From the NCBI GenBank assembly GCA_965204345.1, contig OZ241981.1, positions 1-64,000 of the forward strand: a stretch of DNA of 64,000 nucleotides, read 5' to 3'. The position numbers and the translations under genes were made by a program. Shown piece after piece: positions 1-64,000 of the stretch (position 1 is its first letter; each line of letters begins with the position of its first letter). The notes under the pieces were generated by a model. That model ran no database searches. It was not told the origin of the DNA and was given only the letters and a program-made list of their open reading frames with translations. The stretch comes from Nitrosopumilus sp. Its GTDB lineage: Archaea; Thermoproteota; Nitrososphaeria; Nitrososphaerales; Nitrosopumilaceae.

Positions 1-17
1 AATATGGTATCCTCATC

Positions 18-1172
18 ATGAAAGCCGTGCTGTTAGCTGCCGGCAAAGGCAGCAGGTTAAGTCCCATCACAGATGATCTGCCAAAGCAGATGATATCTGT
101 GGGCGGCAAGCCCCTTCTCCAGTACATTATAGAGGAGCTAAAGTCTTGTGGAATAGATCAGGTTTGTATCGTCATCAGCAGCAGTGGTAATAATAATAAT
201 AATAGTGATGATGATGCTGCCGCTGATGATGATGATGATGACAGCAGCAGCAGCACCGGCAGTACAACTGCTCACAAAAGCAAAATCCAACGATACTTTA
301 AGAATGGGATGTCCCTTGGCATTAAAATTACGTATGCTGAGCAAACGACACTTGACGGAACCGCAGGTGCGCTGCGACTGGCCGAAAAATTCGTCAAAAG
401 GGACAGCTTTGTCTTGTGCCTTACAGACATCCTGATTCCAGAGGGACTGGGCAATTTTTTTAGAAACATTGATCCGGACTCAGAGGCCACAATTCTGTCA
501 TCTAAGGTATCAAAGGCGCAAGCCAAAGTCTCCGGAACAATCCACACCAGCAAAAGTGCAAGTGATAATAATAATAATAATAATAATGATGATGATGATG
601 ATAATGATGTTAGTAACAACAGCGGCCAATACGTGAGAAAACTAAAGGAAAAAGACCCAAACCCCACAAGCAGGCTCGTATGGGCAGGCCTGGCACATTT
701 TGCCTCAGATGAAATCTTTGAAGCAATAAAGTCAATAAAGAAATCATCCCGGGGCGAGTATGAGATTACCGATGCAATGAACTACCTGATCTCATCTGGG
801 AAGAAGACGATCAAAAACCAACCCTGCAAAAAATACCTGGACTTTGGCACTCCTCCCGGACTACGCGATGCCCTGAGATTCATCCTCAAGGAAAAAGAGA
901 GACAAAAAGAACAAGCAAATCAAAAAGAGAAACAAACCCCCAAAACCAGAAAGAATCCTTCTGCTACATTTGGCCCAAACCACATATCCCGAGGCGTAAA
1001 AATCGGCAAGGGCGTCAAGCTTGGGCCCTTTGTCTCAATAGACAAGGATGTGAAGATTTCCGACTCTGTTCAGATCAAAAACAGCATAGTGCTTGCAGGC
1101 GCATCCATTCCAAAAAATGCCAAAATTGCCGACTGCCTGGTTTCAAAAAACAGCATTCTAAAGCTAGCTTGA
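18..1172 (+). CDS. Sugar-phosphate nucleotidyltransferase (RmlA/GlmU-like) with C-terminal hexapeptide repeats and low-complexity N/D/S insertions
   Basis: LAAGKGSRL..T...PK N-terminal motif; GTAGAL; RGEYEITD; DFGTP; C-terminal left-handed beta-helix-like repeats. Confidence 0.9.
   Translation: MKAVLLAAGKGSRLSPITDDLPKQMISVGGKPLLQYIIEELKSCGIDQVCIVISSSGNNNNNSDDDAAADDDDDDSSSSTGSTTAHKSKIQRYFKNGMSLGIKITYAEQTTLDGTAGALRLAEKFVKRDSFVLCLTDILIPEGLGNFFRNIDPDSEATILSSKVSKAQAKVSGTIHTSKSASDNNNNNNNDDDDDNDVSNNSGQYVRKLKEKDPNPTSRLVWAGLAHFASDEIFEAIKSIKKSSRGEYEITDAMNYLISSGKKTIKNQPCKKYLDFGTPPGLRDALRFILKEKERQKEQANQKEKQTPKTRKNPSATFGPNHISRGVKIGKGVKLGPFVSIDKDVKISDSVQIKNSIVLAGASIPKNAKIADCLVSKNSILKLA
172..256 (+). repeat. 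Compound trinucleotide microsatellite (AGC/AAT/GAT/GCT) inside CDS
   Basis: Encodes SSSGNNNNNSDDDAAADDDDDDSSSS. Confidence 0.9.
562..620 (+). repeat. (AAT)n(GAT)n microsatellite inside CDS
   Basis: Encodes SDNNNNNNNDDDDDND. Confidence 0.9.
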
Positions 1173-1370
1173 TAATGATACAAAATCTTGGAATATTGGT
1201 TTTGAATGTATGAGATACTTACAGCATCCCATGAGGATAATGTTGGAGTTTTGAGATTCATCAAAAAAGAACTAGTTCCAAATTGTAAACATCCAAAGAA
1301 GATGAGGAATAAAATTTCTGATGGTCAAGTATTTATATGAATTATAATTCAGATCTAAATCTTTATCTTA

Positions 1371-1679
1371 ATGATGCCCGTCTGCAAAGTATTGAAACAA
1401 TTAGAATTTCTTCTAGATGAACATGTAAGTGGTTTTGCTAAAAAATTATTGGAATTAGGTTATAAAGTAGAATATGCCAAAAAACTAAGAGAACAAGAAG
1501 AGAAATTTAGAAATGATTTCAATTTACTACAGTACACAAAAGAAAATAATATAATTTTTGTAACTAAAGATAAAGAAAATGGCCAAACATGTAAAGATAA
1601 CAATCTTCCTTGTATCTGGTTGAGTGATGAGCAAATATTTGATGAGATGATCCTTCCTAAATTGAAGGATTTTGAATAA
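1371..1679 (+). CDS. PIN-like (Mut7-C/DUF5615-type) domain protein
   Basis: FLLDEHV...LLELGY...ND..LL.Y..ENNIIFVTKD pattern. Confidence 0.7.
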   Translation: MMPVCKVLKQLEFLLDEHVSGFAKKLLELGYKVEYAKKLREQEEKFRNDFNLLQYTKENNIIFVTKDKENGQTCKDNNLPCIWLSDEQIFDEMILPKLKDFE

Positions 1680-1923
1680 CTGTATCTATTTTCATCCTCA
1701 ACTTAGTGGCTAAATCCGTGGACTCTACGCATAATTCTGATATGTTTTGTTCTTACCTCACCTAGAAAACTCCCACTAAATATGATAACAATAATCTGAA
1801 ATAATATCTGGTTTTCATTTTTACCTTTTTTGAATTTTAATTCAAACTATGACTATGGGCTTTTTTGACCTCATCTTTATTCCCAAAAATACTATCTGAA
1901 TCCCCTTGAGTAACCTCTATGAT

Positions 1924-3222
1924 CTAAAAATTCTCAGATGATAAGACAATTTTTTTAATGTCTTCTTTGGTATGGCTGTCTGATATCGCTCCAAGCTTTC
2001 CTGGCAAAAAGAATATCCCATCACTTGTAATCATTTTAAAATGATATTTTGTAAGCGTTGTACCATCACACTTTGCCGCCTGGGTGGAATTTGTCACTTC
2101 GGTGATTCCATTTTTTAGAAAATGAGTCATAAATAATGACCCTTTGCCCGTAACCTTGACTCTGCCGTCAAATACCTTTTCTATCTCTCTTCTTGCAAAT
2201 TTCCCTAACGAGTTAATTTTTGAATATGTTGATCTTTTTGATTTTAGATAATTTAATGTTGAATATCCTGCTATCATCGAAGCTGGATTTGCAGAAAATG
2301 TACCACCTCCAACATAGGAACGCTCTGTTTTTTTCTTTCCGATTATATTTGCATATTGCATAGTATCATTTTTTCCACAAATAACTCCAATGGCCATCCC
2401 TCCACCAATAATTTTTCCCAATGTTACAATGTCTGGATCAAGTTTCATAGTTGGATAAAGACATCCATATCTAAATCTAAAACCTGTAACTATCTCATCT
2501 AAAATAAACAATGATTTATTTTTGTGAACAAATTCTTGAATGCCCTTAAGATATTCTGAGGTAGCTGGTATGCATCCACCCCCGCCTAATACTGGTTCTA
2601 TGATTACTCCAGCTAAATTCTTTGCATGTTTTTTTAGAATTTTTAGCGAACCTTCTAAATCATTATATGGAATTGAAATAATTTTTTCCTCATTGGTTAT
2701 TCCACTGCTTTCTGATTCTGAAAATGGCCAATTGACACTTTTTAGCAAATCTGAAGTATATCCGTGCCATCCACCATCAATTTTTGCAATTATTTTTCTA
2801 CCTGTTGCAGAACGAGCTAATCGCACTGCATACATTGTAGCTTCAGTACCTGATGTAACATAACGAATTTTTTCTGCAACTGGAACCGCCTTTGAAATTA
2901 ACTCTGATAATTTTATTGTCTGCTCATTTACAGTACCATACATCCAACTTTTTTCAATTTGTTTTTTCAGAGACTCTTTGACATTTTTTGGACCATGTCC
3001 TAATATCAGACTCCAATGCCCCATCCAGTAATCTGTGTACTTGTTGTTATCTACATCTATCAAGTTTTTTCCTGAGGATGACTTTACAACAAATGGATAT
3101 GGTTCATAAAATCGTATATTGTGACTTACTCCGTTGACATGAAGTTTTAATGACTTTGCAAATATTTTTGCAGAATTCCTTGTTTTCTTTTTGTATTCTG
3201 ATTGATAGTTTGCCAAAAGCAA
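1924..3222 (-). CDS. hemL: Glutamate-1-semialdehyde 2,1-aminomutase (class III aminotransferase)
   Basis: [24 protein letters not shown] lysine in [15 protein letters not shown]; divergent from 16S, the arrangement known in marine thaumarchaea. Confidence 0.85.
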
Positions 3223-3500
3223 CTTTCAAAATAAGATCTGCCTTTTTAACTATTGACAAGCATTGTGGGCCTGTGTAAAAACCCCTCCAAAAAAACATGT
3301 AATTTTTACAATTTTTTGCATCGATCAGGCACAATTTTACGTATGGTTTATATGGATTCTGCATTCTTCGGCTCTTGCATACGTAACGCAATAGGCGGCG
3401 CTCGTGATGAAGTATGGCAAGATGCCACTTTATGATTCATGGGCCTCCAGTTACGCATACAAAAATGAGGATTTGATCAAGTGATCAATATCTGAGATGT

Positions 3501-3519
3501 GAAGATTATGTGCATCCGT
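3501..3519 (+). other. 5' arm of pre-16S processing stem (pairs with 5065-5083)
   Basis: GAAGATTATGTGCATCCGT is complementary, with G-U pairs, to ACGGGTGTACATAGTCTTC. Confidence 0.8.
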
Positions 3520-3577
3520 CAATTCCAATTAAAGTACAAATGTACTTCAATAATCAAAATGCAAAACAAATATTCAG

Positions 3578-5048
<1,471 letters not shown>

Positions 5049-5199
5049 TAGAAAAGGAAAGTGTACGGGTGTACATAGTCTTCATGTTGAATCATCGATG
5101 CAATGCATCACAAAAGTGATGTATGAAGGATGTAGCGGGTTCCTGCCAGGGAACTTGCAATGATCGTCGTGCATAGTCGTGTAATATGTGGCTGAATAT

Positions 5200-8188
<2,989 letters not shown>

Positions 8189-8273
8189 TTCAGCCACTTA
8201 CATAGAGACATACACAGCCTTGGTGTTATGCCAAGGCTGTGTCATGCACGACGATCATATATTACACGACTAT
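8189..8273 (+). other. 3' arm of pre-23S processing stem with bulge-helix-bulge-like motif and a 12-bp hairpin
   Basis: 5188-5196 pairs with 8189-8197; bulge TAT 5185-5187; GTAA/TTAC 4-bp helix; bulge ATA 8202-8204; hairpin 8212-8242; 5160-5174 pairs with 8244-8258. Confidence 0.75.
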
Positions 8274-8671
8274 TTTTATTTCCTTTAAGGGATCCTTTGT
8301 TTGTGATTCCTTATTTGTAACTAGGAACAGCTCCTTAGTTTCAAAATTTTGTATCTGAGATACACTTGCCAAACAAAATCAACAATTCAGCCTGTCTTGA
8401 AATTCCTCAAGTGAAATCAAAGCAATCTTTTGTTGTTTATGATTGGAAATTTGATTCTAAGATGACACACTGAACTTGCTTTGTTAGACAAGACATCTTT
8501 GGGCATGCAAGTAAACCAACGTCTGCATCATAAAGAAAACCCGTCAATTGTTTCATTTTAAAGATCTTTTTGATTCAAAACAATCAAAACCCTTCAAATC
8601 ATCTCCAATTTGGAATGCTCTGGAGGGATGTTTAATGCAAACATTGCGGCAAGACTTAAAATCTAACTGCT

Positions 8672-9031
8672 CTATCTTACAAAGTTCAGCTGAGGCTCAT
8701 ATACTCCAAGCAGAACACATTCAGAAAAGCGTCTCTCCCTTGTATCGTCAATTCTGATGTATCTTACCATATAGCTTTCAATTTTTTGGGGAAGTTTTGA
8801 GCGCCTCTTAATCTTGTTGTGAATGTTGTATAATCCAATTCCCATAAGATGCTCCTGCATTCTGCTGTAAAACGAGTTGGTCTCTCCAATGTAGACTGGT
8901 TTACTGTCTGAGTTTGGCGTATAAATCAGGTGTACTACAGGAAAATCAAACCGATTGTTGCTTGTAATGTATGATATCTTGTGCGCCTTGGAGTTTGCTA
9001 TGACCTTTTGCAGTCGTATGTAATTTACCAT
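8672..9031 (-). CDS. Single-domain GIY-YIG nuclease family protein
   Basis: VHLIY...VYIGET...SRMQEH...E.....P.LN motif set. Confidence 0.75.
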   Translation of the reverse strand: MVNYIRLQKVIANSKAHKISYITSNNRFDFPVVHLIYTPNSDSKPVYIGETNSFYSRMQEHLMGIGLYNIHNKIKRRSKLPQKIESYMVRYIRIDDTRERRFSECVLLGVYEPQLNFVR

Positions 9032-9697
9032 TTGCAGACACCTGCCTGAAACAATAAAACAAACGACGAAAATATTGTAAAAATATCATTCCTCTTTTGT
9101 CTCATATTCAGAAAAAAATCACACATAAAGCTGATAAAGATTTCTACACTATGTCCAGAAAGGCAAACGAATTGCTATTTGCACAAACTCGATGCGGGTT
9201 CTTCTAAGATAGAGCCCATAGCACTCAAAAATAATATCAGACTTGTTTGTAATATTAGAAAAAATACAACTTTGCAACTAACCAATATTTTTTTTAAAGC
9301 CAAAAATATTTTTTACAAAATATGAAAAACCCTGCTCTGCATTATGGGTCGTACACAAAGACGGATATCTTTTTTGCAGCTTGTGCGGTGTGAAAAAAAA
9401 CAGGCTCATCATCGTCTCATGGTGTTTATGAACCATGTGCAGTCCTGTCTGCTAATTGGATTGGATTTCTCAAATGACATTTTGTAAAAATTGGACCTTC
9501 TATAACATTCTGTTTGTTGCATCACATTCCTAGTTCAACTAAACTCTGCATCAAATCCTTGATTTTTTAGGGATTCTTTGATCTGAATCAGCAGGTAATA
9601 GACCATTATTGATTTATTCAGATTCATCTCCTAACAAATGCTCAAAGCACTCAACCAAAATAATTCATGTTAAATAATACAAAATCTTTTTTTTATT

Positions 9698-9979
9698 ATG
9701 GATATGAAACCTGCCATAAACAAACAGAAAATCGCTCCAAAGGCTTTGACAATAACTGGAATGGGTCTGGTAATGTTTGTCCTGCTTTTGCTTACATCTA
9801 ACAAAATTTATGTCCTCGGTCAGATGGTTCCCTTTGAGATAATATATGCTGGAGTAATTATCGGAATTATCGGCATTCCTCTTTATGTGATAAAGAAGAC
9901 TCCCTTCAAGTACATTATTTTATTCCCTGCAATTCTCTTGCTCCTTTTGTTTCTTCTAAGAAGTGATGCCCATGTTTAG
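9698..9979 (+). CDS. Small membrane protein (about 3 TM helices)
   Basis: Three hydrophobic segments in 93 aa. Confidence 0.6.
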   Translation: MDMKPAINKQKIAPKALTITGMGLVMFVLLLLTSNKIYVLGQMVPFEIIYAGVIIGIIGIPLYVIKKTPFKYIILFPAILLLLLFLLRSDAHV

Positions 9980-10421
9980 AAGACTGCTGAACCAATTAAA
10001 CCATCATTCACTTCCACAAGGACTTTTTAACTTGAATCATTGGAATACCCTGTTCCAAACTCTAGACATTTCATAGGACAGTTCAATCCGGGTTTGACAA
10101 ATTCTGATGAATTAATTACTGAAATTTAACGGTAAATTCTCAGAGATGATTTTCTTAAATTATCTAATTCATCTTTGATATTTTTTTGGCCTGTTTAGAC
10201 AACATCTTTCTCGCTATAGGCCAAATTTATAATTACATTCTTTGCACTGACGCTACTGATTGCCAACATTAGGAATTTCTTAAAGGGCTTGAAACTGCAG
10301 AAATAATGTTTATTGATAATAAAAAAAATTTGGCATGCATCATAAATTGGCTGAAAAAGAAGCATGCCGTAACTCAATAAAATTGCTTAAATAACGAAAG
10401 CACATAGAGGTTGGTAATAAC

Positions 10422-10508
10422 ATGAATAACAAAATAAAATATGCAATTCCATTTCTGACGGCAATCTTGCTGATTCCAGCAGCAGCAGCAATGATTAACG
10501 TGCAATGA
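10422..10508 (+). pseudogene. Orphan signal-peptide fragment MNNKIKYAIPFLTAILLIPAAAAMINVQ*
   Basis: 28-codon ORF with n/h/c-region pattern; its TGA overlaps the next ATG (ATGA). Confidence 0.45.
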
Positions 10509-11116
10509 CTAAAACACTGATATTGTCACTGCTAATAGTGGCAGCATTGATACCAACAACAATTTTTGCATGGGATCAACTCGATGACAGACTATACATC
10601 AAGACAGAATTAGAGCAAAAGGAATTTGTGTTAAAGGATGAGTTGAAAAAAGAAGACAATCCAGTAAAGCAAGAAGAAATCCAAAGAAGAATTGATGGTA
10701 TAGATAATTTCAACAAAGCAATTGAACTTGATGAATTAATGCAAAAAGCTATCAAGGATGGCAATATGGAAAAACAAAAAGAATTACAAGAGCAGTTCAA
10801 AGAGATTAATTCCAAAGCAGTTGAATTAGCTGGAGATAGAGTCTACATTGCAAATCTCACTGGTACTGAAAAAGAATACACCTATGATCAAGTATCAAGA
10901 CAATCTTTTGGAATACAATACGCATATGCTTCCCAGTATAATGACTTTGAATTTACTGGTACATACGATGCTTGTATTGGTTCTGATTACAGATTTGTGA
11001 CATGTGGATTCATTGAATCGCAAGAACATCCTGTTGATATCAGTTGGAATCACCCACCTGGCAGTTCCCCATGTCCAGAGAAAAATGCAGCCTATCCTCA
11101 TTGTAAAAGTCCATGA
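10505..11116 (+). CDS. Secreted hypothetical protein with coiled-coil N-terminal region, possibly C-terminally truncated
   Basis: Signal peptide MTKTLILSLLIVAALIPTTIFA; E/K/Q-rich helix. Confidence 0.6.
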   Translation: MTKTLILSLLIVAALIPTTIFAWDQLDDRLYIKTELEQKEFVLKDELKKEDNPVKQEEIQRRIDGIDNFNKAIELDELMQKAIKDGNMEKQKELQEQFKEINSKAVELAGDRVYIANLTGTEKEYTYDQVSRQSFGIQYAYASQYNDFEFTGTYDACIGSDYRFVTCGFIESQEHPVDISWNHPPGSSPCPEKNAAYPHCKSP

Positions 11117-11249
11117 ACTCCCCCACACCCCTGTATCATCCCATCTTTGGACATCTAGTAAGACGTTGACACGAGCAATATCACTTATAATGCCAACAGA
11201 ACCGAACTGATATAATGTTTATAAACTAGTTTATTTCAGACATAATATA

Positions 11250-12413
11250 ATGAAACTTGCTTTACTTGGAATTATCTCTCTAGCTATTTTGGTTCCAATT
11301 GCATTTGCAGATCAACTAAATAACGCCGATGATGACGATGTAGCACCAGCTCCTCCATCAATTGGTGCTGACATTCCCTTGACATATTTTGGACCTGCTC
11401 CCTCTGATGTACAAAAGGAGCTAATTGGTCCGTACCAATTACTAAAATCTGGTCAAATTGATTTAGATGAGGGCACAATTACTTTGCCTCTATACAAAGG
11501 TAAAGTCAGAGATGGTCCGGATGATTTTCATACTGTATGGTATATCCTAACTGATACAACTGACAAGGGAAATGCAGAAGCCTTGGGAATCAACCATTCT
11601 TCAAAACTATCCTATGCCGAAATTGACAAAGCAGTAAGGTATGCCAAGCTACACAGTAATGCAGAACTGGTCTTTACTAGGGGAATGGTTGACTTTGCAC
11701 CAGAAAGAATTGTGACAGGTGATTCATTTCCACCAGAATCATTTCAGCCAGGCTCCGTAGGCGATGAGCACTATACGCCATTGGTATTAATTACAAATGC
11801 AGGACGGCACATTTACAATGCACCAATCATTGCAACCGGCGATGATATTGCAGCGTGTGGAATAGCACCTGATTATACAAAGGTACATGACAAGGTAACT
11901 AGTATCTGTCCTGATGAAGGAACTGTAACCATAAAGTTAACACCAGGGTTTTCATTTGCAAGGCCTGTCTTGTACATTAGTACAGATAGCAATCATGAAT
12001 TGGCAGCAACTCTAGAAGAATCCACATTTGCACCTGCATTAAATGACATTGATGTAGGAAGGGACGACTCTGCATTTTCTGCTGTTGAGAGAATCTTTGT
12101 TATTGCCAATGGTCCTACAGGCAAAGAGAATCCACAAAGACAGGGATTAAACAGCGCAATTATTGATGGACGCTCTCCATTAAATGTACTTGGCGGCATA
12201 CCAACTATAGCTACTGATTACTCTCCATTATGGGATGTAAACTTGGGTTTTTGGACTGATGAGGCATTGGAGAAACATTATGATGCTAGAGTCTCCGAAG
12301 AGTTTCAAATACTGGGTCTAGTTGAACAGGGACACATTACAGGCCCTGACGGTGGGGAATTTGGCAGTACCGGTATAGTTGTCAATTGTCCTATCGTGTT
12401 TAGGTTCTTGTAA
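11250..12413 (+). CDS. Secreted conserved hypothetical protein (YSPLW-motif family)
   Basis: Signal peptide ending AFA; 387-aa intact ORF; DYSPLWDV and VVNCPIV motifs; TTTATAAA box at about 11218-11225. Confidence 0.75.
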   Translation: MKLALLGIISLAILVPIAFADQLNNADDDDVAPAPPSIGADIPLTYFGPAPSDVQKELIGPYQLLKSGQIDLDEGTITLPLYKGKVRDGPDDFHTVWYILTDTTDKGNAEALGINHSSKLSYAEIDKAVRYAKLHSNAELVFTRGMVDFAPERIVTGDSFPPESFQPGSVGDEHYTPLVLITNAGRHIYNAPIIATGDDIAACGIAPDYTKVHDKVTSICPDEGTVTIKLTPGFSFARPVLYISTDSNHELAATLEESTFAPALNDIDVGRDDSAFSAVERIFVIANGPTGKENPQRQGLNSAIIDGRSPLNVLGGIPTIATDYSPLWDVNLGFWTDEALEKHYDARVSEEFQILGLVEQGHITGPDGGEFGSTGIVVNCPIVFRFL

Positions 12414-12645
12414 TTTTTTTAACATCTGACTTTGCTAGAATTGTATCTGTATTCAGGCAGTATTGGATATTCCTTTTCAGCATGCATAGTCTAGTGTACA
12501 TCAAATGCCTTTAGAGGATATTCTTATCCCGTAATCTGACAGAATTGGTAATCCTAACGCCCTGCAATCATAGTAGTTTCATTATGCATGTATTTTGATA
12601 TCTGCTTAAAAATTATTTATTTGTGATTATGAATATTGTTAATAA

Positions 12646-13061
12646 TTGGATGATGATGATGCCATTGATGATAAAGTTGAGATATTCTCAAATGATGATC
12701 TCAAACTAAAATATTTGGGACAAATACTAAGCAGTGAGTCAAGTAGGAAAATACTGATTCTAGTTGCCAAACAAGAAATATCTGCAAATGATATTGCACA
12801 AGAAACTGACCTTAGACTATCTTTGATAATTCATCATCTAAATAAAATGATTCGGGCCGGCGTTGTCAAAGTAAACAAAATTGGAAAAACACAAAAAGCC
12901 ACGACGTAAAGTATTATACTGTCAAGCTTGGCATATTGATTTTGCCTGAAACTATGGCAAGTAAAGCAAAAAAGAGCAAGACATTGTCAAGCTCACTAAA
13001 ACGTATCATAAGGATTGCAGCAGTTGGCGTGCATGCCATGTCCATCTCTCATCAATTCTGA
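12646..13061 (+). pseudogene. ArsR-type winged-helix regulator, frameshifted and truncated
   Basis: SSRKIL....EISANDIA.ETDL.LSLI.HHLNKM; A5 at 12885-12889 shifts frame; shifted frame continues NTKSHDVKYY...LKRIIRIAAVGV. Confidence 0.75.
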
Positions 13062-13475
13062 GGTGTCATCATGAGTTAATCTGATTGAATGACCAGCCTC
13101 ATGAATGGCGGTGGATTGATAGTCTTTTACCCACCATTTCCACCAATCAACTGATACACGATCGCCCCAGCTGTGATCAGTGTTAAACATGATGTCTGAA
13201 TCAACAATAGCTGGACCGCTAATTTTTAGGACATTACGAGCCCACATATTTGATGGCAGGTCATCAGCCCCAACTGTCATGTCTTCGCCTGAAGAGACCT
13301 CATCAAATACTAGATTAGATGATGGTATGCTATTCCATACACTCACTGCAGTTGCAAAATCCTCACACGGGTTTACACTAGACTCTGTATTTAGATCATC
13401 TAATGAATCCAGGCAACGATAATCAACATCATTGTGTATCCATGCACCAGAACCCACTCCATGGTTTGCAAAAGC
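12996..13475 (-). pseudogene. Matrixin/M10-like metzincin protease fragment lacking most of its signal peptide and native C-terminus
   Basis: HEAGHSIRLTH zinc motif, SELM Met-turn, DSDIMFN; frame begins SLPAFA-NHG immediately after a stop. Confidence 0.7.
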
Positions 13476-13679
13476 AGGGAGAGATTATGATATTTCTTAG
13501 TGATAAATGAGATGGTGATAGGATTAGATGCCATGTACGTAACGTACGTTGTCAGTTCTGTTGAGGTATGTTTGATATGTAAAACCATGGATTGGGAAAA
13601 CCATTATCATCTATTCTTTAACTTGTGACTTGACAAAGTTACACGATTCTTTTAAACTAGTCTTGTAAATGCAGTTTTA

Positions 13680-14303
13680 ATGACTGCAAGCAACGTAAAA
13701 ACACTGCTGTCTGCTGGTTTGATTGCAGCAATGATACTGACATTTGGTGGCATGCAGTTTGTACAATTCCAAGAACCATACACGGAAATGCAGATACAAA
13801 AAACCCCTCGAATCCCAATATGAGAAAGACGCCAAATTCAAAGTAAAAAATCCGCTCTTAGAAAAATTGACTTTGGAATCCGACGAACAATCTCTAAATA
13901 ACAAGCATCAAGCATCTGGTGAAAAATCATCAATGGTAGATGATGACGGTCTCAAACTAGAGAATATTTCTCAACGACTAGGGGAGATTTCTGCAGAGTC
14001 TGGAAAGATAAACGCAGAGTCCCCAAAGATATATGCAACCACACCTGAAGAAAAGAACTTGCTAAAAGCACAACAACAAATTGTAAGGGATTCTAATATA
14101 CCATATCATTCCCTTGGGACTGATATGCAAGCAGGTGCTTTGCTTGTTGGTTTTGAGACTCAGGAAATTGCAGATGAATTCATTCCAACATTAAATGAGA
14201 TATTGTCTGTACCGTACCATGTTGAAATTAGGGCGCCTGATGTAGATCTCTCTCTTGTACAAATCTTGATTCAGATTGTAATCCTCTAGATATACAGACA
14301 TGA
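13680..14303 (+). pseudogene. Secreted protein remnant, probably a protease pro-region; two frameshifts
   Basis: MTASNVKTLLSAGLIAAMILTFGGM signal; shift near A6 13798-13803; shift at (CT)n 14247-14255 gives LSCTNLDSDCNPL then stop. Confidence 0.6.
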
Positions 14304-14310
14304 GAGATCC

Positions 14311-17300
14311 GTGACAAGTGCCACACTTGTATTTAGTTTATTACTGACTGGTTATTTATGTACATATGGAAAAGTATCTGATTATAGTTTTTTTGTTTAT
14401 CATGGGGGGGGGTTATTTTTAATATCGTCTGCATCTCCTGCGTTTGCTCAAGAGACTGCGACCCCAACTATCACGACTGTTGACGATCCCACCAACCTTG
14501 AGATTGTACCGTTTATCGTAACATACGACCAAGACGTCTTTGGGTTTGAATTGGAAAATATTGTCGTATCTGGTACTGCCAACGACAACAAGCCTGAGCC
14601 AATCGATCTTAAGACCATTGATGCACGTACATACACCTTTGATGTTGCACGCGGTTCCTCAGATGGAACAATAACGGTATTTATACCATCATTTGTATCA
14701 ACTGATCCAGACGGCAAAAATTTATCGACTAATTCTGGTGGTCCAATTACTATCACCATAGACACCGTTCCCCTGACAGTCTCTGTAGCTACAACAGCAG
14801 ACAGTCTAACTAACGTCGACACAATACCGTTTACGGTAACATTCAACAAGGATGTTGAGGGTTTTATCCGAGAAGACATTACAGTAACTGGTACTGCCAA
14901 CGGCGGCATCCTTGCAGCATCCAATTTTGAGACAGTTGATGCCCGCACATACACCTTTAACGTTGCAGGGATATCTTCTGACGGAACCGTAATTGTATCC
15001 ATTGCAGCAGATGTGGCAACAGATGATGCAGGCAACTCCAACACCGCATCTGCCCCAGTTACCGTCACCATAGACCCCATTCCCCTGACAGTCTCTGTAG
15101 CTACAACAGCAGACAGTCTAACTAACGTCGACACAATACCGTTTACGGTAACATTCAACAAGGATGTTGAGGGTTTTATCCGAGAAGACATTACAGTAGC
15201 AGGCTCTGCCAACGGCGGCATCCTTGCAGCATCCAATTTTGAGACAGTTGATGCCCGCACATACACCTTTAACGTTGCAGGGATATCTTCTGACGGAACC
15301 GTAATTGTATCCATTGCAGCAGATGTGGCAACAGACTCAGCAGGCAATCCCAACACCGCATCTGCCCCAGTTACCGTCACCATAGACACCGTTCCCCTAA
15401 CTGTCTCTGTATCTACTACTGTAGGAGAGGACACCAATCTTGCTACAATACCGTTTACGGCAACATTCAACAAGGATGTTGAGGATTTTATCCGAGAAGA
15501 CATTACAGTAACTGGCTCTGCCAACGGCGGCATCCTTGCAGCATCTGACTTTGAGACAGTTGATGCCCGCACATACACCTTTAACGTTGCAGGCATATCT
15601 TCTGACGGAACCGTAACTGCATCAATTGCAGCAGATTTGGCAACAGATTCCGCAGGCAACTCCAACATCGCATCTGCCCCAGTTACCGTCACCATAGACA
15701 CCGTTCCCCTAACTGTCTCTGTATCTACAACAGCAGACAGTCTAACTAACGTCGACACAATACCGTTTACGGCAACATTCAACAAGGACGTTGAGGATTT
15801 TGATCTGAGAGATATTACAGTAGCAGGTACTGCCAACAACGGCAACCCCGTGGCATCCAACCTTCTTGGAACAGGTAGTGTCTACACCTTTGATGTTGTA
15901 CGTGGATCCTCTGACGGAACCATAATTGTGTCAATTGCAGCAGATGTGGCAACAGATGTTGCAGGCAACCGCAACGGGGCATCCCCCAGTCCAGTTACTG
16001 TCACCATAGACACCGTTCCCCTAACTGTCTCTGTATCTACTACTGTAGGCGAGGACACCAATCTTGTTACAATACCGTTTACGGCAACATTCAACAAGGC
16101 AGTTGAGGATTTTGAGCTGAGTGACATTACAGTAACGGGTACTGCCAACGGCGGTACTCCGACAGCAGCTAACTTCCAGACAGTTAATGCCCGCACATAC
16201 ACCTTTGATGTTGCTCGCGGCACCACAGACGGAACAGTAACTGCATCCATAGCCGCAGACGTAGCAGCAGACCTTGCAGGCAACCTCAACACTGCATCTA
16301 ATTCAGTTACAATTGAGATAGATACTGAGAGACCACGCCCGCTACTCTTAGGTCCACCTGGCATCACCTCTGATACAGCAACATTGACAGTAGAATTTAG
16401 CGAGGCTGTCCCAGGATTCTCCGAATCTGAATTTACGTTAGATGGCTTGCCACCATTTGATGGATTAACGCCATCCAACATTAGAGGATCGGGCCTGACT
16501 TATACATTTGATATCACACACGCCGAGACTACGGGTATTCTGAATGTTTCCATACCCGCAAATGTGATATCTGATGCGGCAGGCAACGGTAATACAAGAT
16601 CTACTGAAACATTTATTCCAATAGACCTCATACGCCCAACTTCAACTATCACAACTACGTTAACCTCCCCTGTTAACACCGACACAGTACCATTTACTGT
16701 AACATTTAGCGAGGACGTTGGGGAGTTTGTCCTAGCTGACATTACAGTAACGGGTACTGCCAACGGCGGTACTCCTGTAGCATCCAACCTTGATGGAACA
16801 GGCGATGTCTACACCTTTGATGTTGCTCGCGGCAGCACAGACGGAACCGTAACCGTATCAATAGCAGCAGACGTAACAACAGACCTTTTAGGCAATCTCA
16901 ACGAGGCGTCTGACCCAGTTACCGTCACAATAGACACTCTTGCCCCAACTGTCTCTGTCAGTTCGTCTGAAGGCGACAACACCGGACTTGATACGGTACC
17001 ATTTACTGTAACATTTAGCGAGGACGTTGGGGAGTTTGTCCTAGCTGACATTACAGTAACGGGTACTGCAAACGGCGGTGCTCCGGCAGCAGCCAACTTC
17101 CAGACAGTTAATGCCCGCACATACACCTTTGATGTTGCTCGCGGCAGCACAGACGGAACCGTAATTATATCAATAGATGCTGAAGTGGCAGCAGATTCTG
17201 CAGGCAATCTCAACGAGGCGTCTGCTCCAGATACTGTCACCATAGACACCGTGCCCCTGACTGTCTCTGTATCTACAACAGCAGACAGTCTAACTAACGT

Positions 17301-20300
17301 CGACACAATACCGTTTACGGCAACATTCAACAAGGACGTTGAGGATTTTGATCTGAGAGATATTACAGTAGCAGGTACTGCCAACAACGGCAACCCCGTG
17401 GCATCCAACCTTCTTGGAACAGGTAGTGTCTACACCTTTGATGTTGTACGTGGATCCTCTGACGGAACCATAATTGTGTCAATTGCAGCAGATGTGGCAA
17501 CAGATGTTGCAGGCAACCGCAACGGGGCATCCCCCAGTCCAGTTACTGTCACCATAGACACCGTTCCCCTAACTGTCTCTGTATCTACCACTGTAGGCGA
17601 GGATACCAATCTTGCTACAATACCGTTTACGGCAACATTCAACAAGGCAGTTGAGGATTTTGAGCTGAGTGACATTACAATAACTGGTACTGCCAACAAC
17701 GGCACCCTTGCAGCATCTGACTTTGAGACAGTTGATGCCCGCACATACACCTTTAACGTTGCAGGCATATCTTCTGACGGAACCGTAACTGCATCAATTG
17801 CAGCAGATTTGGCAACAGATGATGCAGGCAACTCCAACACCGCATCTGCCCCAGTTACTGTCAACATAGATATCGTTCCCCTAACTGTCTCTGTATCTAC
17901 CACTGTAGGCGAGGACACCAATCTTGCTACAATACCGTTTACGGCAACATTCAACAAGGACGTTGAGGACTTTGATCTGAGAGATATTACAGTAGCAGGT
18001 ACTGCCAACAACGGCAACCCCGTGGCATCCAACCTTCTTGGAACAGGTAGTGTCTACACCTTTGATGTAGTGCGCGGATCCTCTGACGGAACCATAATTG
18101 TGTCAATTGCAGCAGATGTGGCAACAGATGTTGCAGGCAACCGCAACGGGGCATCCCCCAGTCCAGTTACTGTCACCATAGACACCGTTCCCCTAACTGT
18201 CTCTGTATCTACCACTGTAGGCGAGGACACCAATCTTGCTACAATACCGTTTACGGCAACATTCAACAAGGACGTTGAGGACTTTATCCGAGAAGACGTT
18301 ACAATAACTGGTACTGCCAACAACGGCACCCTTGCAGCATCTGACTTTGAGACAGTTGATGCCCGCACATACACCTTTAACGTTGCAGGCATATCTTCTG
18401 ACGGAACCGTAACTGCATCAATTGCAGCAGATTTGGCAACAGACTCAGCAGGCAACTCCAACACCGCATCTGCCCCAGTTACCGTCACCATAGACACCGT
18501 TCCCCTAACTGTCTCTGTATCTACCACTGTAGGCGAGGACACCAATCTTGCTACAATACCGTTTACGGCAACATTCAACAAGGACGTTGAGGACTTTGAT
18601 CTGAGAGATATTACAGTAGCAGGTACTGCCAACAACGGCAACCCCATGGCATCCAACCTTCTTGGAACAGGTAGTGTCTACACCTTTGATGTAGTGCGCG
18701 GATCCTCTGACGGAACCATAATTGTGTCAATTGCAGCAGATGTGGCAACAGATGTTGCAGGCAACCGCAACGGGGCATCCCCCAGTCCAGTTACCGTCAC
18801 CATAGACACCGTTCCCCTAACAGTCTCTGTGTCTACCACGGTAGGCGAGGACACCAATCTTGCTACAATACCGTTTACGGCAACATTCAACAAGGACGTT
18901 GAGGACTTTATCCGAGAAGACATTACAGTAACTGGTACTGCCAACGGCGGCATCCTTGCAGCATCTGACTTTGAGACAGTTGATGCCCGCACATACACCT
19001 TTAACGTTGCAGGCATATCTTCTGACGGAACCGTAACTGCATCAATTGCAGCAGATTTGGCAACAGACATTGCAGGCAACTCCAACACCGCATCTGCCCC
19101 AGTTACTGTCACCATAGACACCGTTCCCCTGACTGTCTCTGTATCTACCACTATAGGCGAGGATACCAATCTTGCTACAATACCGTTTACGGCAACATTC
19201 AACAAGGACGTTGAGGACTTTGATCTGAGAGATATTACAGTAGCAGGTACTGCCAACAACGGCAACCCCGTGGCATCCAACCTTCTTGGAACAGGTAGTG
19301 TCTACACCTTTGATGTAGTGCGCGGATCCTCTGACGGAACCATAATTGTGTCAATTGCAGCAGATGTGGCAACAGATGTTGCAGGCAACCGCAACGGGGC
19401 ATCCCCCAGTCCAGTTACTGTCACCATAGACACCGTTCCCCTAACTGTCTCTGTATCTACCACTGTAGGCGAGGACACCAATCTTGCTACAATACCGTTT
19501 ACGGCAACATTCAACAAGGACGTTGAGGACTTTATCCGAGAAGACATTACAATAACTGGTACTGCCAACAACGGCACCCTTGCAGCATCTGACTTTGAGA
19601 CAGTTGATGCCCGCACATACACCTTTAACGTTGCAGGCATATCTTCTGACGGAACCGTAACTGCATCAATTGCAGCAGATTTGGCAACAGACATTGCAGG
19701 CAACTCCAACACCGCATCTGCCCCAGTTACTGTCACCATAGACACCGTTCCCCTGACTGTCTCTGTATCTACCACTGTAGGCGAGGACACCAATCTTGCT
19801 ACAATACCGTTTACGGCAACATTCAACAAGGACGTTGAGGATTTTGATCTGAGAGATATTACAGTAGCAGGTACTGCCAACAACGGCAACCCCGTGGCAT
19901 CCAACCTTCTTGGAACAGGTAGTGTCTACACCTTTGATGTTGTACGTGGATCCTCTGACGGAACCATAATTGTGTCAATTGCAGCAGATTTGGCAACAGA
20001 TGATGCAGGCAACTCCAACATCGCATCTGCCCCAGTTACTGTCACCATAGACACCGTTCCCCTGACTGTCTCTGTATCTACAACAGCAGACAGTCTAACT
20101 AACGTCGACACAATACCGTTTACGGCAACATTCAACAAGGACGTTGAGGACTTTGATCTGAGAGATATTACAGTAGCAGGTACTGCCAACAACGGCAACC
20201 CCGTGGCATCCAACCTTCTTGGAACAGGTAGTGTCTACACCTTTGATGTTGTACGTGGATCCTCTGACGGAACCATACTTGTGTCAATTACAGCAGATGT

Positions 20301-23300
20301 GGCAACAGATGTTGCAGGCAACCGCAACGGGGCATCCCCCAGTCCAGTTACTGTCACCATAGACACCGTTCCCCTGACTGTCTCTGTATCTACCACTGTA
20401 GGCGAGGACACCAATCTTGCTACAATACCGTTTACGGCAACATTCAACAAGGACGTTGAGGACTTTATCCGAGAAGACCTTACAATAACTGGTACTGCCA
20501 ACGGCGGCACCCTTGCAGCATCCGACTTTGAGACAGTTGATGCCCGCACATACACCTTTAACGTTGCAGGCATATCTTCTGACGGAACCGTAACTGCATC
20601 AATTGCAGCAGGTGTAACAACAGATTCCGCAGGCAACTCCAACACCGCATCTGCCCCAGTTACCGTCACCATAGACACCGTTCCCCTAACTGTTTCTGTA
20701 TCTACCACTGTAGGCGAGGACACCAATCTTGCTACATTACCGTTTACGGCAACATTCAACAAGGACGTTGAGGACTTTGATCTGAGAGATATTACAGTAG
20801 CAGGTACTGCCAACAACGGCAACCCCGTGGCATCCAACCTTCTTGGAACAGGTAGTGTCTACACCTTTGATGTTGTACGTGGATCCTCTGACGGAACCAT
20901 ACTTGTGTCAATTGCAGCAGATGTGGCAACAGATGTTGCAGGCAACCGCAACGGGGCATCCCTCAGTCCAGTTACCGTCACCATAGACACCGTTCCCCTG
21001 ACTGTCTCTGTATCTACCACGGTAGGTGAGTACACCAATCTTGCTACAATACCGTTTACGGCAACATTCAACAAGGACGTTGAGGACTTTATCCGAGAAG
21101 ACCTTACAATAACTGGTACTGCCAACGGCGGCACCCTTGCAGCATCCGACTTTGAGACAGTTGATGCCCGCACATACACCTTTAACGTTGCAGGCATATC
21201 TTCTGACGGAACCGTAACTGCATCAATTGCAGCAGATTTGGCAACAGACATTGCAGGCAACTCCAACACCGCATCTGCCCCAGTTACTGTCACCATAGAC
21301 ACCGTTCCCCTGACTGTCTCTGTATCTACCACGGTAGGCGAGGATACCAATCTTGCTACAATACCGTTTACGGCAACATTCAACAAGGACGTTGAGGATT
21401 TTGAGCTGAGTGACATTACAATAACTGGTACTGCCAACGGCGGCACCCTTGCAGCATCCGACTTTGAGACAGTTGATGCCCGCACATACACCTTTAACGT
21501 TGCAGGCATATCTTCTGACGGAACCGTAACTGCATCAATTGCCGCAGGTGTAACAACAGATTCTGCAGGCAACTCCAACACCGCATCTGCCCCAGTTACC
21601 GTCACCATAGACACCGTTCCCCTGACTGTCTCTGTAGCTACAACAGCAGACAGTCTAACTAACGTCGACACAATACCGTTTACGGCAACATTCAACAAGG
21701 ACGTTGAGGATTTTGATCTGAGAGATATTACAGTAGCAGGTACTGCCAACAACGGCAACCCCATGGCATCCAACCTTCTTGGAACAGGTAGTGTCTACAC
21801 CTTTGATGTAGTGCGCGGATCCTCTGACGGAACCATAATTGTGTCAATTGCAGCAGATGTGGCAACAGATGTTGCAGGCAACCGCAACGGGGCATCCCTC
21901 AGTCCAGTTACTGTCACCATAGACACCGTTCCCCTGACTGTCTCTGTATCTACCACTGTAGGCGAGGACACCAATCTTGCTACAATACCGTTTACGGCAA
22001 CATTCAACAAGGACGTTGAGGATTTTGAGCTGAGTGACATTACAATAACTGGTACTGCCAACGGCGGCACCCTTGCAGCATCCGACTTTGAGACAGTTGA
22101 TGCCCGCACATACACCTTTAACGTTGCAGGCATATCTTCTGACGGAACCGTAACTGCATCAATTGCAGCAGGTGTAACAACAGATTCCGCAGGCAACTCC
22201 AACACCGTATCTGCCCCAGTTACTGTCACCATAGACACCGTTCCCCTGACTGTCTCTGTATCTACTACTGTAGGCGAGGATACCAATCTTGCTACAATAC
22301 CGTTTACGGCAACATTCAACAAGGCAGTTGAGGATTTTGAGCTGAGTGACATTACAATAACTGGTACTGCCAACGGCGGCACCCTTGCAGCATCCGATTT
22401 TGAGACAGTTGATGCCCGCACATACACCTTTAACGTTGCAGGCATATCTTCTGTCGGAACCGTAACTGCATCAATTGCAGCAGGTGTAACAACAGATTCC
22501 GCAGGCAACTCCAACATTGCATCTGCCCCAGTTACCGTCACCATAGACACCGTTCCACTGACTGTCTCTGTGTCTACAACAGCAGACAGTCTAACTAACG
22601 TCGACACAATACCGTTTACGGCAACATTCAACAAGGACGTTGAGGACTTTGATCTGAGAGATATTACAGTAACAGGTACTGCCAACAACGGCAACCCCGT
22701 GGCATCCAACCTTCTTGGAACAGGTAGTGTCTACACCTTTGATGTAGTGCGCGGATCCTCTGACGGAACCATAATTGTGTCAATTGCAGCAGATGTGGCA
22801 ACAGATGTTGCAGGCAACCGCAACGGGGCATCCCCCAGTCCAGTTACTGTCACCATAGACACCGTTCCCCTGACTGTCTCTGTATCTACCACTGTAGGAG
22901 AGGACACCAATCTTGCTACAATACAGTTTACGGCAACATTCAACAAGGCAGTTGAGGACTTTATCCGAGAAGACATTACAATAACTGGTACTGCCAACGG
23001 CGGCACCCTTGCAGCATCCGACTTTGAGACAGTTGATGCCCGCACATACACCTTTAACGTTGCAGGCATATCTTCTGACGGAACCGTAACTGCATCAATT
23101 GCGGCAGATTTGGCAACAGACATTGCAGGCAACTCCAACACCGCATCTGCCCCAGTTACTGTCACCATAGACACCGTTCCCCTGACTGTCTCTGTATCTA
23201 CCACTGTAGGAGAGGACACCAATCTTGCTACAATACCGTTTACGGCAACATTCAACAAGGCAGTTGAGGACTTTATCCGAGAAGACATTACAATAACTGG

Positions 23301-26300
23301 TACTGCCAACGGCGGCACCCTTGCAGCATCCGACTTTGAGACAGTTGATGCCCGCACATACACCTTTAACGTTGCAGGCATATCTTCTGACGGAACCGTA
23401 ACTGCATCAATTGCAGCAGATTTGGCAACAGATGATGCAGGCAACTCCAACACCGCATCTGCCCCAGTTACCGTCACAGTAGACACCTTTGACCCAACCG
23501 TATCCATTACGCCTCTAGATGGCACCATCACCGGTGATGATCCAGTAACATTTACAGTAGAATTTAGCGAGAATGTCCAGAACTTTGAGCTAGGTGACGT
23601 TACGATAACAGGTACTGCCAACGGCAGTGCTCCAGCAGCAGACAACTTTGTAACAATCGATGCCCGCACATACACCTTTGATGTTGTTCGCGGCTCATCA
23701 GACGGAACAGTAATTGTATCCATTGCAGCAGATGTGGCAACAGATGATGCAGGCAACCGCAACGAAGCATCTGCCCCAGTTACCGTCACCATAATTAGCA
23801 ACACGCTACCGCCGGTTCCTACAGTAGCGCCAGTCATAACCCTAGAGCATCCTGTACTAGTGTCATTCCAAGAATTCTCCCTTGATGGGCACTTTACAGA
23901 CCCCGAAGGTGATACGCTATCGTATATCAATCCCGAAGATGGCTGTGCTGGAACCCTGACGCAGCAACAGCCACCACCAACTGGCTCTGATACGTTCAGG
24001 TTTGTATCCTCAACTGCTGAGACATGTACGCTCTCCTTTGACATCTCTGATGGCACTGGTGCCAGCACTGGTGCTGCCTACACTGTCAGCATATCTGTGG
24101 TATTGGATGCCGCACCCGTACGTACTGCAACACCTCTGACAGTTGATGTCCTATCAAGCCAGCCCCGAAAGGTTACACTTGACATTAACAATTATTACAC
24201 AGATACCCAGACACTGACACTAGTCTCTGATCCCACATCTAGTGACTGTACGGACTTTGTCTCTACCATCCTGTCAAACGGACAGTTTGACTTTGAGCCT
24301 ATCAATGCTTTTGCTGGTGCATCAACGTGCACAGTACAGGCAACCTTCTCTGATGGAAACAGGCATACAACTGCAGATCTTACAATAAACTATCTGGATG
24401 CTGCAACAGTATCCCTAGATACAGATGTAACTGATCCTACCAACTCTGAGACCATACAATTTACGGCAACATTTGGCAGTGACGTCACAGGATTTATCGC
24501 AGATGACATTGTCGTGACAATTGACGGAAACCCAGCCACACCTGGCAGCCTGATAACTGAATTTGCTGGAAGCGGTGCTGACTATACCTTTACAGTAACA
24601 CACGGCATCGCCGCAGAAGGACAGCTAACAGTAACCATACCTGCCAATGCTGTCGTAGAGGACAACACAGCAAGTACTACCTCTACACTCACCGTGGACA
24701 GAATAAACCCCTCTGTAACCATCACACCTGCCGATGGTACCACCACTGGCGATGACCCCGTAACGTTTACGGCAACATTTAGTGAGGATGTCCAGAACTT
24801 TGAACTAGGTGACATTACAGTAACTGGCACTGCCAACGGCGGTGCTCCAGCAGCAGACAACTTGCAGGCAGTTAATGCCCACACATACACCTTTGATGTT
24901 ACTCGCGGCTCCTCAGACGGAACCGTAACCATGTCCATAGGTACTGGTGCACTAACAGACCTTGCAGGCAATCTCAATGAGGCATCTGCTCCAGTTACCG
25001 TCACCATAGACACCATTCCTCTGACTGTCTCTGTATCTACAACTGTAGGTGATAACACCAACCTTGCTACAATACCATTTACGGCAACATTCAACAAGAA
25101 CGTTGACTTTGAACTAGGCGACATTACAGTAACGGGCACCGCAAACGACGGCAACCCCGCAGCATCCAACCTTCTTGGAACAGGCAGTGTCTACACCTTT
25201 GATGTTGCTCGCGGCTCCTCAGACGGAACCATAAATGTATCAATAGGTGCTGGTGCGCTAACAGACTCAGCAGGCAACCCCAACACCACATCTAATTTAG
25301 TTACCGTCATAATAGACACTCTTGTTCCAACCGTCTCTGTCATCTCATCTACAGGCAGCAGTACCGGACTTGATACGGTACCGTTTAGAGTAACATTTAG
25401 CGAGGATGTTGAAGAGTTTGTCCTAACTGATATTACAGTAACAGGTACTGCCAACGACGGCATCCTTGCAGCATCCGACTTTGTAACAGCTGATGCCCGC
25501 ACATACACCTTTAACGTTGCAGGCATATCTTCTGACGGAACAGTGATTGTGTCAATTGCAGCAGGCGTGGCAGCAGACCTTGCAAATAACCCCAACACCG
25601 CATCTGCTCCAGTTACCGTCACAATAGATACTACTGTCCCATCAGTATCACTGGACACAACTGTTGCTGATCCTACCAACTCTGAGGCCATCGAATTTAC
25701 TGCAACCTTTAGCGAAGATGTCACAGGATTTGTGCAATCTGATATCCTTGTAGCAATTGACGGAATCCCTGCATCTAATAGCCTGATAACTGCCTTTGAT
25801 GAAATCAGTGGCACCCAATACGACTTTACAGTAACACACGGCATCACCACAGATGGTGAGCTAACAGTAACAATACCTGACAATGCCGTAGAGGGTGGTA
25901 ACACAGCAAGTACTCATACACTTACAGTGGACCGAATAGGGCCATCTGTAACCATCACACCTGCAGATGGTACCGCCACCGGTGATGACCCAGTAACATT
26001 TACTGCAACCTTTAATGAGGATGTCCAAAACTTTGAACTAGGCGACATTACAGTAACGGGCACCGCAAACGACGGCAACCCCGCAGCATCCAACCTTCTT
26101 GGAACAGGCAGTGTCTACACCTTTGATGTTGCTCGCGGCTCCTCAGACGGAACCATAAATGTATCAATAGGTGCTGGTGCGCTAACAGACTCAGCAGGCA
26201 ACCCCAACACCACATCTAATTTAGTTACCGTCATAATAGACACCATTGCCCCAACTGTCTCTGTGACTTCAAATGCAGGTGAGAATACTAACTCTGATAC

Positions 26301-29300
26301 GGTAACATTTACTGCAACCTTTAGCGAGGATGTTGAAGAAATTATCTCTGATAACATTACAGTAACGGGCACTGCCAACGGCGGCACACTTGCAGCAACC
26401 AATGTTCAGACAGTTAATGCCCGCACATACACCTTTGACGTTGTAGGCATATCCACAGACGGAACAATAATTGCATCAATAGGTGCAGATGTGACAACAG
26501 ACCTTGCAGGCAACCCCAACGAGGCATCCATCAGTCCAGTTACCGTCACAGTAGACACCATTCCTCTGACTGTCTCTGTATCTACAACTGTAGGTGATAA
26601 CACCAATCTTGCTACAATACCATTTACGGCAACATTCAACAAGAACGTTGACTTTGAACTAGGCGACATTACAGTAACGGGCACCGCAAACGACGGCAAC
26701 CCCGCAGCATCCAACCTTCTTGGAACAGGCAGTGTCTACACCTTTGATGTTACTCGCGGCTCCTCAGACGGAACCATAAATGTATCAATAGGTGCTGGTG
26801 CGATAACAGACTCAGCAGGCAACCCCAACACCGCATCTAATTTAGTTACCGTCATAATAGACACTCTTGTTCCAACCGTCTCTGTCATCTCATCTACAGG
26901 CAGCAGTACCGGACTTGATACGGTACCGTTTACAGTAGAATTTAGCGAAGATGTTAGGAACTTTGAACTAGGTGACATTACAGTAACGGGCACTGCCAAC
27001 GACGGCATCCTTACAGCATCCGACTTTGTAACAGCTGATGCCCGCACATACACCTTTAACGTTGCAGGCATATCCACAGACGGAACAGTGATTGTGTCAA
27101 TTGCAGCAGGCGTGGCAGCAGACCTTGCAAATAACCCCAACACCGCATCTGCCCCAGTTACCGTCACAATAGATACTACTGTCCCATCAGTATCACTGGA
27201 CACAACTGTTGCTGATCCTACCAACTCTGAGGCCATCGAATTTACTGCAACATTTGACGAAGATGTCACAGGATTTGTGCAATCTGATATCCTTGTAGCA
27301 ATTGACGGAATCCCTGCATCTAATAGCCTGATAACTGCCTTTGATGAAATCAGTGGCACCCAATACGACTTTACAGTAACACATGGAATCGCCACAGATG
27401 GTGAGCTAACAGTAACAATACCTGACAATGCCGTAGAGGGTGGTAACACCGCAAGTGCTATTACACTGACAGTGGACAGGACAAACCCATCTGTATTCAT
27501 TACGCCTGTCGATGGCACCACCACCAGTGATGATCCCGTAACCTTTACTGCAATCTTTACCGAGGACGTTAGGGAATTTATCCTCACTGACATTACAGTA
27601 ACGGGCACTGCCAACGGCGGTGCTCCAGCAGCCAACAACTTGCAGGCAGTTAATCCCCACACATACGCCTTTGAGGTCGCTCGTGGCTCCTCAGACGGAA
27701 CCGTAACCGTATCCATAGGTGCTGGTGCCCTAACAGATCTTGCAGGCAACCTCAACACCGCATCTGCTCCAGTTACCGTCACAATAGACACTACTGTTCC
27801 CAACTCTTTGCCACCGGTTCCAGCACAACGACCCGTTATAACCCTAGAGCACCCAACATTAGCTCCTCCAACATTCTCTCTAGATGACCACTTTACAGAT
27901 CCCGATGATGATACGCTGTTATACACCATCACGGAAGAGGACTGTGACGCACGAATAACGCAAGAGTCCAACGGCGGCATATTTGAGTTTCTTCCCTTCT
28001 TTGCACATACATGTACCATCTCCTTTGACATTTCTGATGGAACCGATGCCAGCACCGGCGGGGCATATGCAGTTAATATAATCGTGGAAGAAGATCCTAG
28101 CCCCACCGTAAGAAACAATCTCAATATTGTGGTACAGCCAGACCAATCCCGTACAGTCATCCTAGATGTCAATGAACTCTTTGCAGACAACAAGGAACTA
28201 GCATTTTCTGCTACTGGCCATAGTTCAAGTGACTGTGTATCTGGCATAATCACAGTAGAAGATCCTCCCACCATGCTAAGCTTTGATCCAAATGATGATT
28301 CAGCAGAGCAATGTGAGGTACGTGTTCGTGTCAATGACGGCAACAGAGATGATGCCATCTATGATATCACGATACAGTATGTGTCTGCTGTTACAGTATC
28401 CCTGAGCACGACTGCCAATCCAATCACCAACCTTGAGACCATACCATTTACTGCAACATTTAGCAGGGACGTCACAGAATTCGTGCAGTCTGATATTGCC
28501 GTGGCAATTGACGGAACTGACACACCCAACCTGATATCTGCATTTAATGGGAGCGGTACTGACTATACCTTTACAGTCACACACGGCATCACCGCAGGTG
28601 GTGAACTAACAGTAACAATACCTGACGGTGCGACAGCAGAGGGCAACACGGCAAGTGTCACTGCTATATTCACAGTGGACAGAATAGATCCATCCGTATC
28701 CATTACGCCTGCCGATGGCACCACTACTGGCAATGACCCCGTAACGTTTACTGCAACCTTTAGCGAGGATGTCCAGAACTTTGAACTAGATGACATTACA
28801 GTAACTGGTACTGCAAACGGCGGCAGTCCTGTAGCATCCAACATTGGTGGCACCGGCAGTGTCTACACCTTTGATGTAGCACGCGGCTCCACAGACGGAA
28901 CCATAGTTGTATCAATAGACACAAAAGTGGCAACAGACCTTGCAGGCAACCCCAACACCGCATCTGCCCCCGTTACCGTCACCATAAACACCACCGTCCC
29001 ATCCGTATCACTGGACACAACAGCAGCTGATCTCACCAACTCTGAGGCCATCGAATTTACTGCAACCTTTAGCGAGGATGTCACAGGATTTGTACAATCT
29101 GATATCGTTGTGGCAGTTGACGGAACCCCTGTAACTAATAGCCTGATAACTGCCTTTGATGAAATCAGTGGTGGTACCCAATACGACTTTACAGTAACAC
29201 ACGGCATCGCCACAGGTGGTGAGCTAACAGTAACCATACCTGACAATGTGGTAGAAGAGGGCAACACAGCAAGTACCCATACACTCACAGTGGACATGGT

Positions 29301-30213
29301 AAACCCATCCGTATCCATTACGCTTGCCGATGGCACCACCACCACCATCATCACCACCACCAACACTGGCAATGACTCCGTAACGTTTACTGCAACCTTT
29401 AGCGAGGACGTTGAGGGATTTATCCTAGATGACATTACAGTAACAGGCACTGCCAACGGTGGCATTCCTGAAGCAACCAACCTTCTTGGAGAAGGCAGTG
29501 TCTACACATTTGATGTATCTCGCGGCTCATCAGACGGAACCGTAACCGTATCAATAGATGCTGATACACTAACAGACCTTGCAGGCAACCCAAATACTAC
29601 ATCCAATGAGCTTAACATAAGAATTGACACCACGCAGACAAATCCTGACAGGCCTACTGCTACGATCTCAGACAGATCCTTAACTGGAGGCGGAGGCAGA
29701 GGCGGCGGTGGAGGCAACTCTCCTGACCCACGGGTATGTGGCCTCCAGCTTTGCAGTGAGATCAATGTGGGAACAGGCTCTGCATCTGGACAAAGCATAT
29801 CTGGAAATAATACCAAGAATGGAACAGGACAAGATCTGATGGATCCAGAGCCTCAAATACTGGGTTCGGAGGAGGATAATATAGTTCCAGAACCCACTGC
29901 GGAAATAGAGATGGATCCAGAACCCACTGCGGAAATAGAGATGGATCCAGAACCAACTGCGGAAATAGAGATGGATCCAGAACCAACTGCGGAAATAGAG
30001 ATGGATCCAGAACCCACTGCGGAAATAGAGATGGATCCGGAACCCCAAACCCGTATGTATGAGGGTACTGATCCAAAGTCAATATGTGGCCCCGGAACAC
30101 AGCTGATAGGCGAAGAATGTGTGGTTGCAGATTCGCAGAAAAGTTCTGAGAATCAGAAGAGCTTCTTTGATGCAATCGCAGACTTCTTTGGCTCCATATT
30201 TGGATTTGTATAA
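14311..30213 (+). CDS. Giant (about 5,300 aa) Ig-like repeat surface protein/adhesin; natural start probably ATG 14366, out of frame via G9 tract
   Basis: About 45 tandem 101-104-aa T/D/V/A/S-rich beta repeats (FTATFNKDV..F...DITVTG...YTF.V...DG...D.AGN.N); two cadherin-like inserts; AFA-QE cleavage site; Cys motifs and amphipathic C-terminus. Confidence 0.9.
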   Translation: MTSATLVFSLLLTGYLCTYGKVSDYSFFVYHGGGLFLISSASPAFAQETATPTITTVDDPTNLEIVPFIVTYDQDVFGFELENIVVSGTANDNKPEPIDLKTIDARTYTFDVARGSSDGTITVFIPSFVSTDPDGKNLSTNSGGPITITIDTVPLTVSVATTADSLTNVDTIPFTVTFNKDVEGFIREDITVTGTANGGILAASNFETVDARTYTFNVAGISSDGTVIVSIAADVATDDAGNSNTASAPVTVTIDPIPLTVSVATTADSLTNVDTIPFTVTFNKDVEGFIREDITVAGSANGGILAASNFETVDARTYTFNVAGISSDGTVIVSIAADVATDSAGNPNTASAPVTVTIDTVPLTVSVSTTVGEDTNLATIPFTATFNKDVEDFIREDITVTGSANGGILAASDFETVDARTYTFNVAGISSDGTVTASIAADLATDSAGNSNIASAPVTVTIDTVPLTVSVSTTADSLTNVDTIPFTATFNKDVEDFDLRDITVAGTANNGNPVASNLLGTGSVYTFDVVRGSSDGTIIVSIAADVATDVAGNRNGASPSPVTVTIDTVPLTVSVSTTVGEDTNLVTIPFTATFNKAVEDFELSDITVTGTANGGTPTAANFQTVNARTYTFDVARGTTDGTVTASIAADVAADLAGNLNTASNSVTIEIDTERPRPLLLGPPGITSDTATLTVEFSEAVPGFSESEFTLDGLPPFDGLTPSNIRGSGLTYTFDITHAETTGILNVSIPANVISDAAGNGNTRSTETFIPIDLIRPTSTITTTLTSPVNTDTVPFTVTFSEDVGEFVLADITVTGTANGGTPVASNLDGTGDVYTFDVARGSTDGTVTVSIAADVTTDLLGNLNEASDPVTVTIDTLAPTVSVSSSEGDNTGLDTVPFTVTFSEDVGEFVLADITVTGTANGGAPAAANFQTVNARTYTFDVARGSTDGTVIISIDAEVAADSAGNLNEASAPDTVTIDTVPLTVSVSTTADSLTNVDTIPFTATFNKDVEDFDLRDITVAGTANNGNPVASNLLGTGSVYTFDVVRGSSDGTIIVSIAADVATDVAGNRNGASPSPVTVTIDTVPLTVSVSTTVGEDTNLATIPFTATFNKAVEDFELSDITITGTANNGTLAASDFETVDARTYTFNVAGISSDGTVTASIAADLATDDAGNSNTASAPVTVNIDIVPLTVSVSTTVGEDTNLATIPFTATFNKDVEDFDLRDITVAGTANNGNPVASNLLGTGSVYTFDVVRGSSDGTIIVSIAADVATDVAGNRNGASPSPVTVTIDTVPLTVSVSTTVGEDTNLATIPFTATFNKDVEDFIREDVTITGTANNGTLAASDFETVDARTYTFNVAGISSDGTVTASIAADLATDSAGNSNTASAPVTVTIDTVPLTVSVSTTVGEDTNLATIPFTATFNKDVEDFDLRDITVAGTANNGNPMASNLLGTGSVYTFDVVRGSSDGTIIVSIAADVATDVAGNRNGASPSPVTVTIDTVPLTVSVSTTVGEDTNLATIPFTATFNKDVEDFIREDITVTGTANGGILAASDFETVDARTYTFNVAGISSDGTVTASIAADLATDIAGNSNTASAPVTVTIDTVPLTVSVSTTIGEDTNLATIPFTATFNKDVEDFDLRDITVAGTANNGNPVASNLLGTGSVYTFDVVRGSSDGTIIVSIAADVATDVAGNRNGASPSPVTVTIDTVPLTVSVSTTVGEDTNLATIPFTATFNKDVEDFIREDITITGTANNGTLAASDFETVDARTYTFNVAGISSDGTVTASIAADLATDIAGNSNTASAPVTVTIDTVPLTVSVSTTVGEDTNLATIPFTATFNKDVEDFDLRDITVAGTANNGNPVASNLLGTGSVYTFDVVRGSSDGTIIVSIAADLATDDAGNSNIASAPVTVTIDTVPLTVSVSTTADSLTNVDTIPFTATFNKDVEDFDLRDITVAGTANNGNPVASNLLGTGSVYTFDVVRGSSDGTILVSITADVATDVAGNRNGASPSPVTVTIDTVPLTVSVSTTVGEDTNLATIPFTATFNKDVEDFIREDLTITGTANGGTLAASDFETVDARTYTFNVAGISSDGTVTASIAAGVTTDSAGNSNTASAPVTVTIDTVPLTVSVSTTVGEDTNLATLPFTATFNKDVEDFDLRDITVAGTANNGNPVASNLLGTGSVYTFDVVRGSSDGTILVSIAADVATDVAGNRNGASLSPVTVTIDTVPLTVSVSTTVGEYTNLATIPFTATFNKDVEDFIREDLTITGTANGGTLAASDFETVDARTYTFNVAGISSDGTVTASIAADLATDIAGNSNTASAPVTVTIDTVPLTVSVSTTVGEDTNLATIPFTATFNKDVEDFELSDITITGTANGGTLAASDFETVDARTYTFNVAGISSDGTVTASIAAGVTTDSAGNSNTASAPVTVTIDTVPLTVSVATTADSLTNVDTIPFTATFNKDVEDFDLRDITVAGTANNGNPMASNLLGTGSVYTFDVVRGSSDGTIIVSIAADVATDVAGNRNGASLSPVTVTIDTVPLTVSVSTTVGEDTNLATIPFTATFNKDVEDFELSDITITGTANGGTLAASDFETVDARTYTFNVAGISSDGTVTASIAAGVTTDSAGNSNTVSAPVTVTIDTVPLTVSVSTTVGEDTNLATIPFTATFNKAVEDFELSDITITGTANGGTLAASDFETVDARTYTFNVAGISSVGTVTASIAAGVTTDSAGNSNIASAPVTVTIDTVPLTVSVSTTADSLTNVDTIPFTATFNKDVEDFDLRDITVTGTANNGNPVASNLLGTGSVYTFDVVRGSSDGTIIVSIAADVATDVAGNRNGASPSPVTVTIDTVPLTVSVSTTVGEDTNLATIQFTATFNKAVEDFIREDITITGTANGGTLAASDFETVDARTYTFNVAGISSDGTVTASIAADLATDIAGNSNTASAPVTVTIDTVPLTVSVSTTVGEDTNLATIPFTATFNKAVEDFIREDITITGTANGGTLAASDFETVDARTYTFNVAGISSDGTVTASIAADLATDDAGNSNTASAPVTVTVDTFDPTVSITPLDGTITGDDPVTFTVEFSENVQNFELGDVTITGTANGSAPAADNFVTIDARTYTFDVVRGSSDGTVIVSIAADVATDDAGNRNEASAPVTVTIISNTLPPVPTVAPVITLEHPVLVSFQEFSLDGHFTDPEGDTLSYINPEDGCAGTLTQQQPPPTGSDTFRFVSSTAETCTLSFDISDGTGASTGAAYTVSISVVLDAAPVRTATPLTVDVLSSQPRKVTLDINNYYTDTQTLTLVSDPTSSDCTDFVSTILSNGQFDFEPINAFAGASTCTVQATFSDGNRHTTADLTINYLDAATVSLDTDVTDPTNSETIQFTATFGSDVTGFIADDIVVTIDGNPATPGSLITEFAGSGADYTFTVTHGIAAEGQLTVTIPANAVVEDNTASTTSTLTVDRINPSVTITPADGTTTGDDPVTFTATFSEDVQNFELGDITVTGTANGGAPAADNLQAVNAHTYTFDVTRGSSDGTVTMSIGTGALTDLAGNLNEASAPVTVTIDTIPLTVSVSTTVGDNTNLATIPFTATFNKNVDFELGDITVTGTANDGNPAASNLLGTGSVYTFDVARGSSDGTINVSIGAGALTDSAGNPNTTSNLVTVIIDTLVPTVSVISSTGSSTGLDTVPFRVTFSEDVEEFVLTDITVTGTANDGILAASDFVTADARTYTFNVAGISSDGTVIVSIAAGVAADLANNPNTASAPVTVTIDTTVPSVSLDTTVADPTNSEAIEFTATFSEDVTGFVQSDILVAIDGIPASNSLITAFDEISGTQYDFTVTHGITTDGELTVTIPDNAVEGGNTASTHTLTVDRIGPSVTITPADGTATGDDPVTFTATFNEDVQNFELGDITVTGTANDGNPAASNLLGTGSVYTFDVARGSSDGTINVSIGAGALTDSAGNPNTTSNLVTVIIDTIAPTVSVTSNAGENTNSDTVTFTATFSEDVEEIISDNITVTGTANGGTLAATNVQTVNARTYTFDVVGISTDGTIIASIGADVTTDLAGNPNEASISPVTVTVDTIPLTVSVSTTVGDNTNLATIPFTATFNKNVDFELGDITVTGTANDGNPAASNLLGTGSVYTFDVTRGSSDGTINVSIGAGAITDSAGNPNTASNLVTVIIDTLVPTVSVISSTGSSTGLDTVPFTVEFSEDVRNFELGDITVTGTANDGILTASDFVTADARTYTFNVAGISTDGTVIVSIAAGVAADLANNPNTASAPVTVTIDTTVPSVSLDTTVADPTNSEAIEFTATFDEDVTGFVQSDILVAIDGIPASNSLITAFDEISGTQYDFTVTHGIATDGELTVTIPDNAVEGGNTASAITLTVDRTNPSVFITPVDGTTTSDDPVTFTAIFTEDVREFILTDITVTGTANGGAPAANNLQAVNPHTYAFEVARGSSDGTVTVSIGAGALTDLAGNLNTASAPVTVTIDTTVPNSLPPVPAQRPVITLEHPTLAPPTFSLDDHFTDPDDDTLLYTITEEDCDARITQESNGGIFEFLPFFAHTCTISFDISDGTDASTGGAYAVNIIVEEDPSPTVRNNLNIVVQPDQSRTVILDVNELFADNKELAFSATGHSSSDCVSGIITVEDPPTMLSFDPNDDSAEQCEVRVRVNDGNRDDAIYDITIQYVSAVTVSLSTTANPITNLETIPFTATFSRDVTEFVQSDIAVAIDGTDTPNLISAFNGSGTDYTFTVTHGITAGGELTVTIPDGATAEGNTASVTAIFTVDRIDPSVSITPADGTTTGNDPVTFTATFSEDVQNFELDDITVTGTANGGSPVASNIGGTGSVYTFDVARGSTDGTIVVSIDTKVATDLAGNPNTASAPVTVTINTTVPSVSLDTTAADLTNSEAIEFTATFSEDVTGFVQSDIVVAVDGTPVTNSLITAFDEISGGTQYDFTVTHGIATGGELTVTIPDNVVEEGNTASTHTLTVDMVNPSVSITLADGTTTTIITTTNTGNDSVTFTATFSEDVEGFILDDITVTGTANGGIPEATNLLGEGSVYTFDVSRGSSDGTVTVSIDADTLTDLAGNPNTTSNELNIRIDTTQTNPDRPTATISDRSLTGGGGRGGGGGNSPDPRVCGLQLCSEINVGTGSASGQSISGNNTKNGTGQDLMDPEPQILGSEEDNIVPEPTAEIEMDPEPTAEIEMDPEPTAEIEMDPEPTAEIEMDPEPTAEIEMDPEPQTRMYEGTDPKSICGPGTQLIGEECVVADSQKSSENQKSFFDAIADFFGSIFGFV
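14404..14412 (+). repeat. Poly-G (G9) tract in signal-peptide coding region
   Basis: ATCATGGGGGGGGGTTATTTTTAA; G7 or G10 would join ATG 14366 to the main ORF. Confidence 0.85.
14755..23790 (+). repeat. Tandem 309-312-bp coding repeats with a 624-bp higher-order A/B period
   Basis: Equivalent positions recur at 17408, 18032, 18656, 19280 and 19904; near-identical DNA. Confidence 0.95.
25007..27449 (+). repeat. About 900-bp internal duplication (25007-25904 approx. equals 26552-27449, offset 1545)
   Basis: Near-identical three-domain block; identical shadow ORFs at 25648 and 27193. Confidence 0.9.
29887..30045 (+). repeat. 30-bp tandem repeat x5 plus partial copy (PEPTAEIEMD)
   Basis: CCAGAACC(C/A)ACTGCGGAAATAGAGATGGAT repeated directly. 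Confidence 0.95.
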
Positions 30214-30659
30214 CCACACGGAAAGACAAATCCAGGTCATTTTGCCCTCAAATCAGACTTGATGTCCGTATGTATCACTGATCATCAGATGGGCAGATAA
30301 AGAGATCTGCATAAACCAGACTGACTACGTAACACCGATGACATAAATCCCAAATGGTTGATGATGATTATGTTGAAACACCAATATGCAACTTGTTTGT
30401 TGCCTGTTCAACACCCTGTGGTTAAAGATGGTGAATTTCACTAGTAGTGTTTTAACTGTGGCAAACTATATTTTACTTCAAATAATATGGATGAGATGTG
30501 GAGTAGACTGCAATAATGGATTGGGCCTTGTAATTGATTTGACAGATAAGGCAATCATGACCATTGGCATCATCATCATCATCTAGACTTCAAAAAGAAT
30601 CTTGGGATTATTTGATTTGTTAGGATTGAAATTCTTTTATCAATAACACATTTTGAAAG

Positions 30660-31067
30660 ATGACGCAATCCAAATTTACAGGAGAGATCCTGAAAGTTGT
30701 TGGACTCACTTTACTCCTGACACTAGTAGATATCTGTTGGAATATAGAAAAACGTGGAAATCTCAAATTGACAAATATCCTACAAATGATAATGCCAGAA
30801 TATGTAATAGCTGATGATGATAGAACTAACAGGCCAAAGCATTAACTGATAAATTACAAAGGGATTCACTGGAATTTTAACCTCCAAGTTAGAATGCCTA
30901 TTTTACTAAATGCCTCCCAATTAAGTTTCTACAAAAATCCTGTATTTGAAGCAAAAGAAAACAATGTAGATTTGGGAAAGATTTCTAAAGCAAAAACTCT
31001 GCAATATTTTGGATTTTGGAAAAAAGATTTGAATTCCTTGTATGATCAAAAAATTGTTAATGACTAA
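30660..31067 (+). pseudogene. Degraded hypothetical gene with internal stop
   Basis: Frame stays open for about 73 codons beyond TAA 30843-30845. Confidence 0.35.
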
Positions 31068-31360
31068 GAAAAAACCCTCTTACAAACAACTGATTCTAAT
31101 ATTCAGGATTTGTTGATAAATTATACTAATCATCCTCAAGCTAGATTTGACTCAAAAACGTTCTTGCCCTGTTTCAAAGCTTTCTTAATCATATTCAAAA
31201 TAAGCAAAATATTCCTTATTATTCTAGTCCTATCTATAATTTTGAATTCGATGATGTGAATTAATCGTAGACTGTCATAATGAAAAATGTCCTTAACTGC
31301 AAACTTTAAACGTTCTATTTAATTGATTCACTCTCGTGACACACTCATAAAATATTATAT

Positions 31361-32638
31361 ATGTCTATATTGACTGTATCAACGTTGAATAAAAAATCTC
31401 TTTATGCTATTTTGATTATTATAGTTGTAGCAGCTTCTGTAGGGTATGCGATATCTTCAGTAGACAACATGGCAATGGATGACACGGCAATGCAGCAAGA
31501 TGCCATGGCACTCCCTGATATAGTCAATGTTGGCGTTTTGCTACCTGCTACAGGAGATCTATCAAGCCACGGCAAAGATAACGGCCTTGCAGCAGAACTG
31601 GCTTTGGAGGACTTTAACTCTTATTTGGAGAACAAAGATGCTACATGGCGCATGAAGCTAACTTTTGAGGACACACAGACAGATCCAATCATTGCATTAG
31701 AAAAACTGCAATCACTAAACTCTAAAGGAATAAAACTAATTTTGGGCACTGAGACTAGTGCAGAACTAAAAAACATAAAGTCATATGCTGATTCCAACAG
31801 CATGCTGCTAATATCCCCATCCTCGACATCTCCAAAACTTGCAATTACAGATAATATCTTTAGGCTAATCCCCGATGATACCCAACAGAGTCTAGTCATT
31901 GCCAAATCCTTGTCATACCATGACAAAAAAGTCGTAATCCCAGTGTATAGGGGCGATGTCTGGGGAGATGGGCTATTTGAGGCAACCAAAAATGTCTTTG
32001 AATCAAGTGGCGGCATTGTAGACCAGGGCATTAGGTATAACCCTGAGATTACTGTATTTTCAACTGAGACCTCCCTGCTCTCTGATACCTTGACAAAATA
32101 CCAAGAGGATTACACAGATGATGAGATAGCTATTCTGCTAATTGGCTTTTCAGAAGTCGTGCACTTTTTCAACTCTGCAAACTCTTATGATAATCTAAAA
32201 CAGGTCCAGTGGTACGGCTCTGATGCATCATCAAATGACCGCACGATAACATCAGATAAAATAGCATCCGAGTTTGCCTCTGATGTGTCATTTGTCTCCA
32301 CCCAGTTCTCAGCATCTAAAAATGAAAAGTACCAGCACGTACATGATTACCTGGTAACAGAACTTGGTGCAGCACCAAGCAACTATGCATATTCTTCGTA
32401 TGATAGCCTGTTTCTGATGGGTTTGGCTATTGAAAAAACTGAAACCCTTGATGCAAACATCCTATCTGACGTATTGCCCGAGGTTGGAGAGACATACAAT
32501 GGCGCACTAGGAAATATAAGACTAAACGAGTATGGAGACCTGGCAATATCCAACTATGAAATCTTTACCGTAGAGGACAACCAATGGATACTGTATGGCT
32601 TTTATGATAGTGCGACACAAGACATTACGCTATATTGA
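31361..32638 (+). CDS. livK: Branched-chain amino acid ABC transporter substrate-binding protein, N-terminally anchored
   Basis: VGVLLPATGDLS..G, DTQTDP, ISPSSTSP.L, FRLIPDD, YDS; precedes livG/livF. Confidence 0.85.
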   Translation: MSILTVSTLNKKSLYAILIIIVVAASVGYAISSVDNMAMDDTAMQQDAMALPDIVNVGVLLPATGDLSSHGKDNGLAAELALEDFNSYLENKDATWRMKLTFEDTQTDPIIALEKLQSLNSKGIKLILGTETSAELKNIKSYADSNSMLLISPSSTSPKLAITDNIFRLIPDDTQQSLVIAKSLSYHDKKVVIPVYRGDVWGDGLFEATKNVFESSGGIVDQGIRYNPEITVFSTETSLLSDTLTKYQEDYTDDEIAILLIGFSEVVHFFNSANSYDNLKQVQWYGSDASSNDRTITSDKIASEFASDVSFVSTQFSASKNEKYQHVHDYLVTELGAAPSNYAYSSYDSLFLMGLAIEKTETLDANILSDVLPEVGETYNGALGNIRLNEYGDLAISNYEIFTVEDNQWILYGFYDSATQDITLY

Positions 32639-33381
32639 ATTTACAAGTTAATAATCTAGAAAAAAAGTTTGGCGGTAACAGGGTTCTTCAGAAAACAACA
32701 CTGACTCTCAAACCCAACAAAATTAATCTGTTAATGGGCAACAACGGCTCAGGCAAAACCACCCTGATTAACTGCGTATCTGGTACTATTGGTACTGATG
32801 GCGGAAATGTATTTTTTGGAGATGATAACATTACCAAAATTCCAACACATCAAATCTTTACAAAGGGCATCATGCGTACATTTCAAACCCCGAGGCTGTT
32901 TGCAAATCTGTCCGTGTTTGAAAATATGATGCTTGCACGATATAACCCAGGCGAGTCATTTAGCAAGGCACTCTTTTATGGCAAGTGGGACGATGCAGAG
33001 TCTGAAAACTCTAAAAAGGCTATGCAGATACTAGAACAGCTGGATCTGATTGCCCTGAAGAACAATCTGGCATATGATCTGTCCGGTGGACAAATAAAAC
33101 TATTGGAACTTGGCAAGGCCCTGATGAGCGATGCCAAGCTGGTAATTTTAGATGAGCCCATTGCCGGCATCAATCCCAAGCTAGCCCACAAAATATTTCA
33201 TATCATAAAAAAAATCTGCAAAGAGAAGAACACGACCTTCCTAATCATCGAACACAGATTAGATATTGCATTGCTATACTCTGATTACGCATTTGTCATT
33301 GATCATGGCAAAATTATTGCACATGACAGCCCTGAATCAGTACTGGAACACCAACTTGTAAAGGACTCTTATCTGAAATGA
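32635..33381 (+). CDS. livG: BCAA ABC transporter ATP-binding subunit
   Basis: GNNGSGKTT, RTFQ, LSGGQ, LDEPIAG, IEH. Confidence 0.9.
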   Translation: MNLQVNNLEKKFGGNRVLQKTTLTLKPNKINLLMGNNGSGKTTLINCVSGTIGTDGGNVFFGDDNITKIPTHQIFTKGIMRTFQTPRLFANLSVFENMMLARYNPGESFSKALFYGKWDDAESENSKKAMQILEQLDLIALKNNLAYDLSGGQIKLLELGKALMSDAKLVILDEPIAGINPKLAHKIFHIIKKICKEKNTTFLIIEHRLDIALLYSDYAFVIDHGKIIAHDSPESVLEHQLVKDSYLK

Positions 33382-34058
33382 GCGTAATTAGTATTGAGCA
33401 GTTACATGCCGGTTACGGCAAGAACAAAATTCTGCACGGCGTAAACTTTGCAGCTGCAAACAAAATAACTGGCATCATTGGGGCAAACGGCTCTGGCAAA
33501 TCCACCCTGCTAAAATCCATCTTTGGCATTGCAGATATCTTTGATGGTACCATAAAGTACAATGATAGTGCAATTACGGGCATGCCATCCCATACAATGA
33601 TGTCAAACCACATCTCTTACATGTCACAAACAAACAACGTGTTTTCTGAGCTGAGCATTAAAGAGAACCTGTCCATTGCAAAGGCTGATCATGCCAGCAC
33701 GTTTGATTTATTTCCGGTACTGGAAAATTACCTTGACAAAAAAGCAAACCAGCTATCAGGCGGCCAGCGCCAGATGCTGGCATTGGCCATGATACTTGGA
33801 ACCCTCCCAAAGGTAATCCTGCTTGATGAGCCGACTGCCAATCTGTCCCCAAAAAATGCAAAGCTGATTTTGGAAAAAATCAAAGAGATACAAGCAAAGC
33901 TGAAATGTTGCGTTATTCTAGTTGAGCAAAACATTACGCAGACTTTGGAGATTTGTGATACTGTTTACCTGTTTTCAAGTGGCCAGGTAAAGTATAGCGG
34001 TACGCCAAAAGAGATGATGCAAGATATTTCATTGGTGAAAAATTACCTGGGCGTATAG
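33378..34058 (+). CDS. livF: BCAA ABC transporter ATP-binding subunit
   Basis: HAGYG, GANGSGKST, LSGGQRQMLA, LLDEPT, VEQN. Confidence 0.9.
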   Translation: MSVISIEQLHAGYGKNKILHGVNFAAANKITGIIGANGSGKSTLLKSIFGIADIFDGTIKYNDSAITGMPSHTMMSNHISYMSQTNNVFSELSIKENLSIAKADHASTFDLFPVLENYLDKKANQLSGGQRQMLALAMILGTLPKVILLDEPTANLSPKNAKLILEKIKEIQAKLKCCVILVEQNITQTLEICDTVYLFSSGQVKYSGTPKEMMQDISLVKNYLGV

Positions 34059-34637
34059 TCTTGTTCTGGCTTGTACCCATTAGATAATGGGAAACCATGT
34101 GGTGGCCGCTTTCTTATACAAACTCTAGATTGTGTGCGGGTCAGACAAAAAAATCTAAACGATTACAAATCAGTCGACCCTGAGACAAGATGCGAAAAAT
34201 GCATGGTCCAAAAAGCATGACGGACTGACAAGCAAACAATTACTGCATCAGAAAAAACCCGGCAGCTTAATTGCCTAAAAGTGCAATCAAACATATCTTG
34301 AATCATGAGATGTAGAGCCCAAAGAGGACATCTCCTCCTGTGCCGATTTTGAGAAATTATGGACATGATGATGGCGATTCCCAGGAAATGTCAGGGATTC
34401 AATTTGTGAGATTGTAAAATACAGTCTTGATGACTGCAGGCATGCAGCAGCAGCAATACATCCTTTAATTCCCGCCAGAATCCCTTTTGAGATTTCCCAG
34501 TACCTGCAAAGCAACCGTGAAAATTAAACGTAACAAATTATGTTATTTGCGAGTCTATGGAAATACAGACACGCCTTGCACCCTCGTCTTTTAGCATGAT
34601 GAAATCCTTTATACCTCTCTAAATTTTTTATTATTAT

Positions 34638-35540
34638 GTGATAATATTTTTTGATGGAATAATTTACGCATGTGTCCTGGCCGTACTGTGTGTCGGCTTG
34701 ACGCTAACTTACAAAATTACAAAAATACCAAACTTTGCACATGTCTCCTTTGCAATTTTAGGCATGTACGTTGCACTAGTTGCAATACAGATCTTTGATG
34801 CCAATCCCTATGTTGCACTGCCATTTGCGTTTGTAGCATCAGGAGGCGTGGCCTTTGTGCTATACTATGGCATCATCAGAGTCTTACAAAACAAAAAGTC
34901 AAGCTATCTGTCGCTAATCATTGCCACACTGTCATTTGATATGATAATGATAGGCGTGCTAAACATCATAGCTGATTATATTTCAAACGAGCACCAGATA
35001 ATTGCACGTGACTTTACACTGAGGTCCTTTGATGTTATAATATATGGCGTTCCGATGATTCTGATAGTATCTGTAGCAACCATACTGTCTCTGGTGTTTG
35101 GCCTGTACTATCTGCTATATCGCACTAGTTTTGGCATAAAGATGCGTGCCTCAATTGAGAATAGGCAGCTGGCCCAAATCTTTGGAATCAATACAAATAG
35201 AATATTCTGTTTTTCCTGGTTTCTTAGTGGCGGCCTAGGCGGGATTGCCGGCGTACTGATGGCATTGTGGTTTCAGGGGGACCCATACCTTGCAGCAATC
35301 ATGCTGCCATCCGTGTTTGCCGGAAGTATCGTTGGCGGCTTTACCAGCATATATGGCGCCATACTGGGAGGCTTGATTATAGGAATATCTGAAATTGTCG
35401 GAACAAATATCCTGGCCGGAATCTTTGGCTACTGGATTACCCCCTACAGGCCGTTAATTCCGTTCCTGTTCATTATAGCTACGCTGCTACTCTCCCCCAA
35501 GGGAATATCTGAAATTATTGCAAGGGTTAAAGAAAAATGA
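34638..35540 (+). CDS. livH: BCAA ABC transporter permease
   Basis: GLTL.Y....PNFAH, FG..MRA..EN..LA...GIN, VGG..S..GA..GG. Confidence 0.9.
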   Translation: MIIFFDGIIYACVLAVLCVGLTLTYKITKIPNFAHVSFAILGMYVALVAIQIFDANPYVALPFAFVASGGVAFVLYYGIIRVLQNKKSSYLSLIIATLSFDMIMIGVLNIIADYISNEHQIIARDFTLRSFDVIIYGVPMILIVSVATILSLVFGLYYLLYRTSFGIKMRASIENRQLAQIFGINTNRIFCFSWFLSGGLGGIAGVLMALWFQGDPYLAAIMLPSVFAGSIVGGFTSIYGAILGGLIIGISEIVGTNILAGIFGYWITPYRPLIPFLFIIATLLLSPKGISEIIARVKEK

Positions 35541-36538
35541 TAGGATCAGAGCTTATCTTTATTTCAGACTTGATGGCCATATTTGCCATTTATTTAATAA
35601 TCAACCTGTCACTGAATCTGGAGTTTGGCTTTGCAGGCGTTCCAAACTTTGGCAAAGTTCTATCAGTTGCAGCAGGCGCCTTTGTTGTGGGAATAATTCC
35701 AATCCATCTGTATGGCATCATACTGGACTTAGACGGTGATTACATTCATGATAACCTTAGCGTAATCCAACAGATTAATGACCATTTAGCTGTACATCCG
35801 GAGCTGGGATTTCTGATATTTGGCATTACTATAGTCATTGCAATTATTACCGGCGCAATACTGGGCCTGGTATCCTCGTACCCTGCAATACGACTGCGCG
35901 GTGATTATCTGGCAATTACCCTGCTTGCATTTGGTGAGATTATTAGAATTATTGGCATTAACCACACTGACCTGGTTGGCGGAACACTTGGCGTGTCAAT
36001 ACCTGACGTGCTATCATTTGTGCCAAACGAATACAGATTTTTGGTAATATCCTTTATGCTGCTGGGATTTGCAGGAATTGTCTATCTCCTGGTATCCCGA
36101 TTTACAAATGCGCCAGTAGGCAGACTGCTTCGTGCAATGAAGCACGATGAGGTTGCAGTCCAATCACTGGGACGTGACACAACACAGATCAAAATCAAGA
36201 TACTGATGTTTGGCGGTATGATTGGCGCGCTGGGAGGGTTACTGTACGCATCATATGTTGAGAGCGTGGTGGCATTTGGCTATACTCGGCTGAACTGGAC
36301 ATTTTTGCCTTTTGTGATGGTCATAGTTGGCGGCATGGCAAACAACAAGGGCGTGCTAGTTGGCACACTGCTTTTTGTTGTGATTAGAAAGCTGGTAATT
36401 TATTACAATGATTCGCTGGATGGATACCTGCCTTTTGACATAATATGGCTTGACTATCTGCTGTTGGGTGGCATTATGATTGCGGTGCTCTTGTTTAGGC
36501 CAAACGGGATAATACCTGAAAAACCAAAACAAGTCTGA
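35537..36538 (+). CDS. livM: BCAA ABC transporter permease
   Basis: SLNL..G..G..NFG, RLRGDYLAITLLAFGEI, GR.LRA...DE.A..SLG, RPNGI. Confidence 0.9.
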   Translation: MIGSELIFISDLMAIFAIYLIINLSLNLEFGFAGVPNFGKVLSVAAGAFVVGIIPIHLYGIILDLDGDYIHDNLSVIQQINDHLAVHPELGFLIFGITIVIAIITGAILGLVSSYPAIRLRGDYLAITLLAFGEIIRIIGINHTDLVGGTLGVSIPDVLSFVPNEYRFLVISFMLLGFAGIVYLLVSRFTNAPVGRLLRAMKHDEVAVQSLGRDTTQIKIKILMFGGMIGALGGLLYASYVESVVAFGYTRLNWTFLPFVMVIVGGMANNKGVLVGTLLFVVIRKLVIYYNDSLDGYLPFDIIWLDYLLLGGIMIAVLLFRPNGIIPEKPKQV

Positions 36539-36647
36539 TTGAAATAGCTCTTTTAATCAGGATGTTTTATTATGCATGTTGGTGATTCCTTTACCTGTGA
36601 ACGCAAATGCGATTATGCATCCTAAATATTATGAGAAGGACAAAATG

Positions 36648-36935
36648 CTATGGTTCCATTGACTTTGTTACCTCATCAACGGTTGCTATAGATTCCTCAA
36701 ATGACTCTTCTATTACTGTATCTGCCATTGTACCAACTCCCTCTGTAAAACCAGTTATTCCTGATAACAATCCAAAAGCTGTTCCTGCAACTGTGATCAG
36801 CAATGATGCAATTCCGACATATATCAGATACTTTGCCATGTCTGGATCATCTTTTCTAACTATGGCATAGGCAATTATACCGCCAATTATTCCTAGAAAA
36901 AGCGGTAATAGAAACCACCATGCCGAACGATTCAT
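36648..36935 (-). CDS. Small membrane protein
   Basis: WWFLLPLFLGIIGGIIAY....KDD plus a second TM helix. Confidence 0.7.
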   Translation of the reverse strand: MNRSAWWFLLPLFLGIIGGIIAYAIVRKDDPDMAKYLIYVGIASLLITVAGTAFGLLSGITGFTEGVGTMADTVIEESFEESIATVDEVTKSMEP

Positions 36936-37573
36936 TAATTATGTATAATCGACTAGTATAACTTTCTTTAAGCCGTTCAATTTTGACAATTTTATTAATT
37001 TTATTACATGTTGTCCGGCTGTAGTGAGTTTGGAGGTTCAAAATCAGAATGCAGAAAACATGGTGGACTCGTATGTTCAAAGAATAAAAAAAATTAGAGA
37101 ATACAGTTGGGGCATTTTAGATCAAATCCCAAAAAAACTTTTGGAATCCAACGACAGTCTGTCTTGTTGCCCCATCCAACACGTCATCAAGTTAAGAACA
37201 ATTATTTTGTAATCTAAAAAATGGATGACTTGATACCTGCTAGTCTCGGGCAGTTTCTGGATTTTGGGGTTTGCATTAATGTCAGTTATTTTAATTGCAG
37301 ACGATGATGATGATGTTGTATCTAAGGCAATGTGCAAAAACAAATTCTCAGCATCCCAAAAAACTCTAAAAATTAATTAAAAAACAACAACTATACTGTT
37401 CAATCTTAGAGACTTTTCAACAGGGAGTTAAATAGGGACTTTATGTGTGAATTTTTCGTGTGTGTTTTTCATATTTATTCTCAAAAATTAATTTGGCATA
37501 TTCATTGCCTTTGGAAAACAACAAAGCATTTGATAGCACTTCTAATATAGTATCCCAAAAAATCAACAAACCG

Positions 37574-38848
37574 ATGCGGATTCTGCTTGCCATATCCATT
37601 GTATCACTTTTTGGAGTTGCTAATGCATATGCTGAGATTGCCTCTCCATATGAGCAGCTAAAATCCGATGTTCCACTATATGAAATCCAGTGTGAGTATC
37701 AAAAGACTCTGTTGGAATCTCCTAGGAACAACAAGCCTGTATGTGTGAAAAGTGATACGGCAGACATACTGGTAGAGCGCGGTTGGTTCATGATAAAAAT
37801 ATTTGATGAGCTGCCATCTGCTGAGCCATCACCTGATACAACTCTGTCTGTAGCGACCACTAGCAACCAGACAGAAAGCAACTCAGATGCTGTCTCTGAT
37901 CCTGTACCGACAGAGACATACTATCCTCACCTAGAAAACCAGTATCTTGTTTTAAATGGTAGTCGTGGCGGTATAGATCTATCTGGAATCAAACCACTTC
38001 CTGAAGGTGTCTACCTTCCCACAACCATAGAAAACTATGAGCGTATCATGCAGAAAATACTTGATGGCATAGACGACAAACTAATACTTCCAAATTCTGA
38101 AGGTCCGAGATATGACTATGCTCTTGACCTCATTCCAGGATATCCTGAAATAGGATCGAAACTGAACTATACATACTATACAGAAAAAGGAAACATTATC
38201 AGGCCAGACGGCGCTACTAAAATAGAGCTGATAATATTAGAACCTGATGAAATATTCAGGTCAGATTATTTGGATAAAAAATGGGACGAATATGACTCCC
38301 TTGACCAAAAGAATGAGCTTGCATTTGCCAAAAGTCTAACGGCAGGTCCAGAAAAATTCATACAAAACTTTGTAGAAAAATCGGGACTGCCAAAGATAGT
38401 AAAGATGCAACATGATTTTGACAGTTCATGGATAATTCTTGAACATGGTGAAATAAGAATGCGAATGCAATGGGATAATGTGTACCTGTATTTTACATAT
38501 AAGGAAAACCCTGACTTTTTCCCGTTGGGAAAAAATATGATGCGTCAACTAATGCATCAGTTTGCTATTGATAATGCACACGTAATAGATCGAGAATGGT
38601 GTGATGACCTTGTCATATACGATAGCAAGGATGATGTCAAAAAAATTGGAGTTAGCTACTTCCAAGCAGGGATTCCAATATGGGATGCAGCTGTGGGAAC
38701 ATGTGATCCAATTTTGAATCGTTCTGCAGATGTCGTATATCTTCACATGGAGGGTATTACAGGAGAGATCGGCTGGTTTGAGGAGGGGCATACAGAAGAC
38801 TGGATTGACAAGATAAACATTCCAGAACATGCCAAGGTAAGAAGATAA
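37574..38848 (+). CDS. Secreted hypothetical protein with thaumarchaeal SP..Q...EIQC...P.CVK..TA..L.ERGW N-terminal module
   Basis: Signal peptide from ATG 37574 (MRILLAISIVSLFGVANAYA); intact ORF. Confidence 0.75.
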   Translation: MRILLAISIVSLFGVANAYAEIASPYEQLKSDVPLYEIQCEYQKTLLESPRNNKPVCVKSDTADILVERGWFMIKIFDELPSAEPSPDTTLSVATTSNQTESNSDAVSDPVPTETYYPHLENQYLVLNGSRGGIDLSGIKPLPEGVYLPTTIENYERIMQKILDGIDDKLILPNSEGPRYDYALDLIPGYPEIGSKLNYTYYTEKGNIIRPDGATKIELIILEPDEIFRSDYLDKKWDEYDSLDQKNELAFAKSLTAGPEKFIQNFVEKSGLPKIVKMQHDFDSSWIILEHGEIRMRMQWDNVYLYFTYKENPDFFPLGKNMMRQLMHQFAIDNAHVIDREWCDDLVIYDSKDDVKKIGVSYFQAGIPIWDAAVGTCDPILNRSADVVYLHMEGITGEIGWFEEGHTEDWIDKINIPEHAKVRR

Positions 38849-39387
38849 AACAGATATGAAATTGTCACTACACCTCAAAAAGCAAAGCTTGGCCATCCAT
38901 ATATGACCAAAAACAGGTTCTCAGGATGCACATTTTGATATACTGACCCTTTTGGATCAGGTGTAATGGCTAATTTGCTTGCTCTGTTACTAGCAATCTT
39001 TGCAAACTCTATGTCACGTATTCTTAACGGCGTCTTGAAAAGCGTTTAAGATTGAACAGCGTAAAACAAAAACAAAGGATTCTGTCTTATCAGTATGTTT
39101 CTAGATACAGTGATTTGATAATTAAAAAAACAGAAGAAAGAAAAAGAAAAAGAAGAAAAAATCCAGAATGAAATCTCAAATGCTTCTCTATTAACACAAC
39201 TCACAAAAAAGAAAAACCTGTGCGCCACTTGAAAAGAAAAGAAAAAATTGAATCTCAAATTAAAATCAAAAACTAAAAGACAAGCAACAAAAATTCAAAA
39301 AAAAAACAGATTGCCAAAAAAGATAAAAAACTAAAACTTGTCTGGCTCCAAAAATCCCCTAAAAAACCGCTAAATAGCCTGAAAATA

Positions 39388-40008
39388 TTATTCTAGCTTG
39401 ATGGTAATCTCCTCGCCATTTCCTATCGGGGATGTGGTGGTCTGCAATTTTGGGTTTTTCCTTAAATGATCTGATAACCTCCTCATCTCCTTTCTGTATT
39501 TTTCTGGATATATCATGTTGTCTGTGATGATTATTCCCCCGACAGAGACCATGGGCAGTACCATGTCAAAATACTTTATGACATTTTCCTTGTCTGCGTC
39601 AATTAGGACAAAATCAAAAAACTCCTCGAATTCTTTTTTTGATTTTAACTCTTCTAGTACGTTTGCAGCTATTCCCTCTTTGACTGTGACTGTTTTGCCA
39701 ATACCGGCATTTTGAAAATTCTCCCTTGCTCTTTTGATCTTATTTGGATTCTGCTCAATTGTGATAATTTTGCCTGCCTGCTCAGATATTGCCTCTGCAC
39801 ACCATATTGTGGAATATCCTGTGGACATTCCAATCTCAAGCATATTTTTTGCGTTCTTTAAGCGCAAAATCATGTTTAGCATTTCGCCTGTATCCCTTGT
39901 GATTGCAAGCATTCTGTCCTCTGGCAAAACATCCACTCTTCTTGTTTTTTCAAGGTTGGACTGTATGTCCAATTCCTTCAGTACTTTGAATATGGATTCT
40001 TTCATCAA
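39388..40008 (-). CDS. O-methyltransferase (COMT/YrrM-like)
   Basis: LEIGMSTGYS, FDFVLIDADK, GGIIITDN. Confidence 0.9.
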   Translation of the reverse strand: MMKESIFKVLKELDIQSNLEKTRRVDVLPEDRMLAITRDTGEMLNMILRLKNAKNMLEIGMSTGYSTIWCAEAISEQAGKIITIEQNPNKIKRARENFQNAGIGKTVTVKEGIAANVLEELKSKKEFEEFFDFVLIDADKENVIKYFDMVLPMVSVGGIIITDNMIYPEKYRKEMRRLSDHLRKNPKLQTTTSPIGNGEEITIKLE

Positions 40009-40092
40009 CTCTGATTCTTTTACAGAAATTTAACCTTGTCCTGATGAGGCGTTTTAAAAATATTTGATAGCTTATATTTAGTAAATATTTTT

Positions 40093-40485
40093 TTGAATTC
40101 AGGGATGACAACAAAGAAAAAGGCTGATCTATTGGACATAGTTCAGAAAATTCTCAAGTTGGACACCAAAATGAGATTTGCAGCCATAATTGATCCAAAG
40201 GGAAAGATCCGGGAAGCTATAATGAAAACGGGCAAAACCAATCTGAAATCCCAAAAGGAAGAAGAACATTTCTGTAAACAGGTCGCACAGAGAAGATCAA
40301 TGAGAAAAGAATTTGACAGGTCTCTTGGCAAAGTCAGATACGTTCATGTTGAGCGAGAAAAAGTCTCTCAAATGGTAATTTACACCAGACGAAATATTGT
40401 TTATTTCACTATGGAGCCTGAAATGCCAATTAATACCAAGATCAGGTTAATCACCAAAATCAAAAGAATCACTGCTGACCTCTAG
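40093..40485 (+). CDS. Roadblock-like (DUF6659-type) protein
   Basis: ILKLD.KMRFAAII...G...; R.EFD.SLG.V.Y....REK. Confidence 0.75.
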   Translation: MNSGMTTKKKADLLDIVQKILKLDTKMRFAAIIDPKGKIREAIMKTGKTNLKSQKEEEHFCKQVAQRRSMRKEFDRSLGKVRYVHVEREKVSQMVIYTRRNIVYFTMEPEMPINTKIRLITKIKRITADL

Positions 40486-40514
40486 CAGTCCTTTTAAGAC
40501 CGCTTCTTGAACTC

Positions 40515-40868
40515 ATGGCCCTAAAAAAATATCTTGGTGATTCTAAAATGTTTGAATATGGCAAGCATTACCGCGAATGTCAGCAGCAAAACAGACCCTT
40601 TATCAAGGCCAAAACCAATCCTGCACATGGAAATTATTTTGTCCAGATGGATCTGATGACTTGCAACTATGAACTGTCTGAGCAGGAGCAAGATCAGATT
40701 GCAAAATTAATTCTAGATGAAATAAAGTACGTACAGGCAAAATCAAAACTGCCATTTAACGGATTTAACATAGATAAGGAAGTTGCGTGGTTTGATGGCG
40801 TATCCTCTAATCATGTGGAGACTTTTTGTACGTCCCTTTATGACCTGACCCAAAAATATCACTCTTAG
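40515..40868 (+). CDS. Hypothetical protein
   Basis: 117-aa ORF, tightly packed with neighbours. Confidence 0.7.
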   Translation: MALKKYLGDSKMFEYGKHYRECQQQNRPFIKAKTNPAHGNYFVQMDLMTCNYELSEQEQDQIAKLILDEIKYVQAKSKLPFNGFNIDKEVAWFDGVSSNHVETFCTSLYDLTQKYHS

Positions 40869-41071
40869 AACCGTATCAAATTTTTCAAAATTTTGTCTAT
40901 TGCCTGTACCTCTTGCCTTCTTTCCTTGATTGTGGCCTTGTTCCATTCTTTGGCAAATTCTGATTGTTGATCTAGCTTCTCTAGTTCTGTTATGTGCTTT
41001 ACAAGATGAATTTTGTAGCCATGAAGCAAGTCTAGATGCTTGTTGTGATTTTTTTCAGCTGGTGTTGCCAT
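40865..41071 (-). CDS. Small coiled-coil hypothetical protein
   Basis: 68-aa ORF overlapping upstream gene end. Confidence 0.65.
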   Translation of the reverse strand: MATPAEKNHNKHLDLLHGYKIHLVKHITELEKLDQQSEFAKEWNKATIKERRQEVQAIDKILKNLIRF

Positions 41072-41288
41072 CCCATTCCTCTCCTTTTACATCCGGAAAT
41101 AACTCTCTTATTCTTTTCTTGTCTTTTTCCATGGCCTCTATTCTGTTATCTAAATGACTCTTAATTGCAGGCTCTGACTCTAGGTTTTTTTCATTTTGAA
41201 TTTCTGCAATCATTTTACAAAGTGATCTGTAGTATGAGATGTGGTTCTGTTTTGACTCTTTTGACGTGTCTTCTTTTTTAACATCCAA
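41055..41288 (-). CDS. Small coiled-coil hypothetical protein
   Basis: 77-aa charged helical ORF. Confidence 0.65.
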   Translation of the reverse strand: MDVKKEDTSKESKQNHISYYRSLCKMIAEIQNEKNLESEPAIKSHLDNRIEAMEKDKKRIRELFPDVKGEEWDGNTS

Positions 41289-41374
41289 TGTATTTTATGA
41301 TTTAATAGAAAATAAGAACCTGATCATTCTCTCCAAGATACAAGCATAAATACCTTAAAAAAATGAATTATCTG

Positions 41375-41668
41375 ATGAAAAATGTACTCATCGATCAAAA
41401 CTGTAAATGACTGGTAAATGAAAACAGCAAAAAATATCTGGAAAATTATGAGAAAGTCTTTCTAGTCGGGACCGACTTAAAACAAAGGGATCCTGATGAA
41501 TCACTTGCACTCTTTTGTAAAAATAATGATTGTGACCTGCTAACAGCAGATAATACTGCATATACCCATTTTTTTAGTGAAAAGGACATCCGGAATGTAC
41601 TACTGTCAGAATTTACTTATGAGGATAAGGCCGATAGGCCCATCTATCTGGTAAGGATTGCAGACTAG
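41375..41668 (+). pseudogene. PIN-like protein gene interrupted by in-frame TGA
   Basis: MKNVLIDQNCK*LVNE...DPDESLALFCKNNDCDLLTAD...; TGA at 41408-41410; otherwise open to TAG 41666-41668. Confidence 0.7.
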
Positions 41669-42237
41669 TTTACATTGTTTGAATCTATATGTGAAATTCT
41701 CAAGTTTGCCAAAATCTCATTGAGAAAGTCTTCTTCTTTTTGACCAGTTATGCTTTTCATAATTGATTCCCAACAGTCATCAATCTTCCTAGTTATCTGC
41801 GAGTACATTTTGTCCTTTCTAAATGCCGGATAATATGACAATAACTTCATGATTCCATCAGTTGACTGAATTATGTTTATCTGGTGAATGACTGTTCTTA
41901 GCCTTTGATGATAAGAGTATCCTTCTTCTTTGCTTATGATTTCAAAGCTGGCAATTTCCCCATAAATCATTTCAATTTCGCCATGAAGATTTTTTAATTG
42001 CGTGTTTACTGACTCTGACAAGTTGATTAATTCATACTCGATATGTGCCCTGCTGTGAACTTTTTTATCTATCTGGCCTGCCTCCACTAGTGCACTAATC
42101 TCTCTGTACACTGTTTTTTCACTGCCTACTTTTTTAATTACTCTTTTGGCCAGTTCAGTCCCCCGTATCTTTCCATTTTCATTTAATATTCGGATTATTT
42201 CGGTTTTGATTATTTCTGAATTTTTCTCCATTGGCAT
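41665..42237 (-). CDS. Winged-helix domain protein
   Basis: IIRILNENGKIRGTELAK....SEKTVYREI..LVEAG.I. Confidence 0.7.
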   Translation of the reverse strand: MPMEKNSEIIKTEIIRILNENGKIRGTELAKRVIKKVGSEKTVYREISALVEAGQIDKKVHSRAHIEYELINLSESVNTQLKNLHGEIEMIYGEIASFEIISKEEGYSYHQRLRTVIHQINIIQSTDGIMKLLSYYPAFRKDKMYSQITRKIDDCWESIMKSITGQKEEDFLNEILANLRISHIDSNNVN

Positions 42238-42238
42238 C

Positions 42239-42472
42239 CTACCCCTGATATTTCACTAGCACTGCCCTCTCATCTGTCTCATTGATCTCTTTTGCTAAAT
42301 TCTCCAAAATTTCTATTCCCTTTTTTATCGGTTCTTTTTCCAAATTTTTATGTTCCAATTTTTGTTTTAGCACCCTTTTTTCATTGTTTACAAAGCTTAA
42401 CAAAGTTACATCCCCTCCCATGTTGAGATTTGTAAAAAAGTCTATGTATTCTGCTGCTGATCTTATTGCCAT
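42239..42472 (-). CDS. Hypothetical protein
   Basis: 77-aa ORF co-oriented with the wHTH gene. Confidence 0.65.
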   Translation of the reverse strand: MAIRSAAEYIDFFTNLNMGGDVTLLSFVNNEKRVLKQKLEHKNLEKEPIKKGIEILENLAKEINETDERAVLVKYQG

Positions 42473-42549
42473 GTATTTTCTCCTTTATCCTAGTATTTGT
42501 TTGAAATGTCTCAAACTAGGTTTATTTAGAATTCTGATACACCATTCCT

Positions 42550-42801
42550 ATGGATAGCTGTGACAGGCGTGTTCGAGCCTATAAAAATGGAAAAACCTTT
42601 GCCCAATGCCGTGATACTGCAGAATCCATGAACCCTGACTTTAAAAAACAAATTGAGGATAACGGCAGGGTCCTGTGGAGTGAAATTTTAGAGAGGGCAG
42701 GTCATGATGAGATAGTCTATAAACTGACCCTGAAATTTTTACGGCGTGACGGATATGACATTGGCAATCATAAAATCCCCGAAGTCAAAAAATTCATTTA
42801 G
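42550..42801 (+). CDS. Hypothetical protein
   Basis: 83-aa ORF divergent from previous gene. Confidence 0.65.
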   Translation: MDSCDRRVRAYKNGKTFAQCRDTAESMNPDFKKQIEDNGRVLWSEILERAGHDEIVYKLTLKFLRRDGYDIGNHKIPEVKKFI

Positions 42802-43627
42802 ACGAAGGGTTTACCTTGCAGCTTCCGTCTGAGTTTCTTAATTTTTTTGCCATTATGTATGGGGTAATCACTAGGACTGGAATTGAAACTGCAATAAACA
42901 GTGTCTGGAGCTGTGCTAGCGCAACTGATAATGCGATTCCGCTTGCCGTTCCTACAAATATTGACAAAAATGTACCTGCACAAGTTGGACATGCTATGAA
43001 CATTCCTGCTGCCGCACCCACCGTACTTGCACCTCTCTCCTTTTTAGACATTGCATATGCGCTTATTGCAATTGAGGCATTTAATCCCACTAAATATGAC
43101 ACAATAATTTGCAGTACCAGGTTTATTGGTATTATTTGCAATCCTACATGCTCTGTCAGATAGATGATTATCTTTGGCATGTATCCTGGTCCGTCACAGC
43201 ATGGCGCAACAAATCCTGACGGAATGGCTGCCCCATAATGTATTGCAAAGTTGACCTCCGGCTGATAAACCAATGTTCCTGAGACAAGCGAAAAGAATAT
43301 CCCATATCCGACAAATGTTGCAACAAAAATTCTGCGGGATTTTGTATTCCATGTCGCAAGTGCAATTATTGACAAAAGATCCCTTCTGCCTGCCTCTACT
43401 TTTTCTCTGTGGTACTTGTACATTCCAAACGCAATGGCTCCAAAGGAGGCTGCCAGTGTAATGTAAAACCCATATGCTATTCTTTGAACTGAATCAATCA
43501 CACCCGGAGTCAGCAATTCAGGATCCTGATATCTGCCATACATCAAAAACAAGATGGCAATCGTTGCAAATCCTACCGTGATCAGCTTTTTTCCCTTGTT
43601 GGATTTTTTGCCAGTCTGTTCCTCCAT
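42794..43627 (-). CDS. Multi-pass membrane protein with CC and CPTC motifs
   Basis: About 6 TM segments; APCCD, IACPTCAG. Confidence 0.75.
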   Translation of the reverse strand: MEEQTGKKSNKGKKLITVGFATIAILFLMYGRYQDPELLTPGVIDSVQRIAYGFYITLAASFGAIAFGMYKYHREKVEAGRRDLLSIIALATWNTKSRRIFVATFVGYGIFFSLVSGTLVYQPEVNFAIHYGAAIPSGFVAPCCDGPGYMPKIIIYLTEHVGLQIIPINLVLQIIVSYLVGLNASIAISAYAMSKKERGASTVGAAAGMFIACPTCAGTFLSIFVGTASGIALSVALAQLQTLFIAVSIPVLVITPYIMAKKLRNSDGSCKVNPSSK

Positions 43628-43662
43628 TCTTCTTATTTTTCACTGTGAAATTAAATCCTATC

Positions 43663-45477
43663 TTAGCTCAGTCTAGGCACAAAGATGTAGATTATGGCAA
43701 TTATCTCCAGCCTTCCAAATATCATCAGAAAGCTTAGAACGATCTTTGTTGCAGGATCTGTGTCAAAATTGATTATTCCTGCAGAAAGTCCTCCCGTGGT
43801 TATTACCCCTACTGATTCAAAAAATGCATCCTGGAACGGCACGTTCTCTATTTCTGCAAGATGCAGTCCTGACACTGCTGAGATTGATGGGAACAATGCA
43901 AGAATGATGAGTGTGGATATTAGCTCCTTTTTGGATTGCTCTGATAGCTTTGCCCTTTTTGCTTTGCTTAGCAATGCCGGAATGTCCCTTAGATGGAACA
44001 GTCTGAATATTTTCAAGCCTCCGGCAGTTGAAAAACCGCAACCCCCCACAAACATTAGTATTATCAGGACAGCATGTGCTCCTCCGTTTAATCCTGCAAG
44101 GCTTTCTTGCTGTAATCCTGCCGTGGTACTTGCAGATACTGAATAAAACGCACTCTGCATTGGATCCAGTCCGCTTAGCCCCATAAACAGAACAATTGCA
44201 CTGCTGAGAATCGCAAAATACGCCAGTACTTCTTTTCCAAGTTTTGGCGAAAGGAATTTTTTTCTTACAAACGCATAATGGAATGTAAATGGCAGTGCCC
44301 CTAGTATCATTGCCCCCATTAGGATTATGTGTTCCTGCCATAACAGCCCGTCAAGAATTGTGGATGTGGGCTTGAATCCGCCTGTCGCAAGTGTGCTCAT
44401 GGCCAGTGAAAAATTATCAATTATGCTTCCCTCATTAAAGATGTATAGCAGCAATGCAACAATCACAATGTAAATTGCAAAAATGACCGTAATGGTCAGG
44501 AAGAGCTCTTTCATATGCAGGGTTCTTCCTGATATAAAGCCCCTCATGGACTGCAGTTTTGATTCTGGATAGAACGCTGTAATTACCAGATAGATGAAAC
44601 TCATTCCTCCTACAAGCTGCGTATAGCTGCGAAAGAACGTGAAGCTTTGTGTTAGTTCTTCTGGCTTGTCAAAGAGGGATATGCCTCCTGTTGTAAATCC
44701 TGCGGCACTAGAAAAGAACGCATTTGCAAACACTTCCACATTGGTTTCATCACTGGGAAACACGTACAGATACGGCACCGTTCCAAACAGTGAGAGCAAA
44801 AACAGGCTTGAAAAGACCAGAATTGATGCCTGCTGCAGGTTTAGGCTTGATTTTTCACCATAAGAATTCAAAAAGAATCCTGTTACTAGCAAAAGCACCG
44901 TGGTGAGGTAAATTCCTGTCGCAGTTAATGGATCCTCTAGGACTGTCGCAACAATTGCAGGAACAAGCAGCAACACTCCTGCAAACTGCAAAACAAAGCC
45001 CAGGTTTCCCAAAATTGTCTTTACCGGCGGACTCAAAAGCCGAGGCGGAGTTGCAGTGGCATCCCTGATTACATTTGCAATAGTTGTTTGATAAACCATG
45101 CCAACGACCTGGTTTTTCTTTGATAATACCGGAAGCTTTCTGATGTTGTTATCTCGCATTTTGTGCAACGCTTCCTGCAATGTTGTTTTTTCACCAACTG
45201 TGATAAGCGGCGCACTCATCACATCCTTTAGCGTTGTGACCTCTGCGTAAACTGTAACATCGCTAACCTTGCTTAAAATGTCTTCATCTGTGACAATTCC
45301 AACCGGATTCCTTTCTTTGTCTGTAACAATTATGTCGTCTGTCTCATAGTGGCGCAGCATTCTGGCCGCTTCACTGGTTTGCGTATCTGAATTTAGGATC
45401 AAGACATCCTTGTCCATATAGTTTGTAACGTACTTGCTTAGGACATATGATACTGCCCGTTCCGGATTTGTTGACAT
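43663..45477 (-). CDS. trkH: TrkH-type K+ transporter with N-terminal tandem CBS domains
   Basis: CBS pair (PVGIVTDEDI, IRKLPV); pore loops FTTGG, LATGG, STTAG, ITTGG; GG.G.STAGGLK; GRLEI. Confidence 0.85.
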   Translation of the reverse strand: MSTNPERAVSYVLSKYVTNYMDKDVLILNSDTQTSEAARMLRHYETDDIIVTDKERNPVGIVTDEDILSKVSDVTVYAEVTTLKDVMSAPLITVGEKTTLQEALHKMRDNNIRKLPVLSKKNQVVGMVYQTTIANVIRDATATPPRLLSPPVKTILGNLGFVLQFAGVLLLVPAIVATVLEDPLTATGIYLTTVLLLVTGFFLNSYGEKSSLNLQQASILVFSSLFLLSLFGTVPYLYVFPSDETNVEVFANAFFSSAAGFTTGGISLFDKPEELTQSFTFFRSYTQLVGGMSFIYLVITAFYPESKLQSMRGFISGRTLHMKELFLTITVIFAIYIVIVALLLYIFNEGSIIDNFSLAMSTLATGGFKPTSTILDGLLWQEHIILMGAMILGALPFTFHYAFVRKKFLSPKLGKEVLAYFAILSSAIVLFMGLSGLDPMQSAFYSVSASTTAGLQQESLAGLNGGAHAVLIILMFVGGCGFSTAGGLKIFRLFHLRDIPALLSKAKRAKLSEQSKKELISTLIILALFPSISAVSGLHLAEIENVPFQDAFFESVGVITTGGLSAGIINFDTDPATKIVLSFLMIFGRLEIIAIIYIFVPRLS

Positions 45478-45619
45478 TAAGCTATCCTTAGTTGGGGATT
45501 TTAAATAATTTGGGATTACTCGATAGTCTTGATCGTTAAAAAATAGTTAACCTACTTGATTTTGATCTCGCCTTTTTGCTATCTTTATAAGCATTAAATG
45601 CAAAGCTTAAGCGTATACA

Positions 45620-46045
45620 ATGGAAATTGATCAAGCACAAGAGCCTGATTACGAGTCTGTAAAGATTGACTATATTGGGTTTGTTGATCCATACGCTGTA
45701 GAAGGCATGGTTATTCTAAGGTCTGATAATGACAAAGAATTCCACATGCGCGCTTTCTCTGGGGAGGTTGCAAAGCATATCTCAAGTTTTGATGAGCCTG
45801 ATGGCGGGGCTGCCCCCTCTATCTACAAAATGATTGAAGAAATTTGTGAAGAAAACGAGCTGGTTTTAGTTAAAGTAAAAATTTATGAGAGTGGCCAGGT
45901 TCTACGCGCAAACCTCTACTTTACAGGCAAAAAAGACCTTGTTTTGAGAAATTATCGTGCATCTGATGCCATGGCATTGGGTGCGTTTTACAAAATTCCA
46001 ATACTTGTCCGAAAAAATCTGCTAAAAGAAAGCGTGGAAGCATAG
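45620..46045 (+). CDS. Bifunctional nuclease (DUF151) family protein
   Basis: VKI......LRANLY....R.SDA.AL.....PI. Confidence 0.75.
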   Translation: MEIDQAQEPDYESVKIDYIGFVDPYAVEGMVILRSDNDKEFHMRAFSGEVAKHISSFDEPDGGAAPSIYKMIEEICEENELVLVKVKIYESGQVLRANLYFTGKKDLVLRNYRASDAMALGAFYKIPILVRKNLLKESVEA

Positions 46046-46131
46046 TCTTTACATGTTTTATAATCAGATGGTTTTTTTCAGTTTTTTGGCAGTGTGCCCT
46101 AAATGAGCAAGAACCTCTTGTGAGTTAGAAA

Positions 46132-46281
46132 TTAGTCTATTTGCATTGGCTTGCATCTTTGACTCCTAGGTGTCCTCTTTTTCTCCTGTGCTGTACCGGG
46201 TTCCTTCCTTTGGTCTGGCACTTTGCATTCAAGTGTCTGCTTGGACAAGACTGGTTCTGTTGCTCTTTTTCTTTTAGGCAT
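46132..46281 (-). CDS. Small basic protein (49 aa)
   Basis: MPKRKRATEPVLSKQTLECKVPDQRKEPG...; below ORF-track cutoff. Confidence 0.3.
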   Translation of the reverse strand: MPKRKRATEPVLSKQTLECKVPDQRKEPGTAQEKKRTPRSQRCKPMQID

Positions 46282-46731
46282 TATCTATGACTGCAAATGT
46301 GGGCAATGGACACACTTGGTATCAAAGCACGCTTCATAATTCGGCAAACTCATCATCTATCAGATATAGCTTAGTTTGTTGGTTAATCATCAGCATTCTT
46401 TCTTATGGTTGGCAATGATATGTTATTAATATTATTATTATTCCGTCTGTCTGCCATGACTTTTTGATGTGATTTGTTTTAATTTTATTGTGGCCAATTC
46501 TGAAAAAGCATGCAAGCAGCATGTCGTACTGCAAATCACTGCTAGGTGCCATGGTGCAATCAAAATTACCAAGCACGGCAGTCCTAAAAGTGTATGATAC
46601 AAAGCGTCACATGTAGAGCTGTGGTTTAGCCGGACTAGCAATCAAAGAGGAATGCAAAGAGGCAAATTTGAGTGGGAACTTGCAAATGTTAGAACATGTG
46701 TCATAAAGGAATTGCTTGTAAAGCCTGAAAA

Positions 46732-46995
46732 CTAGTATCTGACCTTTCTGATCAGGTGCGGTTCCTTTAGCATAATTGTATTGTCGTCCTTTGTTGATGA
46801 CAATTCGACTTGCTTGAGATTGTGGCTTGTAATCACGATTAATGCCTCGCATCTTAAACAAAGGACTGTCTTGCCATTTGATCTTTCTTCCCTAACTAGG
46901 TCCTTTTCTAGCCTGTCCTCTTTTTGGCATGTTGGACAGAGCTTGGGCTCTTTTAGAATCATGATGATTTCCTTGATGAAAATGGTTTTTCCCAT
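46732..46995 (-). CDS. Zinc-ribbon protein
   Basis: CPTC...CLRC. Confidence 0.75.
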   Translation of the reverse strand: MGKTIFIKEIIMILKEPKLCPTCQKEDRLEKDLVREERSNGKTVLCLRCEALIVITSHNLKQVELSSTKDDNTIMLKEPHLIRKVRY

Positions 46996-47172
46996 ATTGG
47001 TAGTTTTTACCTGGTCACTAAAGAGTTTGTGTTGTTAATTGGCATCAGCAATCCGTTTTGAATGTCAAACCGTTTTAATCATTCAAAATTAGAATGATTG
47101 GTATTCAATATATTCCCAACCTAACCAATTAACAATCTCTGGTGCCCCCTCTTGAAAATATATTTTTTTACT

Positions 47173-47313
47173 CTAGATTGATTTTTTCAATAATTCATTG
47201 ATTGCTTTGGAATAACTAAACGATGCGTTTTCCTTTTGTATTTTCCTTGACTGATACTCTCTAATTTTTTTATCAAGATCACGGTTGATGACTATGGTTA
47301 CCCGTTTTGTCAT
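47173..47313 (-). CDS. Ribbon-helix-helix-like small DNA-binding protein (46 aa)
   Basis: MTKRVTIVINRDLDKKIREYQSRKIQKENASFSYSKAINELLKKSI; alternating beta strand followed by two helices. Confidence 0.7.
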   Translation of the reverse strand: MTKRVTIVINRDLDKKIREYQSRKIQKENASFSYSKAINELLKKSI

Positions 47314-47489
47314 GACTTTCTTTTTTGTTTTCAATGTAAATGACCTCGCTGATCATCCCTCATACTAATCCTTAAGTTTTTAGATGAAATTTTTTATATT
47401 TTACAATTTTTTAATGAATTTTATGAAATAAATAATATTAAACCTTAAATAGTTATTTGTATTACAATAATCAATGTTGTTAGTTATAA

Positions 47490-47605
47490 AATCTGGCGAC
47501 TAAATTGCGCTGCCCCGCAGAACAAAAAAAGTAATTCAGGTGTCAGACACTTGACCACAAGAGAGAATCTCTCATAGTTCTGCAGTTAGGGGTCTGCGCC
47601 CTTTT
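47490..47605 (+). ncRNA. Candidate structured small RNA
   Basis: GC-rich island with nested helices and G-U pairs favouring the + strand; TATA-like boxes upstream; T-rich tail. Confidence 0.5.
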
Positions 47606-47620
47606 GTTTTATTTTAATTA

Positions 47621-47806
47621 TCATCTTGATTTTTTAGATCTTGGTTTTGTTCTCAAGACTGCCTTGCAGCAAATGCATCTGACATCCTGCGATAAAAGAA
47701 AAATTCCACAAAATGTGCATCTTTTTTGTCCTACTTCGTACCTAATTCTGTTAGGTACCGGCTTTGCCTTGTATCTCTGGCAAATATTGTTACATGTTCT
47801 GCCCAA
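47621..47806 (-). CDS. Small Cys-rich zinc-finger-like protein
   Basis: C...C...KRC..C......RC.CC...LR. Confidence 0.75.
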   Translation of the reverse strand: MGRTCNNICQRYKAKPVPNRIRYEVGQKRCTFCGIFLLSQDVRCICCKAVLRTKPRSKKSR

Positions 47807-47879
47807 AAATATCTCCCTGTGGAAATTTGGTTTTTATGATATTTGAGTTGTATGTGTTTTTTTTCACTAGTGATAATTT

Positions 47880-48728
47880 TTAGGCTGTTTTGATAATTTT
47901 TGGAATGTCATTTAGTGCTATATTTGAAATGATTTTGGCATCAAATTTTGGAGGACTCTCCCCCTGAACTGCAAGTCCTCCTACTAGAACAGAGACTTCT
48001 GAATGTTCTTTGATCTTTTTTACTAATCTCTGGCCTGCCTGAATGTTGTCTTTAATCGTAATTGACAAGAACACGATGTCTGGCTTTTCATCATCGATAA
48101 AGTTCAGTATGGCTTCTGTTGGAATGGACGTTCCCATGTTGTATGTTTTAAATCCTTTAGATGAGAGGTATGTTTCAAGCACATCGCATCCCAGTCTGTG
48201 CTCCTCGCCTACTGGAACACAGATTAAAACTTTCTTCTTCTTTTGATTTCCAGACACATGTTTCATTATTTTACTTATCAGAATTTGTGCTGTATTGCTT
48301 GCAATGTGTTCTGTGGCAATGCTGATTTTATTAGTGACCCAATCCTCCCCAATCTTATACATGACTGGCTTGAGGACTGTCTCCAAGAAATTCACAAAAT
48401 TAAAACTGTCTGTATATTCTTCATACAGTTTTAGTGCGTCTTGAGTGTTCCCTTCTGTCAGTCTTTTATACAGTTTCTCTTGAATTTTTTTTGTAGCATT
48501 TTGACTGTTTTTAATATTTTTTGGATTATATTTTGCTACTGCTGATAATATTTTGGAATCTTTTCTGTAATCTACCGGTATGTCCTCCTCAGTTATCTCT
48601 GATGCTTTTCCAAAATACTTTATGATTTCTTGCTTTGATGTCTTCTTTTTTGAGTCCCATACACTTTTGACAAGATAGAGATATTGGTCGGATTTTACGT
48701 TTTTTACCCTGATGTATGCCATGATCAA
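47880..48728 (-). CDS. Cobalamin (B12)-binding domain protein with basic N-terminal domain
   Basis: IG..W......ATEH cap; GEEH.LG; LSIT; VGG. Confidence 0.85.
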   Translation of the reverse strand: MIMAYIRVKNVKSDQYLYLVKSVWDSKKKTSKQEIIKYFGKASEITEEDIPVDYRKDSKILSAVAKYNPKNIKNSQNATKKIQEKLYKRLTEGNTQDALKLYEEYTDSFNFVNFLETVLKPVMYKIGEDWVTNKISIATEHIASNTAQILISKIMKHVSGNQKKKKVLICVPVGEEHRLGCDVLETYLSSKGFKTYNMGTSIPTEAILNFIDDEKPDIVFLSITIKDNIQAGQRLVKKIKEHSEVSVLVGGLAVQGESPPKFDAKIISNIALNDIPKIIKTA

Positions 48729-48880
48729 CTTTTCCTGTCATGGCATATAACTAATGCTAACTTTATGCTATAGTGCTAACAATGATATTTTTGAGATTTT
48801 TTGTGCCTAGTAATCCTGATAATTAGCACTAGTAATTTATTTTAACACTAGGTTATATACAATGAGTGAGGACAGTCAAC

Positions 48881-49807
48881 ATGAAAGCAGCAGCAGCAAC
48901 AACAGCAATAACTGCAATATCGGCAATTGGATTGCTATTGGCAGTAACCTCAACTGTACCTACTGCCTATGCGGATGTCCCAGAATGGGTAAAGAACACC
49001 GCCGGCTGGTGGGCAGATGATGTTATTACCGAATCTGAATTTATTTCAGGTGTTGAATTTTTGATTGCAGATGGAATCATTGAGGTTCCGCCATCAGCTG
49101 TCTCCTCTGAGGTATCTAAGAGCGTTCCGGACTGGGTAAAGAACACCGCCGGCTGGTGGGCAGATGATGTTATTACTGATGGTGAATTTCTAGGTGCAAT
49201 TCAATACTTGGTAAAATCCGGACTCATTTCAGTATCTGTTGGTTCCCAACCTGTGCAATCCCCTCCAGCTGATTTGACTGGCGGCGATTCAAAATTGGCC
49301 GCACTTGAGGCAGAATTAGAAAAATGCTCTGAAATTCTCAAAGCATACAAAAGAATTGACTGTGAAAAACCGCTCAACAAGGCCATAATGCTTCACATGT
49401 ATCAAACAGATGCTGAGACTATCGAAATTGGGCCAATCACATACTATTGGTTTGGCCTTGGCTCTGAGGGAAATGAGTTTGAAATAACTCCGACTGGACA
49501 GCCAATACTGACAATTCGCATGCTGGCAGAAAATACCAGCTCAGAGATTGCCGCAATCAATTGCACCAGTCCCTCCATCTGTGCATATGATGTCTGGGAT
49601 GGTTCCAAGGTCTTCAAGTATTCTGGAATGGACTTTACCAGCGGACAGATTGTGTTGAATCCTGGTGATTCAAGGGAATTTAATTTTCTCTTTGGACCAA
49701 ACATTGGATATGGTGGCACAGAGTTTGAGTATGACTCTTCAAAGGCATACGCCTTTAGAATCAATGAGGACTTTGGCAGTGCAAGCATTCCATTGAAACT
49801 AGAGTGA
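48881..49807 (+). CDS. Secreted protein with two thaumarchaeal P.WVKN.AGWWA repeats
   Basis: Signal peptide ending AYA; VPEWVKNTAGWWADD and VPDWVKNTAGWWADD. Confidence 0.8.
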   Translation: MKAAAATTAITAISAIGLLLAVTSTVPTAYADVPEWVKNTAGWWADDVITESEFISGVEFLIADGIIEVPPSAVSSEVSKSVPDWVKNTAGWWADDVITDGEFLGAIQYLVKSGLISVSVGSQPVQSPPADLTGGDSKLAALEAELEKCSEILKAYKRIDCEKPLNKAIMLHMYQTDAETIEIGPITYYWFGLGSEGNEFEITPTGQPILTIRMLAENTSSEIAAINCTSPSICAYDVWDGSKVFKYSGMDFTSGQIVLNPGDSREFNFLFGPNIGYGGTEFEYDSSKAYAFRINEDFGSASIPLKLE

Positions 49808-49849
49808 TATACACACTCTCTCCCTCCTTTTCTTCTTTTTATCTGAGTT

Positions 49850-50941
49850 TTATGTGACTATTTCATCCAGTCTGTCTTCTTCCTGGGCTCGCTTTATCTC
49901 CATTGCAATCCTTCGGCCAACGCCAAATGTCTGCCCGTACTGGTACTTTGTATATGGGCTAGTCGTGGCTACAATTGGATTTCCTGGGACTCTAAGTGAC
50001 ACATCATACACAACTAATTCCAAATCCTTTGTAATTACGCTTTGTAATGAAAACGGCCCAATTATTCCGGGAGCATACTCCTTTTTGACTGCTTTTACAA
50101 ACCTGTCTCCAATTTTGAGCACTTTTTCAAGCAGTGATTCTCTTATGCTTGCAGGGGTATGACCTACCTCGATGTTTTGCAAATCAATGTCCATCTCTAG
50201 CTGCTCTCTTGCCGGCAGCGCATTATAATCATGAATATTTGTTTGCAGTCTTCTCTCAATTCCAATAAAATCAACCTGGCTTGAGATTGGCGTATGAAAG
50301 AAATTAAAATTCATGTATGTCCCTACTGCCAGTTCCTCTATGCTTGCCTTTTCAAGATCTTTTTTGGCAATTACCCCCTGTCTTATTTTCTCATCTGATT
50401 TTTGTATGTAGTCTTTGTATGATGAGACCGTAAAGAATGCTCTTTCTAGCGGCCTGTTTTTTTCCTGAACCTTGACAATAGATGGCTTGCTGATTTTTTT
50501 GGGATCCCTGAACAGTCTTGGATATTTTATCCCGGCCTTCTCTAGCAGGTAATACTGCCCTTTCTTGGCTGTTCTCTCCTCGGCCTGGAACAGCCTTCTA
50601 TTTCCAAAGATTGGAACCCTAAATGAATCCTCTATCGTTTTGTATCCCAGGTAAACTGTAAGTGATCTGTGTGGAACTATGATTGTATTTGAATCCCTCA
50701 GCTCTTTTTGATATTTTGCTGATGCCATATCCTTGAACCTGTCCAATACTGTGATCTCATCTGCGATTCTGTCGAATCTCTGATACGGTTCTTCCCTGCC
50801 TTTTTGACAAAAGACCCTTGTTTGAAAATCCTCATCCTTTGCACCATCCATTATTTCAAGCGCCGAATGACTGCCAAGGACTCCTATCTTTACATCCGAA
50901 TAACTGCTGACTATTTTCCTGATTTCAGAACTTTTTATCAT
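49850..50941 (-). CDS. purP: PurP-family (formate-AICAR ligase-like) ATP-grasp protein
   Basis: GSHSALEI.DGAK.E, PHRS, FGNR, RESLL, IGPFSLQ, GRRIAMEI. Confidence 0.85.
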   Translation of the reverse strand: MIKSSEIRKIVSSYSDVKIGVLGSHSALEIMDGAKDEDFQTRVFCQKGREEPYQRFDRIADEITVLDRFKDMASAKYQKELRDSNTIIVPHRSLTVYLGYKTIEDSFRVPIFGNRRLFQAEERTAKKGQYYLLEKAGIKYPRLFRDPKKISKPSIVKVQEKNRPLERAFFTVSSYKDYIQKSDEKIRQGVIAKKDLEKASIEELAVGTYMNFNFFHTPISSQVDFIGIERRLQTNIHDYNALPAREQLEMDIDLQNIEVGHTPASIRESLLEKVLKIGDRFVKAVKKEYAPGIIGPFSLQSVITKDLELVVYDVSLRVPGNPIVATTSPYTKYQYGQTFGVGRRIAMEIKRAQEEDRLDEIVT

Positions 50942-51039
50942 GCTATGCCTAGATGGTGGGATGTAATATAGCTAATTTTTGCTTTCGTTGATCGGTCTGA
51001 ATCAGTAGGCTTTTTTTCAGTCAAAAGCTGACACAAACC

Positions 51040-51183
51040 ATGCTTTATAATTTTGAACTGCAGATGGCCGGAGTAATTTTGCTTGCTGCCATGGCAGCAG
51101 GCGGCATTTCCCTGTGGATAAAACGAAGAAAAGCAAGTCAGGAGTTGGGAAATCCTGAGGATAAAGAGCCAGAAAACCTTTGA
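51040..51183 (+). CDS. Small single-pass membrane protein (47 aa)
   Basis: MLYNFELQMAGVILLAAMAAGGISLWIKRRK...; TM helix followed by a basic cluster. Confidence 0.5.
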   Translation: MLYNFELQMAGVILLAAMAAGGISLWIKRRKASQELGNPEDKEPENL

Positions 51184-51244
51184 TGCATAAATCTGGCTTT
51201 TGCATTGTAATAACATAAAATACTCGACTATCTAAGGCTAGGTA

Positions 51245-51802
51245 TTGAAGCTGATAATTGGAATTACTGGCAGCACCGGTGCAATTTATGGTGTCAGAAT
51301 GCTTGAGACCCTGAAAAAATTAGACGTTAAAACACACCTGATAATATCTGAGTGGGGTCAAAAATGCATCTCTATGGAGACTGATTTTAGTTATGATTAT
51401 GTCAAATCCCTTGCAACACACACTTCTGATGAAAAAAATATGGCATCTAGCATTTCTAGTGGCACACACAAAATTGACGGAATGGTTGTTGCTCCCTGCA
51501 GCATGAAGACCCTTGCAGCCATTGCAAGTGGCTATGATGATACCCTTGTGGCACGTGCGGCAGGTGTTACAATCAAGGAATCCCGAAAACTAGTTTTGAT
51601 GGTTAGGGAGACTCCCCTTTCTGCAATTCATTTGGAAAACATGCTAAAACTATCTAGGCTGGGCATTGTTATTTTGCCCCCTGTTACTGAATTTTACACC
51701 AAGCCCAAGTCCATTGATGATATAGTAAATCACGGCGTCGGAAAATGCCTGGATCAATTTAACGTAGAGCACGATTTATACCCACGATGGGGCACCTTCT
51801 AA
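51245..51802 (+). CDS. ubiX: Flavin prenyltransferase
   Basis: GITGSTG..YG, APCSMKTLA, RAA.VT.KE.R.L, RETP. Confidence 0.95.
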   Translation: MKLIIGITGSTGAIYGVRMLETLKKLDVKTHLIISEWGQKCISMETDFSYDYVKSLATHTSDEKNMASSISSGTHKIDGMVVAPCSMKTLAAIASGYDDTLVARAAGVTIKESRKLVLMVRETPLSAIHLENMLKLSRLGIVILPPVTEFYTKPKSIDDIVNHGVGKCLDQFNVEHDLYPRWGTF

Positions 51803-51809
51803 AATACAG

Positions 51810-52238
51810 TTGCCAAAGTTCTCTCTTGAAAAAACAGCTGACAATAGCAGGGGAATTGTCTTTGAAACATTCTCAAATTTTAAAGACTATCAAAAACTGA
51901 TTCCACAGCACTATCCTTCCATCCGCGTTAGGTCTGTCCGTGGAAACGTATCTGTGGTTGAGGAGCATCTGATTTTAGGCAATCTTGAACTGCTAATCAT
52001 GGCAAAACACATTTCCCAAAATCCAACACTTCACGAAATCTTTGTAATTGGCGGTGATGCAAAGGGCAGTCACATAAGGCAAGAGTTCGTTGAGCTTCAA
52101 AAAGGAACAAAGATCCTAGTTGACGTTGACCTAAAACTAGGGGGCAGCCTGAAACTTTCCTGCATGCTTGGAAAGAGTAACCTCAAAGATGACTATGGTA
52201 AGATTCTAGACGATCTTGTTAAACTTGCTGAAAACTAG
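51810..52238 (+). CDS. SRPBCC/polyketide cyclase-like protein
   Basis: VF....NF..Y...IP start of a START-like fold; 142 aa. Confidence 0.65.
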   Translation: MPKFSLEKTADNSRGIVFETFSNFKDYQKLIPQHYPSIRVRSVRGNVSVVEEHLILGNLELLIMAKHISQNPTLHEIFVIGGDAKGSHIRQEFVELQKGTKILVDVDLKLGGSLKLSCMLGKSNLKDDYGKILDDLVKLAEN

Positions 52239-52441
52239 TCTGCCTTTGTCTCCTTGTCTTTGAAATCCTTGAGTTCCTTGTCGCCCTCAATTTTTCCCTT
52301 TTCAAATTCTCCCCTGGCCTTGCCAAACGTCTTGGCAAGCTCTGGAATCTTTTTTGCCCCAAAAATGAGCACCCCGATAACTATCACAATGATGACTAGT
52401 TCTCCGCCCTGTGGAATAAAGTTTGATACGCTTTCAAGCAT
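52235..52441 (-). CDS. tatA: Twin-arginine translocase TatA
   Basis: TM then FGAKKIPELAKTFGKA..EF. Confidence 0.95.
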   Translation of the reverse strand: MLESVSNFIPQGGELVIIVIVIGVLIFGAKKIPELAKTFGKARGEFEKGKIEGDKELKDFKDKETKAD

Positions 52442-52469
52442 TGCTAGTTATTATTTGATGATTTTAGAT

Positions 52470-53261
52470 TTAAATGTTCAATTTTCTGCGTTCCTTACGC
52501 TCAATGATGATCATGCCTGTGGCATACAGTGCCATCATTGGCACTGAAATAAACCACATTGTGACCCCGCTTCCATCTGGCGTAATCACTGCGCCAAAAA
52601 TGACAATTATTACGACTGCGTACCTGATATTCTTCCTCCAAAAATCCGAATCTACCATTCCGGAGGCTGATACTGCATACATTACTAGTGGAAGTTGAAA
52701 TGAAAATCCAAATGCCAGCAAAAATTGCAGAACAAATGTTACAAATTCTATGACATTAAGAAACGTAACTAGTCCTGCTGATTCGCCATACCTGTACAGA
52801 AATTCTAAAATGTATGGTATGACTAGGTTATACGAGAACACGCAGCCTGCAACAAACAACCCTAGTGCCGGCAGTGTGATGCTTCTGCTAACATTGATTT
52901 CGTTTTCTTTTAGCGCAGGCTTGATGAATCCTACCATCTCTCTGATGATTACCGGCATTCCTATCACAATCCCGACTAGTGCTGCGATGTATACCTGGGC
53001 AAAGAATGCCTGACCTGGGGCCGTTTGAATTAACTGTACGTCTGGCGGCACCAGGTTTGTTTTCATGTAGCCTGTAATTTGAGCTGCAATGTTGTTTAAT
53101 GGTTCAGGCGTTGGATAGTACAATGTGAATTGTCCTGCTTGAAATGGCTCTGCATGAAATGTTAATATGAATACCGTAAACCCGGCAATGACTAGGACAA
53201 TTTTGAGCAATCTTTTTCTTAGCTCCTCAAAATGTTTGTTGATACCGTCCAATTCTGACAT
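52470..53261 (-). CDS. tatC: Twin-arginine translocase TatC
   Basis: HFEELRKRL, F..PAL..NE, FQLP, A.ITPD. Confidence 0.95.
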   Translation of the reverse strand: MSELDGINKHFEELRKRLLKIVLVIAGFTVFILTFHAEPFQAGQFTLYYPTPEPLNNIAAQITGYMKTNLVPPDVQLIQTAPGQAFFAQVYIAALVGIVIGMPVIIREMVGFIKPALKENEINVSRSITLPALGLFVAGCVFSYNLVIPYILEFLYRYGESAGLVTFLNVIEFVTFVLQFLLAFGFSFQLPLVMYAVSASGMVDSDFWRKNIRYAVVIIVIFGAVITPDGSGVTMWFISVPMMALYATGMIIIERKERRKLNI

Positions 53262-53291
53262 CGGATCTCTTTGTGTCCTAAACTATATCAA

Positions 53292-53759
53292 TCAAGTGGG
53301 AATCGGCAATAACTTTGCCTCTGGAAGGCCTGCCTCCTTGAGTGCTTCAGCGGTAATTCCCTCAAATTCTAGCGATATGGTTGCTTTGGTGTTAAATTTG
53401 GTCTCCATCTCTTTTGCAAGCCCTGAGATATCCTTGGCAGAATAGATTTCATCTGATCCCCTCAGGATTACCCTGTCTCCCTTTTCCATGTCTTTTCCAT
53501 TGTACTTGCTTTGCAAAAACTTGGTAATTTCTGGCAGTTCTTTTCTGTCTATGTTGTTGTAAAAATAGCATATTCCTTTTACTGACTCGTAATCATATGC
53601 CGTTCCATTTCTGTACATGAAGACCCCGATAAAGTGTGCCTCATCCTCTGGCTCCCTGACGCATTTAATCTCCCAGTTTAACAAATTGCTCTCATCATAA
53701 TCATATTCTCCTAGTTCCTCTGCGGTCAGCTTCCAGTAACGCATTCTTCCTTTTGCCAT
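53292..53759 (-). CDS. Conserved hypothetical protein (start probably MAKGR)
   Basis: Protein-like composition from ATG 53759; the upstream extension in the ORF track looks non-coding. Confidence 0.7.
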   Translation of the reverse strand: MAKGRMRYWKLTAEELGEYDYDESNLLNWEIKCVREPEDEAHFIGVFMYRNGTAYDYESVKGICYFYNNIDRKELPEITKFLQSKYNGKDMEKGDRVILRGSDEIYSAKDISGLAKEMETKFNTKATISLEFEGITAEALKEAGLPEAKLLPIPT

Positions 53760-53964
53760 TATGACTTGTTGTAAATTATTCTGATATAAATTCCATTTCC
53801 ATGTGACTGGTCCTCTTTTGCGGCAGACAGCCATGTCGTGCAGGCTATCCCTAAACGCAGATCCCAAGCCGGAGACCTGGGGGGACTGATATCTCAAAAT
53901 AACCATAAAGGAACAAAATTATTCGAAAGATAGATTAACCTCGATCCTTTCTTCCAACCTGTTA

Positions 53965-54225
53965 ATGGCAACTTTTAACGTTCATGTTACAATTGAAAAC
54001 AAGCCTGGCATCAGTGATCCTGAGGGTGAGACAATTCTTAATGACTTGGTGCTTAAGGGAACTCACAAAACAGTCTCAAAAATCAAAACTGCAAAGATGC
54101 TAAAATTCACCATTGAAGAAGAAAATAAGGACACTGCCCAATCAAAGATGCAAGAGATTTGTGATGATTTGAGAATATACAATCCCATGGTAAGCAAGGT
54201 CACCATAGATGTTTTTGAAGGCTAA
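53965..54225 (+). CDS. purS: FGAM synthase subunit PurS
   Basis: KPGISDPEGETI, K......, YNP. Confidence 0.9.
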   Translation: MATFNVHVTIENKPGISDPEGETILNDLVLKGTHKTVSKIKTAKMLKFTIEEENKDTAQSKMQEICDDLRIYNPMVSKVTIDVFEG

Positions 54226-54532
54226 ATTATTCTGACTCGGCATTTTCTGCTGTGGCCCCTAAGAAAAGCTTACCTGTCAGAAATCCTGCCAAGTTAGTTT
54301 GGGTCATTGCCTTGTTATTTTTACTGTAACACTGTTTGTAATCTCTTTTTTTTGAGTGTTGCAGCCTTTCAAACTATTCTTCAAATTCTATGTCTTTTTG
54401 AAGCTCATCTGGCAAACCTGACCACCAATACCTCTGTTTGTTGTTCTCAGACACCAACCCAACGTTCTCTTTATCACTAATAGATCTGTTGGAAAATTTT
54501 TTACAACAACTGTCTAAGAAAACCTGACAAGA

Positions 54533-55006
54533 TCAGTCTTTTGTGTATTTTAAATCCGAATCTTGTTCCTTGATTTTTACGACAACTGTGTCCCCTAGCT
54601 TGCTAAATGCCCTTTGTCTCTTTTCATTAGTGAGGGCCCAGCCTAAAATGACGTCTAATGGAAGCAAAAATGACTTTCCAAACGTGCTGATTAAAATCCC
54701 CTTTAGTCTTGGACTGTCCCCTGAGACGTCCATGACCTTTAGGTTCAACATTTTCTTTCCAATTGTTTTGCCCGTCTTGTATTCCAAAATAGCCCAATAC
54801 CCAAAAAAGACAATGCTTGTAAGTGCGTACTGGAGGCTGTTTGCCCAAAATCCTTCCTCCTCATATTCATTGTAACCTGTTCCATATGATGCAAAAATAA
54901 CTGACGTTGCAATGGATGATATTATTACAAAGTCAATTAGCCATGCTACAAACCTGTCTGTCCATTTTGCCAAGATAATCTCTGGCAGAATGTCTCCATT
55001 ACTCAT
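54533..55006 (-). CDS. RDD family membrane protein
   Basis: RFVAWLID, G.TIGK..L.LKV, RQR.....DTVVV. Confidence 0.9.
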   Translation of the reverse strand: MSNGDILPEIILAKWTDRFVAWLIDFVIISSIATSVIFASYGTGYNEYEEEGFWANSLQYALTSIVFFGYWAILEYKTGKTIGKKMLNLKVMDVSGDSPRLKGILISTFGKSFLLPLDVILGWALTNEKRQRAFSKLGDTVVVKIKEQDSDLKYTKD

Positions 55007-55265
55007 AACATTTTAACTTGTTTTAAGTTAATAAAACATTCTAATCAATAGTTATTGACACCCTGATTTGGACACATGTAATTTATCCTTCTCTCTTTCT
55101 CTAAGATTCTTCTACTTGGATGAAAGCAAAATTTGTCACTTTTTGTTATGTCCTGTGGGAATAAAATCCAGCCTGGAGGGAATATCAGTAAAGATCAGGA
55201 TGATCAGGGGTGCATAAGCGCTGTGCTAAGGGCTTGAAGGCCGCCTTAGGAATTAATAATACTAG

Positions 55266-56123
55266 TTGCTATTAAATTTGAAAATATTTTTGGCCTCTAT
55301 AAATCCCGTTGATCTTTTTTTGTGGACTTTTCGTCGAAATGAAAGAGATGTTGTAAATCTTTACAATGCCCTTTCGCCTGTAATGCAACTTGCAACAAAA
55401 GGAAACATGTTAAATTTTGGATACTGGGACTCTGATCACGCCACTCCGATTTTGGCACAAGAAAATCTCTGTCTGGCCTTTGCTAAAATGGCCGAATTGG
55501 ATTCTGGCAGACATGTTGTGGATGTTGGGAGTGGCCTGTCTGCTCCTGCATTTTTTTGGCAAAATCTTTTTGAAAATATTGCCATCTCTTGTGTCAACAT
55601 CAACTATGATCAGCTCACTTGTTTGGGTCCTAAAAAGAAAATTCATTTTTTTAATTCCTCCTCTACGAAATTACCTTTTTCGGAAAATTCAGCTGATCGT
55701 ATTTTAGCTTTAGAGTCCTCACAGCACTTCAAACCCTTCTCGGAGTTTATTTCAGAGTCAAAAAGGATACTGACTGGTTCGGGGTTGCTGGTTCTGGCAA
55801 TACCTGTGACCCTTAATCCCGCATCTTTCTCAAAGCTGGGGATACTGAAATTCACTTGGTCTTCTGAGCACTATGTTCTGGATGATATTTGTAAAACTAT
55901 TGCCTCTTGTGGATTCAAAATATCTGAGCAAAAACTAATCGGCTCATCTGTTTATCCTCCCCTGGCTGATTATTATGTTGAAAATAGAGACGTGCTTAAA
56001 ACCTCTATTTTGAAGCAATATCCCTCATACGTTGAAAAAATTCTGTTTAGATCAATCCAAAAAATGAAACAGGCCTCTGAGGACGGCATTATTGATTACG
56101 TGTTGCTAAAATGTCATTTGTAG
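55266..56123 (+). CDS. Class I SAM-dependent methyltransferase (sterol/tocopherol C-methyltransferase-like)
   Basis: LNFGYW, VDVGSG, LPF..NS.D...ALES..HF. Confidence 0.85.
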   Translation: MLLNLKIFLASINPVDLFLWTFRRNERDVVNLYNALSPVMQLATKGNMLNFGYWDSDHATPILAQENLCLAFAKMAELDSGRHVVDVGSGLSAPAFFWQNLFENIAISCVNINYDQLTCLGPKKKIHFFNSSSTKLPFSENSADRILALESSQHFKPFSEFISESKRILTGSGLLVLAIPVTLNPASFSKLGILKFTWSSEHYVLDDICKTIASCGFKISEQKLIGSSVYPPLADYYVENRDVLKTSILKQYPSYVEKILFRSIQKMKQASEDGIIDYVLLKCHL

Positions 56124-56182
56124 GCATACCCCTGCCATCTTGTAGGCTAGGTTTTTATTTTTGATATTTTGTCTAAAGGATA

Positions 56183-56566
56183 ATGTCTGATTCTGATTTC
56201 ACATTAAACCTATACAACCAAAAATGTTCTCAATTACTACAAGAATCTGAGATTCGTTTTGCCGGAATTGTTGATAAAGAGGGAAAACTAATTGCCGGAG
56301 GATTCAAAGAAGGCCTTGTTCCCCATGAGGGTGATGAAACTAGGCTCCAGTCCTTTTTTGAGTTTGTTTCCAAAGCATCCATTCGAAAAGAGTATGATGA
56401 GAGTCTGGGGCCAATAAACTATCTGGCGGCTCGGCGTGACAAGGCAGTCCTGGTTAGCTTCCCCTTTCCTATCACACAAATCCTTCTGCTGATATCTGCC
56501 GAGCCTACTGCCAACATTGAAAGTCTGGCAAAAAAAGTCGTTGAAATATTCACTGACGTAAACTAG
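56183..56566 (+). CDS. Roadblock-like (DUF6659-type) protein
   Basis: IRFAGIVD..G.LIAGG; R.EYD.SLGPINY...RRDK...SFP. Confidence 0.8.
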   Translation: MSDSDFTLNLYNQKCSQLLQESEIRFAGIVDKEGKLIAGGFKEGLVPHEGDETRLQSFFEFVSKASIRKEYDESLGPINYLAARRDKAVLVSFPFPITQILLLISAEPTANIESLAKKVVEIFTDVN

Positions 56567-56675
56567 GCCTATCTATCAATCCCTTCTTTTCTGCCAAGCT
56601 ATCCCATGCCCATTGGGGAAGATTTGTATGATTAAGTGATCTTAATTTTTACAAACAGTTTTAATTTAACATGTC

Positions 56676-57146
56676 TTGTTAAAAATCAAATTGAAGGCGA
56701 CATTTGGTGCAGGATGTTTCTGGCATGTTGAAGACCTGCTAAATAAAACCAAGGGGGTGAAATCCACTGCCGTGGGGTACATTGGAGGCCACCTGCCAAA
56801 TCCTACTTATGAGCAAGTTTGTACTGACAAAACCGGTCATGCCGAAGCCGTCGAGGTAGAATATGATCCCAGCGAGATTACTTTTGAGGAACTACTTGAT
56901 GTGTTTTGGAATAATCATAATCCGACAACACTGAACCGGCAAGGCCCTGACGTTGGAATTCAGTACAGGTCTGCCATATTTTATCACGATGAGAAGCAAA
57001 AAGAAATCGCTGAAAATTCAAAACAAGAACTTGAAGAGTCTCAAAAATATGAGGTCCCTGTTGTAACTCAAATCGTTCCAGCTCCTACGTTTTACAGGGC
57101 AGAGGAATACCACCAAAAATATTTCAAAAAGCGCGGTTTTTCTTAG
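56676..57146 (+). CDS. msrA: Peptide methionine sulfoxide reductase MsrA
   Basis: GAGCFW, TGHAE, RQGPDVG.QYRS, AEEYHQ.Y. Confidence 0.97.
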   Translation: MLKIKLKATFGAGCFWHVEDLLNKTKGVKSTAVGYIGGHLPNPTYEQVCTDKTGHAEAVEVEYDPSEITFEELLDVFWNNHNPTTLNRQGPDVGIQYRSAIFYHDEKQKEIAENSKQELEESQKYEVPVVTQIVPAPTFYRAEEYHQKYFKKRGFS

Positions 57147-57578
57147 TCACTTTACAATGACGACTGGAATTTTTGAGGTATGTATGACATAGTTTGAGAC
57201 GCTTCCAAAGAACATTTCCTTGGCAGAGCTTCTACCCCGTGAACCGATGACGATCATGTCGAATCTGTCTTTTCCATGTGCTGTTTTTATGATATTGTAG
57301 CCTATTTCCCCCCTTGCAATTTTTTCCTTAAACACAATTCCGTTCTTTGCAGCCAGTGTTTTTGCATCACTCATGAATTTTTTTACCTGCGTGTTTAATG
57401 ATTTTTCAACAGATCCCACCCCCCTAAATTCTGAATGTGGCGGTGCGTAAATGCAGTAGGTTCCTGTAATTATCGCACCGCAATTTCTAGCCAGTGTAAT
57501 TGCCGTTTCTAGGCCTCTCATAGAGTTTTTGGATCCGTCCAAGGGAACTAAAATTTTTGAAATTTTCTTTTTTATCAT
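57147..57578 (-). CDS. Universal stress protein
   Basis: ILVPLDGS, IVIGSRG....FGSVS..V. Confidence 0.95.
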   Translation of the reverse strand: MIKKKISKILVPLDGSKNSMRGLETAITLARNCGAIITGTYCIYAPPHSEFRGVGSVEKSLNTQVKKFMSDAKTLAAKNGIVFKEKIARGEIGYNIIKTAHGKDRFDMIVIGSRGRSSAKEMFFGSVSNYVIHTSKIPVVIVK

Positions 57579-57701
57579 GCTATCTGAGTATTTTTGATAT
57601 TAAAAAACATACTTGCTATTTTCAAACCCTGTTATCACAGATTATCTGATCGCATAGTTCACTAAAACTTATCTACTGATGATAATTGTTGCTAAAGCAG
57701 C

Positions 57702-58493
57702 GTGAAAGAAAATCTTCTTCGGATTGACGGACATAAAATCCGATATTTGGAATCTGGCAATTCTAAAAATACCCTTGTGCTAATTCATGGGCTGGGAGCT
57801 TCTGCTGAAAGATGGTCCCATGTGATCCCGCTGCTGACTGACAGCTTTCGTGTAATTGTACCTGATCTGATTGGATTTGGATTTAGTGACAAGCCTACAG
57901 CCGATTACACTCCTGACTTTTTTTCTGATTTCCTTGAAAAATTTTTTTCTGAAACTAGCATCGTACGTCCCAGTGTTGTTGGCTCCTCTTTGGGCGGACA
58001 GATCTCCGCAGAATATGCTGCCTTGCACTCTGAAAACGTCGAGAAACTCGTTCTTGTGTCTCCTGCAGGACTGATGAAAAAATCTACTCCCGCACTTGAT
58101 GCCTACATTATGGCCGCATTATATCCAAATCAGGCCAATGCAAAAAATGCATTTGAAATGATGGAGGGATCTGGAAAGCCTGCTGAGCCTGCCATCGTTG
58201 ATGGCTTTGTAAAAAGAATGCGATTACCCAATGCCAAACTTGCTTTCATGTCTACTATTTTGGGGCTGAAAAATTCTGAATCCATTGCATCCAAATTAGA
58301 GTCTATCTCCGCTCCAACCCTGATTATTTGGGGCAGCAATGATCCTGTAATTCCAATTGGCTATGCTGATGATTTTGTTTCTGCAATTCAGGACTGTAGA
58401 TTCTTTAGAATGGATGGATGTGGCCATACCCCCTATGTTCAGGATCCTCATACATTTACTGCCAAGGTTTTAGAATTTCTTAACGGCATTTAG
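57702..58493 (+). CDS. Alpha/beta hydrolase
   Basis: LIHG, PDL.GFG.S, GSSLGG nucleophile elbow, WG..D, GH. Confidence 0.9.
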   Translation: MKENLLRIDGHKIRYLESGNSKNTLVLIHGLGASAERWSHVIPLLTDSFRVIVPDLIGFGFSDKPTADYTPDFFSDFLEKFFSETSIVRPSVVGSSLGGQISAEYAALHSENVEKLVLVSPAGLMKKSTPALDAYIMAALYPNQANAKNAFEMMEGSGKPAEPAIVDGFVKRMRLPNAKLAFMSTILGLKNSESIASKLESISAPTLIIWGSNDPVIPIGYADDFVSAIQDCRFFRMDGCGHTPYVQDPHTFTAKVLEFLNGI

Positions 58494-58528
58494 ATCCCTT
58501 TAAATAGTATCTGTTCCAATTATTACCT

Positions 58529-58954
58529 ATGAGTGGTAATCAAAACCCATATGATCCTTCTGAGATGTTTAAATCTTGGATACAGAAAAGTGGACGTGCT
58601 CAAACTGAGTTTATGAAAAACTTTGGCTCGTTGATGGCCAATCAGACCAGCCAAACATTCAATCCTTCAGAAGTCCTAAAAGGAATTTCCCAAAGTACAA
58701 AGCAGACCAAATCTGATATGATGGATAACCTGTCTGCCATGCAAAGCAAAGGCATGGATGCCATGTTTAGCATTGGACAAATGCTTCCATCCTTTATGAA
58801 TTGGGGCGCCTACAAAACCACAATTAGCAGCAACGGACGAATTTCTATCCCAGAAGCTGAACGAAATGCACTTGGTTTGGGAGATGGTGATCTAGTCCAG
58901 GTCATTATCTTGCCAATAGCAAAAAAACCAAAAAATAAGGAGGTGAAAAAATGA
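58529..58954 (+). CDS. AbrB/MazE-domain protein, PhaR-like
   Basis: C-terminal ISSNGRISIPEAER.ALGL.DGDLVQV; located in the PHA cluster. Confidence 0.75.
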   Translation: MSGNQNPYDPSEMFKSWIQKSGRAQTEFMKNFGSLMANQTSQTFNPSEVLKGISQSTKQTKSDMMDNLSAMQSKGMDAMFSIGQMLPSFMNWGAYKTTISSNGRISIPEAERNALGLGDGDLVQVIILPIAKKPKNKEVKK

Positions 58955-59382
58955 GTAAAACCGAAACAAAACAAGTAGTAAATTCAAAAGACGTATTTTC
59001 TGTCTATCAGGAAAATATTGACAAATTCTTCACTGGCATCAGACAGTCAGTACCGCAGTACCATCAGTCAATTACTAATGTACAGCAGGAATACATTCAA
59101 GCATATGAGAACGTGCTGGATTCTGCCGTTTCATTACAGAAAGACTATGTAAAGAAAGCAGGCATTGCAACGAATCTTCCTGAATCCGCACTGAAAATGA
59201 TTCATAATACAACTGAAGAGTTTGTAAAGGTAGCATCAATACAAAACCAAATTACGCTTGCAACCATAGATGCAACGCAACAAAACATCAAAACATTCAA
59301 CGACAATGCAAAGTCGTTTGCTAGCCTTAACAGAAATATTCTCCAGTCATGGATTTCTGCATTTGCCGCTAAAGCAAACTAG
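58951..59382 (+). CDS. Phasin-like helical protein
   Basis: Amphipathic all-helical Q/N/A-rich sequence; follows the AbrB gene directly and converges on phaC. Confidence 0.55.
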   Translation: MSKTETKQVVNSKDVFSVYQENIDKFFTGIRQSVPQYHQSITNVQQEYIQAYENVLDSAVSLQKDYVKKAGIATNLPESALKMIHNTTEEFVKVASIQNQITLATIDATQQNIKTFNDNAKSFASLNRNILQSWISAFAAKAN

Positions 59383-59406
59383 CACCTTGTTTTTTTTAAT
59401 TTTTTT

Positions 59407-60471
59407 TTATGACCTTTCGGCCAGCCACTTGCCGAGTTCTGGCAGCACTTTCTTCTGTGATAACGAGCTGGCAATCATGCCCACGTGTCCGGTAGGATAC
59501 ATCCTTAGCGTCTTATCCTCACTGCCTATTGCATAATGCAAAGGCATGCTGCATTCAGGTGAGACGAGGTGATCTCCCACTGCAATTTGTGTAAATGTCG
59601 GCATGTCTATCTTCTTCAAATCTATATGTTCTCCATTTATGTGCATTTTGTTTTGAATCAGCAGGTTCTCCTGATAGATGTCTTTGATCCACTGCTTGAA
59701 TAGCTCTCCTGGGATTGGCGGCGTGTCTCCCAGCCATTTTTCTACCCTGAGGAAGTTATCTACAAATTTTTTATTGTCTATGTTCTTAAAAAATTTAACA
59801 TACTTTTCAATTCCCTGCTCAAATGGCTTGAGTACCGAAAAGCAGTAGTACATGAATTCCGGAGGCATGTTTCCTATGGTCTTGACCATCTTCTCAACGT
59901 CCATGTGTTTGGCAAGATTGCTGATTACCGTAGTGTCTCTCCATCCGTCAATTACTGGTGCCGTTGCGATATAGTTTTTCACACTATCTGGATGCAATGC
60001 CGTATACGCTGTGGCAATAGTCCCCCCGGTACAGTACCCTTGCAATGAAATTTTTTCAGTCGATGACTCGTTTTTTATGTATTCTACTGACGAATCCAAA
60101 TACCCATTTACATAATCATCAAAATCCAGATATTTGTCCATGCTAGTTGGCGTTCCCCAGTCCAGCATGTACACGTCAAATCCCTGCTCTAAAAGATTTC
60201 TTACCCAGCTTTTTTCTGGCTGGATGTCTAGTATGTGATACCTGTTAATCAGTGCATATGAAATCAGCAGCGGCGTCTTGTGCTGCTTTTCTGTAAGCGG
60301 CCTGTAGTGCAGGAGCCTTGTTTTGTCTATCTCTTGCACAATATCATGAGCCGTCACCTCCAAGCTGATTTCGTCTGGCGCTGCAACCAACTTTGGCGCG
60401 TCAATTACGTTTTTGCTGAATTTTAGGATCTCCTCGATAATTTTTGGATCAATCTTTGGCTCACTGTGCAT
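59407..60471 (-). CDS. phaC: Class III PHA synthase catalytic subunit
   Basis: YALINR..ILD, DWG, GYCTGG lipase-box Cys, D (GDHLV), H (GHVG). Confidence 0.95.
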   Translation of the reverse strand: MHSEPKIDPKIIEEILKFSKNVIDAPKLVAAPDEISLEVTAHDIVQEIDKTRLLHYRPLTEKQHKTPLLISYALINRYHILDIQPEKSWVRNLLEQGFDVYMLDWGTPTSMDKYLDFDDYVNGYLDSSVEYIKNESSTEKISLQGYCTGGTIATAYTALHPDSVKNYIATAPVIDGWRDTTVISNLAKHMDVEKMVKTIGNMPPEFMYYCFSVLKPFEQGIEKYVKFFKNIDNKKFVDNFLRVEKWLGDTPPIPGELFKQWIKDIYQENLLIQNKMHINGEHIDLKKIDMPTFTQIAVGDHLVSPECSMPLHYAIGSEDKTLRMYPTGHVGMIASSLSQKKVLPELGKWLAERS

Positions 60472-61039
60472 TTTTCCTAGTTTCCCTTTTCTTTAACTCT
60501 AGTTCCAACTTTCCTATTCTTTTTTTAAGAGAATGAATCTCTTTGTATACCTCGTCAATCTCTTCTTTGCTTGGAAGATTAATTGATTGCAGAATCACAT
60601 TGGTGATGTTGTTCCAGTGCCTGGTTAATTCCAATTCTTTGGAAACGAGCTTTCCATAGTTTTCACCAAATCTTTTTGAATCAAACAACTCTGTAAAATC
60701 ATTGTCAAAAATGTCTATCCAAATTCTCTTAAATGCCTCGATTTGCTCAACATCCTGAGGCACTTTTGGAGCTTTTAGGTTTACTTTTTTTTGGGCGGTT
60801 CTCCACGTGTCTGCAAGTTGCTTGTAATATTCCGTCAAATACTGGTTGAATCCCAGAAGTTCCTCGTTAATCTCAATTAGTTCGGTTGTGACCTTTTTTG
60901 AGTTTGCAGCAAATGCTCTCATTGGGCCTGTAGATGCAAGTGCTTGCGGCTTGCTTGACATCAAGTGAATGATATCTGTCCAAAATAATGACAAATGTTT
61001 GTAGTAATCTGTAACATTTTTTGACGAGTCTGCCTGCAC
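60461..61039 (-). CDS. phaE: Class III PHA synthase subunit PhaE
   Basis: WI......F...F.S..F; LPSKEEIDEVYKEIH.LK; overlaps phaC start. Confidence 0.9.
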   Translation of the reverse strand: MQADSSKNVTDYYKHLSLFWTDIIHLMSSKPQALASTGPMRAFAANSKKVTTELIEINEELLGFNQYLTEYYKQLADTWRTAQKKVNLKAPKVPQDVEQIEAFKRIWIDIFDNDFTELFDSKRFGENYGKLVSKELELTRHWNNITNVILQSINLPSKEEIDEVYKEIHSLKKRIGKLELELKKRETRKNAQ

Positions 61040-61086
61040 AGATATTCATAAATACAGATCGCAATAAATAGTTAGATTACCGTATT

Positions 61087-61487
61087 TTGCTGTTGGATAA
61101 CACCAAAGAACTTGAAAAAACCTGTCAGGCAATCATTGACTTGGACCCTAAAATGCGCTCAGCTAGAATAATCAATGGCAGAGGCCATTTAGTTGCAGGT
61201 GGGATGAAGGACGGTTTGTTCTCACTTGAAAATCTCAAAAGCAGGATGAAATGATGTTCATGGAACCTGCCTTACGTGTTAGAATGCGACATGAATTTGA
61301 CGCTGAATTTGGAAAAGTGCATTTTTCAATGTCTTATCGTGACAAAGTAATCGTGATGAGTTTTCCCCTAAGTAATGATGATGTCCTGCTTCTGTCTTGT
61401 GAAAAAAATGTTGATTTTGGAGAATTGCCCTTTAAAGTTTTAAAACTTGTCAAATCCCTAAAAAACTCTCCGATGAGGACCTTCTAA
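61087..61487 (+). pseudogene. Roadblock-like (DUF6659-type) gene, frameshifted
   Basis: IIDLDPKMRSARII..RG.LVAGG then shift at GAAAAT about 61228-61233 into SQKQDEMMFME..LRVRMRHEFD. Confidence 0.75.
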
Positions 61488-61963
61488 CTGCTGAGACTTT
61501 GCATCACCTGTTTTCACTGGTTTGGGATTTTCAGCATCTGTCAAATCACAGAGACTAATTAACAAAAACATTCTCTGGTGTGATTTAAATTTGCCAGAAC
61601 TTTTTCTGGTGTTTCTGTGCTGAACAGCAGGAGGCGGGTTTATTCTTGCTTGTCTGCTTGCAGGCGGACTTGGAGCTGATATGGTTTTTGTTGAGCAAAA
61701 AAAATAAATCAGTATGTTCTAATTCCCCACGTGTTGCTGATATCTCTGGCTCTGGTTTAGCTCTTCAAAAACTCTCATCCGTATCTGAGTACCATCACAG
61801 CTGTGTTTTGTCACTGTGTTTGGATGATTCCAAAAGGATATGCTCTGCAATTAATTTATGCCAAACAGGCTGATGCTGACCATCTACTGTCTGTGCACTT
61901 TTTTGTCGGGACAGACTGGAATTTGAACAATCCAAAATATGGCATTTTGTCATTTTAAATGTT

Positions 61964-62875
61964 TTATTCGTTAAGCATTTTTCTTAATCCTGCACATCTG
62001 TTTCTAATTGTCACTTCTGTAACTCCTGATGCAATTGATATCTCTTTTTGTGATTTTATCTCTCCCGTACTAATGCATGCAAGATAAAGTGCCGCTGCTG
62101 CTATTCCCATTGGATCCTTTCCTGCTATTATCCCGTTTTCTTTTGCCTGATTCAGTATGCTGATTGCTTTGCGCTTACTTTTTTCACCTAGTTCTGCTAT
62201 GCTTGCAATTCTTGACACGCCTTTTACTGGATCAACTACTGGCATCTTTAATTCCAGCTCTCTGAAAATCAATCTGTAGCATCTTGCAACATCCTTTCTT
62301 CTAATGTTGATTCCTTTTGCAATATCATCTAACGTTCTTGGTGTCTCTGTATTTCTGCATGATGCATACAGACATGCTGCGACCAGTCCCTGGATTGAAC
62401 GGCCCCTGACCAGTTTTTTTTCCATGGCTTTTCTGTAAATGTAAGCTGCCTTTTCTATCACTGCATCTGTTAATGCAAGCTTGTCTTTGAGTTTGTCCAT
62501 TTCATTGAGTGCTTGTCGTAAATTTCTGTCCGCTGATGAGTGGGCCTGACTTCTGCTGTCCCATGTTCTCAATCTCTCAATGGAACTTTTTACACTTGCA
62601 GCTAGCGGCTTTCCTGTGGCATCCTTGTTGGCTGCTCCAATTACTGTTGACAAGCCCATGTCGTGCATGGTTAGTGATGTTCCAGCACCCACCCTTGTCC
62701 TGTTTCCCTCCTCGTTTGAAAAAGAACGCCATTCTGCACCCGTGTCTGAAATTTTATCTGTAACTACCAATCCGCACTTGCTGCAAAACAGCTCCCCAGT
62801 GTTTTGATCCGTAACTATCTTCCTGTCTCCGCAGGATGGACATTTTGGTCCGTTGACCATACTGTTTTTAAGCAT
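61964..62875 (-). CDS. tfb: Transcription initiation factor IIB
   Basis: CPSC...CSKCG zinc ribbon, EWRSF, two cyclin folds, GVTEVTIRNR. Confidence 0.97.
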   Translation of the reverse strand: MLKNSMVNGPKCPSCGDRKIVTDQNTGELFCSKCGLVVTDKISDTGAEWRSFSNEEGNRTRVGAGTSLTMHDMGLSTVIGAANKDATGKPLAASVKSSIERLRTWDSRSQAHSSADRNLRQALNEMDKLKDKLALTDAVIEKAAYIYRKAMEKKLVRGRSIQGLVAACLYASCRNTETPRTLDDIAKGINIRRKDVARCYRLIFRELELKMPVVDPVKGVSRIASIAELGEKSKRKAISILNQAKENGIIAGKDPMGIAAAALYLACISTGEIKSQKEISIASGVTEVTIRNRCAGLRKMLNE

Positions 62876-62945
62876 AATACTGTATGTTGCTATGATTCCT
62901 TATTATTCATTTTACCTAATCTCTACGGGTTAATTGTGTGTAGGT

Positions 62946-63044
62946 TGAGCTAATACCTGTTCTATATCCTTGGAATGAGCTAATACCCGTTCTATATCCT
63001 TGGAATGAGCTAATACCCGTTCTATATCCTTGGAATGAGCTAAT
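62946..63044. repeat. 30-bp tandem repeat, 3.3 copies, upstream of tfb
   Basis: TGAGCTAATACC(T/C)GTTCTATATCCTTGGAA at 62946, 62976, 63006, partial at 63036. Confidence 0.95.
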
Positions 63045-63054
63045 GCCTTTGATT

Positions 63055-64000
63055 TTAGCCCAAGAGGCAATATGCATATCCTGGGGCAAATGACGGATAC
63101 ATGATGTTTGTCTTGTCCTTCACATGTTGCAGTCCAATTGAGTGTCCCAACTCGTGTGTCATGATGGTTTCCACGCTTTTAACATCATACAGCTGAAAAC
63201 TTCCGTCACAATTATAATCGCCCAGTGTCACCTCTACCACCCCTTTGCCGATGTGCGCGTGTCCCAGGACGCCGTCCCCTATGTTTCGTACTACCCATGT
63301 CACCCAGACGTTTGCTTCCTGTTTTAGATTGGTAACCTCAAATTTTATCTTTGCATTTAGATCATTTGTTGTCAGTTCCTGCTCTTCCCAAAACATAAAT
63401 GATTCTTTTAGCGTGCCAACATGATCCAGTGGAAGTCCCGTTGGCTGTTCGTTGATGAATACCTTGTAGTGTATAATGTACACGCCGTCATCTATCTCAT
63501 ATGTTGGATTTGGAAAACTTCCTGATGCCCTTTTTACCTCGTCTTCAAAGTTCCATCTGGCATAGTCCCTTAGAAATTTTTTTATTACATCCTGACTCGG
63601 GTTGGGAAATTCTATGTATCTTTTTTCATTAGAGATGTTCGTGGAAATATCTCTGAGATATTTTTTAAACATTCTGAGCTTCTCTTCTAATTCTTCCTGT
63701 GATTTTTGGAACATGTATTCAGTACTGATGGTGATTATGCCGTTTTCTATCAGATATTGTATGCCCTCAACAAACTCTTCGTCCCCGATTTTTTTGTCTG
63801 CCCACCATCCCGCATTATTTTTTACCCACTTTGGAATTCCTTCGTTTGGTGTCTGATTTTGTATTTTTACTGGAGGAATTTCAATGATTTTATTCTCAAT
63901 CAGATACGCCATTGCCAAAACAAACTCTTCGTCCCCGATTTTTTTGTCTGCCCACCATCCCGCATTATTTTTTACCCACTTGGGAACTGATATGACGTCT
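63055..64000 (-). CDS. Matrixin-family metalloprotease with thaumarchaeal P.WVKNNAGWWA repeats (5' end beyond window)
   Basis: HELGHSIGLQH...IMYP; frame open to window edge (DVISVPKWVKNNAGWWADKK). Confidence 0.85.
   Translation of the reverse strand, partial: DVISVPKWVKNNAGWWADKKIGDEEFVLAMAYLIENKIIEIPPVKIQNQTPNEGIPKWVKNNAGWWADKKIGDEEFVEGIQYLIENGIITISTEYMFQKSQEELEEKLRMFKKYLRDISTNISNEKRYIEFPNPSQDVIKKFLRDYARWNFEDEVKRASGSFPNPTYEIDDGVYIIHYKVFINEQPTGLPLDHVGTLKESFMFWEEQELTTNDLNAKIKFEVTNLKQEANVWVTWVVRNIGDGVLGHAHIGKGVVEVTLGDYNCDGSFQLYDVKSVETIMTHELGHSIGLQHVKDKTNIMYPSFAPGYAYCLLG

Follow-up and report, generated by a model that had tools for sequence, protein, structure and literature searches.

Organization of the locus and start of the giant gene

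The stretch of DNA analyzed here (hereafter the window; 64,000 nt, positions 1-64000 of contig C1 of a sponge-associated Nitrosopumilus species) contains a very large gene whose signal peptide coding region is interrupted by a G homopolymer. The features of this locus, in window coordinates, are as follows.

13680..14289, + strand: upstream gene, membrane-anchored; frameshifted in the window at A6 13798-13803
14311..14313, + strand: GTG in frame with the large ORF in the G9 state; alternative start
14337..14343, + strand: TTTATTA, a TATA-like box 23 nt upstream of ATG 14366; opposite TATAATATA of a paralogue, at an equal distance from the start of the latter
14366..14403, + strand: start codon and N-terminal part of the signal peptide, MEKYLIIVFLFI, then the AT of an ATG whose G opens the tract
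14388..14394, + strand: T7 run in the leader; T6 in X6 (contig at depth 9, 2010 run)
14404..14412, + strand: G9 homopolymer, candidate switch by slippage; leader and ORF are continuous with G10 or G7
14413..14448, + strand: remainder of the signal peptide, LFLISSASPAFA in the ORF frame; cleavage expected before Q 14449, giving the predicted mature N-terminus QETATPT
14420..14422, + strand: TAA terminating the ATG-14366 frame under G9
14449..30213, + strand: mature giant surface protein, ~5250 aa, with Big_12 Ig-like repeats, a conserved C-terminal tail and the stop codon

The G9 homopolymer begins 38 nt past ATG 14366, within the signal peptide. As the original prediction had claimed, the frame that opens at this ATG stops after 18 codons; it reads MEKYLIIVFLFIMGGGYF and ends at TAA 14420-14422. 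The large ORF (5300 aa, from GTG 14311 to 30213) lies in a different frame and is free of stops through 15.8 kb; translation from ATG 14366 would yield 5282 aa with G10 and 5281 aa with G7, as compared to 18 codons with G9, and the G10 codons across the tract are ATG GGG GGG GGG. On visual inspection and comparison with two homologous paralogues, the ATG-14366 leader consists of MEK, a hydrophobic stretch, and AFA|Q (the bar marks cleavage), and both halves of the giant protein matched the Pfam family Big_12 (2.7e-99 and 6.3e-83; nine stretches reported per half). A listing of all G/C runs of at least 7 in the genome placed only this tract within C1 1-64000, in agreement with the earlier remark that the window holds no other run of such length. 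The TTTATTA element at 14337..14343 may represent the promoter of a leaderless or short-leader mRNA. The upstream gene (13680..14289), which matched no Pfam family and carries a (TC)4 repeat near its 3' end (14247-14254), has a frameshift of its own, separate from that of its giant neighbor.

Two paralogues of the giant gene (C1:382968-401474 and C1:1894613-1912780) share its C-terminal tail, and SPAFA|Q is conserved in both, the signal peptide motif common to the family being ..FLISS(A/I)SPAFA|Q. The leader aligns at the DNA level with the paralogue at C1:401456(-): positions 14366..14403 match the start of this paralogue, VNKHLIIVFFVCG.., base for base, and the G9 state exceeds the paralogue by 8 nt. 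Because the spacing between start and cleavage site is divisible by three only with G10 or G7, ATG 14366 is, as judged from this alignment, the authentic start, and G9 is out of frame. The alignment and the family C-terminal tail thus bear out the claim that G10 or G7 restores a Sec-type leader from ATG 14366. In the window's genome this family has three members, of which the giant gene alone contains the tract.

Long G/C tracts in populations, genome, and genus

Tract length was compared between samples, as had been proposed for the original prediction, using assembled contigs (Logan), which drop minority variants; two of the four runs compared, X1 and X5, were informative. The X1 contig, which may derive from the window's own source, presented G9 (depth 206), and the contig of X5, a sponge metagenome from an independent study, presented G10 (depth 141), with 0 further differences from the window over 14259-14797 (540 nt). 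For the words sampled from the G9 sequence, the fraction present was 1.00 in all four runs of the X1 study, which represent two samples. In X6 (run of 2010, depth 6-9), contigs end and begin within the tract, so that no tract length can be read. Coverage in X8 does not extend beyond 14288, where its contig departs from the window sequence, and the X5 graph branches at this same position (depth 252 to 141). Upstream of the tract, X5, X6, and X8 contain A5 instead of the window's A6 (13798-13803), which restores a single upstream ORF, and the (TC)n repeat at 14247-14254 is longer by three units in X5 and X6 and by one unit in X8; X5 also differs from the window's strain by an SNP at 14128 and thus, together with the (TC)n repeat, at non-homopolymer sites. 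Exact-pattern scans for the 3' flank of the tract identified 0 loci in metagenome contigs and 0 in genome contigs. RNA runs X11-X16 contained 0.27-0.42 of the sampled words, a value that reflects word content and is not a measure of expression.

Contig C1 contains 41, 7, 3, 6, and 2 G/C runs of length 7, 8, 9, 10, and 11, respectively, and a geometric fit (p=0.234) gives expectations of 2.5, 0.58, and 0.14 for lengths 9, 10, and 11; eight runs of at least 10 were observed versus ~0.75-0.8 expected. The probability that a G/C run continues is ~0.2 at lengths 1-5 and 0.61-0.73 at lengths 8 to 10. Three of the 11 tracts of at least 9 are intragenic, and all three are out of frame and need +1; these include the giant gene, an N6_N4_Mtase gene interrupted between profile positions 35 and 39, and a second N6_N4_Mtase gene divided into 120-aa and 596-aa parts. 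A further tract is located 66 nt upstream of another giant gene (8450 aa), and a total of four of the 11 tracts directly concern genes for giant surface proteins or DNA methylases. Apart from the tract in the window, the 11 are at C1:293878, 329499, 371461, 408900, 434415, 463250, 722756, 1029220, 1539993, and 1807483. For the split methylase, 80 genus genomes yielded no orthologue at E<=1e-20, and tract lengths are therefore not comparable between orthologues. The GC skew and strand of the tracts presented a pattern inseparable from gene orientation. Among Gly codons, GGG is the least used (10% genome-wide, 4.4% in the giant gene), giving p ~0.001 for three in succession at the genome-wide frequency, and GGG GGG GGG opens one of 157 runs of at least three Gly codons in ORFs of at least 300 aa.

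Across the genus, at least 10 overlapping G9 matches were found in 15 of 61 genomes and none in 20 of 61; the count for G062 (328 overlapping matches) was set aside as a likely artefact, with runs of >30 G and runs at contig ends. Two relatives, G017 and G052, carry poly-G tracts of 11-14 in the leaders of giant secreted protein families, with a mixture of in-frame and out-of-frame copies, these ON/OFF calls resting on assembled homopolymer lengths of 11-14. Every member of these families has its own leader tract, and paralogues are in different frames. Among the 20 of 25 tracts examined in G017, eight (G11-G14) are in giant-family leaders, with five in frame, two out of frame, and one with its 5' end replaced, and two more are at DNA methylase genes. 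Among the 20 of 21 examined in G052, nine are in a second giant family (six in frame, three needing -1), one splits an EcoRI-type methylase, and six (G9-G12) are in IS4/5 transposase copies. Intergenic tracts occur as well, and in one case a length of G11 is conserved in two species.

A comparison of orthologues had also been proposed; for the tract itself, a DNA search of 40 relatives with the 5' end of the giant gene found no orthologue, matching only paralogues in its own genome and, weakly, G016. The pattern of poly-G followed by ..CCNGCNTTYGCNCA occurred in the window's genome (G000) alone among 121 genomes and in none of the 120 other genus genomes, so that conservation of this particular tract is not demonstrable. 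The G017-type flank was found nowhere but in G017. When protein databases were searched with the 128 residues that follow the tract, no protein of near length was found; the longer proteins included only two distant ones (50-53% identity), from neither of which the tract state is readable. It is possible, and we propose tentatively, that a multi-locus poly-G phasome operates in a clade of the genus to which this sponge-associated species belongs; G9-G14 tracts would toggle entire families of giant adhesins or secreted proteins, DNA methyltransferases (archaeal phasevarions), and also IS transposases.

Candidate phase variation of the giant gene and alternative readings

The locus is probably a slipped-strand contingency locus, seen OFF in the window's strain. 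According to the proposed mechanism, translation would start at ATG 14366, and the tract would be a hypermutable homopolymer in the signal-peptide coding region. With G10 or G7, the leader MEKYLIIVFLFIMGG(G) would continue into LFLISSASPAFA|QET and a ~5280-aa Ig-repeat protein would be exported; with G9, the ribosome would halt after 18 codons, which would represent the OFF state. Replication slippage would add or remove a G in the tract, and, in a genome where neither MutS nor NucS was found, lineages and probably cells are proposed to toggle the gene, the window's strain being at the OFF length and another sponge population presumably ON. The locus would be one of ~11 long G/C tracts, several of them in methylase or surface genes, that together may form a small "phasome".

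Several observations match what characterizes contingency loci. The homopolymer exceeds ~8 G/C and lies in the 5' coding region, a change in its length shifts the frame relative to the authentic start, and its length differs between populations with identical flanks (two informative runs); long tracts are over-represented in the genome and concentrated in surface or restriction-modification (RM) genes, and the design recurs in two relatives with mixed copies. These findings uphold in part the contingency-locus interpretation as originally put forward. The anatomy, the authentic start, and the frame logic are shown, as are the length difference between populations, the excess of tracts, the gene classes, and the recurrence in relatives; slippage as the cause, reversible switching within populations at a high rate, and loss of the protein under G9 are predicted from them.

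In line with weak or absent post-replicative mismatch repair, a frequent though not strictly defining correlate of such loci, a profile search found neither MutS_V nor NucS_C in G000 (99.7% complete). MutS_V was not found in any of the six genomes checked (G000 and five relatives, tract-poor ones included), and the NucS_C domain was found, among the genomes checked, only in the tract-rich G017 and G052. Lack of repair genes was thus rejected as the reason why some genomes are tract-rich, since MutS is missing from tract-poor genomes too, and therefore does not explain which genomes carry tracts, and since NucS_C is present in tract-rich ones.

An unlikely alternative is a fixed, strain-specific frameshift in an early pseudogene, for which the tract would merely be the site of mutation, with no frequent or adaptive switching. 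The adjacent upstream gene is also frameshifted, at an ordinary A6 that is A5 in X5, X6, and X8, which fits decay no less than switching, and the locus is structurally variable, as indicated by the X8 departure and the X5 graph branch at 14288. The strains are also little diverged, so that the intact ORF, which had been cited against long-term pseudogenization, opposes a very recent loss only weakly. Still, a decaying pseudogene would present several lesions or lost constraint, and we found one frame break, intact Big_12 repeats, and no second lesion in 15.8 kb. Moreover, the lesion is located exactly in a tract with improbable all-GGG coding, the genome has an excess of long G/C tracts, and gene families of two relatives repeat this design in mixed states, all of which argues against a fixed loss.

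There is also a small probability that G9 is an assembly or base-calling error and that the source population has G10, long G runs having been undercalled by one. Homopolymers of 9-11 are the commonest error class in long-read assemblies, all three intragenic tracts of at least 9 need +1, as a systematic undercall would give, and X1 possibly represents the same data as the assembly. However, an independent k-mer assembly of X1 gave G9 at depth 206, with 1.00 of the G9 words present in four runs from two samples. Within ORFs, the frame is kept at all 41 G/C runs of 7-8 and at 37 of 40 A/T9 runs, suggesting that the assembly is not generally noisy at homopolymers. In addition, X5 differs from the window at non-homopolymer sites too, and the out-of-frame copies in G052 need -1, not +1.

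Also improbable is a switch between leaders rather than an OFF state, in which the G9 protein would start at GTG 14311 and carry an alternative N-terminus of 46 residues that still ends in SPAFA|Q. In the G9 state the 38 codons of the large frame that precede the tract contain no stop, for which we roughly estimate a chance of ~0.06-0.1, and the cleavage region is kept. However, the extension has no positive n-region and places 30 residues between the first hydrophobic stretch and the cleavage site, and the paralogue has an in-frame stop six codons upstream of its start, so that the family lacks an extension of the GTG-14311 type. With T6, as in X6, the frame from GTG 14311 would also be lost unless the change is compensated in the G tract, and this start would fall outside the transcript if the TATA-like box 23 nt upstream of ATG 14366 acts. 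In insect endosymbionts, frameshifted genes are rescued when transcription slips at long homopolymers. Low constitutive production of full-length protein from the G9 allele by such slippage or by +1 frameshifting is very improbable; known slippage rescue involves mostly A/T runs.

Relation to known phase-variable systems

To our knowledge, repeat-slippage switching of surface and RM genes has been regarded as a bacterial trait, mostly of pathogens. According to a 2025 review, surface structures and RM systems are the main classes of phase-variable genes, multi-locus phase-variable genomes are apparently restricted to pathogens, and archaeal surveys are called for (PMC11868660). Our literature search found no description of such a locus in the main texts on ammonia-oxidizing archaea (supplementary tables may differ), consistent with the original suggestion of novelty. 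The proposed phasome, if it exists, would represent the first known multi-locus contingency system from the Archaea, and its bearer would be a nitrifying symbiont, not a pathogen. If the tracts switch, sponge-dwelling ammonia-oxidizing archaea would share a bacterial bet-hedging logic, with a costly 5000-aa attachment protein and methylomes varied against host recognition, phagocytosis, or viruses; this would also affect symbiont strain delimitation, "pseudogene" annotation in metagenome-assembled archaea, and the polishing of homopolymer "errors".

Among bacterial systems, Neisseria pilC1/pilC2 are adhesin genes with a poly-G tract in the part that encodes the signal peptide; as proposed here, gain or loss of one G in the leader brings the mature protein into the frame of the start codon or takes it out of this frame. 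However, the pilC product is a bacterial pilus-associated protein of ~1000 aa, as compared to an archaeal Big_12 protein of ~5280 aa for which switching is a prediction. The Neisseria opa family, with CTCTT repeats in the leader of each paralogue, resembles the G017 and G052 families, in which each member has its own leader tract and paralogues are in different frames; the opa repeat is a pentamer rather than a homopolymer, and in the window's genome one of three family members contains a tract. Campylobacter jejuni and Helicobacter pylori have multi-locus poly-G/C contingency genes, including RM genes (e.g., Cj0031). Like these bacteria, the archaea described here are AT-rich, lack classical mismatch repair, and carry ~10-25 G/C tracts of 9-14 per genome in mixed frames, in surface-protein and DNA methylase genes; they differ in domain, in being symbionts or environmental nitrifiers, in having giant adhesins as targets, and in that some tracts are intergenic. 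Phasevarions, which depend on phase-variable DNA methyltransferases such as Type III mod genes, provide a likeness not to the adhesin itself but to the two other poly-G tracts, which split N6_N4_Mtase genes, and to the methylase tracts of the relatives.

Reading frames and start codon of the giant gene

The G9 tract GGGGGGGGG occupies positions 14404-14412 of the window, which is C1:1-64000 of a 2.12-Mb genome (38.7% GC, nine contigs). Translation from ATG 14366 reads MEKYLIIVFLFIMGGGYF and is ended by TAA 14420-14422, and the 5300-aa ORF that runs from GTG 14311 to 30213 is in a different frame; the first 16 leader residues are cut off by G9 from LFLISSASPAFA/QET (slashes denote signal-peptide cleavage sites). 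Sequence reading and ORF calls thus confirmed the original prediction that G9 breaks the ATG 14366 frame, and a genome-wide listing of G/C runs of at least 7 nt bore out its claim that the window has no other run this long, the tract being the sole entry in the first 64 kb of the main contig, C1. Two paralogues of the giant gene were identified:

C1:382968-401474, minus strand, paralogue 1, 6168 aa
C1:1894613-1912780, plus strand, paralogue 2, 6055 aa

All three genes have in common the C-terminal tail CGPGTQL..C..ADSQ.SSE.QK.FF.AI.DFF.S.FGF and the signal-peptide end ..LISS.SPAFA/Q. Paralogue 1 begins VNKHLIIVFFVCGIFLISSISPAFA/QT, with an in-frame stop six codons before its start, and in a DNA alignment this start matches ATG 14366 base for base. 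Between start and cleavage site, the single length difference from paralogue 1 is an 8-nt gap opposite ..ATCATG+G9, which becomes 9 nt with G10 and 6 nt with G7. Because the start and the GC(C/T) CA(G/A) of the cleavage site lie in one frame in both genes, this difference has to be divisible by three, as it is with G10 or G7; the alignment therefore identifies ATG 14366 as the authentic start and G10 (ATG GGG GGG GGG TTA) as the coding length, so that the structural reading proposed originally, in which G10 or G7 restores the signal peptide, was correct. The protein is built of Big_12 Ig-like repeats (E 2.7e-99 and 6.3e-83, one match per half), which makes it a predicted surface or adhesin-like protein. 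A branched-chain amino-acid ABC transporter operon is located downstream of the gene; a matrixin-like fragment and a small membrane-anchored protein, for which no Pfam family match was found, are encoded upstream.

Long G/C tracts across the genome

A total of 41, 7, 3, 6, and 2 G/C runs of 7, 8, 9, 10, and 11 nt, respectively, were counted on C1. The probability that a run continues was approximately 0.2 at lengths 1-5 and 0.61-0.73 from length 8 to 10; a geometric fit gave expected counts of 0.58 for length 10 (6 observed) and 0.14 for length 11 (2 observed), and the 11 runs of at least 9 nt still had P=0.02 under a liberal null with a continuation probability of 0.30 from length 7 on. A Gly-Gly-Gly stretch in GGG codons only is likewise unexpected, because no other Gly codon is used as rarely as GGG (10% of Gly codons, 4.4% within the giant gene). 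The poly-G tract of the giant gene is, therefore, a genuine feature that exceeds chance. The 11 tracts are as follows:

14404-14412, G9, within the giant surface-protein gene
C1:722756-722765, C10, interrupting a single N6_N4_Mtase domain (break between profile positions 35 and 39)
C1:1029220-1029229, G10, separating a 120-aa N-terminal ORF from a 596-aa N6_N4_Mtase ORF
C1:463250-463259, G10 (coding strand), located 66 nt before the ATG of an 8450-aa gene
C1:1807483-1807493, G11, intergenic, between TFB-like and ABC-ATPase (SufC-like) genes
Intergenic, between secreted subtilase and secreted-protein genes
Intergenic, upstream of an ABC permease gene
Intergenic, near a restriction-modification cluster
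Three more intergenic tracts, without a clear neighbour

Frame states were judged by scripted simulation of 1-2-base length changes, and all three intragenic tracts (3/11) need +1 or -2. The two split N6_N4_Mtase genes (C1:722756 and C1:1029220) are candidates for phase-variable archaeal methyltransferases. The 8450-aa gene represents a second giant family and begins MVSITSIKSKSKREFGAL..; its tract immediately precedes a TATA-like TTTTATTAAT, is absent from close paralogues, and may represent a promoter-level switch.

Neither MutS_V nor NucS_C was detected in the genome, which is 99.7% complete; control genomes did match. Two regions of C1 (approximately 1.398-1.440 Mb and 2.006-2.034 Mb) contain at least 13 copies of a unit of approximately 3.6 kb, each with an ORF of approximately 874 aa and an identical G7-containing flank, representing a tandem or dispersed repeat family. 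The eight small contigs C2-C9 are variants of C1 regions with 86-99.8% identity (e.g., C6 corresponds to C1:211899-254921 apart from a replaced stretch of 11 kb); these contigs represent strain variants that were co-assembled, accounting for the 3.5% "contamination" of this genome.

Tracts in related genomes and known systems

Among 61 genomes of the genus, 15 (the window's own included) had at least 10 overlapping G9 matches and 20 had none; the count for G062, among these 15, is probably an artefact. Tracts of at least 9 nt numbered 25 in G017, 21 in G052, and 19 in G002, and 20 tracts were examined in each of G017 and G052 (GC of the sampled loci, 36% and 39%, respectively). Eight of the 20 tracts in G017 lie approximately 120 nt inside paralogous genes of the form MKYVASS..LLTVFAAFGLAQR-(G)n-RNTITASALLTVFAV..AFA/Q, seven of which have an open frame of >1000 aa (a lower bound). 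These leader tracts (three G11, three G12, one G13, and one G14) were in frame with the ATG in five genes and out of frame in two, and one gene had its 5′ part replaced. Of the 20 G052 tracts, nine belong to a family VKTPIHIILLSALVLTMYIIPAPGE-(G)n-..VAYA/VDIPT and are placed 75 nt after the start (161 nt in one copy), with six in frame (five G11, one G12) and three G12 copies that need -1. The giant proteins of these two genomes are beta-propeller and Ig-like and are not orthologues of the one encoded in the window; the leader-tract design thus recurs independently, and in mixed states, in two related species.

Methylase genes also carried tracts in both relatives: one G017 tract separates a 401-aa ORF from a complete N6_N4_Mtase ORF, a second is followed by an N6_N4_Mtase ORF in which profile positions 1-69 are missing, and one G11 in G052 splits an EcoRI-type methylase (profile 1-96 before the tract, 244-345 after). 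Six further G052 tracts (G9-G12) lie within IS4/5-family transposase copies (L058, L061-L064, and L067), where A(n)G(9-12) occurs at one shared codon position with the frame intact in some copies and broken in others. Some tracts need not be switches, since G017 (L030) and the window's genome share a G11 of equal position and length between TFB-like and ABC-ATPase genes, suggesting a conserved function. None of five relatives gave a MutS match, and G017 and G052 were the only ones among them with a NucS_C domain, so repair-gene content fails to separate tract-rich from tract-poor genomes. Tracts on the G017 chromosome fall in strand blocks (11 minus, then 12 plus, then 2 minus), and the G's of 8 of the 11 tracts in the window's genome are on the locally C-rich strand; these patterns may reflect replication direction or gene orientation.

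In Neisseria pilC, a poly-G tract is found in the leader-peptide coding region of an adhesin gene, an anatomy to which that of the window gene is alike. Campylobacter and Helicobacter carry multi-locus poly-G sets that include restriction-modification genes; the set found here, with its methylase genes, is similar, and the tract-bearing families of G017 and G052 resemble the opa family. A survey of homopolymeric tracts by Orsi et al. 2010 (PMC2831843), covering 18 archaeal genomes, described mainly poly(A/T) effects and saw no 5′ bias either for poly(C/G) or for tracts of more than 8. A 2025 review (PMC11868660) presents multi-locus phase-variable genomes as seemingly confined to pathogens and calls for archaeal surveys, and a 2025 preprint (10.1101/2025.10.21.683753) refers to earlier descriptions of contingency loci in archaea. 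The main text of two comparative papers on sponge-associated ammonia-oxidising archaea (PMC7848895 and PMC11410982) is without "phase varia", "homopolymer", and "frameshift", and searches combining phase variation with Thaumarchaeota and sponge, or with ammonia-oxidizing archaea, returned only unrelated papers. The kind of switch proposed here is known; its domain and lifestyle are new in that none was found described there in the literature searched, in agreement with the original prediction.

Tract length in natural populations and alternative readings

The stretch 12800-14800 was present in 18 public runs from six studies, mostly sponge metagenomes, and tract lengths were read from Logan contigs, which provide one consensus per run. 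Run X1, nearly identical to the window and possibly its source, has G9 in a 3.7-kb contig (depth 206), while X5, a sponge metagenome from a different study, has G10 in a contig spanning 14259-14797 (depth 141), the extra G being its sole difference from the window. The tract-length difference between samples anticipated originally was thus found in this pair, one length out of frame and one in frame; X6 (a 2010 run, depth 6-9; T6 at 14388-14394, compared to T7 in the window) has contigs that break inside the tract, making its length unreadable, and X8 is without the region.

This length difference, the excess of long tracts, their placement in surface-protein and methylase genes, and the recurrence in relatives together favor a slipped-strand contingency locus, which we consider the best-supported reading and a reasonably probable one, with good backing from indirect evidence. 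Through slippage, the tract would bring the giant protein into or out of register with its signal peptide, the window strain being at the OFF length and the population sampled in X5 at the ON length; we infer that slippage is frequent and reversible and gives rise to the length differences, and that no giant protein is made with G9.

A fixed recent frameshift is an unlikely explanation, with two features of the locus in its favor. First, positions 13798-13803 are A6 in the window and A5 in X5, X6, and X8 (which also have in common a SNP at 14128), and the A5 form fuses ATG 13680 with ORF 13744-14289 into a single gene; the window strain thus bears a second, ordinary frameshift next door. Second, the locus is structurally variable: the X8 contig tracks the window to 14288 and continues into unrelated sequence directly after the upstream gene's stop codon, and the X5 assembly graph branches at 14288/14289 too (depth 252 to 141), so that the 5′ junction of the gene is polymorphic and natural populations differ in the junction or the presence of the adhesin cassette.

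A homopolymer undercall in the assembly, consistent with +1 being needed in 3/3 intragenic tracts, is improbable, as the independent k-mer contig of X1 also has G9, G9 words are present in all four runs of that study, and the out-of-frame G052 copies err in the opposite direction (-1). Shorter runs were also clean; by a crude classifier, 41/41 G/C runs of 7-8 nt and 37/40 A/T9 runs within ORFs were in frame. Use of GTG 14311 as the start in the G9 state is very doubtful: a TATA-like TTTATTA, facing TATAATATA of paralogue 1 in the alignment, is located 23 nt upstream of ATG 14366, suggesting a leaderless or short-leader mRNA with GTG 14311 outside the transcript. Rescue of G9 by transcriptional or translational slippage is highly improbable.

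The upstream gene contains a further repeat of variable length:

13680-14289, upstream gene, with an N-terminal membrane helix; approximately 203 aa and intact with A5 in contigs of three other studies
14247-14254, (TC)4 microsatellite in the last codons of the upstream gene, approximately 110 nt upstream of ATG 14366

Compared to the window, this (TC)n is longer by three units in X5 and X6, which maintains the frame, and by one unit in X8, which results in a frameshift.
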